In this document: piece by piece, positions 1 to 64,000 of the stretch
Position numbering within the stretch: the stretch's first letter is position 1
How the letters are laid out: the number at the start of each line of letters is the position of its first letter
NCBI GenBank assembly: GCA_001643675.2
Contig: LSRY02000034.1
Coordinates: 744,001-808,000, forward strand
DNA: 64,000 nt
Source: Monocercomonoides exilis PA203
Taxonomy: Eukaryota; Protista; Preaxostyla
Direction of reading: 5' to 3'
Position numbers and translations under genes: made by a program
The notes under the pieces: model-generated
The model's database searches: none
What the model was told of the DNA's origin: nothing
What the model saw: only the letters and a program-made list of their open reading frames with translations

Positions 1-332
1 TTTATGATGAAGCAAAAAAAAAAAAAAAAGTTTTAATTTCAGATTCAAAAAGATAGTTGGGATGAAATTTTTTCTTTACGAATTTTGTTCTGAACAATGC
101 TTTTTAATTATTCTCTCAATTCTTTAATTTTTCAATGTTTTGTGGGCATTCTAATTAAAGAATAATAATGAGATTATTTTGTTATAAGTTTGAAACAAGT
201 TCTTGTTTTGTTCATAAATGCAAATATTTTGCTTTAGTTACCAATTCTATGAAAAACCATTCTTTTAAAAAGATAATGATCAAAATTTGAATTGGGGAAT
301 TTCAGAATTGTCAAAGCAGTTGAAAATTAAAC

Positions 333-1802
333 ATGCGTGAAATCGTTCATATCCAAGCCGGTCAGTGCGGGTTTGTTGATTGAGATTTATGTTTTATGTT
401 CATATTTATTTGAATCATCTTTTATAAACATTCAATTAATTCAAAATATGCGTTTTAAAATTAAAAAATTTTAAATGCTATTAATTCAAATTCCAGAAAC
501 CAAATTGGTGCCAAGTTCTGGGAAGTTATCTCCGATGAGCACGGAATTGACCCAACAGGAGCATATCACGGAGAGTCTGAATTGCAACTCGAAAGAATCA
601 ACGTTTACTACAACGAGGCAACAGGTGGAAAATATGTTCCACGTGCAGTCCTTGTTGACTTGGAACCAGGAACCATGGATTCCGTTCGTGCTGGACCATT
701 CGGGCAATTGTTCCGCCCTGACAACTTTGTCTTCGGACAGACAGGAGCAGGAAACAACTGGGCAAAGGGACACTACACAGAGGGAGCTGAATTGATCGAC
801 TCCGTTTTGGATGTTGTCCGTAAGGAAGCTGAGGGTTGCGATTGCCTCCAGGGATTCCAATTGTGCCACTCTCTCGGTGGAGGAACTGGATCTGGAATGG
901 GAACTCTTCTGATCTCCAAGATTCGTGAAGAATACCCAGATCGTATGATGTGCACATTCTCAGTTGTGCCATCACCAAAAGTGTCAGATACCGTTGTTGA
1001 ACCATACAACTGCACATTGTCAACATCTCTGCTTCTTGAAAACACTGATGAGACCTTCTGCATTGACAATGAAGCACTTTATGATATTTGCTTCCGTACC
1101 CTAAAATTGACCACACCAACATATGGTGATTTGAACCATCTTGTGTCTGTTGTTATGTCAGGAATCACATGCTGCCTTCGCTTCCCAGGTCAGTTGAACT
1201 CTGATCTTCGTAAGTTGGCTGTCAACTTGGTTCCATTCCCAAGACTTCACTTCTTCATGGTTGGATTTGCTCCTTTGACTTCCAGAGGATCACAGCAATA
1301 CCGCGCCTTGTCGGTTCCAGAGCTGACCCAGCAAATGTTCGATGCAAAGAACATGATGGCTGCTTCAGATCCCCGTCACGGCCGCTATTTGACTGCCTCA
1401 GCTTTGTTCAGAGGAAGAATGTCAACAAAAGAAGTTGATGAACAAATGCTCAATGTTCAAAACAAGAACTCATCATACTTCATTGAATGGATCCCCAACA
1501 ACATCAAGTCATCTGTGTGCGATATCCCACCAAAGGGACTGAAAATGGCTGTCTCATTCATTGGAAACTCAACAGCCATCCAGGAATTGTGGAAACGTGT
1601 TGCTGAACAATTCACAGCTATGTTCAGAAGAAAGGCCTTCCTTCACTGGTACACAGGAGAAGGTATGGACGAAATGGAATTCACAGAAGCTGAATCCAAC
1701 ATGAGCGATCTTGTATCTGAATACCAACAATACCAGGATGCTACAGCTGATGATGAAGAAGAAGGTGAAGGAGAGATGGAAGGAGAAGGTGAAGCAATGT
1801 AA
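333..1802 (+). CDS. TUBB: Beta-tubulin, 2 exons (333-370, 497-1802)
   Basis: ATG at 333 gives [13 protein letters not shown]. Removing a GTTTG...CAG intron (371-496) joins in frame to [15 protein letters not shown] motif, acidic C-terminal tail, TAA at 1800-1802. Confidence 0.98.
371..496 (+). other. 126-nt spliceosomal intron in beta-tubulin
   Basis: GTTTG donor and CAG acceptor; splicing restores the conserved QCG-NQIG sequence. Confidence 0.95.
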
Positions 1803-4114
1803 ATCATTTTAACTTTCTATTGTTCATTTCTTATTGATTTCATTGTGAAATTTAAAACAAGCTTTTAAAAAAAGAAAGAATTTTCATCATTTTTTTATAA
1901 TATTAAGTTTTATATAAAGCAAGTGTTACGAATTGAAAATTTGGTAAAAAAATTTTGCAATTGTGGAAAAAGCCGAGATTTGTTCCAAACTGTTTCCCTA
2001 TCATATCGTAAAATATCAAACATTCCCATGCATAATAATAAAGAAAATGAAAAGAAATTGAGCAAAATAAAAGAAAGAAATGAGTGGAATAAAATTCATA
2101 AAGCAAAAAACTTTGTCCCGTATTCATTTGCAGATACAATTGTTTCAACATTAATTCGTTTTTCACTCTTGATAAATCTAATTTGTTCAAACATTTTTTC
2201 TTTGTTGTTTCTCTTTTCCTGTCTAATTTCATAAATCTCTGAAGCCAATTTTTCCCCTCCAAATCTCAGTGAAAACTTTCATGTTTCTTCCTTCCTTTAT
2301 TCTTCCTTTCATTCAAAAAAATCTCTTCCATCTTCTCAATTCCATTTCCTTTCTGAATCCTGTCTCAAAACATGCTCTTCATTCTTTTTCTTTTTCTTTT
2401 TTCTTTTTCTTATTTCAATTTGTTTTGCTTTCCTTCATCAATGTATTTCATTGTTTCCATTTCATTTTTATCTTTATCTCTTGTGCAGATGCAGAATGCA
2501 ATTCAATCCAATCAGATGAAGTAGAAGAAAAAGAAGAAGAAGAAGAGAAGAGAAGAGAAGAAGAGAAGAGAAGAAGAGAAGAGAAGAAAAAGCTACATGA
2601 AATGTTGTTGATATATTTGAAGAAGAGGAAGATGATGATGATGATGAATGGATTGAATGGGATGATTGAAGGTTGAAAATTGAGAGATAAGAGAAAACAA
2701 ATGTCAAAGATGAAATTCATTGAAATTCTCCTTTAGAGGCTTTCTTCTTCTGAAGAGGAGAAACCTTTGAATTCATCGAACATTCAGCTCAATCCTCTTT
2801 CTCTCTTTCCATCTAAAAATAGGACAGATTGAGCAATCCCTTTTTCATTCCATTTCTTTCAATTTTTCACTTTCATTTTTTCACAAAAAATCATCTTTCT
2901 TCAAAAACTAACTCTTTGCCAAAGCCCAATGACAGGTATCTTCATAATATCTTGAATTTCATCTGCCTTTATTATTCATTCCCTGTTTTTCTTTTTCTTC
3001 TTTAAAGCCATCTAATTCTTCGCTCTTTCAACAGTCTGAATGAAAAAAAAATAACAATAATAACTTCAAAAGTATATCAACAAACCTTTAGAACTTATTT
3101 TTATAGGCAATTTTCTGTTTTTTCATTCCATTGACAAAGCTCATTTCCCTCCAATAAATATTCATAATTCCTTCCGTTTTCAAGTGTTTCATCATCTGAA
3201 TCGCTAATAATCCTTTTCAGAAATCATTTCTCCATCAAATGCATTGATTTCTTGCTCTTCTGAAAAAAAGAGAAAAGTATGAATCTTGTCAATTCCATCT
3301 TACTCATCCAACAACAGGTTGGTTTTCATCAAAAAAAAAAATATCATCTTCAATTTCTTTCCATTCTTCTCATATTTTTCAGTTCATTATTCTTCAGCGC
3401 CCTATGTGCCCCAAGAAATATACAAAAACAAATGGAATTTGTCCAATTTGAAAAACTTTGCACTGTTTCATAAAAAGGAAGAAATAGAAAACAAAAAGTA
3501 GAAAAGGTTATCGGACCAATTCCTTAAATTTTATTCACAAACATTAAATGAAAAAATAGAGTTTCCTAATCGAAGTTATTGGAGCATTATCTTTCCCGCA
3601 AACTTTAAAGCAAAAAAAGTTATTTCAAATGTGTCCACAACTTTTCCTTTTTCAAGGGAACTGAAAACACAATAAATTCACGCGAAAAATAAACTGCAAA
3701 AGAATGGCAAACAAAATATATTGATCCAAGCAACAGCAACGCACAATCGCTATTCTTCATAATTCGGTAAATTTTATAAAATTATAATGGTTTCAGAATA
3801 AAGAAATTACAAAAAAAGTCTTTTATGAATATGATATTATTTTTAACTTCAATGTATAATTATTTCTATAATGATAATTAGCATTAAACTTTAAAAAACA
3901 AACAAAAACTACGTTTTAAAACTCAGATAAAAAATAAAAACAATGGCAAGTGTGAAGACCAATATATTTTCTTCACGAAAGTTAAATATGACTTTTCGAT
4001 AATTATTTTTATAAAATTTCAGATGTATTATTTTTTTAGTATTTCTGGTGATGACTAATAATGTTATGCTAATATTGATCATTCAATAGTTTTACCGAAG
4101 AGAGAAAAAAAAGA

Positions 4115-6100
4115 ATGTTTTTGAAATTAATACTATTCCAAATTATTATAAACATTCACGCGAATGAAGAAACGTCAAATCCTTCAACAGTTTACGTGAA
4201 ACAAAGCGGAAGCGATGGAAACAGCGGTTTGGAGGTTAATAAGGAAATGCAATTATTGAATAGTGCGTACGATTTGTTGGGCAATGATGATGCATGCTTC
4301 ATGAAAATTGTTCATGATACTGATCAATTAACTGCAAAAGTCATTGAATTTAACAAAGAACATGGAATTACGATTGAAGGATGGAAAAGTGAAGGAAATG
4401 GGAATGTGGAAGTGAACATCGATTGCAACGTCAGCGCATCGTCTGATTTATTTACGTGCAAAAAAGTAGTTGAATTCAAGTATTTGGCATTCAACTTTCC
4501 TATATCTGAAACAAAATGGAATTATATGATTAAAGCAAATGAAGAATCAACGTCACTTACGATTAGCAATTGCCGATTTGTCAGAGTCAGTTCGCAAACA
4601 TCACCCGATGAAATGGTGAAAAATGGTGATGAAGACGGTTCTACGTCTGGCAGTCTTGTGAGTGTAACTGGAGGGAAAGTCACATTGAATACTGTTACAT
4701 GCGCAGATGAAGGGAACACAGTTTCATTTTCTTCATCGCCATTTTCTTTCAGCAGTGTGAGTTCGGCTTCGTTGAATGGAGTGGAGATCAGCAACGTGAA
4801 TATCCAAAATGGAGCAGCGATTGCGATTAAGAATGAAGGCAGCACATCTTCAGCAGTTAGCATTGAAGGACTGAGCATGAACGGAGTGAATTCAGAGAAT
4901 GGAAAAGTGGCTGGCCTGGAGATTTCTTTGAGTTCAGAAGAATCAAAAGTGGAAATTGGAAGAAACAACAAATGCACATTCAAGTCATGCACAGCGCCAA
5001 AAGGGAAAGCAGGGGCAATATTCATTGATATGCCAAAGGCAACATCGAATCTTCAGCTTCCTTGTGCCAATAATCTTGAGATTGATGGCTCAAACACAGC
5101 GAATTCAACAGCGAGATCAATATTCATCAATGCCACAGATTTTGATGAGTTCTGCAAACAAGACGGTGCATTCGAATTTGCCAATGATTACGATGAATCT
5201 GCTGCTGGGTGGATTGTAGGAGCAAAAGATGATGATTCAGAACCGGAGGATGTATATGAAAAGTTCTTGAAGGGAGAGGAAGATGAACAAAAGAATGAGT
5301 CAAATGAAGTTCAGGGTTCGCAGGGAGATGAAGGAGAGAAGCAATTTTCTTGGTGGATAATTGTGATTGTTGTTGGAGTTTTGATTGTTGTTGCATTAGT
5401 TTATGCCATTTTTGTTGTAGTTAAGAAAAAAAAGAGCTCAGAGAAGCGAATAAATGTTGAGACGGATACTGAGTCAAAGGGAAAAGAAGGAAGAAAAGGA
5501 AAGGAAGCAAAGTTTGGGGCGGAATTAGAAGAAGGAAAATCAGCAGATAATTCTGTTTTAGAAGCTCATTCAAACGAAAACAACTCGACAACTCCTGACA
5601 ATGATCTTGATGCAACATCACAATCGGCTTTGGTATCTGAGTATGAAACAGAAGAAAATTTCAGCAATAATTCAAATATTGAATCCTCCAAAGATAATGT
5701 ATCTGTAAGTTCCAAAGTTGCTGATATATTAAAGCAAAATTTAGAAGACGAAGCAAATTCGTTCAAAAACAACTTATCAGATGCTCTTCATTCTAATTCA
5801 ACAATTTCTGAACTTCTTTCAAATGAAAATGTATCAATAATTCAAAACTTGAACAATAAAAAACAAAACATTAATGAATCAGTGGAACGGCTTGAACAAA
5901 TTTCGAAAAACGAAGGAAAAAACAGTTCTATAATAAAAGAAGCAGTAAGTCATGTTTTATCTTCTTCATCTTCTTCTTCTTCTTCTTCTTCTTCTACTTC
6001 TGCATTGAATGAAGACGGATCGCAAGTTAACAAATTAGCAACGAATATCAAAGAATTTATGGCAGAAACAAACATTTTGCCTCCATTAACAAATAACTAA
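4115..6100 (+). CDS. Type I membrane/surface protein, 661 aa (signal peptide, probable beta-helix-like ectodomain, one TM helix, low-complexity tail)
   Basis: Hydrophobic N-terminus, VYVKQSGSDGNSG motif, repeated ISNCRF/CTFKSC-type strands, TM segment WWIIVIVVGVLIVVALVYAIFVVV followed by KKKK. Confidence 0.8.
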   Translation: MFLKLILFQIIINIHANEETSNPSTVYVKQSGSDGNSGLEVNKEMQLLNSAYDLLGNDDACFMKIVHDTDQLTAKVIEFNKEHGITIEGWKSEGNGNVEVNIDCNVSASSDLFTCKKVVEFKYLAFNFPISETKWNYMIKANEESTSLTISNCRFVRVSSQTSPDEMVKNGDEDGSTSGSLVSVTGGKVTLNTVTCADEGNTVSFSSSPFSFSSVSSASLNGVEISNVNIQNGAAIAIKNEGSTSSAVSIEGLSMNGVNSENGKVAGLEISLSSEESKVEIGRNNKCTFKSCTAPKGKAGAIFIDMPKATSNLQLPCANNLEIDGSNTANSTARSIFINATDFDEFCKQDGAFEFANDYDESAAGWIVGAKDDDSEPEDVYEKFLKGEEDEQKNESNEVQGSQGDEGEKQFSWWIIVIVVGVLIVVALVYAIFVVVKKKKSSEKRINVETDTESKGKEGRKGKEAKFGAELEEGKSADNSVLEAHSNENNSTTPDNDLDATSQSALVSEYETEENFSNNSNIESSKDNVSVSSKVADILKQNLEDEANSFKNNLSDALHSNSTISELLSNENVSIIQNLNNKKQNINESVERLEQISKNEGKNSSIIKEAVSHVLSSSSSSSSSSSSTSALNEDGSQVNKLATNIKEFMAETNILPPLTNN

Positions 6101-7796
6101 ATTGAAGATATCAAATTGAACAGAGAAGATATCAAAGAGAAGAAAAATGAAGAACAAAACTGTTAATTGGGTGCAAAAACATATTGAAAGAAATTGAGAA
6201 AGAAGGTCCTTTGCATGAAATGGTTTCTTCCCTCCCCTGCCACCCCAACATCATTGAACATCTTCTCCTTTAGTGGAAATTTCATTTGAAACTGTTCGTT
6301 TTCTCTGGAGGAAAATTGGAAAATTTGAATTGACAAAGTTTGAAAAATGCAATGAGGAAGAGAAAACAGACTTTCGTTTAATGAAATAATAAAAATCTAC
6401 AGATTTGAAGAAAATGCAGTTTTCTGAATATTGTTGAAGTTTTATCAAGAATAGAAAGATTTGCTTTTTCAAGATGAAGCAACAATGGAATCAAAAATCA
6501 AAAAAGGCACAAAATGGAAGAAATATCATTTGGTGAACAAAAGATAGATAAAGTCAAATATGGGATTATTCCATTCCTTTTTTGCATTGACAACTTGATC
6601 GTGTAAATCAAACACCCTTTTTAACTTTTCGTTTTTCAAAGAACTTATGTGCATTCTCTTTGATTATTTTCTCCTTTCCAATCAATAACAACTTTTTAAA
6701 ATATATAGATTTATTTTTTCTATTTTTCTTTTATTTTCAATTTTCTTTTCTTTTTTTTTTTTTTTTAAGGTTGAAAATATTTTCCTTTAAAATTTGTGTA
6801 GCTAAACTGTTCTTTCTTTTTTTTCAATTTCTTTTTTCATTGAAGTGCTCTCTTTATTATCCTTCTTTGTAACTCATCAATTTCATTCAATTTGAAGCTC
6901 AATTTTTTCTTGAGGCATTCTTCTCAAAGCACTTATTCTTAGTGGAAATAACAAATGTGATTTTTTTTTCTTCACATTATGATTTATTCAACAATAGAAC
7001 ATGATTTTTGAATGTGTTGTGTAGTAATTTGTTAATTGAATAATAAAGTATTTATTTATTTATTTATTTTCTTTCTTTCTTAAATAATTAATTATTGCCG
7101 ATCAGTGTTATTGCAGCTTTAATGCATTTCACAATCATTCTCGTTTTGAAATTCTATTTGACAGATTAAAAACAGAACGTTTCAAATAAGTTGTTCATAA
7201 ATCAAATATAATTTCGATAGTTGTCATTTTCAGAAGAAGAAATAAAATTTTTTCATATCAACAAGAAAATAAATCTCTGTACAAAAAAACTGTTTCGATA
7301 TCATTTGTGTTAATGAACATCCACAAATTTTGTACTAACCTATTCAATTTTTTTATCATCGAAGCATACCAAAAAGTTGCAAAGGATGAAGAGAAGTTTT
7401 TTTTCAGCCTTCCGTTTTTTTTTTAAGCTGGAGGAAGATTTTCATAATTATCATTTCTTCTTATTTTTTAGATATGATTGTATCTATTCGATGAGGATGA
7501 TTATTTTTTGAATAAAACTTTTTTATTCAAAAAGCTCAGAACATTAAGTTTGAATAAAAAATAGAGACATATAAACTGAGAAAAAACACATTGAAATAGT
7601 GCTTATTCAATATTATTAAAAAATTTTTTTGATTAAGTTGATTATATTAGATGTCATATTTTTCCATTCAAAATTTTCTGTTCGAAAAAACTCCTTTGAA
7701 TATTTACAAATGAACATAGAAAAGAGAATATGCATTCTCATAAGTCCATCGTTTTCAATTCAACTTACACATTTGTTTTTGAAACAGTTCTGATGT

Positions 7797-8055
7797 GTGT
7801 GATTATTTTTGAAATCATAAATTTTTTCGGTGTGAAGGGTTTTCAAACGTTGTTTGTTTTTGGGAACATATTTTGTATTCAAATGCCTTATATTTTTATA
7901 ACTGCTGTCAAAACAAATGTTAAAGCTCAAAAAAGGATAAAGATATTTTTTTAAAAAAACCTTTTCACTTTTCAGTTTTCTTTTGTTAATATTCTATGGA
8001 TATTTTCCAACCGAATTTTTTGAATGGAAAAATATGATATCAAAAATATTCACCC
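7797..8055. mobile_element. ~259-bp MITE, family A, with ATGT 4-bp TSD; extra partial end to 8154 and a fragment at ~7640-7730
   Basis: TIRs G(G/T)GTGATTATTTTTGAAATCAT...ATGATATCAAAAATATTCACCC; ATGT at 7793-7796 and 8056-8059; interior is homologous (reversed) to 51772-52028. Confidence 0.75.
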
Positions 8056-9419
8056 ATGTATTAAGCACTTAAATGAAAAATCTTCACCTGATGACAAGCA
8101 ACCTTTGAAAAAACAGCACACCGAAAAAAGTTATGATTTCAAAAAGAATCACCCATGTTTGTTGATTTTGCAATACATAGAACAAATAATTATGAATGTT
8201 CCAAACTAATGAGAAATGCAATGCAATCTTTTTCGCCACGAAAAAAATTCTATTAAAAAAATTCTGAATCGAAAAACTATCAAATGGAATCAATAATTGT
8301 ATTTTGATTGAAATTTGTATTATCACTTTATTTCGGCAAATGGAGAAGATCCTGGTTCCACATGATCATTGCCCTTAATTACAAAAAACTAAGTTATGTA
8401 TTCTTATTGTGTTTATTAGGTTTTAGGGTTTTAATGAATTAAACACGTTCATATTTGATTTTGCGATATTCTAGGGTTTCACAGAGCAAAATTAGGATAA
8501 GAGTTAACCATAGAAGAGTTTTTCCAAATGAAAATGATAAAAATAGTCGATTGGATCCATTTATATCAGAATCTTCTTAACATGCATATTTTTTATTTGT
8601 TGATAATTGTTATGCTAATTTTTTCAAACATAATTCAAAATGTTCACACAGTTGATTTCTGTTTATGAAAAACATGAAATAAAAAAATTCACTTTAAAAC
8701 AATTTTCCAACAAAACAAAAAATTGAAAAAAAACAAGAAAAGTTGATTTGTTATTAAAGAAATAAAAAAGGTTAGAGTGGAATAAGTATTTTTCACTTGA
8801 TGTTGGATTTACAAAACGCTTATCTTTCCATTTGAAATAATTTGAAAAACAAGGAATTCTTGGCTGATTTGATATAAAAATCAATCAAAGAAATTCTTGA
8901 ATCATGATTTTGCATTCGTTCAAAAGAAAGCACAAAAAATAATCGAAAAATAATCGAATAATAAAAAAATGGGTCAAAATATTTTGCGTCAAGCATTTTC
9001 ATTGAAAAATTATGTTCTTTTCATTGACTTTTTGAGATCAACAAAACGCAATTAAAATATGTCCATTTTTTGACATTCGTGAAATGTTGGAAGACTTTAT
9101 GTTTTGATTTCAATGATGCCTATTAACGGATATGAAAATCAAATTTTTTTTGAAATCTGAGAAAATAAAATAAAGTTATGAGTGAAGCAAATTTTATATG
9201 TCTTGTGCAAAAAATGCTTGATAACCATTATTTTCCCCCAAAGAAACATTCTTTGAAGATGAGTCGTTTATATATGTTTTTTTTTATTTTTTTATTTTTG
9301 ATTTTATTTTTCGTAAAAAGATAATTTTTTGTTTGTTTGTTTGTAATTTAGGTCAACTATTTTTCAGTTTGTAGTTTTCGGTAATTTCGGCTATTTTTAT
9401 TAATTTTTCGATATCGTTT

Positions 9420-9677
9420 GGGTGATTATTTTTGAAATTATAACATTTTTCGGAGTGTTTGAATTTTTTCTCAGTTTTATTTCTATGGAGAGGAATTGTT
9501 CATTCGAAAGAAAAAAGCATTATTATTGTGAAAAACGATAATGTTTGAGATTTTAATAATGTTGAAATTATTTTCGAAAGGAGGAACAACATTTCATTGT
9601 TCATTTATCGAATTTCAAAGTGAATTCTCAAACTGAAATTTTTGAATGAAAAAATATGAATTCAAAAATTATCACCC
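9420..9677. mobile_element. ~258-bp MITE, family A
   Basis: GGGTGATTATTTTTGAAATT...AATTCAAAAATTATCACCC; flanks GTTT/ATTT. Confidence 0.75.
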
Positions 9678-9681
9678 ATTT

Positions 9682-9868
9682 GGGTGATTGTTTTTGGAAT
9701 ATTATTTTTTAGATGAATTTTTTTTTTTTATGAATTTGCGTTGAATCTTTGGAATAGAACATTAAAAAGAATAGTCTTATTTTTCATGAAGCATTTGACC
9801 TTCATTGATCTCAAATGTGAGTTTCTTTTCACTGGAATAACATTCGATTTTTCGAAAAATATAATTAT

Positions 9869-9919
<51 letters not shown>

Positions 9920-10153
9920 ATTTGGATCAGAATTTTTGCATTTATGAAAAATTCAATGATTTGTTCCTCACAATTTCTGCGTCGAATTATTGTAATTCTG
10001 GCATTCTCATGAAAAATAAAATATTAAAATATTAAAATGAAGAGGAAAATATTTGAAAGCATTGTGTGGAACAAAATTCTCAAAGCAAAAAATTTCGTCC
10101 CATTTTAATGAATAACACACCGAAAAAAGTTATGACTTCAAAAATAATCACAC
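9682..10153. mobile_element. Longer degenerate family-A element abutting the previous copy, containing a 47-nt poly-A (9871-9917)
   Basis: Starts GGGTGATTGTTTTTGGAAT 4 bp after the previous copy; ends CCGAAAAAAGTTATGACTTCAAAAATAATCACAC. Confidence 0.55.
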
Positions 10154-10975
10154 TTTTGCGGAAATAGTTTTAATTCACAACATTTGAAAAAAAACTTATT
10201 TCAATTTTTGAGTCAGTGAAGTCGAAAAAACTTCTTGATAATTCTGAAAATGTTTATTTCTTCTTGTTTTCCACGTATTAACTCACGGATCAATCACCAT
10301 TTTGATTAATTAATTCGAAAACTTTAGTTTCGAACGCCTTATTAAAAAAAAAATTTTTTTTCTCCTATAAGTTCATTTTCTTAACAATTCACTTCCATAT
10401 CACAAATAAACTTCTGATACTGGTGCTTTCAATAAGGTTAAAAAATAACCTTAACGTGGAAATACATCCTGATAATTCCAAAAAATTTTTTTGATATATC
10501 TGATAATTTACTAAAACATTTGAAAAAAGCCAACTTTCACCAAATAAAACTGCTAAATGTTCAATAAAAAGATGTGGAAAAATATGTTGATGAGTGCAAA
10601 AGAAACAAAATTTTAATAAATATGAAAAAAAAAATTACATTTACAAATTAAAAATATCCATAAATTATGTATAATGTTAAAAAATAAACCGAAATTTTTA
10701 GAAGAAAAAGTGAAATAAAAAATAAAATACTACAACAAAAATAGCAAAATTCAAAAATTCACTCTCAATAAAAAAATTCAATTACAAATAAAAAATATTC
10801 AACAAAAATAATGACTAAAACAAATAAATATTAAATAAACGATAACATTCTATTTTAAGCAATTAAACTTAATTAAAAACCAAACACAAAAAAATTTGCA
10901 ACCGCATTCAGTAATGAATAAAAAGAATCAATTTAACTGTTAGTGTTGTGCTGAAATGTTTTTTTCTGTTAGCAT

Positions 10976-12706
10976 TTAAAGCGTTGAATCCATAACTTTC
11001 ATTTTTATTGGCACTTGGTGAATAAATGAAGCTGTTGATGTGTGGCGGTAACCAGGGCGTTCGCTTTCTTCCTCCTCTTCAACAGGATCGCTTGATTGAG
11101 ATTCAAATTTGATCCACACATGCTGCTCTTTAGCCTTTTCTTCAGGCACCCATGGATGAATGTTAACTGGCATCTTCAAATGGAGCACGCTTCCTTCCCA
11201 TTCTCCTTTGATTTCTTCGCTTTCTTCGTTATCGTTTGATTTATTGCTAAAAGAACTAAGCTTGGACAACAATGATATCAGAAGTTTCTTTCCACTTAAA
11301 TCTTCAATGATCTCCATCCATTTTTCTGGTTCTTCATCCAATTCAGCTCCTGATTCACTTCGCTTCAATTTCTTGACTTTTTCCATGAACTTTATTACCT
11401 CTCTCTTTCCATCTTCATCTAACTCCAGCTCCGATCCAATTGGTCCTTTTAGCAATCGCTCAAGGATATTCAATTCAAATGGAAGATTAATCTCACAGAG
11501 GCTTCTTGGCTTCAACAGAAAACCAGTTCCAGTTTCAGTTTCCGTTGTGAATGGCTCAATAAAGCGTTTTATCATTTCTTTGAAAGGCGCTTCATCAATA
11601 TCTTCTTTATTGTGTGTTTTGATTGCTCTTCCAAATTTGGGTTCTTTGGCTTGTCTCATTCTATCAAGCACAGATATGAAACCACTTAAAGGATATTCAA
11701 TATTTTCTTCAAATTCATCAGAAACAATCCATTTATCATCATCTTCGCTCGGAGGCAAAACTGGAAAAGCCATGAAACTGTCATCTTCATCAATTTCTGT
11801 CATATGAAATAGCACGTCACCTCTCAAATTTTTGTATTGCCCAAGTGTACAATTGTTAAAAGTGAGTTCTCCGTTTCCTATAACATTTCCAACTACAAAT
11901 AAACCACCTCCAATCCAAGGTGCTGTAGTTCCAGAAAAACAGCATGATTCAAAATGCACAGAAACAGCTCCCATTATTGATCCAATAACTGATTCTCCCG
12001 CATAAAGAATTGCTCCAGAAGTTGGCTTTGTGATATTAGTAAAGACTGAATCTTCAATTGTAATAAATGCGTTACCTCCATGAACAACAGCAATGGAAGA
12101 ATGAGGTAATGGAGCAAAGTCAAAGCTTAAAAAGCAGCATTTCGTAACAAATGATTTACCGCCAAAAAACTCTAAAAGACCTGATGTTCGGCCAAACAAA
12201 TCATCCTCCAAAACTCGCGGAACAAACGTACAATCATTGATGTTAACATCAGAATTATATGAACGTATTACGTTTGAATCATCATTATCAATTTCAAAGA
12301 TTATTCCCGAAACAGAAATTGATCCATGAATTATATTTATCCATCCCTGTGTACCAACTGGAGAAAAGTTCAGAATACATTCTCCTTTCGCAACAATTGA
12401 TATATTTGCACCTAAACAAATAAATTTCGAACAAAAATAAAAATATGAAAAAATCTGGAAAAAAATTATCAGCAAACCATCAATTTCAATGGGAGTTATT
12501 TCATATCTTCCTTCTCCAAGGATAATTTCCCCATTATGAGTGTCCTTCATTATTCGTTCAATTGCGATACCCGGAGTTTTCAGAGGGGAATCTTCTGATC
12601 CTGTGTTTTCATCAAGGCCATTTGGACTTAAATGCAAGATTAACCGCTCCTCAACATTCACAAATTCGTTGCAAGCAACAGATAGAATTAAAATTGCAAA
12701 AAACAT
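10976..12706 (-). CDS. Secreted/surface protein with pectin-lyase-like (right-handed beta-helix) N-terminal half; probable 66-nt in-frame intron 12412-12477
   Basis: Signal peptide; HLSPNGLDENTGSEDSPLKT..AI and ILGEGRY motifs typical of beta-helix N-caps; INDCTF/IEDSVF/FESCCF/FNNCT repeats; AT-rich GTTTG...TAG segment inside the ORF. Confidence 0.75.
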   Translation of the reverse strand: MFFAILILSVACNEFVNVEERLILHLSPNGLDENTGSEDSPLKTPGIAIERIMKDTHNGEIILGEGRYEITPIEIDGLLIIFFQIFSYFYFCSKFICLGANISIVAKGECILNFSPVGTQGWINIIHGSISVSGIIFEIDNDDSNVIRSYNSDVNINDCTFVPRVLEDDLFGRTSGLLEFFGGKSFVTKCCFLSFDFAPLPHSSIAVVHGGNAFITIEDSVFTNITKPTSGAILYAGESVIGSIMGAVSVHFESCCFSGTTAPWIGGGLFVVGNVIGNGELTFNNCTLGQYKNLRGDVLFHMTEIDEDDSFMAFPVLPPSEDDDKWIVSDEFEENIEYPLSGFISVLDRMRQAKEPKFGRAIKTHNKEDIDEAPFKEMIKRFIEPFTTETETGTGFLLKPRSLCEINLPFELNILERLLKGPIGSELELDEDGKREVIKFMEKVKKLKRSESGAELDEEPEKWMEIIEDLSGKKLLISLLSKLSSFSNKSNDNEESEEIKGEWEGSVLHLKMPVNIHPWVPEEKAKEQHVWIKFESQSSDPVEEEEESERPGYRHTSTASFIHQVPIKMKVMDSTL

Positions 12707-12789
12707 AGAAAAGTTAAAACTAGATTCAAGATTTTTGATCCCTTATTTTGTATTTCAAAAAATAAAATTACGGGTAAAATAAAAATGAT

Positions 12790-15700
12790 TTAACGAGGTA
12801 ATCTAACAAAAGTGGATTTTTGAAACTTGCCATGCCTTAAATATACAGTATGAGCAAGTTCGTCAAGCTTTTGCATTTTTCTAATCTGAATAGCTGGAGA
12901 CTGCTCAGTAATTCTAACAGAATCCATCGAACTTGAAATATCCTGAATTTGTTCAGCGAAGGAATGCGCAAATGAACCTTCACGAGGAGAAGTGCTAACA
13001 GTTAAAGATGCGGCTATTCTTGTAACCTGATTATTTTCATCTCTTCTTCTCCCACCTCCAGAAACGCTAATTCCAGTTGATGCATCTTGTGAATACGGAG
13101 TCAAGCTCACAACACATTCACTTCCTCTTTCGTTTTGCCTGCGCTCATTGCGCCTCATTGGCGTTCTGAACAAACACTTCTCTGTTTTGCGCTTTCTTGC
13201 AAACAAACCCCACCTTCTAACCCCTCCATCTGCACTCAGCACTGCCACTTCTGTCCCGTCTGGCGATAAAGCCACGTGCAGTGGGCGGCCAGGTAGACTC
13301 GCCAGCTCAGCAAAGCAGTGAATGAATATTTTACCTTCATCAAAATTTAAGGCAGTTGCGGAATTATTTGGCGACGAAAGCGGGCGGAAGGGGGATAATT
13401 CGGACGGGCGAGGAGGGGAATAAGACAGCTGTGAAGTTTGAGAATTTGCTGACGAAGAGGCAGAAAATTCCGAGGCTGCTTGCTGCGACATATCCCGCTG
13501 TCTGAAGGGAGAGCAAAGAGTTGGAAGACAAGAAGGACTCGAATTTGAACCCAAAAAAGGGAATTTTCTGGCTTGTGATGAAAATGAGTCATCGAATTCT
13601 GAGTCAAATGGGATATTTTTGCTGTGTTTGCGTGCTGCTTCGCGTAATTTCTGCTGTTTTGGAACGAAAGAATTGAAGTTTGGGGCGGTGGGAGTGGAAA
13701 ACACGAGAGAAAATTCACTTACTGCATTTTTTGAGGGGTCTGGGATTATATTGCTTGAGAATGGAAGAGAAGAAGAAGAAGAAGAAGAAGAGGAGGAGGA
13801 GGAGGAAGAAGAAGTTGATGATGATGATTGAATAGGAGGATGAAGTAACTGTTGTGATGAATTAGAAGAAGAATTTGATAAATCTGAAGAAGAAGAAGAA
13901 GAAGAAGAAGAAGAAGAAGAAGAAGAAGAAGAAGAAGAAGAAATAGTTTTCTGATTAATTGTTGAATTGTTTAATGTTTCTGACAGTTTTGGCGAAGGAA
14001 AGCGTTCAGTGAGATATTCAATCTCTGATTTGAACAAGGATGAGAGGGAAGGGAAAGAAGAGGAAGAGGAAGAAGAGGAAGAAGAAGAGGAAGAAGAAGG
14101 GGAAGAAGAAGATGATGAAGTTTCTATTGATGTTGATGATGATGTTGTGTTTGATGATGATGATGATGATGGCAATTTATTAGAAGAAGAAGAAGAAGAA
14201 GAATTCAAAATCTTAATTTCTTCTTCGTGTTTGTCTTTCTCTTCAGATTTTGGTGTCAGCATTTCGAGCAGATGAAGCATCGATGGAGGAAGAGGCGGTG
14301 GGCCGTTTGACCGAAGTGCGGAATTAATTATGCGGCTGGTGAAAGAAGGAGAGAAGGAGAGAGAAGGAGAAGGGGAAATGACGATGGGAGAAGAAGAAGA
14401 AGAAGAAGATAATGAAGGAGGAGGAGAAAGAGAAGATGAGGAGGAAAAAATAGAAGAAGAAGGAGAAGAAGTGGAGGAAGAAGAAGGTGAATGAATAGAA
14501 GAAGAAGAAGAAGAAGAAGGAGGGGAAAGAGAAGAAGAAGAAAGAGAAGAAGAAGAAGAATCAGCCAAAGACATCATATTTATATTTTCATGTGAAGGAG
14601 TGATAAAAGATCTGAAAATATCAAATTTCGAATCTTCGCTGTTTTCGCTTTGCTCTTCGTCTTCTGCTGCTAACAATGCAATCGCAGCCATCACACCTTG
14701 TTCATCTCCTTCTTTCACGTCTTTTTCATTTGACTTGTCAAATTTTCCGATTTTTTCTGATTTTTCAATGTTTTTTGATTTTTCTGATTGCTCTCTTCTT
14801 TCTCTTCTTTCAGTACTATCAAATTCTCCTAATTCTTCTAATACTTCTAACCCGCTTAATCTTTCTCTTCCTTCTCTTCCTTCAAACCTTGTTCCATTTC
14901 TCCTTTCTCCCTTTGGCGTGCTGATTGCTTCAACCAAAAACGTTCCTGTTAAATTTCCTGTCAGATTTGCATCGCTCATTTCTTCATTGAAACTTTCATC
15001 TGCTTTTCTCAATGTTTCCAAAGCCATAGAAATCGCATCATTTTGCTGATTTTGCAGATTTTCTGAATTTCCCTTGAATTTTTCGAGTTTTTCGAGTTTT
15101 TCAGTTTGATTTTGACTTTCTGATAGAATTTTCTGTTCAAAAAGTTTTCTTTCTTTCTCTTCTCCTCCTTCCTTCTCTCCTCCAATTTCAGCATTATTAT
15201 TATAAAAATCACAATCATCATCCATTTTATCTGCTTTTTCATTGCTTCCACATTCATCTTTCATATGAAAACTTTCATCTTTGAATCTTCTGTGTGAACT
15301 GCCTGATTGAATGTTAATATTTTGCTCTGTTTGTTGAGGGGTTGAGAGTGAAGAAGAACAAAACTCGAATCTTTTCTCAAATTTCTCTCTTTCTTTTTCT
15401 CTTTCTTCATTTTCTTTTTCTTCCTCTTTTTCCTCTTCTTCTTTCTCCTCTTCTTCTTCATCCATTCCCCTCCACCTTCTTCTTATTCTCCTTCTTCGAT
15501 TGCATTCCTCAGTTTCATAGCTTCCAATACGAATATATCCAATTCTTCCTTCTTCTTCCTCTTCCTCTTCCTCTTCCTCTTCTTCTTCACCATCCAAATA
15601 ACTTTTGTGTTGCTTCGCTTTTATCATTGAAGTCGTCCACCTCATCCTCCTTCTCTTCTCTTTCTCTTTCTCTTTCTCTCTCATTTTTGTCCTTCCTCTC

Positions 15701-16056
15701 TCCAATCTCTTTATCTCTACCCAGCTGTCTGTATATCTTCTTCCAATTTTCATACGCCTTCTTTTCGCACTTCGCATTGAAAAAACAGCATTTCCTCGAT
15801 TGCTTTGCTGATTATTGAGATATTGCTGGGCTCTTGCTAATAATCCTAATGTGTCATCATCATCATCATCATCATCATCATCTTCTTCTTCTTCTTTTTC
15901 TTTTTCTTCTTCATTTATTTCATCCATTTCTCCTTTTCTTTCGTCTTTTCTTCTTTCATTGTGTGAAATTGAACCATTTTCATACATTTTGTTCCTTGAA
16001 GACGTTTCTATTTCATCAGTGTAAATGCAATCAATGCTATTTCCTTTCCTTTTCTC

Positions 16057-16089
<33 letters not shown>

Positions 16090-16687
16090 TCTCATTTCAT
16101 TTGAAGACGAATTTGCTGCTGTTCTTCGTCTTCCTGCTGATTGTGCCATCTCAAAAAGATAAGGAGACTCCAAATCAGGTGAAAGGGAAGAAGATACGTG
16201 AAGGCTGGAAAGAGGGGTGCGGGTGGGGGTTTCTCTGTTTGTTTGTAAGTTAATTTGGTTGATTGTTCGAATAAAATATTTAATAAACAAACAAACAAAT
16301 AAATAAATAAATAGGTTTCAAAAAGCGATAAAACAATATGTTTTTATGATAAAAATAATTGAATAATTCAATCAAAAGCATTCAAAAGAAAAGAAAAGAA
16401 AAGAAAAGAAAAGAAAAGAAAAAGAAAGAAAGAAGAAGAAGAAAAAAAAACGAATTATTAAACACACAATGATCCTCTTTGAAACGGAGAGAACGGCAAC
16501 TGATTGCTCTGTCTAGGTGGTTGTCCGATAGAAGGAAGGGCAAGTCGGCGTGTGCCAAAAGGAGAACTGAAAGGAAGATCACGGGAGACAGGGAAGAAGA
16601 TGGCAGAAGAGGAAGAGGAAGAGGAAGAGGAAGAAGAAAAGGAAGAAGAAGACAACAAAGAAGAAGGTTGAGTGAGTGAAGAAGAAG

Positions 16688-16718
<31 letters not shown>

Positions 16719-19700
16719 TGGATGATTGGATGAAGTGAATGGAGATGAAGAAGAGAACGAAGCGGAAGAAGTGGAGGCTGTTTGGTGGGATAAATGATGT
16801 GATGGCGAAGTGATTGGTGAAGATGAAATGTTGAATGAAGCGGGAAATGAGGAAGAAGAAGAGGAGGATGATGAACTTGAAGACGGAGAAGAGGAAGAAG
16901 AGGAAGAAGAGGATGAAGTGAAAGAAGAAGAAGAAGAAGAGGAGGAAGAAGTTCCAGAAGCAGAAGAATTGGAAGGAAGAAGAGGAGACTGTATGGAATC
17001 AGAAGAAATTGATGTTGTTTGTGGCATTTGCTGATCAAAAGACAAATAAGTTGCTGAATAATCACTGTTTGAGAAGAGTTTTTCTTCTTCTGTCAAATTT
17101 GTCCTCCTTTTTGTTTCAGAAGATGTTTGGATTGCTTCTATTTGCTCGCATTGTGGAGTGGAAAGTGAAGAAGTTTGATCGAATTCATTCATTTGTTCAT
17201 CTCTTTCATGATAATCTTCTTCTTTTTTTCTCTTTTCTCTTTCTTCTTCTTCTTCTTCAGCATCTTTTCCTTCCCCTCTTTCTTCCTCCTTCTCCTCACC
17301 TTCATCTCCCTCTCGTGTCTCAGACTGAATCTGACTGCTTTGCGGCTCCAAATCAGGAAAAGCATCAATTCCTGCATCGCCCTCAGAAGCAGCAAGAAGA
17401 TTCGCTTTTTCGATTTCCTTCACAAATTCCTCTTCTTCTGCCTCGCTTTCCTCTTCGAAATTCAACAAACTCTGCTTCCTTCTCAGAATCCTGCGAAGAA
17501 CTTGCAGAAATTTCTTCTTTCTTTGCTCTTCTTTCTTCTGCTGCTTCTTCTGCATCATTCTCGCTCGTCTTGCTATAATTTCTGCTTTTCTTCTGCTTTT
17601 TCCATATCCTCCATTTCCATCATCATCATCATCATTGTCACTATGAAAATAATCATTAACAATATAATCATTGAAACTTTTGCTCCCTTCTTTCTTCTCT
17701 TCCTTTTCTTCACCACCTATCAATTCTTCCTCTTCTCCTTTTTTTCTTTCTTGCTCCATCTCTTGACTAGCCACATCCAATTCTGTTTCTTCCTTCTCCT
17801 CTTTCTCTCTTTCACTTGCTTCATCTGACTCATCCTCACTCTCAATCTCCACCTTCCCGCTGTAGATGTCTCTCAAATACTGCACAATATTCGCTTCCTC
17901 TTCCTCTTCTCTCCCATTCCCTGTCTCAATCTCTGCACCTGCCCCAACCCCTCTTTCTCCTTCTCCTTCTCCTTCTCTTTCTCCCTCTTCCCCTTCTCCC
18001 ATCCCTCCTCCCCCAAAATTCCCCTTCCCCTTCATCTCCTTCCCCTTCATCAGCGACCAGCAGATGAGGCTGTTCCTATTGAACCCGTGCGACGTCACGA
18101 AATGTCTCCCGTCTTTGCTCCACACAATGCAGCAGATCTGAGAAGAAGTGTCGATGTCATCGAGAAGCCTGTGGATGGGGAACAATACATCAGAACGGGG
18201 CGGGCTGAATGGATGGGCAGAGGCGAGGGCGAAGGAGGAGGAGGAGGATGATGATGAAGAGGAGGAGGACAATGATGACGATGGGAAAGAGGAAGAGGAA
18301 GAGGAAGAAGTTGAAGAATTGCGTAAAGGCGATGCAAAAAAGGAACCTTGCGATACGCCACTGATTTGTCGAGGAGTCTTTGGGGTTGATTGATTTGAAG
18401 GAGTTTGCCTTTGAAATTCTCTTTTTGCAGCATTTGACGATTGAAATGAGGGAAATTTCTGGACAGTTTGCGGAGACTGAAAGGAATGGATCAATGAAAA
18501 CTCCTGTGGATGCGAAGAAGGAAAATACATGAGGGGTGCCTTTGAAGGGGTGAAGTAGAGAGGAGATGGGGAAGAGAACAAAGAAGGCTTTGGGCTGTTC
18601 AAAGCGGAATGTGCGGCTGAGATGGATCTGCGGGTGCGAAAGGGAGAATTCAGAATGCGAGCAGAAGAAGGCGTTGATGAAGGAGAAGGGAAAGGAGAAG
18701 GGGAAGGAGAAGCAAAAGGAGAGGCAAAAGGCGAAGATGCAATAGATGCTGCTGAAAGATGATGAAGATGAGTTTGCATTGACATAATTGGAACGTCTTC
18801 TTCTTCGATTCCTCTTGGTAGTTTGAACATTTCATTGCAATTTATCATCCCCAGACGCCACAAGCAGAGCTGACGATCAGCTGTTCCTCCACCAGAAGCC
18901 AAAATAGATGGATTTGTTGGGTGGAAGGAGAGTGCTTTGACAGCTGAGCGGTGAAAGCGGATGCGGTGGAGGTAGTTTGCTTGAAGAAGTGAGGGAGGAG
19001 AGGGAAGGGAGTAAGGAAAGAACAATGTATTTATTGAAAGAAAAATGAAATAACAATCGAAAAAAAGAGAATAATTAAAGTTTAAAAAAAAAGTCAAACA
19101 ATCAAATAGAATAAATGAAAAAATAAAGAAGGAAAATTCAAAAAATTTCAATGCATACAATAATTGTAATGATGTGTTCGTGGATGTTTTACACGGTTCA
19201 GCATCCGAATATCCCACACATAAATAAGGCCATCACTTCCTCCGGCTGCCAAAAGCCTTTGATCGCTGTTCCAGGAAAGAGAGCAAACTTCTCTTTTGAA
19301 CTGTTCTATAATGTGAATGAGAGAAGAGCTAAATGGAAGCCCTGTTTGAGCATTTGTGTTCCGCACATTTATTCTTGGATCATGCAAATAGATCAATCCA
19401 TCTTGTCCTCCACTTGCTAAAATGTTGCACAGAGGCGAATGCTTAGCAACTCCAACACTGTGAAGAGATGGCCCATTCCAGGCCAAGCAATTCACACGAA
19501 GTTGATGAGGAGTAAGCTCATGTAATTTTTCTATTTTTTGAAAAATTTGAAAAAAACGAAAAAAAAAATGAATTCAAACGAGTTGGATTGTCCAAATCAA
19601 TGACAGTTATGGATCCGTCAGTAGCCCCAATGCAAAGATGAGAACCACTTGGATTAAACCGAACCGAACTCACCATATGCATGAAAGGCTCCGACATATG

Positions 19701-20100
19701 ATAAAATGAGAAATCTTTTTCTTCAACAACAGGAGGGCGATCAAGCTTAAACACAAGAAACGGATTTCCAGCTTCATAGTTCGGATCTGAAGCTAAAAAT
19801 GGACGCATTTTGGACTGAAACATTGAATTTTGAACAATATAAACGTCTTGATGATTAACGACAGCTAATTCATCTTGAGAGCTCCTATATTTATAAATAA
19901 TCAAATTAAAAATGCACAAAAAATGATTTATTATATTTTATCGGAGATATAGCTCACCAGTCGATAAGGGACATAAAAAACTCATCTGGAATTGGATCGA
20001 AGTTCATGAATAACTGCGGCTGTAACAGATGGACATCTGGTTTAAAATCATAATAATTTACTGTGTTCTGCAGTAAACATGTCTCCTCAAATTTGTCCAT
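12790..20100 (-). CDS. Cdc20/Cdh1 (Fizzy-family) WD40 APC/C coactivator-like protein, multi-exon, with very large low-complexity insertions
   Basis: Family motifs in order across exons: PDEFFMSLIDW|SSQDELAV, RVNCLAWN, LASGGQDGLIYLHDPR, EVCSLSWN...LAAGGSD, HRSAVKAL..HP...LASGGGTADR, DTSSQICCIVWSKDGRHFVTSHG, RPLHVALSPDG...SADGGVRRW. The start at 20100 is the best candidate; an upstream exon is not excluded. Confidence 0.85.
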
Positions 20101-20428
20101 CAAAAAATAAAAGAGAAAAATAAAAAATAAAAATATGAAAAATTGGACAATATTTTCTTATGGTTCAAGTTTGGATCAAATCTGTATTCAAAGAAATGAG
20201 AAGATAAAGCTATCCTTGTAGCAATATGTATTTAACAGTCTCTTTAAGTCCTTCATCATTTAAAATGAGTTTAAACAATAAATGTTTGAAAATACGATTA
20301 TTTTCAAAATGATATGAAATGGAAATAATAAATTACTTTGCAAATTAATGCATTAATGAAGTTATTTGGATAAAACAGAATAATTCGAATTAACAAATGC
20401 TCAATGCTATACAGCTTCTTTTCTTTGA

Positions 20429-21141
20429 CTAATGCTTCTTTCTAGGTACTCTCCAAGAGCTCCATCTGAGTTAATATTTATGAAAAATATCAGAAAAGCA
20501 CAATAATAAAATAAAATAAAAAAGTGAAAATTTGAAAAATAAATTTTGAATAATTTAAATGATAATTGTGTAATTAAAAAAAGATTCAAACAATAACAGC
20601 ATGAATTGCGAGTCATCATCTACACATGGGCTGATCAAAGTGTAATATTTCACAAATTGCTTCAACGTCATCTGCTCTTCAACTACAGAAAAGTTGGACA
20701 AAAACTGATGGAGAAACTGAAGAAAGAGGAGATGAAAAATGTGAAATGAAAAATAGTTTGAAATAAAAAAGAAAAAGAAAGAAAATATCGAATTGATTTT
20801 AAGGTTAAAAAAAAAAAACACCACAAAAAATGAATATAAAAGTCAAAAGTCAAAAAATAATAATAAAATATAAAAAAATATTCCATAAAAAATCATCAGA
20901 CCATGGCTTGACTTATCTTCCCTGTCTTCACATCGTCCTGATCGCGCACAACGAAATGTGTCTTGACAAACTCGAATGAAACCCAGCCATCTCTTTCTGG
21001 GTCTAACTTATCAAACATTGTGGCAACCTGCTGAAGCCTGGCTTGAGGAAGAGGAGGCTGTTTAAATAAATAAATAAATAAAAGAAAAAGAAAAGAGTGT
21101 GGAAGAAGATTTGGAAGGAAATAGATTGAAATAAAATTTCC

Positions 21142-21179
<38 letters not shown>

Positions 21180-24100
21180 ATTTCTGTAATAAAATACAAT
21201 GGAACAATTCATTGTTATCTTCTCTCTCTCTCTCTCCTTCTCTTTCTTTCTTTCTTCTTTCTCTCTCTCTCTCTCTCTTTTTTTTTCAAACCGCCAAATC
21301 ATTTATGAATATCTCATAAGGAAACAGCAATTTCTTCATTGCCTCGTCTGGTGATGTTGGATCCAGCCTCCTCACAGGAATATTCCTCCTCTCTCTTCTT
21401 CCTCTTCCTCTTCCTCCTCTTTCTTCTTCTTCTTCTTCTTCTTCTTCTCTTCTTCCTCCTCCTCCAACCCATCCATCTTTATCGCCTTCCTCCACTGCAT
21501 AGAACAAGAAGAGCTCCCACATTGCTTCGTTCTCCAACGACACACGACACTGCTTCATGGCAGAGAAGAAAGAAGACGCCAACACAAGGCCAGAGGTCTG
21601 AGAAAGGTTGCGAGGAGGTTGAAGCGAAGAAGAAGAAGAGGAAAAAGAAGAAGAAGAAGAAGAAGAAGTTAATTCATGCAGCAGAGAAGGATGAATGGGG
21701 GATCCCAAAGAAAGCGACGAGTTCGGATCGAATGTTTTGAAGACAGAAAGAAGAGAAACAAGAGCAGTGGGCGACTGCCTTCTGAGGATTCCTGTTATTC
21801 GGGTGAGTAAATTGGCAATAGGAGCGGTTTCTTCAGCACGGCGAGAGGGGTTGAAGGAGGAGGAAGAGGAGGGGGAAGAAGAGGAAGAAAAGGAAGAGGA
21901 AGAGGAAGAATAAGAAGGATTAACGAAAGAAGGAGAGGAGGAAGAAGAAGTTATTGCATTTACAGGCGTTTGCATCATCACTAGAATTCTTGTGCTTCGC
22001 GGAGTGACGATATTGCTTTCCTTCGCTTCTTCCTCTTCTCTTTCTCTTTCCCTTTCTCTTTCTCCTTCTTCTCCTCCTTCTTCATCTTCCTCTTTAATAA
22101 CATCATCATCTTCTTCTCCTCCTATCCTTCTTCTAAATGCACTTCTATTGGAAATTGCACTGTTGTTGTTGTTGTTGTTAGAGCGAAACGGTGTAGAAGA
22201 CATGGCAGAATAAGAAGTGGAATAGTTTGAAGAAGAAGAAGAAGAAGAAGAAGAAGAAAGAGAAGAAGAAGAAATCGAAGAAGAAGGTGTGTGAATTTGA
22301 GGAAATTGCGATATTTGCAATGATTTTGGTGTTTTTGGTGTTTTTGGTGTGTTTTGTGATTCAGTTGTTTGTTGTCTGCTCAGAAAAGAAGAAGCAGGAG
22401 AAGCAAAAGGGAAACCAGCAGATGTGTTGGAGACGTGAGAAGAAGGGGTGGAAGGGAGAATAAGGTTGTTAGAGATGTTATTCTTTGTGCTATTATTATT
22501 ATTATTACTATTATAAGGATAAGCATCATCATCATAGTCATTATCTTTATCTTTATTGTTGTCAATGTTTTGGTGATATGGATGAGAAGAAGAAGAAGAG
22601 GAGGAAGAAGAAGAAGTTGATGCTGCTGCTGCTGCTGATGATGATGATGGAGAAGAAGAAGAAGAAGAAACACGACGAAGAGGAGAAGAGGAGAAAGAAG
22701 AGGAAGGGCGGGAAGAAGCAGCTGGAGAAGGATCAATGCTGTCATTGAATGAGTGATGATTAAATGGAGAAGAATAAGGAGGAGGAGAAGAAGAAGAAGG
22801 ATAAGGAGGGGAAGAAAATGAAGAAGAAGAAGAAATAGAAGAGGGAGAAGAAGAGGGAGAAGAAGAGGGAGAAGAAGAATAAGTTTGAGGCATGTTTGAA
22901 TGAAAATCCCTTCTTCTTTCGCTCATTGGAGTGGACAAAGCAGAGCCATAAAGAGAAGAAGAAGTGTCAGCGTTTCTGTATGAAGAAGAGAAGCGAGAAG
23001 AAGAAGAAGAAGAAGAGGGAGGAGAGGAGGAGGAGGAGGAAGAAGAAGAAAAAGGGGAAGAAAACGGAGAAGAAGAAGAAGAAGAAGAAGAAGAAGAAGA
23101 AGAAGAAGAGGATGAGGAGGAAGGCTGTTGATTGAATTTGCCAGGAACAGGAGAAGAATAATCGCTCAGAAGGAATTCAGAGCGAGTTGGGAGAGGTTTT
23201 TGAGTGGGGGTGGAGAATAACCGGGTGGAAAGAGAGGAAGAAGGGGTGGAGAAAGGAGAAGAGGAAGAGGAAGAGGAAGAGGAAGAGGAGGAAGAATAAG
23301 GAGAGGAAGAAGAAGAGGAAGAAAGTGAAGAAGAAGAAGAAGAAGAAGAAGGAAAAGAAGCGAAACGAGAAGGTGTGGAGTGGAAGCGAACGGAAGGTGG
23401 TGAAGGATCTAAATATGATTGAGACAAAGAAGAAGAAGAGGAATTTGAAGAATTCAATGAAAAACTGCTCAAATTCGACAAATCATTCACCGAAGCAGCC
23501 GAAAATTTGCCAAGTTGCGACGTCCACATATCCTTCAGAGCTGATTCAAAGGCATAATTTTCTCTAATCGTCAGCCCCATCCACAGGGAGAATAACATAA
23601 AGCCATCAATTCCAATAAATTCAGCCATTTTCCCGTCATTTGCAGTGTTTTCTGGTGTTTTCTGTGAAAATTCGCGTTTTCCTCTCCCTCCACTCCCTCC
23701 TCCTCCTCCTCCTCCTCCACTGCCGCTTCTGAGTGGAGTGCTGTGACCGCCCCAGATCCAAGTATCATCATTGCTATTGTTGTTGGATGAATAATCTTTT
23801 GTTTCACTTCTTCCTCCTCTTCCTCTTCCTCCTCTTCCTCCTCTTCCTTCTTCTTCTCCATCCTCTTCTTCTTTCTTTCTTCTTTCATTGCTTTTATTTG
23901 AATTACTAATCAAAGCATTCACAGCAGAATTTCCAAGCTTCAAAGCAGCATCGCATAGAAGATCTGGGTTGAACGAGGCAAGAAACATGGAACGAATGGA
24001 AGATTCTATTGAAAGTGAAGAGGAGAAAGAGGAAGAAGAACGAGAAAAACGTCTGGAGGGCGATAAAGAAGAAGAAGAAGAAGAAGAAGAAAATATATTT

Positions 24101-27049
24101 GGATGGCCACGTGTTGTGAACACGCGACGAAGATAGATAAATGGAAGCTCCAAACGCAATAAGTCAGAGGAGGAAGAAGAAGAAGAAGAAGAGGTTGCAT
24201 TTGATCCTGAAATAATTAAAGAGGAAAATGATAAGTGAAAAAAAGAAAAGAAAAATTATGAAGATTTTGAATAAAACTCAAAAGTTTCATAAACATTACG
24301 AAAAAAACGAAAATTAATTCTCAAAAATTTCAATTAACCACAAAAACAAGAAAAACACCCCTCCTCGCATACCATTCTGTTTGTTATAAGCCGCTGCCAG
24401 CTCCGCCCAGCACTTCAGCACCACATCCATTCTTTCTCTATTCCTCCTCTCCATTTCATTCTCCTCTCCTTCATCTTCTTCACCCCGAATCTGTAGCAGA
24501 AATCTCAACACGCCAATGGCACTCACAATCTCCTGTGAATATCCAATCCTCCTCACACCTCCAGGTGTTTGCGTGTAATTAGTGCTTTGAAATGGGAAAG
24601 GCGATCCAGAAGAAGATGAAGATGAAGGAAAAACTTGTGTTGCTTCACCTTCTTCACACCAAATAGCATGAAACAGCCAGCGCAATGCTTCAGACTCGCA
24701 CTGAAGTTCGAATTTATTCCGCTCGGCAGCGCGGCTGTTTTCGTAATTTCTCCGTTTCTCCGAAATTGAATCTGGATTGCTAACAAACAGATAGATGCCG
24801 CTGTCAGAAAAGGCGTTGATCAGAGCTTTCAACGTAACAACATGAGAAAAAGAAGAAGTTGAAGAAGTTGAAGAAGAAGAAGAAGAAGAAGAAGACGACG
24901 ACGAAGAAGAAGAACCAGAAGAATTCACCTCCTTCATCCGAAGAGCAGAAGAAGGCACAGACAAAGCAAACAGCAGAAGTGAGTGCCAAAGATTGAACAA
25001 GCCAACATCGCCGTTTCGCCTGATCTCTTCCACAACTGCCTGGCAAACAAACTCCCTTTTTTCTTCATCGCTTAGCTGGTCCCACTGCTCCATCACTTTC
25101 AGTCGCCTGGCTTTGGCTTCTTCTCTTTCTCCTCTTTCTCTTTCCCTTTCTCTCGAATAGCTGCTCAGCTCATTTATTCTTCCTCTTCCTCTTGAAAGCG
25201 ACCTTTCTCTCGAGCGAGAGCGTTCATATTCTCTTTCCCTGCTTCTTTCCCTGCTTCTCTCTCTTTCTGCTCTCCTCCTCTCCATCTCTTCCTCTTCTTC
25301 TTCCCTTCTCCATTCATCTTCACTTCTTCCTCTCCCTCTCCCCCTTCCCCTTCCACTATCTCTTCCTCTCGAAACACTCCGAGAATACGATCGACTTTCC
25401 AGCAATGACTCACGCTCCAAACTTCTTTCGCGGCTTCTGCTGCTTCGCCTTGTTCTGTCCCTGCTTTCACTGAGTTCATATCCTTCTTCTCTTCCTCTTC
25501 CTCTTCCTCTTCCTTCTCTTCTTCCTCCTTCTCTTTCTTCATATCCATATTCATAATCATCATACTGTTTCCTTCCCGATCGATCACGATTCGCTCCTCT
25601 GTCTCCAGCTATTCTTCCTCTTTCTGCTTCAGATGAACCCAAATCGTCGTTCTGTGTGCTCCACCGCGACGAGCTGGCATTCCCCCTTCTTCTTCCTCTT
25701 TCTCTTCCATCATCTTGCCGCCTCGTCCCTTTCCAATCTGCCCATCTTCCGTCTTCTTCTCCTGCACCATCAAAATCATCTCCTCCATCACGACCATCAT
25801 CTTCGTTTCTTCCTGCTCTTCCTTCACGACCCCTCATGGGCGAAGCGGTTTTCCTTGGTGACCCATTTTCTCTCTCGCTCTCATTCCCTGTCTTCCTTTG
25901 CTGCTGCTGCTGCTGTTGTTTCTGTCTTTGCTTCTGCTGCTTCTCTTCTGCGTCGTTTTCAGCCAGGCATTCCATCAGCATGCTGCTTTCGTTCCGTGCC
26001 TTGATCCTCCGAAACACCTCCGCCGCGTCTGGCCCGTCGTCCTGCCGGTTTGCTGGGTCAAAGGCCGAACTTGGGCTGTCTTTCTGGAAGCGTCCTTCCC
26101 TTCTTCTCCAGCTATCATCTTCAGCAATCTGCCTGCTGCTTTCTTTGCGTCTGTCAGTGTTCTCCTCTCCGCATCTTCCCCAAATGTCTGCTTCCCCACT
26201 TTCTGTGAGCTGGTCGTTCGGCCTTCCTGCCCCTGGCCTGCGATATGGCGATCGTGAATCAATTAATTCCTCGTCAGATGGTTCTTGCTGACTTTGGATG
26301 CGAGAAGCAGATTTGGGGCTGGCTCCAAATGCTGTTTGAGGAGTTTTTGTGTAAGCTTTTGGAATTGCTTCAGAAAGATTCCACACAGCTCTCTATGCAA
26401 AAAACGAAAGAATAATCATTGAAAATTGTGAAATGATTATTCGGTAAAAGTTTGCAAACAACTTGAGCATTGAAATACTGATCTTCCTCAATTGTACAAG
26501 ATAACACTCGATGATAATTAAAGAAGTCATTATAGTTCACTCTTCCGCCAACTGCGTCAACGATAGGAAAAGCAAAATTTTGTTCAAATTCAGCCTTTTC
26601 AATGTTTGCTGACCGTTTTTTGTTTTTGACAAGAATGCTATTTTCAGGAACATACATATCTAATAAATCATTAAAATCAATTGAATTTTGGCCCTTTGAT
26701 ACTTTGCTCCAAGCTTTTTCGATCATCAAACGTCTATTCTCTGATACTTCCCCCTTCAAATAGAAAAGAAAAAATCATTTTCACAAAAAGCAAACAAAAA
26801 GTTTCTCCATACTAAAATCGCTGAAAGAAATGATTGCTTAGAAATCTGACCGTGTTCTTGCAGTTGCGTAAACAACCATTGAATTTCAGAATTTGAAATA
26901 TCAAATCCAAATCTTTCAAAAAATTCAATAAAACTAGGTTCATTAAAAAAAGACTGAGGGATTGAAATCAAGGCTTTAATAAAAATAAATCCATAATTTC
27001 TGGTTGGTTTAAAAAAATTTTGGCGAAGACGAGATAAAAGATTATCCAT
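20429..27049 (-). CDS. Calcyphosine-like EF-hand protein with three tandem modules and long Ser/Arg/Glu-rich insertions, multi-exon
   Basis: Module 1: GEVSENRRLMIEKAWSKV...FFNYHRVLSCTIEEDQYF...WNL. Module 2: RMDVVLKCW...LRRVFTTRGHP...LTIRENYAFESALKDMW. Module 3 after splicing: PPLPQARLQQVATMFDKLDPERDGWVS...FVKYYTLISPCVDDDSQFMLLLWSSWRVPRKKH, stop at 20429-20431. Confidence 0.75.
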
Positions 27050-27845
27050 TTTTCATTAACGATAATATGGTTTCACGATGATTAATTAATCACTTTTGTT
27101 CATCAAATCTCAAAGGTTTCATTTAATGAATCGAATGAAAATTATATAAAACAAAATAATATTTTCGTGTATCCCAAATTTAACTTTTTTTGATTCTCAG
27201 TTTTCTTTTCTTTTTGATTATAAACCGAAAAAAATCCGATTATCAGAAAGCTTTTCAATTTCAATATTAATGAAGAAATAAATAAATTATATAAGTGGAG
27301 AAAAGAAATGACAATGAAAACTTGTTTACAATAATTCGGATGCAAATAGATCTCAATAAAAAAAAGAAGGTTTTTGACCACCCATTTTGTGTTCTAATTT
27401 TTTCAAAAATTGAATAATATATCATTATGGAATTTGTTTGAAACTTTTTCAAATTTGAATAATTGTTGTATTTCTTGTGAAAGAAAAAAATGGATGAAAA
27501 TATCAAATGTGAACGAAATAAGAATGAACCAATAAAACTAATTTCTAAACAGAAATCATCAGTTGTTTGTAGATTATGAAAACTCTAGTTTTCAAAACGA
27601 AGAAAGTGAAAGCCTCATCATGGCTCGGGACGAAGAATGCAGCGAATGACAATCCACTCCCGAAAGCATGAATCCGATTGGCAATGCTGTTTTCTTCCTA
27701 ATGAGACATAAACAAAGGAAGGAATTGCTTTCAAACAAATACTTAATTTTTCTCATCCAACATTCTCCCATCTCCACTTTTCAATTCCCCAGGCTTCTCA
27801 AATGCATTTCTCAAATGAAAAAAATAAATAAATAAAATCATTGCT

Positions 27846-30800
27846 TCATTCCATCCTAGTGAAGCTCCCATCTGTGTCTTCGCTGTCTGCCTCTTCACAT
27901 CTCGATCCATCTCCAATATCCAACGCGTCTGATGCCGTCACAAACATCGACCCCATCGGCATCTTCATTAACAGCTCCCGCTTCACATCCCCCAATGTCA
28001 CCCGCTCATCCCACCCCTGCACCACACACTTCTCCTCCAACTCCCGAAGACTGCTCCCTCCCATCTTCTCCACCTTCGGCCGCTCCCCATTCGCTATCTT
28101 CTGCCCTGCCACCACTCCCTCATACTCCCCAAACGGGATCTCCAGCGTCACACACTCCCACACCATCATCCCAATCGAGAACACAACCGACTCCTTCGTT
28201 GCCCCCATCTTCTTGTTCATCAGCAGCTCGGGTGCCTTCCACCTCAGGCACTCCTTCCAATTGTCATCTGCATCCTCAAACGCTGATGAGGGAAGGGAGT
28301 CATCATCATCATCATCATCATCATCACCATTATCACTGGCAGATGTCACAACTGTTGATGATGAGATGGATGAGGAATCTGAGTCATCATCAGATAATAA
28401 GTCAGAGTGCGTTACAATGCAGATCACCATGTGCTCTGAGAATAGTACAATGTGAGGACTCAAACTGGAAAGGGAAGAAAGAGGATTTTCCATCTCATCA
28501 AAGGAGTGGAGAGCAAGGTTAGCCACCCAGAACAGGATTTGGGCAGCTGTCATCTCCCTTTCCTGCAGACTTCCAATAGCCATCTCCTTCTTCTCGTTCC
28601 TTCCATGCAACAGCATGAACAATGAATCCCTCAGATCCACAATCAGCTTCTCATGGGGAGACGAGCAGGCCATTGTATCCACCAGATTCGACATCGACGA
28701 TGTGGTTGGACACAGACTTTCCGATCGAACAAATGTGGATTCTGTGTCTGATGTGTCTGTGGATGAAGTGGATGAAATGGATGGCGATGATGTTCTCTTC
28801 CTCGAAACATCATCTTCTTTTTCATCCACCTTCTCCAGCATCCATTCTGGGATTTTGTCAGAGTCTCTTCCAAGGATATATTCTGTTGATCCACTCTCTG
28901 ACAGAAGATGTTCTGATGACTCTGAATGCTCCAGTGTCTTGTCATACACTCTCTTCCTTATCCTCTCTTCATTTTTCTTTTCTGCCTCTTTCTCTGCTCT
29001 TCTCCACTGCTCCTCTGGTGACATCTCCATCGTCACCATCTCAAACGCCTTCGGATCTTTTCTGATATTATCGTTTACAATCTCTCTCAGATCTTCTGCT
29101 TCATTCTTCACCTTTCTCCACCGAACAACCAAAACAACAATCACTGCCAGCAACACAATGAAAACTGCACATGCAACCACAATAATAACCCAAAATGAGT
29201 TTGATCCTTTCCCTCCTTGAACAACATTTCCATCACCATTCTTCTCAGGCTCTGTTCTGTTCTTCAGGATGAAAGAGTCAGTTGATGATTGTTTTCCAGC
29301 ATCTCCAAACAGAATGCACACTCTCACTTCTGCCTCGTTTTCTGCCTCATTTATTGATTCCTTTGCCAATCTTCCTTCAACTTCTGTCTCTGACACATAT
29401 CCACTCTCATCACACTCATGCTTTTCTATCTGCTTTTCTTCTCCAATCTCCTTCACAACCATGAATGACAAGTCACATGGCAGCAGCTCCTTCCCTTTGA
29501 ACACAATCTCCACTTCTTCTCCCACTTCCTTTGCTTCAACATTTTCCAGGACTGGAATGAAGAATGGGGATGCTCTTTTAGAAATAATCCCTTCAAAATT
29601 GCATCCTTCATTCAGAATCCAAAGTGATGAATTGTCTTTCACTCCATCACCACCTTTCAAACTGGAGATTGTCAGTGAGGCAGAACTTGGGCAAACAATG
29701 TTTCTTCTGACTGATGGGTAATTCTCAATCGAAAGATTGTTGTCCTCAAATCTTCCATCTTTGATAATTATTGCGCCTCCACTCACACTCATCCCTCCCT
29801 TCGACGAGCTGCAAATCGTGGTGTCTCTCACAACTGCTTCACTCTTCGACAAGTCAACAATTGACCCATTCCATTTGCACACTTCATCAGGAATCTCATT
29901 CTCTTTTGTTCCTGAAATCAAATTTCCTTCAAACTTGCACAACTTCATCCAAATATTCTCACTCATTGCTGTTGCCACTTGACTCCCTTTAAGCGATTTT
30001 GACACACATTCATGGAAAGAGCAGTTACGAATCTCAAATCCACTCATTGGATGTGTTGTGCAAATAATGCTTGATCCAGAAGTTGATCGGCTGATGTTTG
30101 TGAACGATGACAACGCTAATGAAAAAACGAGTGAAGAATGGCCATTTTCAAATGAGATCAGACTTTCATTTTGCAAAGAGATATTTGTGGCTGTCAACTT
30201 TGAAATGCTCACTTTCTCACTCTTTCCACATTCAATCGCTGAACTCTTGCATAGGACATCATCCACTATCAGCTCGTCAAATATTGAACCTTCAGAATTC
30301 AATATCTGGAACATAGGCTTCGAAAATACCAAATGTCCGATACTACATCGATCAGACTCAAATATCCCATCTTCAACAATCAAGAGAGAAAAGTCAAAAA
30401 GGGTCCGCGAATTCTCCATTGATCCGCTCTCTGATAAGAATGAAACAGATTCGAGAATAAGAGATCCATTCAATTGGTGTATTAAGCATGAGCAGACAAC
30501 ATTCCCCATTCCACCAAAAACGAACGACACCTTCTCAATTCGAACAGACTCTGATGTCGTCACAGCTTCTTCACCAGCCAAGTTCATCTCATTCACTTTT
30601 ATCTCCCCATTCCTGCTCGCCTCCATCGACTTGATTGTCACCTTCTGAGCTGAGCATGAACCAGTCAATTCTGTTTCATTCCATATCAGCAGCTGCGAAT
30701 AATCCTATGGGATGATGTGGCTCACCCCAACATTCAGCGATGAGCATGTGCTCTTCATCTCCCCACACTGCTTGCTGTTGCTGTTATACCCCACAATCGA

Positions 30801-33800
30801 TGAAACAAATATGAATCGCTCCTGAACACAAACACCCTCCTCAGCAGATCCTCTTCATCCCCATAATTGTCTGCTGTACATCCCCATATCGCCAGCTCCC
30901 TCACAAATGGCTCCCCAAAATTTATCAGGAACTGTGACTCACTTATCTGCGAGTCAAGGTCTGTGCACTTCACAAACACATCTCTCCCCTTCGATGCAAC
31001 ATTCCGAAGGAATGTGATGTTCGACAGCACAAATGGCAAAGTCCTCTGTGCAACGCTCTGTGATTTCAAAAACAGTCCTCCGCCTCTCCCGATGTTCGAA
31101 CAGAAACACTCTGTCACATTTGTGTGATTCACTTCCAATCTCCCCTTCTCATTGAGAAGGAAAAACACTCCACCTCCTTCATGAGAACTTGTCGATCCAC
31201 AATTGTCAATTGTCGAATTCCATATTTTCAACCTCACTTCATTTGGCACATCACAACAAAGCAACGAAGGGTTGCTTGACCCATTGTGCTTCACACTCAC
31301 AAATGTGCATTGTTCAAATTGAATATTCCATATTTCTTCTGCATTATCATTTCCATTTCCAGGAATCTCACTTTCACTCGTCGCAATTACACTTTTCCCA
31401 CTCAATGAAATATCTTCAAATGTCACATTGTTCATGGTTGTTACACAATCAGCTGATATGCTCATTATCTCATGCATCGTTGAGAATCCAGCTATTTCTG
31501 TCTTTTCAATCGAAACAATTCCTTTCAATGCACTGATCAACACAAATGACACCTCACTTTCAGCATTGCCACTTGGATGAATTGTACAGCTCACAACACT
31601 CGTTTTGATTGCATCTGATCCTGTTTGGATGAGGGTGTTTGCTCCGTTGTCAAAGGAACTGGGGGTCAGAATCCCCAATTCACTGAACTGAACAACCCCT
31701 TTGCACTCAACAACAGTATCTCCATTCACTTCAAGTGTTTGAGCAAATTGAATTTTGTCTGTTTCCATATTTGTCCCTTCCAGTTTCATCCCACTCATCT
31801 CAATCACACTCCTCACATCACAAACCCCCTGAACTGCAATTGATTCAATCCCCAAGTTACTCCCTCGCTTCACCCCATAATCAACAGATCTGCATGGATA
31901 CTCGCTCAACCCACACACAACCACATTGTTTCCTTCCTCCGCAATATGCACACTCAATCCAACTTCTTTCCAGAAATAGATCAGAGGGATTACACACTCT
32001 CTGTTTTCTCCATCATATCCTCTCATCGAGTCCTCTGTCAGCATCTCCAATCTGTCTTTCACAAATGGAAGCGTTTCGTTCTTGATGCTCTTGGCAAGCG
32101 ATGCAGATGAAATGAACAGGTCCTTCCCATATTTCGCATTGTTTGGCTTCTCAGATGAAAAAACTGGTGAGGAAATCACAAACCCTTCCTTTCCTTCTTC
32201 TTCTTCTTTCAGTATCTTCAGCATTATTCCTCCTCCATATCCAACACTTCCCTCTTCATATGGTGCTCTGCAACAATAAAACGAACACAAACTTATCAAA
32301 AGATTCGTGTTCGAAGATGCCTCACAAAAGAGTGCACCTCCTCCAATCTCAGTTCCCTCCTCTCCAGTGATAGCACACCCTTCGAATGTGCAGTCTTCTA
32401 TTTTCACTATGAAATCTCTTCCATCATCATCATCCCCATTGTTCGCAATGCTGATGCATCCTCCACTTCCCTTCGAACCAGTGATCGATGAAAATGTGCA
32501 TCCTGACATCTCTTCAATAATCCCCTTGTGGCACTCAACAACACTCCCATCAACAAATATGATTTCGGAAAAATCACTATGAGTCATATTCATCGAAGGC
32601 ACACTTTCAGCATTCCCCTCAACAACAAATATCGATGAATCTCCAATTTTCATGTTCCTTGATCCAAACTCACTCACCTCCACAACCCCTCCAACAGCCT
32701 TCACAAACGCTGTCGAAATAGATTCAGTGCCTCCTTCCATCTCACATCCATTCAGTGTGAGCTTCCCTGAATGGCACTCAAACACACTCTCATGAAATGT
32801 CAGCGATTTCTTCAAAGAAAATACAATGCCAGTCACACACACAGAAACTGTGTTTTTTATCAATCCACTTTGAGCTCCCTCTTTCTGATCACAAACATCA
32901 CACTTCGTCTCATCCTCTTTGGGTGCAATGCTCCATTCATCTGTACTCAAGCTCAATTCCTCCTTAAAGGCAAATGGCTCAATAATTGAGATATCCTTTT
33001 TCTTCCCTTCAAAATAGATTGACGCTGCCTTCGAAATCTATGAGCACGGAAACTCTTCATATCCACACTTCGAGAAATCATGGCTCAATGATCCTCCTCC
33101 CACAAACGCTGGCGCTGAAAAGTTATCCCACAGATACACCACCAGCGGAATGAAAAATGTTTCATTCGATGTTGATCTCTCAAACCCATTCAGCCTTGTC
33201 AAGTCACTCATATCAACTCCAAATCCAATCGAGCTTCTGCAAATCGCACTCGAAAGATCATTAGCATTGATGAAGATTTCTTTCCCCTCTCTAGCATCAC
33301 ATTCTGAAAATGACTTTTCTTCAAAATGAATGTGCTTGCTCCATCATCCAAATGAAGATAAATCCCTCCTTCATATCAATGTTCTCCATATGTGTTTCGC
33401 TTTGCCTTGCAATCCACAAGTTGAAATAAATCACTGACATCATTTGATGTTATTGCATTCACTTGGTCAGTATCTGTCATGTTTCCCACAGTGAAGGATG
33501 ATTCTTCTTTCATCTCAACCCACAGCCCTCCTACATTTCCTCCTTTGCTCTCACTCCCAGATATCAGCCCTCCAACTACTTTTAGAGAGCAATCTCTCCC
33601 AAGTGTGCATTCAACAGCTCCTCCATTTTCCCCAATCCCTCTGAATCTATTCATCATGTTGTTTGTGAGCTTCAAAATCTTGGCTGAATTTGATGAAATT
33701 ATTTGCATTGATTTTGTTGATGATGATTTTGTTTGAGAAGATGCGTTCACTGAAAGTGGTGAATCTATAATCGAAAAAGAAGCTCCATTTGCCTCCTCAA

Positions 33801-36800
33801 ACAAAACGCTATTTGTCTCAGAGAAAATATCTTCAACGATCATGGATGTGAATGTGCCAGCAACATTGCTTCCATCAAGAGAAATCAATGGACAATTGCC
33901 AATGGTCAAGGGCAATGCATTCAACGATGAAACAGAAACTTTCCCTGTTGTTGTTGACAAAAACACATAAGACAACGCTGATTTGGAGTCTTGAAAAGTC
34001 AGCGAGCAATCTTCAAGTGAAAATGATTGTGAGGCGGAACTGAAGAATGCTTCATAATTTGGAAGAGCAGAAGGAACAGAGAGAATTAGCGAACTCAGAT
34101 ATGCTATTGCAATGACTGTTATCATGCATCCGTCACTTCTATCCGGATCATTGCCCACCTTCCATCCACTATTTCCATCTTTCCCTCTGATTGTGTGCTT
34201 GAAGGAGTCGAATATCAACTCATCTTGTATTTCAATCACCCCATCGACAACAATCTTCTTTTCTTCTTCTTACCTTTCCAGTGAGTGCTTCAGAGTCATG
34301 CAGGGAAATTCAGCAAATCCACAAAAAAAGTGATAAAATGCATCTGCATTGCTCACATAAATCTCATCAGAAATTATCATCAGATAAGCGCACAAAGGAA
34401 TCGGAATTGAATCATCGCCTTTATCGAATCCTCGAATTTCATCCAACAACGGATTTGAAGCTGTCAATGAAGTGATCTTCCCACTTGTTGCTGTTAATTC
34501 CAAATCAATCGAGTCAACAAAAATGTCACTTCCCCATTTCGCCCTGTTTCCTTCAAACGCTGATGAAATCAGAAACTCTGCACTTGTATCTTTCACTTTC
34601 AGTCCAATCCCTCCTCCTCTCCCTTGAGTGATCGAAGCAAAACAGTTCTTCACAACACCTCCATTCATCGTCAATGAACCAACATTCCCCATTTCAACCA
34701 TCATCCCTCCTCCAAACTCAGAGGCTTCACTCCCACAGCCATCAAGTACGCATCCCTCAAGAGTTATTGAATGTGACCCTTCACTCACACTTATCAGCGA
34801 TGATCCTGCTGTTGTCCTCACAATGTTGTTGAATGTGCAGTTATCCAGAGACAATGAAACAGAAGATCCTTGAGGCAGAGATATCACACTTGTGGAACTG
34901 AATGTTCTCCCCCATCTCACATCTTGCATCTTCAACTTTCCCCCTTCCAGTTTCACGAGTGAGTTCTGAATACACCTCTCCACTGAATGAGCAGAGTCCA
35001 TGGATTTGTTCAATCTCTTCACATCTATCAATCAACTTCCTTGAACTTCAAACAATCTGCATTGTTTGTTGCTTTCAAACGATGTATTGTGAATCACAGA
35101 CAGATCGTTCACAGTCAATCCTCCTGTTCCAACGCAAAACAGACTCAACCCATTAGCCTCAAATTTTGTTGCAATGGCAGACCCAGATGATGAAACTTTA
35201 TTTTCAGAGATCGTTTTCTCTCCAACATCAATTCCTTTTCCTTCAACAACCATTCCAGCTAGTACCCTGATTTCTTCCACAAACCCCGCAATCATTAGGG
35301 ATAGACAATGGCTAATGGTCAAACATGCACATGATTCATTCAATCCGCAGTTAAATGTGTCTTTTGCATTGGTTTGAATCTCCTTCGAAGAAACAAATCT
35401 GCTTCTTCCTCCTTCATTTGGAAGCCATTCACTTTTATCTCCCTCTGCAAAATACCTAATTCCTTCGGTTCGTGTGGAATAACAACAAAAAGTCTGTGGG
35501 TTTAAGCAGTCGTCAACAACATGAATGTTATTGCCATAACTGGCAGTGTTATTATGAAAAAAGCAAAACCATAACATATCTCCTCCAAAAGTCTGAACCC
35601 TCATTGCAACACCGCCTCCACAATAAATAGCATCACAGCTTTGGAATAAACAATTTCTCGTAACTAATTTATCAATTGGGCTCCAATGAAGAAGTCCGCC
35701 ACCATATGAATAACTTTTGTTAAGCACAGCACAATTAATATTGGGTTACACTTTCACCTCTGACCCTTTTTTTTACCCCCACCCTTTTTTTTGTGGAGCT
35801 GGCTACGGCTTAATACAAGCTTGTGCCAACAAAAAATAACTTGAAATGCTTATTTTAATATATTCAACTAATACAGAAAAAAATTTTTTCGAATTTTTTT
35901 GACTTAGAGATCTCAGTTTTTTTTAATTTTATTTTTTGATCATTGAATTGATGGTCTTTCCATGAATATAACATACTGGAAGTTTTAAGGAACATCATCA
36001 TTGCACATCATATCCTTTTTATTGTTTTTATAACTTTTCACATTTCACAAGTTTATTTTTCACCTGTTTTCTCATTTCATCGACTTTTCGAAAAAATGCA
36101 ATTCCTTAAAGATTTTGAGTTTTTGAAAATATTTTTAAGATTATCCTTAATATATAGTTATTTTTTAATCATGTGGAATCACAAAAAAGTTTTTCAAATT
36201 TGATTTTGAATCGAAAAATGAAAAACATCATTTTCGGTTGTTTTGAATTTTTCAGCCAGAAACATTTATTCAGCAAAATATTTAGTGAGCTTGCAATAAT
36301 ATATTGAGTTAAAAATAAGAGACAGCTTATAAAATTAAAAAATTGTCTTTTACACAATCAAAAATTGCATTTTATCAAAAAGTCGATGAAATGAGAAAAC
36401 AGGTGAAAAATAAACTTGTGAAATGTGAAAAGTTATAAAAACAATAAAAAGGATATGATGTGCAATGATGATGTTCCTTAAAACTTCCAGTATGTTATAT
36501 TCATGGAAAGACCATCAATTCAATGATCAAAAAATAAAATTAAAAAAAACTGAGATCTCTAAGTCAAAAAAATTCGAAAAAATTTTTTTCTGTATTAGTT
36601 GAATATATTAAAATAAGCATTTCAAGTTATTTTTTGTTGGCACAAGCTTGTATTAAGCCGTAGCCAGCTCCACAAAAAAAAGGGTGGGGGTAAAAAAAAG
36701 GGTCAGAGGTAAAAGTGTAACCCTATGAACAATCCAAAATGCATTTATTTGTTTTCATTGCTTTCGAACTCCAAATTCCAATTCCGCCTCCATCGTTTTC

Positions 36801-37856
36801 AGACCATTCATCTTTGAATAAACAATTCTCCACATATGCTAGAATTGTCATTCCTTCTATTTCTATCCCAGCATTTCCATTATTTGTTGATTGCATATAA
36901 TAGCACTCAACAAGTGTGAAATGCTTCACAGCGCATTCTGCAATGCTCAGAGGAAACATTCCCCCTCCTCATGCGGATGTTGCATTGCATTTCACAAAAG
37001 ATGAATTCTCAACAGTCAGCGTTGCATTCGAATTTTCATGCACATAAAGTGCTCCACAACATGGAGCAGAACATCCATTCCATTCAGCGTTCATAAAGTT
37101 CTGTGTTTCTGTTGTTGATAGCCTGTCTGTATTCTTCGCTCTCCAATGCACTCTTTCGTTGTTCACGAAAGTGCAATTGTTGCAGGAAAAGAAAACAGAT
37201 CCTTCTGTTCCGCTCACAATCCCTCCTTCAAGCACATTCATTGAACTTTCAACTTGACAATCTTCCATTACGCTCATTTTCATCATCAGCTCTTTTTCAA
37301 TTTGCTTCGTCTCTCTTTCGCTATGTTTCTTTGTGATATTCACAAATTCACAGTTTTTAATTCCTTCAAAACATCCTGAACCTTCTCTCAAAAGGCTTCC
37401 ACTCCCACAAAATGCAATATTCTTCCAAACACATTTTCTCACAAGCAACAATGAATCTTCAGCATTCATCTGCACAACGCTTTCCATCAACTCAAAATTG
37501 TCGTTGTTTTCAAAATTCAAGGAGGTATTGATCATTTCGCATGTTCCTTCATTTTTGACATAATGATGATAAGAATCACTCTTTTCCAAAAGTTGACTGT
37601 TTTCAACAACAAGGAGTGATCTTGTGAAGATATCGAATGCTAAGCAGCCATCGCGCTTTTCGACCAATATTCCCTTCAATTTAACAGTTGAATTGAAAAT
37701 TTTGCTGAGTACATGAACAATACTTCCCTTTGCCGAAGCATCACTCTTCTTCGCAACAGGAATGCAAAAGGTGACTTTTCCGTTGCTCAGCAGTTCATTT
37801 TCATCATTGCCACAGAATGATAAACTCAAGCACAAAACCAAAACAAAAGGAGTCAT
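27846..37856 (-). pseudogene. Disrupted giant receptor-like gene (signal peptide, Cys/Gly-rich beta-helix-like ectodomain, TM, C-terminal pseudokinase)
   Basis: Collinear same-strand ORF fragments (36969-37856, 36723-36959, 35032-35727, 34270-35031, 33376-34239, 30755-32956, 27846-30668) broken by frameshifts/stops and one foldback insertion. TM FWVIIVVACAVFIVLLAVIVVLVV; kinase C-lobe LRWKAPE...VFSIGMMVWE...IPF. Confidence 0.8.
35743..36723. mobile_element. 981-bp non-autonomous foldback DNA transposon (family B), ~350-bp TIRs
   Basis: GGGTTACACTTT(C/T)ACCTCTGACCC... is mirrored at the right end, with near-perfect complementarity 35743-~36100 vs ~36365-36723. It interrupts the host reading frame. 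Confidence 0.92.
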
Positions 37857-38942
37857 TTCAACAAAGTGATAATGGGTTGGAGAAAACCATTATAGCAGAA
37901 GCATTCGCAAATTATTATTATTCCCATTTCAATAACAACTCTTCTCATTCAGCTTCCATTTTCTGGTACAAATTTTCTTCTTTTATTTCCATTTTTCATA
38001 TTCAATTAATTGTGATTATTAATTCCAAGAAACTTCCATTTTCAATAGATTTCTATTTTTTCTTCAATTTTTTAAGATTTTGCCTTTCCGACCATGTCTT
38101 GTTTGAATGAAATTCCTCATCCGCTCAGCTCCTTTATCATCTTCGTCCATCTTCATAAAAATGTTTCCTTTCACCGGAATTTATCTGTTTTCGATGCATG
38201 ATTTGATAGACTTTTGAAAATACAAATGGAGATAAAAAATATAAAAAAAAGAAAGATGAAAATGAAAATTTAAATACCGAGAAATAATTCCGAATGTTCA
38301 AAAGCAGCATATTATTGATTTGCTTCATTGAATAATATTGTTTCAACTCTTCATCGTGTATCCAAATCCTCCTTTTTTGGAACGTCTTTACAGGAATTTT
38401 TTTTCATTTTTTCAGAAATAAATTGATTTTCAATTCCATATCCTTTGTTCTTTTTCTTTTCTGATTTTTCTTCATTTTCGACCTCTTTTGATCCTCGTTT
38501 TGCTCTCTTCTATTTCATGTCAAATTTTTTCAAGCCTTCTTCTTCTTTAATGCATTCAATGTTTTCCATCAGAACTGTATTCAACTTTATTTTTCTTTTT
38601 TCTAGTTTGTTTTTGAATCAATCTAACTTCAGAGCATTTTCAGTCAGTAATCCAATGAAATTCTTCCTTTTTCAAATATTTTTCTATTCTATTAAAAATA
38701 CCTCAATTCAGCGATTTCTCACCTTTATTGAACATTAACAATTGCTTTTTAATGAATAAGAGGAGATTTGGAGATTGCTTACTCATGGAAATTGCTTCTT
38801 CCAAAAAAAAAGTTTTCCATATTTCCATTTCCGCAATTGAGTTGTTATGTTGTTCACATCTTTGTCATACCAATGGATTGTTGGAGAGTTTCTGTGATTA
38901 ATAATCAAAATAACCCATTTTTCTTATGATTTAATACAGATA

Positions 38943-39945
38943 AGGTGGTTTTTTTATCCGGTCAATTTTTTTATATTCCGGACATTTTTTTTATTGGCGT
39001 ATCTCACTAAATAAAAACTAAAAACAAAAAAAAGCATATTGCACCAGGTTTGAGCACGTATTAAATGTTCATCCAAAAAATTTTTTTGTCAATTTTTGTT
39101 TTTGATGAAGATCTTGAGAATTTATAATTTATTTTTGATCATTTGTTTTGCTCGTTTATAATCGACTCTCTTTTTCTGTCAGTTTTTAGCCACTGGACCA
39201 TGAATCATTCATAATTATCATATATAATTTCAAATCTTTTTTGTTTTTTCTTATTTTTTCACGAGTTTTTCGCATTTCATTGTTTTTGAAGAAAATTTTA
39301 TAAAAACTCATATTTTCTCAACTGTTTTTTATTCTTTCAAAAAAAATATTAAAATTTTGTGCAAATTTGATAAAAATGCATTGCTTCTCAAATTTGTTTG
39401 TCATATTTCATAAAATCAAAAACAAAATGAGCAATTTTGTCATAATGAAAAATCTATTTGTACTGTTGAAACAACAACATTTTTCAAAATTTTCACGTTG
39501 TGCATATTTACTGCAAGTATTTATCATTTGACGCATATCACAAAAAACATCTTATAAATATTGTGAAGCTCATTATTTTCAGTTTTTTAAAATTTTCTTC
39601 AAAAACAATGAAATGCGAAAAACTCGTGAAAAAATAAGAAAAAACAAAAAAGATTTGAAATTATATATGATAATTATGAATGATTCATGGTCCAGTGGCT
39701 AAAAACTGACAGAAAAAGAGAGTCGATTATAAACGAGCAAAACAAATGATCAAAAATAAATTATAAATTCTCAAGATCTTCATCAAAAACAAAAATTGAC
39801 AAAAAAATTTTTTGGATGAACATTTAATACGTGCTCAAACCTGGTGCAATATGCTTTTTTTTGTTTTTAGTTTTTATTTAGTGAGATACGCCAATAAAAA
39901 AAATGTCCGGAATATAAAAAAATTGTCCGAATAAAAAAACCTCCC
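38943..39945. mobile_element. ~1003-bp non-autonomous foldback DNA transposon (family C), ~365-bp TIRs, TA flanks
   Basis: 38943-~39308 is the reverse complement of ~39580-39945; TA at 38941-2 and 39946-7. Confidence 0.9.
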
Positions 39946-40314
39946 TAGATAAAAATTTTAATCAAAATCCATCTTGAAAAGAAAAATCTCAAACATGCAA
40001 TTCCTTTTATGTTTATGTTGTTGAAGTTTTGAAGTCTGTTTTCCCTTCAGATTCAAAGTCTGGCATAATTTTTATTTCTATTACATTTTCGTGTTCAATG
40101 CAGCCTTTCCGAGCAAATTAAATAATCCAAGGCATAATTAAATAATATCAAAGTAATCAAAACTTTAATGTTTCTATTGCAACATATTTATTAGTGTATT
40201 CTAACAATCTTTATGTTATTATAAATGCTTGAATATGACTTGTATATTTTTTATGAAAAAAATATTATTTTGGGTGAAACAAACGTTTTATGGGTTTGAT
40301 CAAATAAAAAATCA

Positions 40315-40772
40315 GTGAAAACGGCGGATCCCGAAGATGAAAAGGATCATAATTTTGAACTTTTGAAAACATTCACTGATGAAGAAAAGGCTTGGCTGTG
40401 GTTTTATCGATTTGTTTTTCAAGACAAAGAGATATGGCATATCAGCTATTTATCCATTTCGATTTTGATCAATCAAATATATCGATTTATGTATATCTGA
40501 TGGTTGTTATCATCTTGAATAATAAGTTGGAATAGGCAATGATAATAAGATAGAGATCGAGAGTTATTGCTCATATTCTTAGGGTTTATCATGACAAGAT
40601 TTTCAGTGATGTTCTATAAAGAAGGAGTTATTGTTTGGTGCAATCGATATGTATCTATGGCTGACCTACAATATCTCCAAGGAGGAAATTAGCTAAAAGA
40701 TTAGCTGAAAGTGTCGGAGCTGGTGAAATAATGGTGAAAATTGATGAAATCGTTGGTGGAAATCGCAAATAA
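40315..40772 (+). pseudogene. N-terminal remnant of a Merlin/IS1595-like DDE transposase (mirror copy at ~44129-44586, minus strand)
   Basis: Across frameshifts: LLKTFTDEEKAWLWF, ELLLIFLGF...VIVWCNRY and VGAGEIMVKIDEIVGGNRK*, resembling the Merlin G...VEIDE...GxRK motif around the first catalytic Asp. Confidence 0.55.
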
Positions 40773-40806
40773 AAATAATTGATTTTGTTTTTTTGTTTTA
40801 TCGTAA

Positions 40807-40989
40807 ATGGGTCGGAAGAAGATATGCGCAATTGTGGAAGAAGCTAAAGCGGCTCAACAGAAACAAACTAAACAGTTTCAGGAAAAACGTAAGGAAGAAA
40901 CAAAGTATTACAACGAACATGTATCTGAAAAACAGAAGAAATTGATAAAGATCTTGAGAGAAAGCTTGTCGAAAATGATGAGTTGTTAA
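40807..40989 (+). CDS. 60-aa basic coiled-coil ORF in left arm
   Basis: ATG-initiated MGRKKICAIVEEAKAAQQKQ...KYY; identical copy in the other arm. Confidence 0.45.
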   Translation: MGRKKICAIVEEAKAAQQKQTKQFQEKRKEETKYYNEHVSEKQKKLIKILRESLSKMMSC

Positions 40990-41258
40990 ATGAGTTGATG
41001 GAAAATGTTAATGGTTAAGTTGAATGTGTTTATTTTTCGTTGAAAGAGTTAACTGTCACTTGCCTGTACAGGGTAGACTGAGCAGGTAATTTAGATGTTG
41101 TGGCGTGGAAATATTGGGTTAAATCTTCATGCTGGAGAGTGGACAGGTAGACAGAACTGAACAGGATTAATTATTAACTCTGAAATATGTGAGCAAATGG
41201 GCAAAGTGAGCAAAGTGGGCAAATGTGCAAAAACAAAACAGTATTATTTCCGTTATTG

Positions 41259-43520
41259 TTAATTATCCTCATCCTCAGATACAGTTTGTTTATGCATTTG
41301 TTAACATTCATCTTTCAATGTCAAATGCCATGAACGTATTCTATTTATTGTTTGTCGTTCACGTTCACATTTATTTTTCAGTTGCAGTTGGAAGTTTCTA
41401 TCTTTAATTTCAACAGGTTTGCAGAGGAGAGCTTCTATTCAATTCATTCCAACACATAGCTCGTCATAATGATTTCAAATCCACATTTCCATGCCACTTT
41501 TGCTTGCTTCATTAATATCTATTTTAGCGTCTGTCATTGGTATTGACATAACGTTTAATGATGAAAGATCTTTGTTCATCACATATATGAGCAAATTGAA
41601 ATAAAACTCTGTCGTGAATGAAGAACATTGTTGTTTGAAATGATTGATATTGCTCTTGTATTTACCGTTTCATGCAAGAACAACATATCTGCGATCTCCT
41701 GTTTCAATCAAAACCGGAAATGAGTGATTTGTCACAAATATGAAATTTGCCACATTCTCGGCTGTTCTGTGAAAAATGTTCTTCTCATTTATTCTAACAA
41801 TGTTTTCTGTTATATCAGACTTCAACACATTGTAATTTGGCAATCTGTCGTCTCCACAATTTTTCAGTTCATTTAAAATAATCAACATTTTGCTTTCAAC
41901 AACAGAGTTGAAGTTTCCAGTCAATTCACCTGTTTCTGTGACATTTCATCTTGAATAACCAGCAAATAGTTCAGATATAACATCAGTGAATCTGTTTTTC
42001 CCAATACCTTGAATTCATTTCAATATCAATGCTGTTTCATTTTTTATTCCAGTGTGTTGAACAATATTAGCAATCCAGTGAATAACATATTCATATGCAT
42101 CATCGTTGGAGTCAGCAATTACCTCACGAAAAAAGTCAAGAAACATTTAGATTTTTTCCATATCGACATGTTCACGTAAATTGTACTTAAAACCTTGAAA
42201 TATTGAGAATACATCAGCTGTATCTTTTGCGTTAATCATTACACCTTGCAATGTTTGTTTCGACAAACAAGACAGAAGAATGTCATATGCTGTCGTTGTT
42301 TCATGATCAGTTTTCCACAGTTTTATCATCTTTTAATTACGTGTAATATTTGTGTCTGTAACAAACGTTATCCCCCAACGTCTATCGAATATATTGAAAT
42401 CCTTTTGTGTAAGCATTGCCTCTGCTACAATAAATTTAATTACTCTTGACAAATCACTTGTAACATCATCAGCTGTTTTGTATTATTTTGTCTCAGCTTT
42501 TCGTCGAATGTCAGTCACGGAAAACGAATCAAACATATCAATTGATTTAACGATATTGGTGTCGTTTCTCAGTAACGGTAATATCTCGTTTGTGTGATAG
42601 TCATTATTCCATATTTTGCACATCTTTACTAATACAAATGGTGATGATCTCAAACATCTGTATCGTTGTTTTGCAGCATAATAGTTATCACGTGCGTTAG
42701 TTGTCAAATTGTCACTGTTTTGTACTCTGTCGTAAGCTAATTCGATGTGCTCATTCGGTTATGAATTAATCGCTTGAAACAGTGTGAAAAACGGGACTTC
42801 TCTGTTGATTGGCATATTTCCCACTTCGTTATGAATGACAAAACTTTCCAACCAGTTAACAAAAACATTAGCTAATTCGTCACTGAAATTGTCATTGTCG
42901 TTGTCTTATTTTTCAATATTATCCATTTCATCAGATGTTTTTGTTTACTGTTTCAATGAGAGATCGTTTAATATACCGTTAACATTTCGTGTAATTGCTG
43001 AGTCAAACGAACCTCAAAGAAGCTGATAAACATTTGTTTTTGATTGATGATCCTTACGCACTTTGCTGTTTGATTATTCTATTAATGACCGTTTGCTCTC
43101 GTCCAAAGATGTCATGACATCTACATCAAATTCATCGCAAGTGTAACATTTAATCATTCTGTTGGAGTTGGCGAAGAAGTCATCTGTATTTGCACAAATG
43201 TGTGATCCCCATGAAGCTGTTTGAACAACGATATCGTCTTCATCCAGTTTGTTTAATATTTTTGATCCAACGGATTGTTTGGACTCATCGTCTAACGATT
43301 TGTTAATGTCAATGTCGACAACAGTTAAATTTGACACTTTGTTCACCAATACTGCTCTTCCAGTAACAACAGAGCCACTGTCTCCATCATGCTTTTGATA
43401 ATTGCATAAATCAACAACGTAAGTGTCAATTCTTTCATTCAATGTTTTTTCTTCCATGCTTGTAAGGAGTTGAACCGTGTTGCAGTCGTTACTGATAATT
43501 TCGGTTATACTTTTGCTCAT
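41259..43520 (-). pseudogene. Decayed Prim-Pol (AEP) + SF3/D5-like helicase fusion gene, ~750 codons, no introns evident
   Basis: N-terminal VVDID, VQTASWGSH (TxSGGxH-like) and DVD AEP motifs. C-terminal LILK*IQGIGKN (Walker A, G replaced by stop), LTGNFN..VESKMLIILNE (Walker B), LKSDITE, FIFVTN...DRRYVV (sensor 1/Arg finger). Several in-frame stops and frameshifts. Confidence 0.85.
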
Positions 43521-43911
43521 GGTTGCCAATTATATACTAATTTAAAAAAACAATTTTTTTTTTGAAACAGACTTGTTTTTGAAACGGTGATTTACGGGGA
43601 AGATGATATAGGGGTTAATGTCGAAAATGAACCATTACAGTTAATTTTTTCATTTTTTGTTTTTTGCCCAATTTGCTAACTTTGCCCGTTTGCCCACATA
43701 TTTTGGAGAATGAAATTGAACCGGTGCATCCTGTGCACCCTGTGCAGATGAAAAGCTCGGAAATTTAACGCAATATTTCCACGCCACAACATCACTCACA
43801 TTTCCTGACCAGCTTAACCTTCCCATCCTGTGCAGGCAAAATAGTTAAGTCTTTCAACCATAAAATATTATCATCAACAACTTAAACCATTAACTGTTAT
43901 TATCAACTCAT

Positions 43912-44094
43912 TTAACAACTCATCATTTTCGACAAGCTTTCTCTCAAGATCTTTATCAATTTCTTCTGTTTTTCAGATACATGTTCGTTGTAATACTTTG
44001 TTTCTTCCTTACGTTTTTCCTGAAACTGTTTAGTTTGTTTCTGTTGAGCCGCTTTAGCTTCTTCCACAATTGCGCATATCTTCTTCCGACCCAT
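43912..44094 (-). CDS. 60-aa basic coiled-coil ORF in right arm
   Basis: Identical translation to 40807-40989. Confidence 0.45.
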   Translation of the reverse strand: MGRKKICAIVEEAKAAQQKQTKQFQEKRKEETKYYNEHVSEKQKKLIKILRESLSKMMSC

Positions 44095-47000
44095 TTACGA
44101 TAAAACAAAAAAACAAAATCAATTATTTTTATTTGCGATTTCCACCAACGATTTCATCAATTTTCACCATTATTTCACCAGCTCCGACACTTTCAGCTAA
44201 TCTTTTAGCTAATTTCCTCCTTGGAGATATTGTAGGTCAGCCATAGATACATATCGATTGCACCAAACAATAACTCCTTCTTTATAGAACATCACTGAAA
44301 ATCTTGTCATGATAAACCCTAAGAATATGAGCAATAACTCTCGATCTCTATCTTATTATCATTGCCTATTCCAACTTATTATTCAAGATGATAACAACCA
44401 TCAGATATACATAAATCGATATATTTGATTGATCAAAATCGAAATGGATAAATAGCTGATATGCCATATCTCTTTGTCTTGAAAAACAAATCGATAAAAC
44501 CACAGCCAAGCCTTTTCTTCATCAGTGAATGTTTTCAAAAGTTCAAAATTATGATCCTTTTCATCTTCGGGATCCGCCGTTTTCACTGATTTTTTATTTG
44601 ATCAAACCCATAAAACGTTTGTTTCACCCAAAATAATATTTTTTTCATAAAAAATATACAAGTCATATTCAAGCATTTATAATAACATAAAGATTGTTAG
44701 AATACACTAATAAATATGTTGCAATAGAAACATTAAAGTTTTGATTACTTTGATATTATACAATTATGCCAAAATCGAGGAATGCGAATGCTGAGAAGTG
44801 GGATGTGGAGAAAAAAATCGAAAAGATCGAGACCGTGATGAAGATGGACAAGTGCCTTTCAAACGAGGAAGAGAAGCAGCAAGACTTGAAGCTTGAAGAG
44901 CAAATGCTGATTTTGAAACAGTCAAGGGTAAATTCAAATGGAGATTTCAATGCTAATGGGAAAGAGAATGAGAATATAGAAAATTAAGTAATAAATTCAG
45001 ATAAAGAAATTTTAATTGTGGGAAGAAATAAGAATAATTGTGATACTGTGGAGGAGTTTTTGTCATAAATAATTGTTTCGAAATTGTCTCCTGCGGTTTC
45101 TTCATCATCTCAATAATAATCATCTTCTTCGTCTTCTTCCAAGCTCTGGTTTTATGAAAAATACAAACCTTTCTTTATTTCCTATTTTTATAAAGAAAGA
45201 TGAAAAAGGGAATAACAGAAAAGAAAGAAGAAGAAGATGAAGAAGAAGATGATGATGATAATGAATGCAAAACGAATTGCTATATTTCAGAATTTTTTCA
45301 CTAATTTGTTTGAATGAGAAGAGAGCTGATCCTGAACAAGAATAACGGAAAACAACAGAAATGATTCCAGGAGAATGAGTTAACTGTGGAGGAAACATGT
45401 GATATGATGGAAAAAATAGACAATGGTTTGTTTACGAGCTGAAGAAACGAGACGAAAAATGAGGATGAGGGAAAAGAAATTTCTTTCATTCTGGTATTGT
45501 GTCATCGATGTTGGACAGCGCTAGTGGAACGGGAGCAAGTTTGAGAGAGACGGATGATGAATAACAGCAGCAATAAGAATAGAAGCAAATGCAGATGAAA
45601 CAGATGGATCTTCCTCCTGGAACAGCAACAAAACATATTCTGCTGAAGTTGGTTCAATTTTTGAGAACGAAAAAGACAAAATTGACAATATCTACCAATA
45701 ATAATTGCTGCTGCTGAAAAAGAAAAAGAAAATGGAACAGATGATCGATAATCTGGGAAGAGAAGGAGAGGAAGGCGCGTCAGCAGCTTTTGTTGTGCAG
45801 AGGATGTTTGATGTGAGAAACGGAGCAGATTCCGAAGAGAAGAAGATTGACATCTTTTGATACTCACAATATGAGTGGAACACTTAGCGCGCTTGCCGCA
45901 ATGACTCTCAGTACGTGTCAACACAGCTTCTTCTGTCTGGTTCTCAACATGTAATGGACTAGTTTTAAAGAAAGCAGCGACAGGAGAAGCAGGTGGAGAT
46001 TCCGTTTGTGAATTTTGAGCAATCATTGAACATTTCACTTGCAGCGCTGGATATGGTCACAAACCTGCTCTGCACACTGAACGATAACTCAATTAAGTAT
46101 GATGATCAAAAAACGAGAGATGAGAAATTTGAGAAGAATTACCAGTTCATTTTGTGTATGTATCCCATTGCGAAGTTCTTTTTCAGCATCGCTTTCCTTT
46201 CAGTCAAGATAGAGACAACGGAAGAGAGCATAATTGTATCGTGGGGTTGAATTTGAGTCGCAATACGCAGACAAGTTACTGATGTATGAGGCGGAAGCAG
46301 CAGAGGAGAAAAAGTGGTCGTTGGAAATATTAAAGGATCAATCTATCTGTTTTTGATTAGAAGATGTCTGCATCAAGTGGTGTGGACACACTGGAAAAGA
46401 AAAATGTCATATGTCTAAAAAGGATTGTGAATAAAAAGAAGATCCAATTAATATCGCAGGAAGAAGAGTTTAAAAAAGAGACAAAGTCAGGTTCACCAAG
46501 AGAAGCATGCTTTGCGAGAACAGCGAGTGAATACAGCTACATTCTGGATTATTTGGCATTTTTTTATAAAAGATTGACAAGATTTTCAAAGAATAGAGAA
46601 ATCAGGAAAGCAGAAAAGAAGAAGAGGCGGTGGAGATTCTGATTTCAGCGAGAGAAAAGAAAAGAATACCAGACGGATCGACTTCAGCAATAGCGAAGAT
46701 CTGAAGCGATGTGGTGTGTTGAAATTTTTTATAAAAACAAAGAATTATTATTATTATTATTATTATTTCATTGGTTTTGATATAATTTTTATATTCTTAT
46801 TAAAATTTTGAACTATTGGCTTTGAATTTTCTCTTTTTTTCCAGTGAAATGCAATTTTTTTGCAGGATTAATGTGTTGATTTCAATTGTCATTTTGTGAA
46901 TGTGCTAATTGATAATCTTCATTGAATTTCTTGTTTGAACAACATCACCGTAGAAATCACTGAGGCGCTTAATCTTTCCAGTCTGTTTGGACTCACACAA

Positions 47001-47897
47001 TCAACAACCAAAAAGTTCTGTGCAAGAAGTGATGAAAGAGCAATTTTTCATTTTTTAAGGTTTGCACTATTTTTCGATAATTGTTTAAATTGTTTTAATC
47101 ATATATTTTTTTTCACATTTTTTCAAATTATTCAAACTCTAATTTCTCTTTATTCAATCAATTAATACAAAAACATATGAACCCTCACTTTTCATGGTTT
47201 TATTTCTTTCAACCTTTTCTTCTAAGTTTGAGTGATGTGTCTTTTCCATGAACTCTTTCCAGTGTTTTTATTGCCATTGGAAACAGAACAGATAAAAAAG
47301 ACTGAACAAAAAGCCATTTCCACAACACTATCTGCTACGACAGATATTTCTGTGACACAACTGACTGCCTCCTCTCCACACAGCAAGACTTCCTCTCTTC
47401 GTCGGATACTCGATATTTCTTCTCTTCATCCCCATCGCCTTCCTCATCTTCTTCTTTCTCATATCAACTATCCACCGATGGCTTCATCTTCACCTTGTTT
47501 GAGTCAGTCAAGCTCCCTTCCTCCAAAGCGAACATCCTTTCATATTTCCAACAAAAGACATCTCTTTTTCCTCCATTTCATATTATCAACTAAATTTATT
47601 TCTTCCCCATCACCCTCCAGATCTCCTTCTCCTCCTCACTTTTGCTCCAGTATTCCTCTATTTCTGACATTGAATTCCAGCAAATGCTCTCTTGCATATC
47701 ACATTCGCAATTCTTCGAATATACGAACGCAAGGAGCAGGTTTGCTCCTCAATAATGAGTGTTATTATAAATTATGGGTGGTTTAAGATCAAACTTCGCT
47801 TTCAATTTAACTTCTTCACATACCATTGTCCGCTTTTTATATGACGCAAGATACGGTTTGAGTTCCGAATAGCGACGGCGAGGACAGAAGTTTTGAT

Positions 47898-49058
47898 TTG
47901 ATGCACAGACTTGCAAGGGTAGAAGATATGATTGAAGAAATTTCAAGAAGCCAAACACTAGCAATGCAGTCGGGAGCTACGGAGTTGCTGCCAACGAGGA
48001 AAGTGAAGAGGGAACGAGCAAGGAGAAGAAGCAGATCGAGATCGAGCGAGTCGGAGTTGGATTCAAATTTTTGTGATCTGATCGCGAGAGGGAAACAAGG
48101 AAAGCGTGAGAAATTACGTCGCACATATAGCCGAATGAGAAGACGGGAAGACGAAGAGGATAGCGAGTGGGATTCTGAAGAGCTGGGAGCGCTGCAAGAG
48201 AAAGAAGGAACCGAAGACTTCACAAGAATTTTTCCCAGGGAGTGGTTGACACCTCGGAGACAAGCGAGGGAGTTGAGGAAGTATATTGAATTTTGCAAAG
48301 CTGGCTCGATAAGAATGAATAAAGTCATTCTAAATACTTTTATTCCGGAGAGCGAGAAGGAATTTTTCACGGGACACACGGATACAAGCTGGAACGCGCT
48401 TGCCAGAACAGTCATCACAACAAAGGGTAGAAGAGACTCACCAGAAGCCAGCCGAGCAATTGAACTCCTCCAGCCTGCCCTTGAATCGGGCTTTGATGCT
48501 GCAAAAGCGATTGCAGCCCTCACAGTGAAAGAATCGAGGAGAACGTACTTAGAGGAAGAAGAGAAGGAGCGTTTTATGGATCTTTTCAAAGCGTTCTCCC
48601 TGATAGTTGACTGTATCAGTCGTATAAACCTTTTGAAGGTTGTACCCCAGGCGAACTGGGAGAACGGGAAAGAGTTCCTTGAGGGAGGAATGATCAAGAA
48701 GGTGCAGGAGAACCTGAGGAAACTAGTGGAGAGCACTAGCTTTTTTCAAGCAGGGGGAGATGCAGAAAGATACGGTGCATCTCCTGACTCCACAACAGGT
48801 TTCGGGCCCACAACAGCCAGAGGGGGACTTCCGAGAATATACAGTTCGGGAAGGAGCACCCAAGGATTTGTATACAGACAGCTCCAGAGAAGAGGATACG
48901 GCAGGAGCTTCACAGACTTCAAAGGAAAGAAGAGAACACCCCAGTTCCAGGCCCAGTTCGTTCCAACCATCGCTGGGAGGCCAGCCCCTATCATTGGACC
49001 ATTTCCCCCTGCCCCCTCAAGGACCCAAGGAGGGACAGCGATGGAACCATCAATCTGA
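47898..49058 (+). CDS. Gag-like ORF1 of DIRS-like element
   Basis: 386-aa basic ORF immediately upstream of RT, with an R/G/P-rich C-terminus; assigned by position. Confidence 0.6.
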   Translation: MMHRLARVEDMIEEISRSQTLAMQSGATELLPTRKVKRERARRRSRSRSSESELDSNFCDLIARGKQGKREKLRRTYSRMRRREDEEDSEWDSEELGALQEKEGTEDFTRIFPREWLTPRRQARELRKYIEFCKAGSIRMNKVILNTFIPESEKEFFTGHTDTSWNALARTVITTKGRRDSPEASRAIELLQPALESGFDAAKAIAALTVKESRRTYLEEEEKERFMDLFKAFSLIVDCISRINLLKVVPQANWENGKEFLEGGMIKKVQENLRKLVESTSFFQAGGDAERYGASPDSTTGFGPTTARGGLPRIYSSGRSTQGFVYRQLQRRGYGRSFTDFKGKKRTPQFQAQFVPTIAGRPAPIIGPFPPAPSRTQGGTAMEPSI

Positions 49059-49066
49059 TCCAACAA

Positions 49067-51169
49067 GTGGCCTCAGGAGCAGAGAGGCAGAGGAGAGAGA
49101 AAGAAGAGAGAGAAGAGAGAGCCGCGCTTTGCAGCGAGACCGAGAGAGGAGAGAGAGAAGCAAATTACAGAGAGACGAATACACGACGAGCAACCGTAGC
49201 TCCGGGCGAGACGCGATCAGGGACGGAAATGCAGAAACAACAGGTGAACGTCAGAGGGACTCTGAACTCGTTTGACCAAAGAAAGGAGAGAGAACGAGAA
49301 ATCACGGGGGATTCGGCGAGAGAGATATCGATAGAAGATGTGCGACACGAGACAACGAGAATAGAAGGAGACTCCGATTATCCCCGGGTGACGGGACAGA
49401 AGAGCGAGAGGGAGAACGGGAAGATAGTTTGGAGAAATTCTGGGATTGTTATCGGGAACCCAATTGGGAGCGCCCGGGAGGGGAGCTCGAGGACAGCTAT
49501 ATTAGATACTCTCGAAGAAGAAGGGAATACACAGACGCAACTTGGCCACAAGACGCAAGGAGTGAAGAGGAGTGCAGTGATTGGACCACCGAGGGAGCCA
49601 CTTCCGGAGAGGTTAGTGAACAGGCTGAGCGAGTGGAAGAGGATTGGGGGAGACAAACTAGTGAGCCGTGGTATAAAAGCTCGATGGAAAAGTCCCCTCT
49701 TTCCAATCTCACTCGAGGAGAGAAAACACAGACAAGAATTTCGGGGAACAACGGAGATGACGAGCAATTATTTGTCCCTCTTGGAGGAGGAATTGAAGGA
49801 AGGAGTGGTGAACCCCATACAGGAGTCGGAGGTGAAGTGGTTCAACCCGACATTCATGGTCCGGAAGAAGAACGGAAAGTGGAGGAAGATTCTGGATTGC
49901 AGAATTTTAAACGAGGAAGTGCTAGGGAAACACTTCAAGATGGATTCCCAGGAGACAGTTGTGGAACTCCTGGAGGAGAACGATTGGATGACTACGCTCG
50001 ACATATCGAGTGCTTATCAACATGTCAAAGTGGATGAACAACTCATCCACTTCCTGAACTTCAGCTTTCAAAGTCAACGCTATTCAGACGTGGGGATGCC
50101 ATTTGGAGCAAAAGACACGCCCAGAGTATTCACGAAGATAATGAGACGGGTAGCGTCATATATCAGAGAACATTGGAAGGAAAAGCTGATGATATATCTG
50201 GACGACATCCTCCTCATGCACCCAGACAGGGATGCATTGAGATCGATCTCACAGGAGATAGCCCAGTTACTGAGAAATCTGGTGTGGATACTGTCGGAGG
50301 AGAAGCTGAAATTAGAACCCACAAGGAGTGGGGAGTTTCTGGGATGGCTGTGGAATTCAGAGAAGATGGAAGTGTTGCTCCAAGAGAGGAAGAGAGTGCT
50401 GCTCCTGGGGAATGTGCGAACCTGGATAGCACTGGCAAAGAGAAAGAGACAGAAGACGAGGGATTTTGCCGCACTCCTCGGAAGGTTGAACTTCGTGAGA
50501 CTGCAACACCCGCCAGCGAGCTTGTGGATGAAGCGCATGCAACATGTGCTGAGGCAGGCAATAGCCCGCGGGGGCGGGAAGGGAACGGTGATAGTCAGCT
50601 TAATAATTCTGGGAGAATTAACACATTGGAGGAAGGTCCTGCAAGAGAACAGGCCAAGGAGTCTGAAGAGAAGAAACAGATCAGCAGAACTTGCAACGGA
50701 CGCTTCAGAGCTGGGATGGGGTGCAGTGTTAACAATACTGAAAGAGAACAAAGAGGAGAAGATTTATGTCCACAGAAGTTGGACCCTCCAGGAAAGAACA
50801 TTTCCGATCAACGAGAAGGAGTCCAGAGCAGTATAAAGGATACAAGAGAGAAAGTGAGAGTGGTTGCAACAACAGAAGGTAGATCATATTCGTCTGAAGA
50901 AGGAAAACATGTCCACGAGATGAACGATACAGAATAAGAGGGGTGCGCCGTCGCTCATTCCAACACTGAGGGCATTGGAGAAGAAACTGAACAGCCTGGA
51001 CATTACGACGCAAACGGAACTTCTACCGGGAGAGCAGAATATGGAAGCAGATGCACTCAGCCGGATGGCGAAGAAGCCGGACTATGCATTGAATGGGGAG
51101 ATAGTTGCAGAGTTATTACAAACAATCGCACAGAGAAAACATCAGAAGCTGGGAGAGAGGAAAATATGA
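49067..51169 (+). pseudogene. Reverse transcriptase-RNase H of DIRS-like element, disrupted in RNase H
   Basis: FMVRKKNGKWRKILDCRILN, HFKMD, LDISSAYQHV, MPFG, IYLDD, FLG; RNase H ATDASELGWG, INEKESRAV*, then LPGEQNMEADALSR after the break. Confidence 0.92.
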
Positions 51170-51771
51170 GAAAAGGTTTGCAATTAAAGAAACGAGACTT
51201 ACAGTTTTGAGAAGATAGAAAGCAAAGAGAAATAACTTTATCACAGAACTCCTCAGCCCGACCACCCTAGCGTAGGAGAACACTCCTCATTATTCACAGC
51301 AGCGTTTACGAGCTGACTGGAAGCAAACACACTACAACACAGAGAAAGATGCACATTAACAGAGGGAAACATGGAGTGAGTTGTTTAAGACAAATAATAA
51401 TGAATTCATTTGAATCGAATTCACGGAAAGGAATGTCTCAGAAGCACCCCGAGAAAGAAAAGGAGAATAGCTAGGTGCCGCACCGTCATCCGCACGCCCT
51501 CAGTTCATCTGCCTCACGATATTGTGCTAGGCAGGAGGGTTTAAGATCAGAAGAGAAGAAAGAGAGAGAGAGGGATTTCAGAACTTATTATTGAGGAGAA
51601 AACCTGCTTTGTTTCTGCGTTCTATCAAAATATTTGTTTGAGTTGAATAGAACAAAATTCATAAAGCAAAAAAATTACGTACTAAATATTCACTGAAAAA
51701 AACATATTTTGTTGAAATAAATTCATTAGATGTTAAAACTTCATTAATTATATTTTTCATCACAAAAACTT

Positions 51772-52028
51772 GGGTGATTATCTTTGAAATCATATTGTTT
51801 CAGACAAAAATTTCAGTTCGAAATTTTCTCTTGAATATTAACAAATGAACAGTGATAAGTTAAAAGGCTTATTGAATACGTTTTTATCATTGATTCGTAA
51901 AAGCCATTTGTTTAAAAAAACAATTATCAAACTTTTTCTCTTTTCTATTAACATTTTCTTTCAAAAAACAAACAATCTTTGAAAAATCAACACCCCGAAA
52001 AAAGATATGATTTCAAAAATAATCACCC
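51772..52028. mobile_element. 257-bp MITE, family A, perfect ACTT TSD
   Basis: GGGTGATTATCTTTGAAATCATAT...ATATGATTTCAAAAATAATCACCC; ACTT at 51768-51771 and 52029-52032. Confidence 0.85.
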
Positions 52029-52280
52029 ACTTAAATACATTTTCCTTTCAAAATAATTTTCTTTCAAATTCAGCAGTTGCATAACATTCATACTCAATGT
52101 GCATCTTCATTATTAATTAAACTTTATAATGAACTGAAGTTGATGACATTTTCGGATCAATTCGTTCTTCATTTAAAAATTCTGTCCCACAATTGCGTTA
52201 GATTTAAAATGATCTGATATGTAAATTGGAAAAGGTGTTCGTGAGCAACGAACAACATTTCACGATCATCATAAATCCAT

Positions 52281-54818
52281 ATGGGAAATGATATTGATTC
52301 AATGAGCAATTGTGCATCTGACAGTTCTGAAATGAGCAGTTCGACAGAAAATAGCGGAACTTTGGGAGATGAAGATGAAATCACAGAGGCAATGCGACAT
52401 ATCATCAATACCAAAACAGAACCACCAGAATGGTTGAGGCACGATGTTACTCTTTCAGATGATAACGGACGGACAATGGCAATGCATTGGATACGGAAAG
52501 TCAAGACAGAACCACCCAAGTGGATGAGACATGACAAAAAACTTGCAGATAGGAAAGGACAGACAATGGCCATGTACTGGATTGAATATGTGAAGACTGA
52601 ACCACCAGAATGGATGAGACATGACAAAAAACTAACTGATGAGGACGAAAAGACAATGGCCATGTACTGGATTCGACATGTCAAAACAGAGCCACCCAAG
52701 TGGATGAGGCATGACAAAAAACTTGCTGATAAGGATGGAGTGACAATGGCCATGCACTGGATTGAATATGTGAAGACAGAACCACCACATTGGATGAGAC
52801 ATGACAAAACACTTGCAGATAGGAAAAAACAGACAATGGCTATGATATGGATAGAAAATGTGAAAACAGAGCCACCAGTATGTATGAGACACGAGATCAC
52901 TCTTGCGGATAAATATGGACATACAATGGCAATGCATTGGATTGCAGAAGTCAAAACAGAGCCTCCAGAGTGGATGAGACATGATATTAAACTTGCTGAT
53001 AACAAAGGAAGAACAATGGTTATGATATGGATTGAAAATATCAAAATAGATCCTCCGGAATGGATGAGATACGACATCACACGTGAAAAAGGAGAAAGTG
53101 GTACAATGGCCATGTTATGGTTACGGAAAGTTAAGATAGAACCGCCTAAATGGATGAATTATGAAAATACGATTAGAGACAAAAAAAAAAGAACAGATGC
53201 AATGAATTGGATTATGGAAAATAAAAATGAACCGCCAGAATGGATGAGACATGACAAAAAATTAACTGATGACGAAGAAACGACAATGGCCATGCACTGG
53301 ATTGAATATGTGAAGACAGAACCACCAGAATGGATGAGACACGATATAACAATTAAAGGTGGTTGGAGAAAACGGACGATGGCAATGCATTGGATCAAAT
53401 ATGTGAAGACAGAGCCTCCTGAATGGATGAGACACGATATAGATCTTGGTGATGAGTATGGTGAAACAATGGCCATGTACTGGATTGAAAATGTCAAAAC
53501 AGAACCACCAGAATGGATGAGACATGATATTACTCTTGCTGATAGTAATAAACAGACAATGGCCATGTTGTGGGTACGGAAAGTTGAGACAGAGCTGCCA
53601 GAGTGGATGGATTATGATAATACGCTTCGTGACGATAATGGAAAAACAGAAGCAATGCGTTGGATTGTTATGAATAAAACTGAACCACCAGAAAGGATGA
53701 GGCATGATATAACACTTGTTGATAGAAAAGGAAGAACAATGGCCATGATATGGATTGAATGTGTTCAAGCAGAACCACCAGAGTGGATGAGACACGATAT
53801 AACATTTGGAAATAAGAATGGAAAGACAATGGCAATGTTTTGGATTGCGAATGTCAAGACAAATCCACCAGAATGGATAAGGCACGACATTAATATTAAA
53901 GGTGGTTGGAGAAAAAGGACAATGGCTATGAAATGGATTAAAAATGTGAAGACTGAACCACCAGAATGGATGAGACACGATAATACTCTTGTTGATAAAG
54001 AAGGACAGACAATGGTCATGCTTTGGATTGAATATGTGAATACAGAAACACCGGAATGGATGAGGCATAACATTACTCTTGCTGATAACAGAGGAAGAAC
54101 AATGGCCATGCTCTGGGTTGAATATGTCAATACGGAACCACCAGAGTGGATGAGACATGACAAAAAACTTACTGATGAGGACGAAAAGACAATGGCCATG
54201 TACTGGATTGAATATGTGAAGACAGAACCACCTAAGTGGATGAGACACGATATCACAATAAAAGGAGGTATTGGGGAACGAACAATGGCCATGTGCTGGA
54301 TTGAAAATGTAAAGACAGAACCACCAGAATGGATGAGACATGACAAAAAACTTGCAGATAGGAAAGGACAGACAATGGCCATGTACTGGATTGAATATGT
54401 GAAGACTGAACCACCAGAATGGATGAGACATGACAAAAAACTAACTGATGAGGACGAAAAGACAATGGCCATGTACTGGATTCGACATGTCAAAACAGAG
54501 CCACCCAAGTGGATGAGGCATGACAAAAAACTAACTGATGAAGAAGGAACGACAATGGCCATGTACTGGATTGAATATGTGAAGACAGAACCACCTAAGT
54601 GGATGAGACATGACAAAAAATTTTATTGTAAGGATGGAGTGACAATGGTAATAATCTGGATTATTTTTGTGAAAACAGAGCCACCCAAGTGGATGACATA
54701 TGATGTTACACTTGCTGATGAAGAAGGACAGGCAATGGCCACGTTATGGGATATATTTGTCAAAACAGAACCACCAGAATGGATGAGACATGACAAAAAA
54801 CTTACTGATGATGAGTGA
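52281..54818 (+). CDS. 845-aa tandem-repeat protein: ~26.6 units of 30 (occasionally 31) aa, consensus KTEPPEWMRHDxxLxDxxGxTMAMxWIxxV; ankyrin-like hairpin motif
   Basis: Uninterrupted ORF with a 90-nt period and synonymous variation among units, preceded by an acidic ~45-aa leader. Confidence 0.88.
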   Translation: MGNDIDSMSNCASDSSEMSSSTENSGTLGDEDEITEAMRHIINTKTEPPEWLRHDVTLSDDNGRTMAMHWIRKVKTEPPKWMRHDKKLADRKGQTMAMYWIEYVKTEPPEWMRHDKKLTDEDEKTMAMYWIRHVKTEPPKWMRHDKKLADKDGVTMAMHWIEYVKTEPPHWMRHDKTLADRKKQTMAMIWIENVKTEPPVCMRHEITLADKYGHTMAMHWIAEVKTEPPEWMRHDIKLADNKGRTMVMIWIENIKIDPPEWMRYDITREKGESGTMAMLWLRKVKIEPPKWMNYENTIRDKKKRTDAMNWIMENKNEPPEWMRHDKKLTDDEETTMAMHWIEYVKTEPPEWMRHDITIKGGWRKRTMAMHWIKYVKTEPPEWMRHDIDLGDEYGETMAMYWIENVKTEPPEWMRHDITLADSNKQTMAMLWVRKVETELPEWMDYDNTLRDDNGKTEAMRWIVMNKTEPPERMRHDITLVDRKGRTMAMIWIECVQAEPPEWMRHDITFGNKNGKTMAMFWIANVKTNPPEWIRHDINIKGGWRKRTMAMKWIKNVKTEPPEWMRHDNTLVDKEGQTMVMLWIEYVNTETPEWMRHNITLADNRGRTMAMLWVEYVNTEPPEWMRHDKKLTDEDEKTMAMYWIEYVKTEPPKWMRHDITIKGGIGERTMAMCWIENVKTEPPEWMRHDKKLADRKGQTMAMYWIEYVKTEPPEWMRHDKKLTDEDEKTMAMYWIRHVKTEPPKWMRHDKKLTDEEGTTMAMYWIEYVKTEPPKWMRHDKKFYCKDGVTMVIIWIIFVKTEPPKWMTYDVTLADEEGQAMATLWDIFVKTEPPEWMRHDKKLTDDE

Positions 54819-55414
54819 GACGCAACTGTTTATTATTGAAAAGCACTGCTTAGATAGAACAACCATCATGGATGAAGGTCGATAAATCATCATAAATGCA
54901 AAAGAGTGTCTCTTTGGAAATGAAATTCGTTTTTTGAACTTCAACAAATCAACATTTCACTGCATGTCTGAACAAAAACCTTTGCCACTCATGAGATGAA
55001 ATGTTTGACGTTGGAATGTTCTTTCTTTCTTTCTTGAATTGATTTTCACTTTTTCGATGGATATTTTTACATGCTTCAAGACACATTCATTTTTGAATAT
55101 CTCCTTTTGCTTTTTCATTGATTTGATGTCTTCTGCCCAAATGTGTGAATCATTTCACTTTTTGTATTTTAATTTTCTCAGATTCATCAAATATGTCGAT
55201 TTTCTTTGTAATTGTAATATCCGCATGCACAAGTCGATTGATTCAAATGAAACTATTTTTTTCAATCAATTCCATTTCACAATATTAACTGATATCGTAA
55301 AATCGATTTTTTTCTTTCAAAAAATCATTCAAAAAATCAGAAGAAAGGCAAGAAGCGAGATGATAGGTTGAGAATTAATAATGATTAACAATCTTTTTCA
55401 AACTGTAATTTTGA

Positions 55415-56095
55415 GTGTTAAAGAAGGTTGATGAGAAAGAAGAGACAAGGAAGAGATTACCATCTATCTCATCAACTTCAACAGCAAAAACAGAATTAAC
55501 ATTTGTTCAATCTGAGAGTCTGCGTCCAACAATTTCATCGATGTCTTACTTACTGGCTGCAACGGCCTGTTCTTCGCCACATGAGAAGCTGATTGTGGAT
55601 CTGAGGGATTCGTTGTTCATGCTGCTTCATGGGCTGAATAAGACAAAAGAGATGGCGATTGGGACTCTGCAGGAGAGGGAGATGACAGCTGCGCAGATCC
55701 TGTTCTGGGTGGCTAATCTCGCACTCCATTCATTTGACGAAATGGAGAATCCTCTCTCTTCTCTTGCCAATCTCGGCCCGCACATTGTGCTGTTCTCAGA
55801 GCATATGGTGATCTGCATTGTCATGCACTCAGAGCTTTAATCAGATGACTCTGATTCATCATCCATCTCATCGTCAACTGTTGTGACATCTGTCAGTGAT
55901 GATGATGAAAGTGACTCCCTTCCCTCATCGGCATTTGAGGATGAAGATGATGATTTGAAGGAATGCCTCAGATGGAAAGCACCTGAGCTGATGATCAACA
56001 AGAAGATGGAGCAACAAAAGAGTCAGTTGCCTTTTCTGTTGAAATTATACACTGTGTCTGAGGTTAAAGATCCCATCAAAAGAGCAGGAAAATAA
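55415..56095 (+). pseudogene. Fragment of the cytoplasmic pseudokinase region, paralogous to ~28200-28850
   Basis: Near-identical ACSSPHEKLIVDLRDSLFMLLHG...ILFWVANLALHSFDEMENPL...ECLRWKAPEL; internal stop at 55838-40; no ectodomain or TM. Confidence 0.88.
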
Positions 56096-57336
56096 TTGAG
56101 AAGATGGATGAAGCAAAAAGCGGTTAAGTTATCTTCACTTTGAAGCTTCATTGATAACTGAATTCACAACCATTCGCAAATTGTGTGTAGAATGTTAATG
56201 CTCGAACAGAGTTCTTTCAGCAATTCGTATCATGCATTTTATTGATTTCGCTCTCGCTTGTTACAGATCGTAAAACATCTGTTGATCGCTCAGCCATAAA
56301 ACTGATTCAGCAAGCTTATTTTCAGTGAAAGTGAAATTGTGCTTGCAAAGAAAGAGGAGAAGTTGCAAAAACATGCTATGAAGAGATTGATGAACAGAAT
56401 GAAGAATTTGGCTTGAAATCTGATTTTTCTGTTAAATTACTTTCCACAGTTTGAGCTTTTTAATAGAATCACCAATCCATGGTTTGCAAGAAGCCTATTT
56501 CGCATCTTAACGTTCAATACTCGAAATCTTCCTCAATTCATTGTCAGTTTCCAAAGTTATCTTTCACTTCATTCCTCATTTGTCAGAAGAACGCATTCCC
56601 AGAGGATGATAAAAAAGCAGAAAAACGAACACACTATATGTCAGATCACAATCAAGAATTCGATCTTTGAACATGAAAAGATCATTCCATAAATGAAGCA
56701 GTATCAATGGCTGAAAGGTTGCTGAAGTTCAGAAACGCAAGGTATTGGAGTTGAAGATGATGGAAGCTGTGTGAATATTGAAGAGTTGCTCGAAAATTGA
56801 TGCTCGAAGCTTTGCGATTTTAAAAAACTTGTTGGAGAATGAATGAAGAAGATGAGAAACCATCGAAGAAAGAGAATGACTTGTATTTTCTTTTGTTCGA
56901 AGCGACGACTTTGAAAGAGTTGAGCAGAAAGGAATTTGAAGTCTGATTAATTTGCACATTTGGCAAAAAAACAGATGAAGTGATTGTTTCTATCAGCATA
57001 AAAATTGAAGAATTTGGTTATTTCTCTTTCGTATTTTGTATTCTCATCGGCTTCTCTGTTTGCCACTTTCCGTCGAAAAAACTTCTTGTTGCATTACCTT
57101 TGTATCCATTGGTATATTCTGCTTCTTTTTCCTCCTCCTCTTCTTCTTCTTTCATCCCAATAAACAAAAAATGAACCAGAAACCTCCTTTATCTTCCGTG
57201 CATTCATAAGTTAAGCCTGATAAAAATATTCAACCAAATTGCAACATTATTTCAGCAAGGCAACATTTCTGTATCAGATCGTATTTTTGTCAAGCGCATA
57301 GAAATTCACATATAAATTAAATAGTTTGCTCAGATT

Positions 57337-60073
57337 ATGATTGAAGCACATCTCCCCGCGAGTGTTGTGGATGTGCACCGCCACAACACGGAAAATGCAA
57401 TTCTGTGGAAAGAGCTGTCTTTGAACCAGCTGAGCTACGCGTTTACCAGCGGGCTCACTCCGCCGACGAGACATTTAACCGTGACGATTGCCTGCTCTTC
57501 ATGGAGGCTGGTATGCGCTTGCTGTGGAATCTGCTGAATATGCCTTTCAATTTGGGTGCTGCTCCGCCGGGAAGCAAAGACACAGAGGTATTTGTGTGTG
57601 TACAGAGCAATGTGAAAATATCCAATTGATTGACGAATACAATTTTTCAAATTTTAATGTGAGGGCTGAGCATTGGGTGGAAGAGAGAGATCTGAGGAAG
57701 GGGATGATGCATCAGATGGGAGGGATGGGTCTGGGTGGAAATGGAGGTGGGGGAGAAGGAGGAAAAAATGATGATGATAACAACGGAGGAGACGGAAGTG
57801 GTGGAAAACAAGGAGGAGCCAACGGAGTTGGAATGAGTGCCATTTCGATTGAGCCGCGTGAGGGACATCTTGAGACAGGAGAAGAATGCGTAGTGAGATT
57901 TTCGTGCAACCACCACAGCGAGGGAATGCACCAGACATCGTTCATCTGGCAGCTGCTGGGCGGCGGGAAGCAAGTTGTTTTGGAGATCGCGTGCCAGACG
58001 CTGAGTCCAATTGATGAGCATGTTGTGTTTGAGAGTGGACGAGGCGCAGAGGCGACGGCGATGCACTTTCTGGAGCAGGTGCCCATCGGAGAGATGGATG
58101 CACAGATGCAGTCGATCGTGCTGCGGAACGAAGGCTGGACGAGCATCGACTACAGACTCGACCTGTCTGATGTGGAGAGGCTGAATGCATCTGCATCTGA
58201 TTTCCCTCTGTTTGAGTGCCCTGTAACGAGGGGGATTGTGCCAGCATATGGAAAGCAGACGATATACTGGCGCTTCCGTCCGCTGATGCAAAGAGGTTAT
58301 TTGGTAAGGATTCCGATCAAGCTGGGAAGCAGGTACAGTTCGATGAGTGTGATGAATGCAAATGTTGGAGGAGGAGCAGGGGGAGGAGATGGGAATGTGA
58401 ATGGAACGAATCATTCACCATCATCCAACAATGGAATAGGTATGGGTGTTGGTGGAGCACAAGGAGGAGCACAAGGAGCAGCCGGAGGAGGAAGTGATGG
58501 AACAGAAGGCATCACACACACGGAAACAGTTCTGCAAGCGCTGCTGACAGGAGACGGTTTCATCGCGAAGGAAGGAGCAGAGCCACTTGTGGATGAGAAA
58601 AAGACAACAATTCCAGCTCCTCTTTCTCCACTGCCTGGCCAGCTGTGCTTATTGTCACATGAGCGAATTGGCTTTGGGAGCGTGGCGGGTGGGAGCATCG
58701 AGCGGAGGCTGGTGTGTCTGGTGTGTCCGCGTGTGAGGAGACACCCTGCACTGCAGAAGAGGGCGTATGAGAAAGGAGAGAAGAGAGGCATCCTGTTTGA
58801 CTGGGAAGAGAGCCATCCGCTGATCAAGTCGCAGGTTGTAACGATTCGGCCGATCAGAGGAGAGATTGCAGAAGGAGAGAGATGTGTGTGTGTTGTGGAG
58901 CTGCATGCACCGATAGCTGCTCAAGTTGTGGATACTTCACTTCAGTGCAACATCAGAAAAGCAATCTTCACTTCCTCCATCTCGAATTCTTCAATTGCGA
59001 ATCAGAATTCTTCATCGTCTTCTTCCATTAATGGTGTTGGTGCAAGTTCAGAAGTTAATCAAATCTTTTCTTATCATCGTTTCCCTTCAGCACGTCGTTC
59101 ATCTTCTGTGAATGGTACTTCTTCTTCTTCCTCTTCTGTTGTTGCATCCAACTTTAACTCAGGCAGCATTGATGATCACTCCACCGTCGCCTCACTCTCC
59201 ACGCAGCACTCTCAACTGGGAAAAATCAAAGGACTTCCTTCTTCTTCGTATCCTGTGCCTTCTCAATCTTCATCTTCCTCCTCACTGGCAATTGCCCCGC
59301 ATTAGCCAAGCATCCACAAGCAGCCACCGAGAGTGAGTGTCATTGAGCGCATGACGAAATCCCGGGGCATTCAAATAGCCACACGACTTGAGCAGTTCCG
59401 CCCTGTCCTTGAAAAAGCGAGAAACGAAGAGAACCAGTTTCTGTTGGCGCTGGCGAGGCAGCCTGTTGATCCTCTTTCAGCAGCTGCTGCGTCAACACTG
59501 CAGTCACGAACATTGGCCAGTGGCATTCCTCTCAATGAAACCACGAAGCAGGCACTGGAGATAGCAGCACAGGCAAAAGAGGAGCAGAAGATCAGGATTT
59601 TGCAAAAGGAGAAGGAGAAAGAAGCGTTCAGGATGTATAACCTCACCCCAACGACGTCTGCCACGAAAGGAACAACAAGAAAGAACAAAGGGAACTTGGG
59701 TCCGCTGAGAGAGTCGCGAAGCAGCAGTGCTGGAGGAAGGAGGATGACTGATGCAGATGAAGTGAGCGGAGTGAATGTGTCTCTTCCTCCCTTGTTGAAT
59801 CCGTCTTCTGGCTCTTCTTCTGGTTCAGGTTCAGTTTCAGTTCCATTGTATTCTCAGCAGGGAATAGCACAACAGGGGTCTATGCAATCACAGGGGATTC
59901 AGGGAATTCAAGGGCTTATTCCAACTGGAGCAATGAACAAGCAAGGCAGCGCAGTTCGTCTGCCTCCTTTGGGGATGCAAGAGCCAAATGAAGGGGGAAG
60001 AGTACATGAAGGGCGGATGTCGTCGAAGAAGGAGAAGTTTAGTGGGTTTGATTGGCTGCAGGATTTGGATTGA
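57337..60073 (+). pseudogene. CFAP65/CCDC108-like ciliary protein (Ig-like domains), 5'-truncated and frameshifted
   Basis: LWKELSLNQL, FNLGAAP, ISIEPREGHLETGE, QVPIG...QSIVLRNEG...DFPLFEC...G.VP...WRFRPL...Y.V.IPI match the CFAP65 central region as recalled. Frame changes near 57480, 57620 and 59300. Confidence 0.65.
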
Positions 60074-61260
60074 GATGATTTGGATGGAGGGATGAGGGGG
60101 ATGCTTGGTGAAGGAGAGGAAAACAGAGAATGGGATGACAGTTTCAGAGAGCCAGACCAGAAGATATTTTTGAGAGTGCCATTCAAAAGCAGCTCGGTTG
60201 CCCTGTTTTCAGAGTTGCACGAGGCTTCTTCTCTCTTGTGGTTACTTCTGTTTCTGCCGCAGCTCAGTGCAAATAGAAATGGAGCTATTTCTTCTGTTTC
60301 TGCTTCATCATCTTTATCTTCTGATTCTTCTTCTTCTTCTATAAAGTCGTCGTCGTCTTTTTCGTATTCTTTGTCTTCTTCTTCTTCTTCTTCTTCATTT
60401 ACAGCAGTTCTCAGGCTTGCTTTACTATTCCGGAGGAGGAAAAGCTTAGAGAATTCAGCATGGGATGAGCAGTTGTCATCATCTTCATTCAACGCTCTTG
60501 AAATTGACCCTTCAGATGCGTCTGTCATGGTGGTGTCATCTGCATCGCATCAGCTATGAACAACATCGAGATGCGGCTGGGGTGTATGAAAATCACAAGA
60601 AGTCGTAACTGAGGGATATAACGTAGCGTGACATAGCTGGTTGCATTGCGTGGAGGTGTTGCGCGTGCATTCGATGTGGTGCTTTCGGTGATGCTTTCAG
60701 TTCCGCTGGTGGGATCGCTTCCGTCATTTGCAGCATAGGTTGGTGTGAAGCCTGGGGGTACTCGGATCTTTGCGGCGGCAGTTGTGAATGCGTTCCCCTC
60801 GATCTACGATCTATTTGACTTGTCGCAGCTGTTGCGATCGTCGCAATTGAAATGTTTGTGGTGAAGCTGGACGAGAAAGTGATGTGGCGAAAGATTGCAG
60901 TGTGTGTGAAGTGGGGGAGATTGTGGAGAAAGGGACTGGAGGTGTTTTGGCTGAGGATGGAAGATGTGGTTCTGTTGCCTGAGGAGATTACGTTGGCGGT
61001 GCTGAAAGAAAGAAAAGAAGAAGAAGAAGTGGGAAAAGGAGGATGAGAAGAAATGCACGAAGGAGAAATAGCATAGTAGATGAGAAAGACGAATGTGATG
61101 CTTTGATAGCGCTGGTCAAAAACTGTTTCTGTTTGGAAAAAAAAACATGTAAAGACGAAAATTCGGAGAAAGAAAGAAAGAAAAAGAAATAGAGTGAAAA
61201 AGAAACAGATAAGAATATAGAGAAAATAAACAAGATAAAGAAGATAAAGAAAATGAAAAA

Positions 61261-61342
61261 GATTGAGAAGATGGAGAAGATGGAGAAGATGGAGAAGATG
61301 GAGAAGATGGAGAAGATGGAGAAGATGGAGAAGATGGAGAAG
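61261..61342 (+). repeat. 9-bp minisatellite (GATGGAGAA) x ~9
   Basis: Direct tandem copies, reading (MEK)n. Confidence 0.9.
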
Positions 61343-64000
61343 GAAAAAGAGATAACAGAGGAAGAGCAGATACAGAATGCATATGAGCAACTTATGATTT
61401 CGTTGCATTGTTCAAGCTTTGAAGAAATTGACAGAGATGCATGTGGGAGATGGTTGGTAATATGCTTGTAAAGGTAATGAAAAATGCACTAATAAAATCG
61501 AATGCATTTCTGGAGAGAAGAAGAAGTCGAGTTGCACAGTTTTTGATTGCGAAAAGGAGGAAGACAGAAAATTTTCACCTTTTTGTTGATGAGAATGAAC
61601 AATTTTTGATGAGCGAAGGAGATTTTTGAGAAATTTCATCAGCCACACTGTTGTCATTCCAGTGGATGTTGTATCTTCTTCAGTGAGGAATCGAGATTGC
61701 CTCACGAAACTGTCTCCTTCGACGCAGCACAGCACTGTCATTTTGCCCACAAGCGCTCTGCTTTCTTGATCTTCATTTTTTTAATGAAATTGTTGAAAGT
61801 TGACAAGCTTCTGGCCTCTTCGAGTGCAGCATGCCAATCAGTTTTCACAAATGCAGCCAGCACCCTCATCGGGAGATGATCCCCTCTGTAGTCATCTGCT
61901 TCCCCTGAAATTGCATTAAATATTCTCCTCTTTCTCTTCCACATGCCAACGAGCAGCTTTGTGATTGTTCTTTCTGTCTCATCAAAGACTCGCTTGAATA
62001 GCTTAAATTACATTTCGTTTGAAGAAGAGAACAAAAACAATGAATCTGTAGAGATCTTCTCAATCCTGTTCTAAATTACCGTCTTCAACGCTCCATCAAA
62101 AAAACATTAATAAATTCAACGGAGAAAATGCTATTTCCGTTGAGCGAGCTCATCCAGTAAACACGCTATGACTGCTAACAACCATCTCTTCTGGTTCAGT
62201 TGCTTCAAATAGATTTGAGGCTTGTTCGTTTAGGTGGATCGAGTCATGCCAAATAGCAATGTCTCAAATGGATTGAACGCAATCGACACGGATGAAAGTG
62301 ACAAATAAGATGCTTCTTATTCGGTTTTGATCGTCTATCCAAATAAATTTTAACCAAAAATTGAAATTGCATTTTAGCTGAAATCAAAATTTGTTGTCTC
62401 CTTTATCGTTCCTGCTAGAACCTTAAAATTAGCCTCTGAATCAACAATCTGCAGAGTGAGGCAGTGACTGATCGCGTTGTATGGATGACTTTCATGAAGA
62501 CCACTCGTAAACATATCTTTCTCACATGATTGTGTTTCAGAAGAAGAAACAAATCTGTCACTTCAAAGACATTCGCTTTCACCTGTAATAAAATAACTGT
62601 ATATGGACTAACTCTATGCTCTGTTTGTCTTGTGGAATAACAGTTTTGATCAATGCCATTTTCAAAAGAATTGCATCGTTGAATATTATATTCTCCTTTT
62701 AGGTATGTATTATTATCGAAAAATCAGAAAAATTTCAATGTTCCGTTGATACAGCAAGAAATTTGTAAATAAACTGTTTCGCTTCCGAAAACCAAATTGC
62801 TGTAACAAAATAGACAAATCGATATAATAACCTGATCTGTGCAATTCATATGCTGAATGGAGCTTCCTGTACAATAAGACGATCGATTTAAATGGAAGTT
62901 CTTTAAAAAATGAATTGATAAAGCACCGATTTCGCTTTTGAGTTTCTGTAAAAGGGAGGTCAACTGCTCCACCATCACTGCTAGAAGAACAGCTTGGAAA
63001 AGAAAAGTTGCCAATCTGTTGCTTTTCCACTTTCCATTCAAGAGGAAATAGTCTAACGATAGCACATCCGGTCTGTAATGATTGAATTTCTCAACTTGAT
63101 CAGATTGTTGCAATCGGATGATAATAAGAGGCTGGACGAATAAATATTCATTTTTTTGATCAATTTCTTATCAGTGAAGGAGATTGACCAATTTTGTAAA
63201 TGAAACTGAGACGGCGATTTTTGTAAAGAAGCAAAGGAATCCAGTGAAACACTGAACTTTTCTGTCATTACCATAAATGATTATGACAAATGTTCATCTG
63301 CAAATATTTTTATTAGAATTTAATAAAGGCATAATCTCAAAAATGCAATAATAATGATTGAAGAGTCTCTGGCTTCCATTTTTTCTCCAGCAAATATAAT
63401 TTTCTCAAAAAAAGAATTGTTGTTTGTTTTAGAGGGAAACTGTGATTCATTTGAACTGTCTTGACCAAAATTAATACAATTATTATTATTAAAAATATTG
63501 GAGGGATACCTTGTCTTCTCGAAATGTAAATTTCTCAAATATCTTATAATTTAAATGTCTTTTCCAGGGGCAAACATTACATAGAACAATAAATGCAATT
63601 TCATTGGGAAAATCCTTTTATTTTCAAACTGATCACAAAGACCATTTGGAAAATAACTTCAATTATTTTTGGTACTTTCCCAATAGGTGGACATAACCCT
63701 TAATAAATATATTTTTCTGTGAAAATCATAATAATTGTGATTTTAAAGTTTGTTTATAAACTGCTTAACATATTGCAAATAGCTCTAATAATCACTTTGT
63801 TAAGTATTTTTTGATGATTTTCAATATTGTGATCTTTAAAATGAAAATATCTTAGGGTTTGAGTTGATAAAAGTGCAACTGAAGTGTGTGAATATTTGTT
63901 CATGTTTGCATAAAGATGTTTCATTTGGGTAATTTAGGTTTTTAGGGTTTTTATTAAGAAAGTTATAACCTAAAAAAAATTACTGTTTAGGGTAATGTCC

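What the first reader, a model, noticed from the sequence alone, without database searches (positions are those of the whole stretch)
40131..44770. Composite element: Merlin/IS1595-like arms enclosing a virus/plasmid-type primase-polymerase-helicase
Seen: ~1.1 kb inverted arms with GG..CC termini surround one intronless gene with AEP Prim-Pol motifs fused to an SF3/D5-like helicase. No capsid, packaging ATPase, PolB or retroviral-type integrase is visible. Established: Prim-Pol/SF3 fusions are replication proteins of plasmids, satellites, Polinton-like viruses and NCLDVs, while Merlin elements are cut-and-paste transposons with GG termini and 8-9 bp TSDs that normally encode only a transposase. 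Inference: this may be a relic of an undescribed self-replicating transposon or linear plasmid-like element that pairs its own primase-helicase with a Merlin transposase. It could instead be a Merlin derivative that captured a viral replication module. The flanks ATAATCCAA/AAAATCGAG match 6/9, which is only weak support for a 9-bp TSD.
Basis: partly seen in the sequence, partly recalled or inferred. Interest (0 to 1): 0.88.

Follow-up and report, generated by a model that had tools for sequence, protein, structure and literature searches.

The report
Dead Maverick primase in foldback arms
A broken primase-helicase gene, closely related to those of Maverick virus-like transposons, sits between two long inverted arms that end in a short Merlin-like transposon scrap; the arms likely became identical by a late copying accident, so this is probably a dead, non-autonomous remnant and not a new self-replicating transposon.

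Summary
The structure is real, but it is a layered ruin. The core (43520→41259, −) is a 753-codon AEP prim-pol/SF3 helicase gene with 14 in-frame stops. It is 52% identical to a multi-copy Trichomonas vaginalis protein and 48% to a homolog lying beside DUF4108, an A32 ATPase and a PolB-like ORF, the gene set of class-3 Trichomonas Mavericks. Other relatives lie beside an ATPase or an rve integrase. The arms are 100% identical for 858 nt, then about 70% identical for about 230 nt. Only the outer ~300 nt look like Merlin (terminus, start context, ~40 codons; by eye). There is no DDE domain and no 8-bp target duplication. The rest of each arm is a separate high-copy repeat with two small ORFs. 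The gene has decayed by about 11% per site, against under 0.35% between the identical arm blocks, so the arms were made identical after the gene died. The host is most likely Monocercomonoides exilis. It holds other decayed copies (82–91% identical), some joined to the same inner arm. Best reading: a non-autonomous Maverick remnant given foldback Merlin ends by a late inverted copy. A minimal primase-only replicon is not excluded (about 12%).

The parts
40122..40130 (.). Left flank, candidate target duplication (weak)
   Evidence: 6 of 9 against 44771-44779; 4 of 8 for 8 bp; chance 0.024 for 6 of 9
40131..40435 (+). Merlin-like 5' fragment: GG terminus, leader, about 40 N-terminal transposase codons, broken
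   Evidence: By-eye likeness to Monocercomonoides Merlin termini, start context and N-terminus in PMC8101967 supplement; no profile or database hit
40142..40999 (+). Left copy of the 858-nt block identical between arms
   Evidence: 0 differences; contigs end at 40171 and start at 40970, as a second identical copy predicts
40446..40770 (-). Small broken ORF A of a high-copy repeat, function not identified
   Evidence: About 140-fold single-copy depth; best-supported differences are silent or mild in this frame; no homolog found
40807..41016 (+). Small ORF B (MGRKKI...), frameshifted, of a high-copy repeat
   Evidence: 79% identical to M. exilis MONOS_17995; about 400-fold depth
41000..41232 (+). 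Old inner arm with a 23-nt motif (41094-41116) and 9-nt repeats (41189-41231)
   Evidence: About 70% identical to the right inner arm; motif found only in the two arms of this window; repeats
41259..43520 (-). Pseudogene of an AEP prim-pol fused to a D5/NrS-1-type SF3 helicase, Maverick family
   Evidence: 753 codons, 14 stops; 95 homologs; PF19263 E 5e-16; model of an intact homolog matches NrS-1 helicase at Z 27
43655..43901 (-). Old inner arm, right copy, with motif (43771-43793) and 9-nt repeats (43663-43696)
43902..44759 (-). Right copy of the identical block: ORF B (44094 downward), ORF A (44131-44455, +), most of the Merlin-like fragment
44466..44770 (-). Merlin-like 5' fragment, right copy, ending in CC; 2 mismatches to the left tip
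44771..44779 (.). Right flank, candidate target duplication (weak); start of a 70-codon open host frame

Best explanation
This is a dead primase-helicase gene, likely from a Maverick/Polinton, lying between old imperfect inverted repeats, and its outer arms with Merlin-like ends were likely made identical by one late copying event. Steps: (1) Shown: the gene belongs to the prim-pol/SF3 family found in Maverick-like elements of gut protists. (2) Inferred: a reduced unit, inner arm-gene-inner arm, arose from such an element and was multiplied with enzymes supplied in trans; diverged copies keep the arm joined to the gene's 3' end (shown). (3) Inferred: this copy came to lie inside, or next to, the 5' end of a Merlin. 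(4) Shown: the gene then decayed by point mutation. (5) Inferred: much later, repair-type template switching or gene conversion copied 858 nt of one arm, including the Merlin 5' piece, onto the other, leaving the outermost 11 nt and the inner 230 nt unconverted. The result is a foldback that cannot replicate itself and could move only if a Merlin transposase accepted its ends.
For: Gene family and context: 52% to a T. vaginalis protein in a 198-member cluster. L027 homolog (48%) lies beside DUF4108, an A32 ATPase and an 843-aa ORF with PolB-like motifs. DUF4108 and a primase mark class-3 Trichomonas Mavericks (PMC12289875 supplement). L002 homolog beside Pox_A32, L001 beside HNH, L003 beside rve. 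M. exilis has 6 endogenous capsid loci (PMC10120064 supplement). Timing: 14 stops imply about 0.11 substitutions per site (range 0.06-0.18), against under 0.0035 for the identical block; broken small ORFs are shared by both arms. Merlin limited to about 300 nt, no DDE domain, no 8-bp duplication. Near-identical long-armed foldbacks are common here: two more lie within 5 kb.
Against: Primases are internal genes in class-3 Trichomonas Mavericks, so a plain deletion needs two events. Neither small arm ORF matched a Maverick-like locus or a non-host protein. The Merlin-like end shows about 8-10-fold depth in the two deep runs, which also fits several Merlin-ended composites. A diverged contig joins the ORF A and ORF B regions, so much of the arm is older than this copy. 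1 of 4 related loci tested (L029) has a weak inverted repeat on both sides of its helicase gene. Whether T. vaginalis TVAGG3_0043110 itself lies in a Maverick was not established. The PolB call on L027 rests on recalled motifs; profile and fold tests gave nothing.
Confidence: 0.6

Rival explanations
1. A Merlin-ended cargo family. Two Merlin 5' ends facing inward enclose the repeat and the Maverick gene; the whole unit was moved several times by Merlin transposase in trans, and conversion later made this copy's arms identical.
For: GG...CC ends with the first 8 nt equal to a host Merlin family's 3' end; 6 of 9 flank match; removing 8 nt keeps a host frame open across the site, a 1-in-3 event; depth of the Merlin-like end (8-10-fold) is of the same order as the core's; over 100 Merlin copies in the host (PMC8101967).
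Against: No exact duplication. No listed contig shows the Merlin piece joined to ORF A in another copy (tables cut). An ordinary Merlin family of about 10 copies explains the depth equally well. In the two shallow runs the end shows only 1-2-fold depth.
Confidence: 0.2
2. A minimal replicon. Inner arm-gene-inner arm is a small linear element in its own right, a satellite of Mavericks that encodes only a primase-helicase and uses the arm motif and 9-nt repeats as origins; the Merlin pieces are incidental.
For: Arm joined to the gene in other copies (contig over 41187-41461 at 82%; joint 41217 to 41306 in 3 of 4 runs); conserved 23-nt motif and 9-nt repeats in both inner arms; 13 of 16 Logan contigs with full-length close homologs are only 92-256 nt longer than the ORF; L029 inverted flanks, score 66 against a shuffled maximum of 46.
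Against: The 4 closest relatives with readable context (L001, L002, L003, L027) have other virus-type genes beside them. Short contigs are also what transcripts give. 3 of 4 loci tested show no convincing inverted flanks. Some homologs sit on 11-20 kb contigs. No match in viral contigs for the motif or ORF B.
Confidence: 0.12
3. One reading: a self-replicating transposon that pairs its own primase-helicase with its own Merlin transposase.
For: Merlin-type ends and a replication gene in one bounded unit.
Against: Only about 40 transposase codons, no catalytic domain; symmetric Merlin ends postdate gene death; no related locus carries a Merlin-type gene among those read.
Confidence: 0.05
4. The identical arms are an assembly or polishing artefact.
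Against: In the deeper runs contigs stop at 40171 and start at 40970, 30 nt inside the first mismatches between arms, as two real copies predict; left junctions are covered with 0 differences. The runs are one sample, possibly the window's source.
Confidence: 0.03

Closest known systems
Class-3 Trichomonas vaginalis Mavericks (TvMav3; PMC12289875) and metamonad Maverick/Polinton-like endogenous viruses (PMC10120064)
   Same: Same primase-helicase family: 52% to a multi-copy T. vaginalis protein; L027 joins a 48% homolog to DUF4108 and an A32 ATPase, both TvMav3 genes
   Different: 4.6 kb instead of 15-26 kb; no PolB, integrase, ATPase or capsid; ends are Merlin-like; gene is dead
Merlin/IS1595 transposons of Monocercomonoides (families F1-F7, PMC8101967)
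   Same: 5'-GG ends; first 8 nt as in family F2's 3' end; start context like F3; 8 of 16 residues equal to F1 around the KAW motif (by eye)
   Different: A 300-nt 5' piece at both ends instead of 23-29-nt repeats around a transposase; no DDE domain; no 8-bp duplication; not one of the three families whose DNA I read in part
Prim-pol/SF3 fusions: phage NrS-1 polymerase, ASFV PrimPol, SaPI5 primase-helicase, poxvirus D5
   Same: Helicase half of an intact homolog's model matches NrS-1 (Z 27.0, rmsd 3.8, 362 residues), SaPI5 (Z 19.1), ASFV and D5; whole-length matches to phage prim-pols
   Different: About 20% identity or less; this copy is a pseudogene
Foldback and cargo-carrying TIR elements (Drosophila FB composites, Pack-MULEs; named in PMC6431247, details recalled)
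   Same: Long inverted arms around unrelated cargo, no enzyme of their own
   Different: Cargo is a viral replication gene; ends are Merlin-like; movement as a unit is not shown
Transpovirons (PMC3671162; helicase type recalled) and Teratorn (PMC6431247)
   Same: Small helicase-bearing linear plasmids; fusion of a cut-and-paste transposon with viral replication genes
   Different: Transpovirons carry an SF1 helicase and depend on giant viruses; Teratorn keeps an intact transposase and about 90 genes

Membership tests
Merlin/IS1595 | 5'-GG terminal inverted repeats | tested here: met
   GGCATAATT at both ends; feature from PMC8101967
Merlin/IS1595 | 8- or 9-bp target site duplication (8 bp in this host) | tested here: not met
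   4 of 8 and 6 of 9; an old decayed duplication is not excluded
Merlin/IS1595 | DDE_Tnp_IS1595 domain | tested here: not met
   No Pfam hit in 6 arm frames, none in NCBIfam, no Merlin among phmmer hits of one frame or the word search; KIDE frame has stops in other copies
Merlin/IS1595 | Transposase N-terminus and start context at the 5' end | tested here: inconclusive
   Clear by eye against supplement sequences but no scored match
Maverick/Polinton | Protein-primed PolB and rve integrase | tested here: not met
   No such ORF or remnant seen in the arms or core
Maverick/Polinton | Packaging ATPase and capsid genes; length 10-28 kb | tested here: not met
   4640 nt; arm ORFs give no match to fetched Maverick-like loci
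Maverick/Polinton | 5-6-bp target duplication (length recalled) | tested here: not met
   1 of 5 and 1 of 6
Maverick/Polinton | Core gene belongs to a Maverick gene family | tested here: met
   Homologs beside A32 ATPase, DUF4108, rve and HNH; quick tree groups it with them
AEP prim-pol/SF3 fusion | AEP motifs I-III | tested here: met
   D61, D63, G96, G97, D126 invariant in 73 homologs; DxD, H and D kept in the window copy, G104 changed to W; NCBI names members 'Prim-pol domain family'
AEP prim-pol/SF3 fusion | AEP fold of the N-terminal domain on its own | not tested
   Only the whole protein was folded; structural rows cover mainly residues 315-736
AEP prim-pol/SF3 fusion | SF3 helicase motifs and fold | tested here: met
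   PF19263; NrS-1 match Z 27; in this copy a stop lies in Walker A and motif C is changed
Transpoviron-like linear plasmid | Free linear form | not testable with these tools
   Only contigs were available
Transpoviron-like linear plasmid | SF1 helicase (recalled) | tested here: not met
   Helicase is SF3

The most novel reading that the evidence does not exclude
The unit inner arm-primase-helicase-inner arm is a fossil of a minimal one-gene linear replicon of gut protists: a satellite of Mavericks that replicates from repeat-bearing inverted arms with its own prim-pol/SF3 helicase and borrows integration from transposons such as Merlin.
Probability: 0.12. Interest if true: 0.8.

Novelty: new variant of a known kind. 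Interest (0 to 1): 0.3.

Why it matters
As best read, it matters modestly. It shows how part of the large unclassified repeat fraction of M. exilis (35% in PMC8767320) is built from Maverick scraps, Merlin ends and late inverted copying. It also shows that perfect arms need not mean a recent jump. The intact homologs define a prim-pol/helicase family of gut-protist Mavericks that can be assayed. If the one-gene replicon reading held, it would add a new class of eukaryotic satellite element.

Tried and rejected
Recoding or readthrough: rejected. The stops are 8 TAA and 6 TGA and face L, R, K, G, C and variable columns in homologs. Misassembly: unlikely. Arm ORF A as a capsid penton or ATPase end: no support. 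Scored proof of the Merlin fragment: none; the second hit is a repetitive bacterial protein and was ignored. Viral contig scans: alignment query gave 9 distant loci only; P0033, P0134 and the 23-nt motif gave none. Phage records gave only helicase-region matches under 30% among the ten listed. Folding the L027 PolB-like ORF alone failed (pLDDT 31), and a PDB sequence search was blank. No host genome was available. No RNA holder listed. The ESM Atlas gave no result. Four look-ups of earlier findings were empty. TVAGG3_0043110 was not found in the supplements of PMC12289875, one of which is cut. No paper describing this composite appeared in ten searches; subscription papers and Repbase were not searchable.
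Full report
Host. The window reads as an oxymonad genome, most likely Monocercomonoides exilis: an arm ORF is 79% identical to M. exilis MONOS_17995, and an annotated M. exilis D5 protein is among the core's homologs. No host genome could be searched, so copy information comes from public short-read contigs of one sample.

Arms. Inverted arms run from 40131 and from 44770 inward, with GG...CC ends. A global alignment shows 2 mismatches at positions 10-11, no difference over 40142-40999 (858 nt), and then a sharp fall. The inner part has 177 of 253 columns identical, score 180 against a shuffled maximum of 0 in 200 shuffles. It holds a 23-nt motif found only in the two arms of this window and 9-nt repeats next to the gene. 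Contigs were laid on 39700-43530 only, so the right arm's own junctions were not tested directly. In the deeper runs contigs end at 40171 and begin at 40970, 30 nt inside the first mismatches, which is what two real identical copies give in a 31-mer graph (word size from the description of the run index). In one shallow run contigs pass through both points.

Gene. The minus strand holds one frame of 753 codons with 14 premature stops, 8 TAA and 6 TGA, and no frameshift. The stops face different amino acids in 60 homologs, so this is decay and not recoding; 181 of 218 highly conserved columns are kept. The search found 95 homologs among 6964 candidates, the best at 52%, including a T. vaginalis protein in a 198-member cluster, Histomonas 'Poxvirus D5' and Streblomastix proteins. 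AEP motifs are invariant in 73 homologs. A model of an intact homolog (pLDDT 87.9) matches the NrS-1 helicase at Z 27.0, rmsd 3.8 over 362 residues, and matches phage prim-pols over its whole length. The N-terminal domain was not folded alone.

Where relatives live. L027 carries a 48% homolog beside DUF4108, an A32-type ATPase (Pox_A32 E 0.0023, below cut-off) and an 843-aa ORF with PolB-like motifs that I recognise from memory; profiles and folding did not confirm it. L002 has Pox_A32 (E 2.4e-6) upstream, L001 an HNH gene downstream, and L003, read in code 6, an rve integrase (E 1.9e-4, below cut-off) downstream. In PMC12289875 a primase is in 91.8% and DUF4108 in 58.8% of 1705 class-3 T. vaginalis Mavericks. 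I could not place TVAGG3_0043110 itself in such an element. PMC10120064 lists 6 capsid genes in M. exilis. A quick tree of 55 rows, in which I kept about every second close homolog, puts the window protein in a group with T. vaginalis, Histomonas, L002 and L027 (SH-aLRT 92), apart from Streblomastix and the annotated M. exilis protein; support is moderate.

How much is Merlin. PMC8101967 reports over 100 Merlin copies in at least 7 families in this host, with 23-29-nt repeats and 8-bp duplications. By eye, the first 8 nt equal the 3' end of family F2, the start context resembles F3, and 8 of 16 residues around KAW equal F1, at about the expected distance from the end. The likeness stops near 40435. 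No scored search confirmed it. Beyond it, summed contig depth rises from about 10-fold single-copy at the end to about 140-fold (40468-40723) and 400-fold (40724-40979) in run X1; the tool warns that depth is no copy number. Of the four best-supported differences at 40634-40666, two give stops in the frame holding the KIDE motif, while a minus frame gets two silent changes, T to S and R to M. So most of each arm is a separate high-copy repeat with two small divergent ORFs, and the apparent DDE start is likely chance. A longer Merlin remnant scrambled by insertion is not fully excluded.

Target site. Flanks match 4 of 8 and 6 of 9; 6 of 9 arises in 2.4% of local pairs, before allowing for the lengths tried. 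Removing 8 nt keeps a host frame open across the site, but so do 2, 5 and 11. A recent Merlin jump would leave an exact 8-bp copy; none is there.

Copies. Core depth is about 8-30-fold in X1, and other copies are 82-91% identical. One diverged contig spans 41187-41461 and a joint from 41217 to 41306 appears in 3 of 4 runs, so the inner arm is attached to the gene's 3' end in other copies. One contig joins the arm's inner end to the gene's 5' end on opposite strands; it may be another copy or this one. No listed contig shows the Merlin piece joined to ORF A in another copy, but the tables are cut.

Timing. With the observed spectrum of differences, 5.8% of substitutions give a stop, so 14 stops imply about 0.11 per site (0.06-0.18). 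Zero differences in 858 nt bound arm divergence at 0.0035. The symmetric Merlin-ended form is therefore much younger than the death of the gene, or was refreshed by conversion long after it. Two other foldbacks with 99% identical 365-nt arms lie within 5 kb.

Mechanism. Most likely (0.6): a reduced Maverick-derived unit multiplied in trans, one copy landed in or beside a Merlin 5' end, the gene decayed, and one late inverted copy made the outer arms identical. For the replicon: 13 of 16 Logan contigs with close full-length homologs exceed the ORF by only 92-256 nt, and 1 of 4 loci tested has weak inverted flanks (L029, score 66 against a shuffled maximum of 46). Transcripts give equally short contigs, and the closest relatives with context are in multi-gene elements.

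Papers seen. PMC8101967: passages, first part of section 11, supplement searches, 3 of 175 parts of one supplement. PMC12289875: passages, section 6, supplement searches, first part of supplement 1. PMC10120064: passages and supplement searches. PMC8767320, PMC3671162, PMC6431247: passages only. Long sequence rows and some tables in these supplements are cut, and unseen parts could hold this Merlin family or the element itself. Ten literature searches showed no description of this composite.

Verdict. A real but dead composite of known parts; a new variant of a known kind; interest 0.3.

Noticed in passing
window 38941-39947: Foldback element with 365-nt arms, 99% complementary, 277-nt spacer, ending 184 nt left of the finding; very high contig depth where laid.
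   Followed up: partly
window 35740-36726: Second foldback with 364-nt arms, 99% complementary, 259-nt spacer, interrupting a long broken minus-strand gene (about 27846-37889).
   Followed up: no
window 47862-50836: Retroelement with a gag-like ORF overlapping a reverse transcriptase and RNase H ORF (RVT_1 E 5.9e-23); DIRS-like by recalled layout, not tested.
   Followed up: partly
window 52275-54818: Open frame of 847 codons made of about 30-aa repeats (KTEPPEWMRHD), 90-nt period, flanked by a dispersed repeat also seen at 7639-8155 and 9419-10153.
   Followed up: no
window 39700-43530: A-T transversions are the commonest differences among repeat copies (197 of 593 in run X1, similar in the other three), and the core gene has 14 stops without a frameshift.
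   Followed up: partly
window 40440-41100: High-copy host repeat with two small divergent ORFs, one annotated elsewhere as MONOS_17995; no homolog outside the host among 1.84 billion representatives for the frame searched. Its element class is not identified.
   Followed up: partly
L027:1-9384: Maverick-like contig (primase-helicase, DUF4108, ATPase, PolB-like ORF) filed in a bacterial MAG, likely a binning contaminant; L028-L031 are similar cases.
   Followed up: partly
L029:1-3603: Distant helicase gene without an AEP-like start, preceded by 1.6 kb rich in inverted repeats and flanked by a weak inverted repeat on both sides.
   Followed up: partly
window 28184-28834 and 55422-56029: Inverted paralogous stretches, 77% identical, from a kinase-like gene family.
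   Followed up: no

Follow-up and report, generated by a model that had tools for sequence, protein, structure and literature searches.

The window analysed here, a stretch of 64 000 nt of Monocercomonoides exilis DNA, carries on its plus strand an intronless open reading frame (52281..54818) that encodes a repeat protein of 845 aa, which appears to be derived from ankyrin and is built of units of 30 residues. The ORF listing, the substitution pattern between the units and matching RNA contigs support this gene. We consider it likely that the product is an ankyrin-derived intracellular protein binder. About 27 units are predicted to stack into an ankyrin-type solenoid of shortened repeats. Compared with ankyrin, a unit would keep the hairpin and the inner helix but lose most of the outer one. 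Two conserved tryptophans probably pack the thinner core, and a putative groove of seven variable positions would grip other proteins in the cell. As the protein is without a catalytic domain, its role would be that of a scaffold, an adaptor or a decoy.

A coding repeat array and its surroundings

The protein starts with an acidic, serine-rich tail (aa 1–34, 52281..52382), read directly from the sequence, in which inspection by eye revealed no hydrophobic signal stretch and which is probably disordered. Its MG start does not fit the N-myristoylation consensus, and this modification was set aside. The tail is followed by a cap-like half unit whose residue at ankyrin position 7 is acidic (aa 35–53, 52383..52439), by 26 full units (aa 54–836, 52440..54788), each predicted to comprise a hairpin, a helix of 8–9 residues, a Pro-Pro segment and a helical turn, and by a final partial unit with the stop codon (aa 837–845, 54789..54818). 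Tandem Repeats Finder reported 26.5 copies with a period of 90 nt (score 1367) and a single-unit HMM counted 27 units, in agreement with the approximately 27 units of the initial annotation. Among the full units 23 are 30 aa and three are 31 aa long, and all of these length variants preserve the frame. No family passed its cut-off in Pfam or NCBIfam, in agreement with the earlier statement that no other domain is present, and neither Pfam nor the sequence indicated a C-terminal effector domain.

The tryptophan and the second proline of the scaffold are found in all 26 units, the threonine in 25 and the methionines in 24–25, and each unit contains two conserved tryptophans. Of the hairpin residues, D occurs in 20, G in 15 and T in 25 of the 26 units. 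The scaffold had been described as near-invariant, which is right for these residues, whereas whole units differ considerably, with a median identity of 60% between the 30-aa units. The variable sites were read correctly from the start: exactly the nine listed residues occur before the W, and the di-residue after WI is drawn from a recurring set (EY eight times, EN four, RK three, RH and IF twice each, seven more once each).

The frame contains no internal stop codon; across the repeat the other five frames have 60, 94, 8, 4 and 36 stops. Long antisense ORFs over the repeat were rejected as genes, being shadows of the codon pattern. By comparing the 22 distinct 30-aa units we observed 1807, 1486 and 2867 differences at the first, second and third codon position, respectively, and a pN/pS of 0.44 over all positions. 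The third-position excess and this low ratio indicate that the reading frame is under purifying selection. At the variable positions we saw no sign of positive selection (pN/pS 0.87, for sites picked after their entropy was seen and with synonymous sites near saturation).

The neighbourhood of mobile elements and a gene fragment, an exactly duplicated block of 203 nt and the low RNA depth over the unique parts could also be read in another way, namely that slippage or recombination expanded a repeat without selected function, which is now transcribed as junk. However, an open frame of 2.5 kb in which three length variants stay in frame, the codon-position signature with its low pN/pS and the scaffold kept in distant relatives all argue against such an origin, and we regard it as improbable.

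Eight sequencing runs from two studies contain the stretch. DNA contigs match the unique parts of the gene with 0 differing letters; none was found to span the entire array, and the exact unit count is that of the assembly. The initial annotation had counted a lack of expression against its proposal, but we observed RNA contigs with 0 differences over unique parts in three runs of one study (for example at 52259–52443, 52975–53312 and 53948–54164). As these contigs are unstranded, shallow (depth 3–6) and come from a single study, the RNA support is moderate. For the neighbouring retroelement RNA cover was absent in 32 of 33 run-bins, with deep DNA cover. At 80% likeness three more DNA contigs carry the otherwise unique 5′ part of the gene, and many contigs from DNA and RNA runs contain hairpin sequences that are not found in the window gene. 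Together, these contigs point to paralogues in the same organism.

The array itself bears traces of its growth. A block of 203 nt within units 2–3 (52521..52723) is identical to one within units 22–23 (54330..54532), which may reflect a recent duplication or conversion, or possibly an assembly error. The acidic residue at position 7 was found in 6 of 112 first motifs of the relatives and in 0 of 253 later ones (Fisher p 8e-4). In the window protein it occurs in the N-terminal half unit and also in two internal units, unit 9 (53160..53249) and unit 14 (53613..53702), the latter having unit 9 as its nearest unit. Such cap-type acids inside the array suggest that it arose by head-to-tail joining or duplication of shorter arrays. 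The hairpin variant of a unit is only weakly associated with its helix variant (Mantel r 0.28, p 0.003), which fits unit duplication plus exchange, a process that would yield new binding surfaces among the paralogues.

Just upstream of the gene lies an element of 259 nt with inverted termini of 30 nt (51771–52029), copies of which, ~70% alike, are located at 7795–8062 and 9419–9688; its very deep DNA cover indicates a high-copy, MITE-like element. Further upstream we found a DIRS-like retroelement with a gag-like ORF, RT and RNase H (47735–51608), bounded by inverted termini of 26 nt (47735–47760 and 51583–51608). It is multicopy in DNA, and stops break its frames downstream of RNase H. The gene was rejected as cargo of this element because it is located outside the inverted termini. 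Downstream of the gene a kinase-like fragment (55415–56029) shares 77% identity with the kinase-like C-terminal portion (28184–28834) of a gene on the minus strand (27849–30704); the fragment is one of a high-copy family that is abundantly covered by RNA. The window also contains pieces of a CFAP65-like flagellar gene (57488–60070), a tubulin gene (465–1799) and three long ORFs with hydrophobic leader-like starts and no Pfam match (4079–6097 on the plus strand, 10979–12742 and 36972–37889 on the minus strand), which, judged by their sequences, are possibly a surface protein family. The tubulin, CFAP65-like and kinase-like genes mark the DNA as eukaryotic, and its gene families suggest an anaerobic flagellate, probably an oxymonad.

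Predicted fold and variable positions

Sequence comparison of the window protein with databases gave little. The Pfam ankyrin models had no match to it at E ≤ 10, PDB sequences none under E 2.5 and PHROG short weak ones only. Profile searches of the PDB returned no ankyrin at E ≤ 10, and one profile (A1) matched RING entries only. Ank_2 and Ank_5 each weakly match 4 of the 40 rows of an alignment (A2), with best E values of 0.003–0.005. The canonical ankyrin unit has 33 residues according to PMC8229355, and in the literature, mostly outside subscription journals, we found no description of a 30-residue ankyrin variant. One relative (P0013) bears the precomputed label PF26802, which could already name the 30-residue repeat.

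Structure prediction was more informative. We used AlphaFold2 with an in-register alignment of 40 rows, 11 of them overlapping segments of the window protein, to model five units (155 residues). The model reached a pLDDT of 95.5 and a pTM of 0.88 (94.5–95.5 pLDDT for the five models), with 142 of the 155 residues above 90. Each predicted unit shows a hairpin, one helix of 8–9 residues, a Pro-Pro segment and a three-residue turn, and beta bridges are assigned in two of the five hairpins. The two antiparallel helices per unit that are a trait of canonical ankyrins are absent from the model. A Foldseek search (E ≤ 0.001) yielded 40 matches, and the ten best are all ankyrin domains or DARPin fusions (TM 0.58–0.65, probability 1.00). 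In a VIA-align search of 48,161 chains the best match aligned 150 of 155 residues with an rmsd of 3.0 Å and a Z of 13.3, a value close to the caution line for helical repeats. Among the 50 matches listed, 36 name an ankyrin-type protein or a DARPin in the title, most of the remaining 14 we take to be ankyrin-bearing proteins, and none is a PPR or TALE entry. The ankyrin matches range from Z 10 to 13 and from 2.6 to 4.3 Å rmsd; in them the 155 model residues overlay ~170 chain residues, corresponding to five ankyrin units, so that each modelled unit is shorter by 3–4 residues. An independent model from the ESM Atlas, which resembles an ankyrin cluster with a TM of 0.82 (feature score 0.89), serves as a lead only.

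The model thus predicts that the units are shortened ankyrin repeats with the outer helix trimmed to Pro-Pro plus one turn, where the residue-level placing of the deleted segment follows from the register of the motifs and from the superpositions. The structure prediction that the initial annotation had proposed gave a confident ankyrin-like stack, while the single face it was meant to reveal came from mapping positions onto ankyrins. Two of its readings gained support: the likeness of the hairpin to that of ankyrin is borne out by the D, G and T counts and by the confident model, and the AlphaFold2 model likewise has a short PP-W segment replacing a full helix in the second half of the unit. 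Its idea of a distinct solenoid family is not supported. The alignment-based model superimposes on ankyrins without a shift in register, and relatives are linked to Pfam Ank_2 by sequence, which argues for an ankyrin-derived variant.

A model built from the single sequence was of lower quality (pLDDT 76) and, when searched with Foldseek against the PDB and viral structures, matched nothing at E ≤ 0.001. With VIA-align, PPR10 ranked first (Z 8.7, rmsd 9.3 Å), and ankyrins followed at Z 5–6, the best of them with an rmsd of 3.8–4.7 Å. This model, with its PPR top match, was superseded by the alignment-based one with its higher pLDDT and its ankyrin matches.

We analyzed the variability of the units by numbering positions from the hairpin Asp as 1. 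The seven positions of highest entropy are 2, 3, 5, 10, 13, 14 and 30, the last corresponding to ankyrin position 33, and their values are about even (2.0–2.7 bits). In PMC4308713 ankyrin positions 2, 3, 5, 10, 13 and 33 are randomised on the concave binding face, these sites on the hairpin and first helix form a continuous binding surface, and Asp1 and Gly4 are named as conserved ankyrin residues. PMC8229355 assigns the partner contacts of ankyrins to the hairpin fingers and inner helices. All six positions given in PMC4308713 are within our top seven of 30, for which the chance is 1.2e-5 at fixed register, and the register is fixed because the hairpin D, G and T set it. In addition, the entropy profile resembles that of a 33-aa ankyrin among the relatives (P0180; Spearman 0.86 over positions 1–14). 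It is therefore likely, on the basis of position mapping, that the seven variable positions line one ankyrin-type groove, in line with the single binding face suggested for the variable residues at the outset.

The initial annotation had also raised the possibility of a TALE- or PPR-like solenoid whose units would each recognise a single nucleotide via the di-residue. The array is indeed long and regular (27 units, compared with 14 in the next of the relatives examined and a median of 3), the di-residues recur, some hairpins are basic, PPR proteins lead the matches of the low-confidence model, and RNase L/2-5A, an ankyrin domain holding an oligonucleotide, is among the fold matches. However, not two but seven positions vary, about equally, and they coincide with those used for binding in ankyrins; the matches of the confident model are ankyrins. 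The 161 variable sites contain 41 basic and 35 acidic residues, and the array has a net charge of −7. Moreover, the family uses 75 different di-residues in 121 units, and the recurrences within the gene track recent unit duplication. We consider such a code highly improbable, and the window protein offers no new recognition code.

Relatives in protists and virus-like contigs

Word-index searches for relatives gave 3, 50 and 8 matches. With HMMER we found 311 clusters at E ≤ 0.001 among 1.84 billion representatives, 192 of them at 1e-10, and examined the best 150. Weak matches may be RING-only because the search profile included RING columns, and the family may comprise up to about 300 sequence clusters. 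Of 228 unit spacings in the family 122 are 30 aa, 192 are 29–31 aa and 5 are 33 aa, and the repeat scaffold is kept in distant relatives. The Ank_2 cut-off was passed by 4 of 156 relatives: one (P0180) is a typical 33-aa ankyrin, to which the family profile matches at 5.4e-17, and three of the 30-aa type (P0070, P0105 and P0189) clear it narrowly. A C-terminal RING was over cut-off in 18 of the 156 relatives scanned, a share that is inflated because profile A1 held RING columns. In these proteins the repeat module would select substrates for ubiquitin ligation, a task that, judging from the fusions, may be the usual one in the family.

Members were present in 15 of 16 metagenome loci, often in tandem and with long unbroken ORFs on gene-dense, AT-rich contigs; L008 and L017, the latter a pattern match from prokaryote genomes, were rejected as members. 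Four loci (L004, L007, L012 and L014) contain adjacent short genes that consist solely of 4–7 repeat units and have N-terminal caps in common. They include the units nearest to those of the window protein, with up to 69% best-unit identity. Three short members (P0013, P0022 and P0091) begin with MGT-x-S-S/K, which resembles a myristoylation signal.

The setting of these loci raises the question of a viral source, that is, whether a DNA virus infecting anaerobic protists was the donor of the gene, which then expanded in the host and now binds viral or host defence proteins in conflict. This origin is compatible with the protein-binder reading, to which it would add origin and purpose. Besides the tandem members with long unbroken ORFs on gene-dense AT-rich contigs and the lack of an intron in the window gene, two contigs are of interest here. 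On L016 a member lies ~360 nt from a capsid-like gene (876–2567, minus strand) for a protein of 563 aa, whose look-alikes (score 0.97–0.98) include capsid-labelled clusters as well as clusters from Parabasalia, Preaxostyla and viruses, and this contig has the appearance of a small protist-infecting DNA virus. Among endogenous virus capsids PMC10120064 describes a group from Metamonada, with which the L016 gene is in keeping. The gene-dense contig L002 (1–12778, 20% GC) has a member, a resolvase/recombinase and a methyltransferase-like gene and is virus-like, yet no hallmark gene was identified on it. On the other hand, three of five IMG/VR scans came back empty and none of the 12 loci from the other two held a family member, and the link to viruses is therefore suggestive only. 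The GenBank phages gave one weak match (22%) in two records of one virus, which was not accepted as convincing; no capsid, packaging or other virus hallmark gene was seen near the window gene, which has the retroelement, the small inverted-repeat element and the kinase-like fragment as neighbours, and most contigs, at 1–3 kb, are too short to call viral. Altogether, we think a viral acquisition possible but doubtful. A broader proposal is that a one-helix mini-ankyrin common to anaerobic protists and their DNA viruses was expanded by the host into a recombining set of intracellular binders for virus–host conflict, in effect a natural DARPin library, with RING-fused forms directing bound targets to ubiquitination; we judge this combination unlikely.

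Comparison with known repeat proteins

Should the model be correct, a stack of ankyrin repeats can be stable with its outer helix nearly gone, which would widen the definition of the fold and give protein design a more compact binding scaffold with a tryptophan core. The family, of up to ~300 clusters, is found in anaerobic protists and virus-like contigs and is mostly missed by the standard ankyrin models.

The protein-binder reading rests on the likeness to ankyrin (PF00023 Ank, PF12796 Ank_2, PF13857 Ank_5). The same D-x-x-G-x-T hairpin, inner helix and mode of stacking are seen or predicted, the variable positions are the same (2, 3, 5, 10, 13, 14 and 33 in ankyrin numbering), and solved ankyrins such as 2rfm, KANK1-3, gankyrin, Notch and ankyrin-B are its counterparts. 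In contrast, the ankyrin unit has 33 residues instead of 30 and an outer helix in place of the predicted Pro-Pro and three-residue turn, while the window protein has two conserved tryptophans per unit and goes undetected by the Pfam ankyrin models. By unit length, the second helix and failure at the Pfam cut-off it would not be a canonical ankyrin, whereas hairpin, fold overlap and binding positions agree with one.

Ankyrin-RING E3 ligases are a known protein class, and relatives of the window protein likewise join the repeat to a C-terminal RING, although the window protein itself has none. TALE repeats are near-identical units of 33–35 aa that differ chiefly at one di-residue, and PPR repeats are helix-turn-helix units of ~35 aa. 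The window protein shares with both a long tandem array and a recurring pair of variable residues. Unlike TALE repeats, its units are 30 aa long, have a median identity of only 60%, vary at seven positions and are net acidic; unlike PPR repeats, its 30-aa units have one helix in the confident model and an ankyrin-type fold. In PMC4308713 and PMC8683736, the DARPin and ANK-N5C designed libraries combine a fixed framework with varied groove positions as well, and the window gene with its paralogues resembles a natural library of this type, although with 27 units, a shorter framework and a diversity generated by duplication and exchange.
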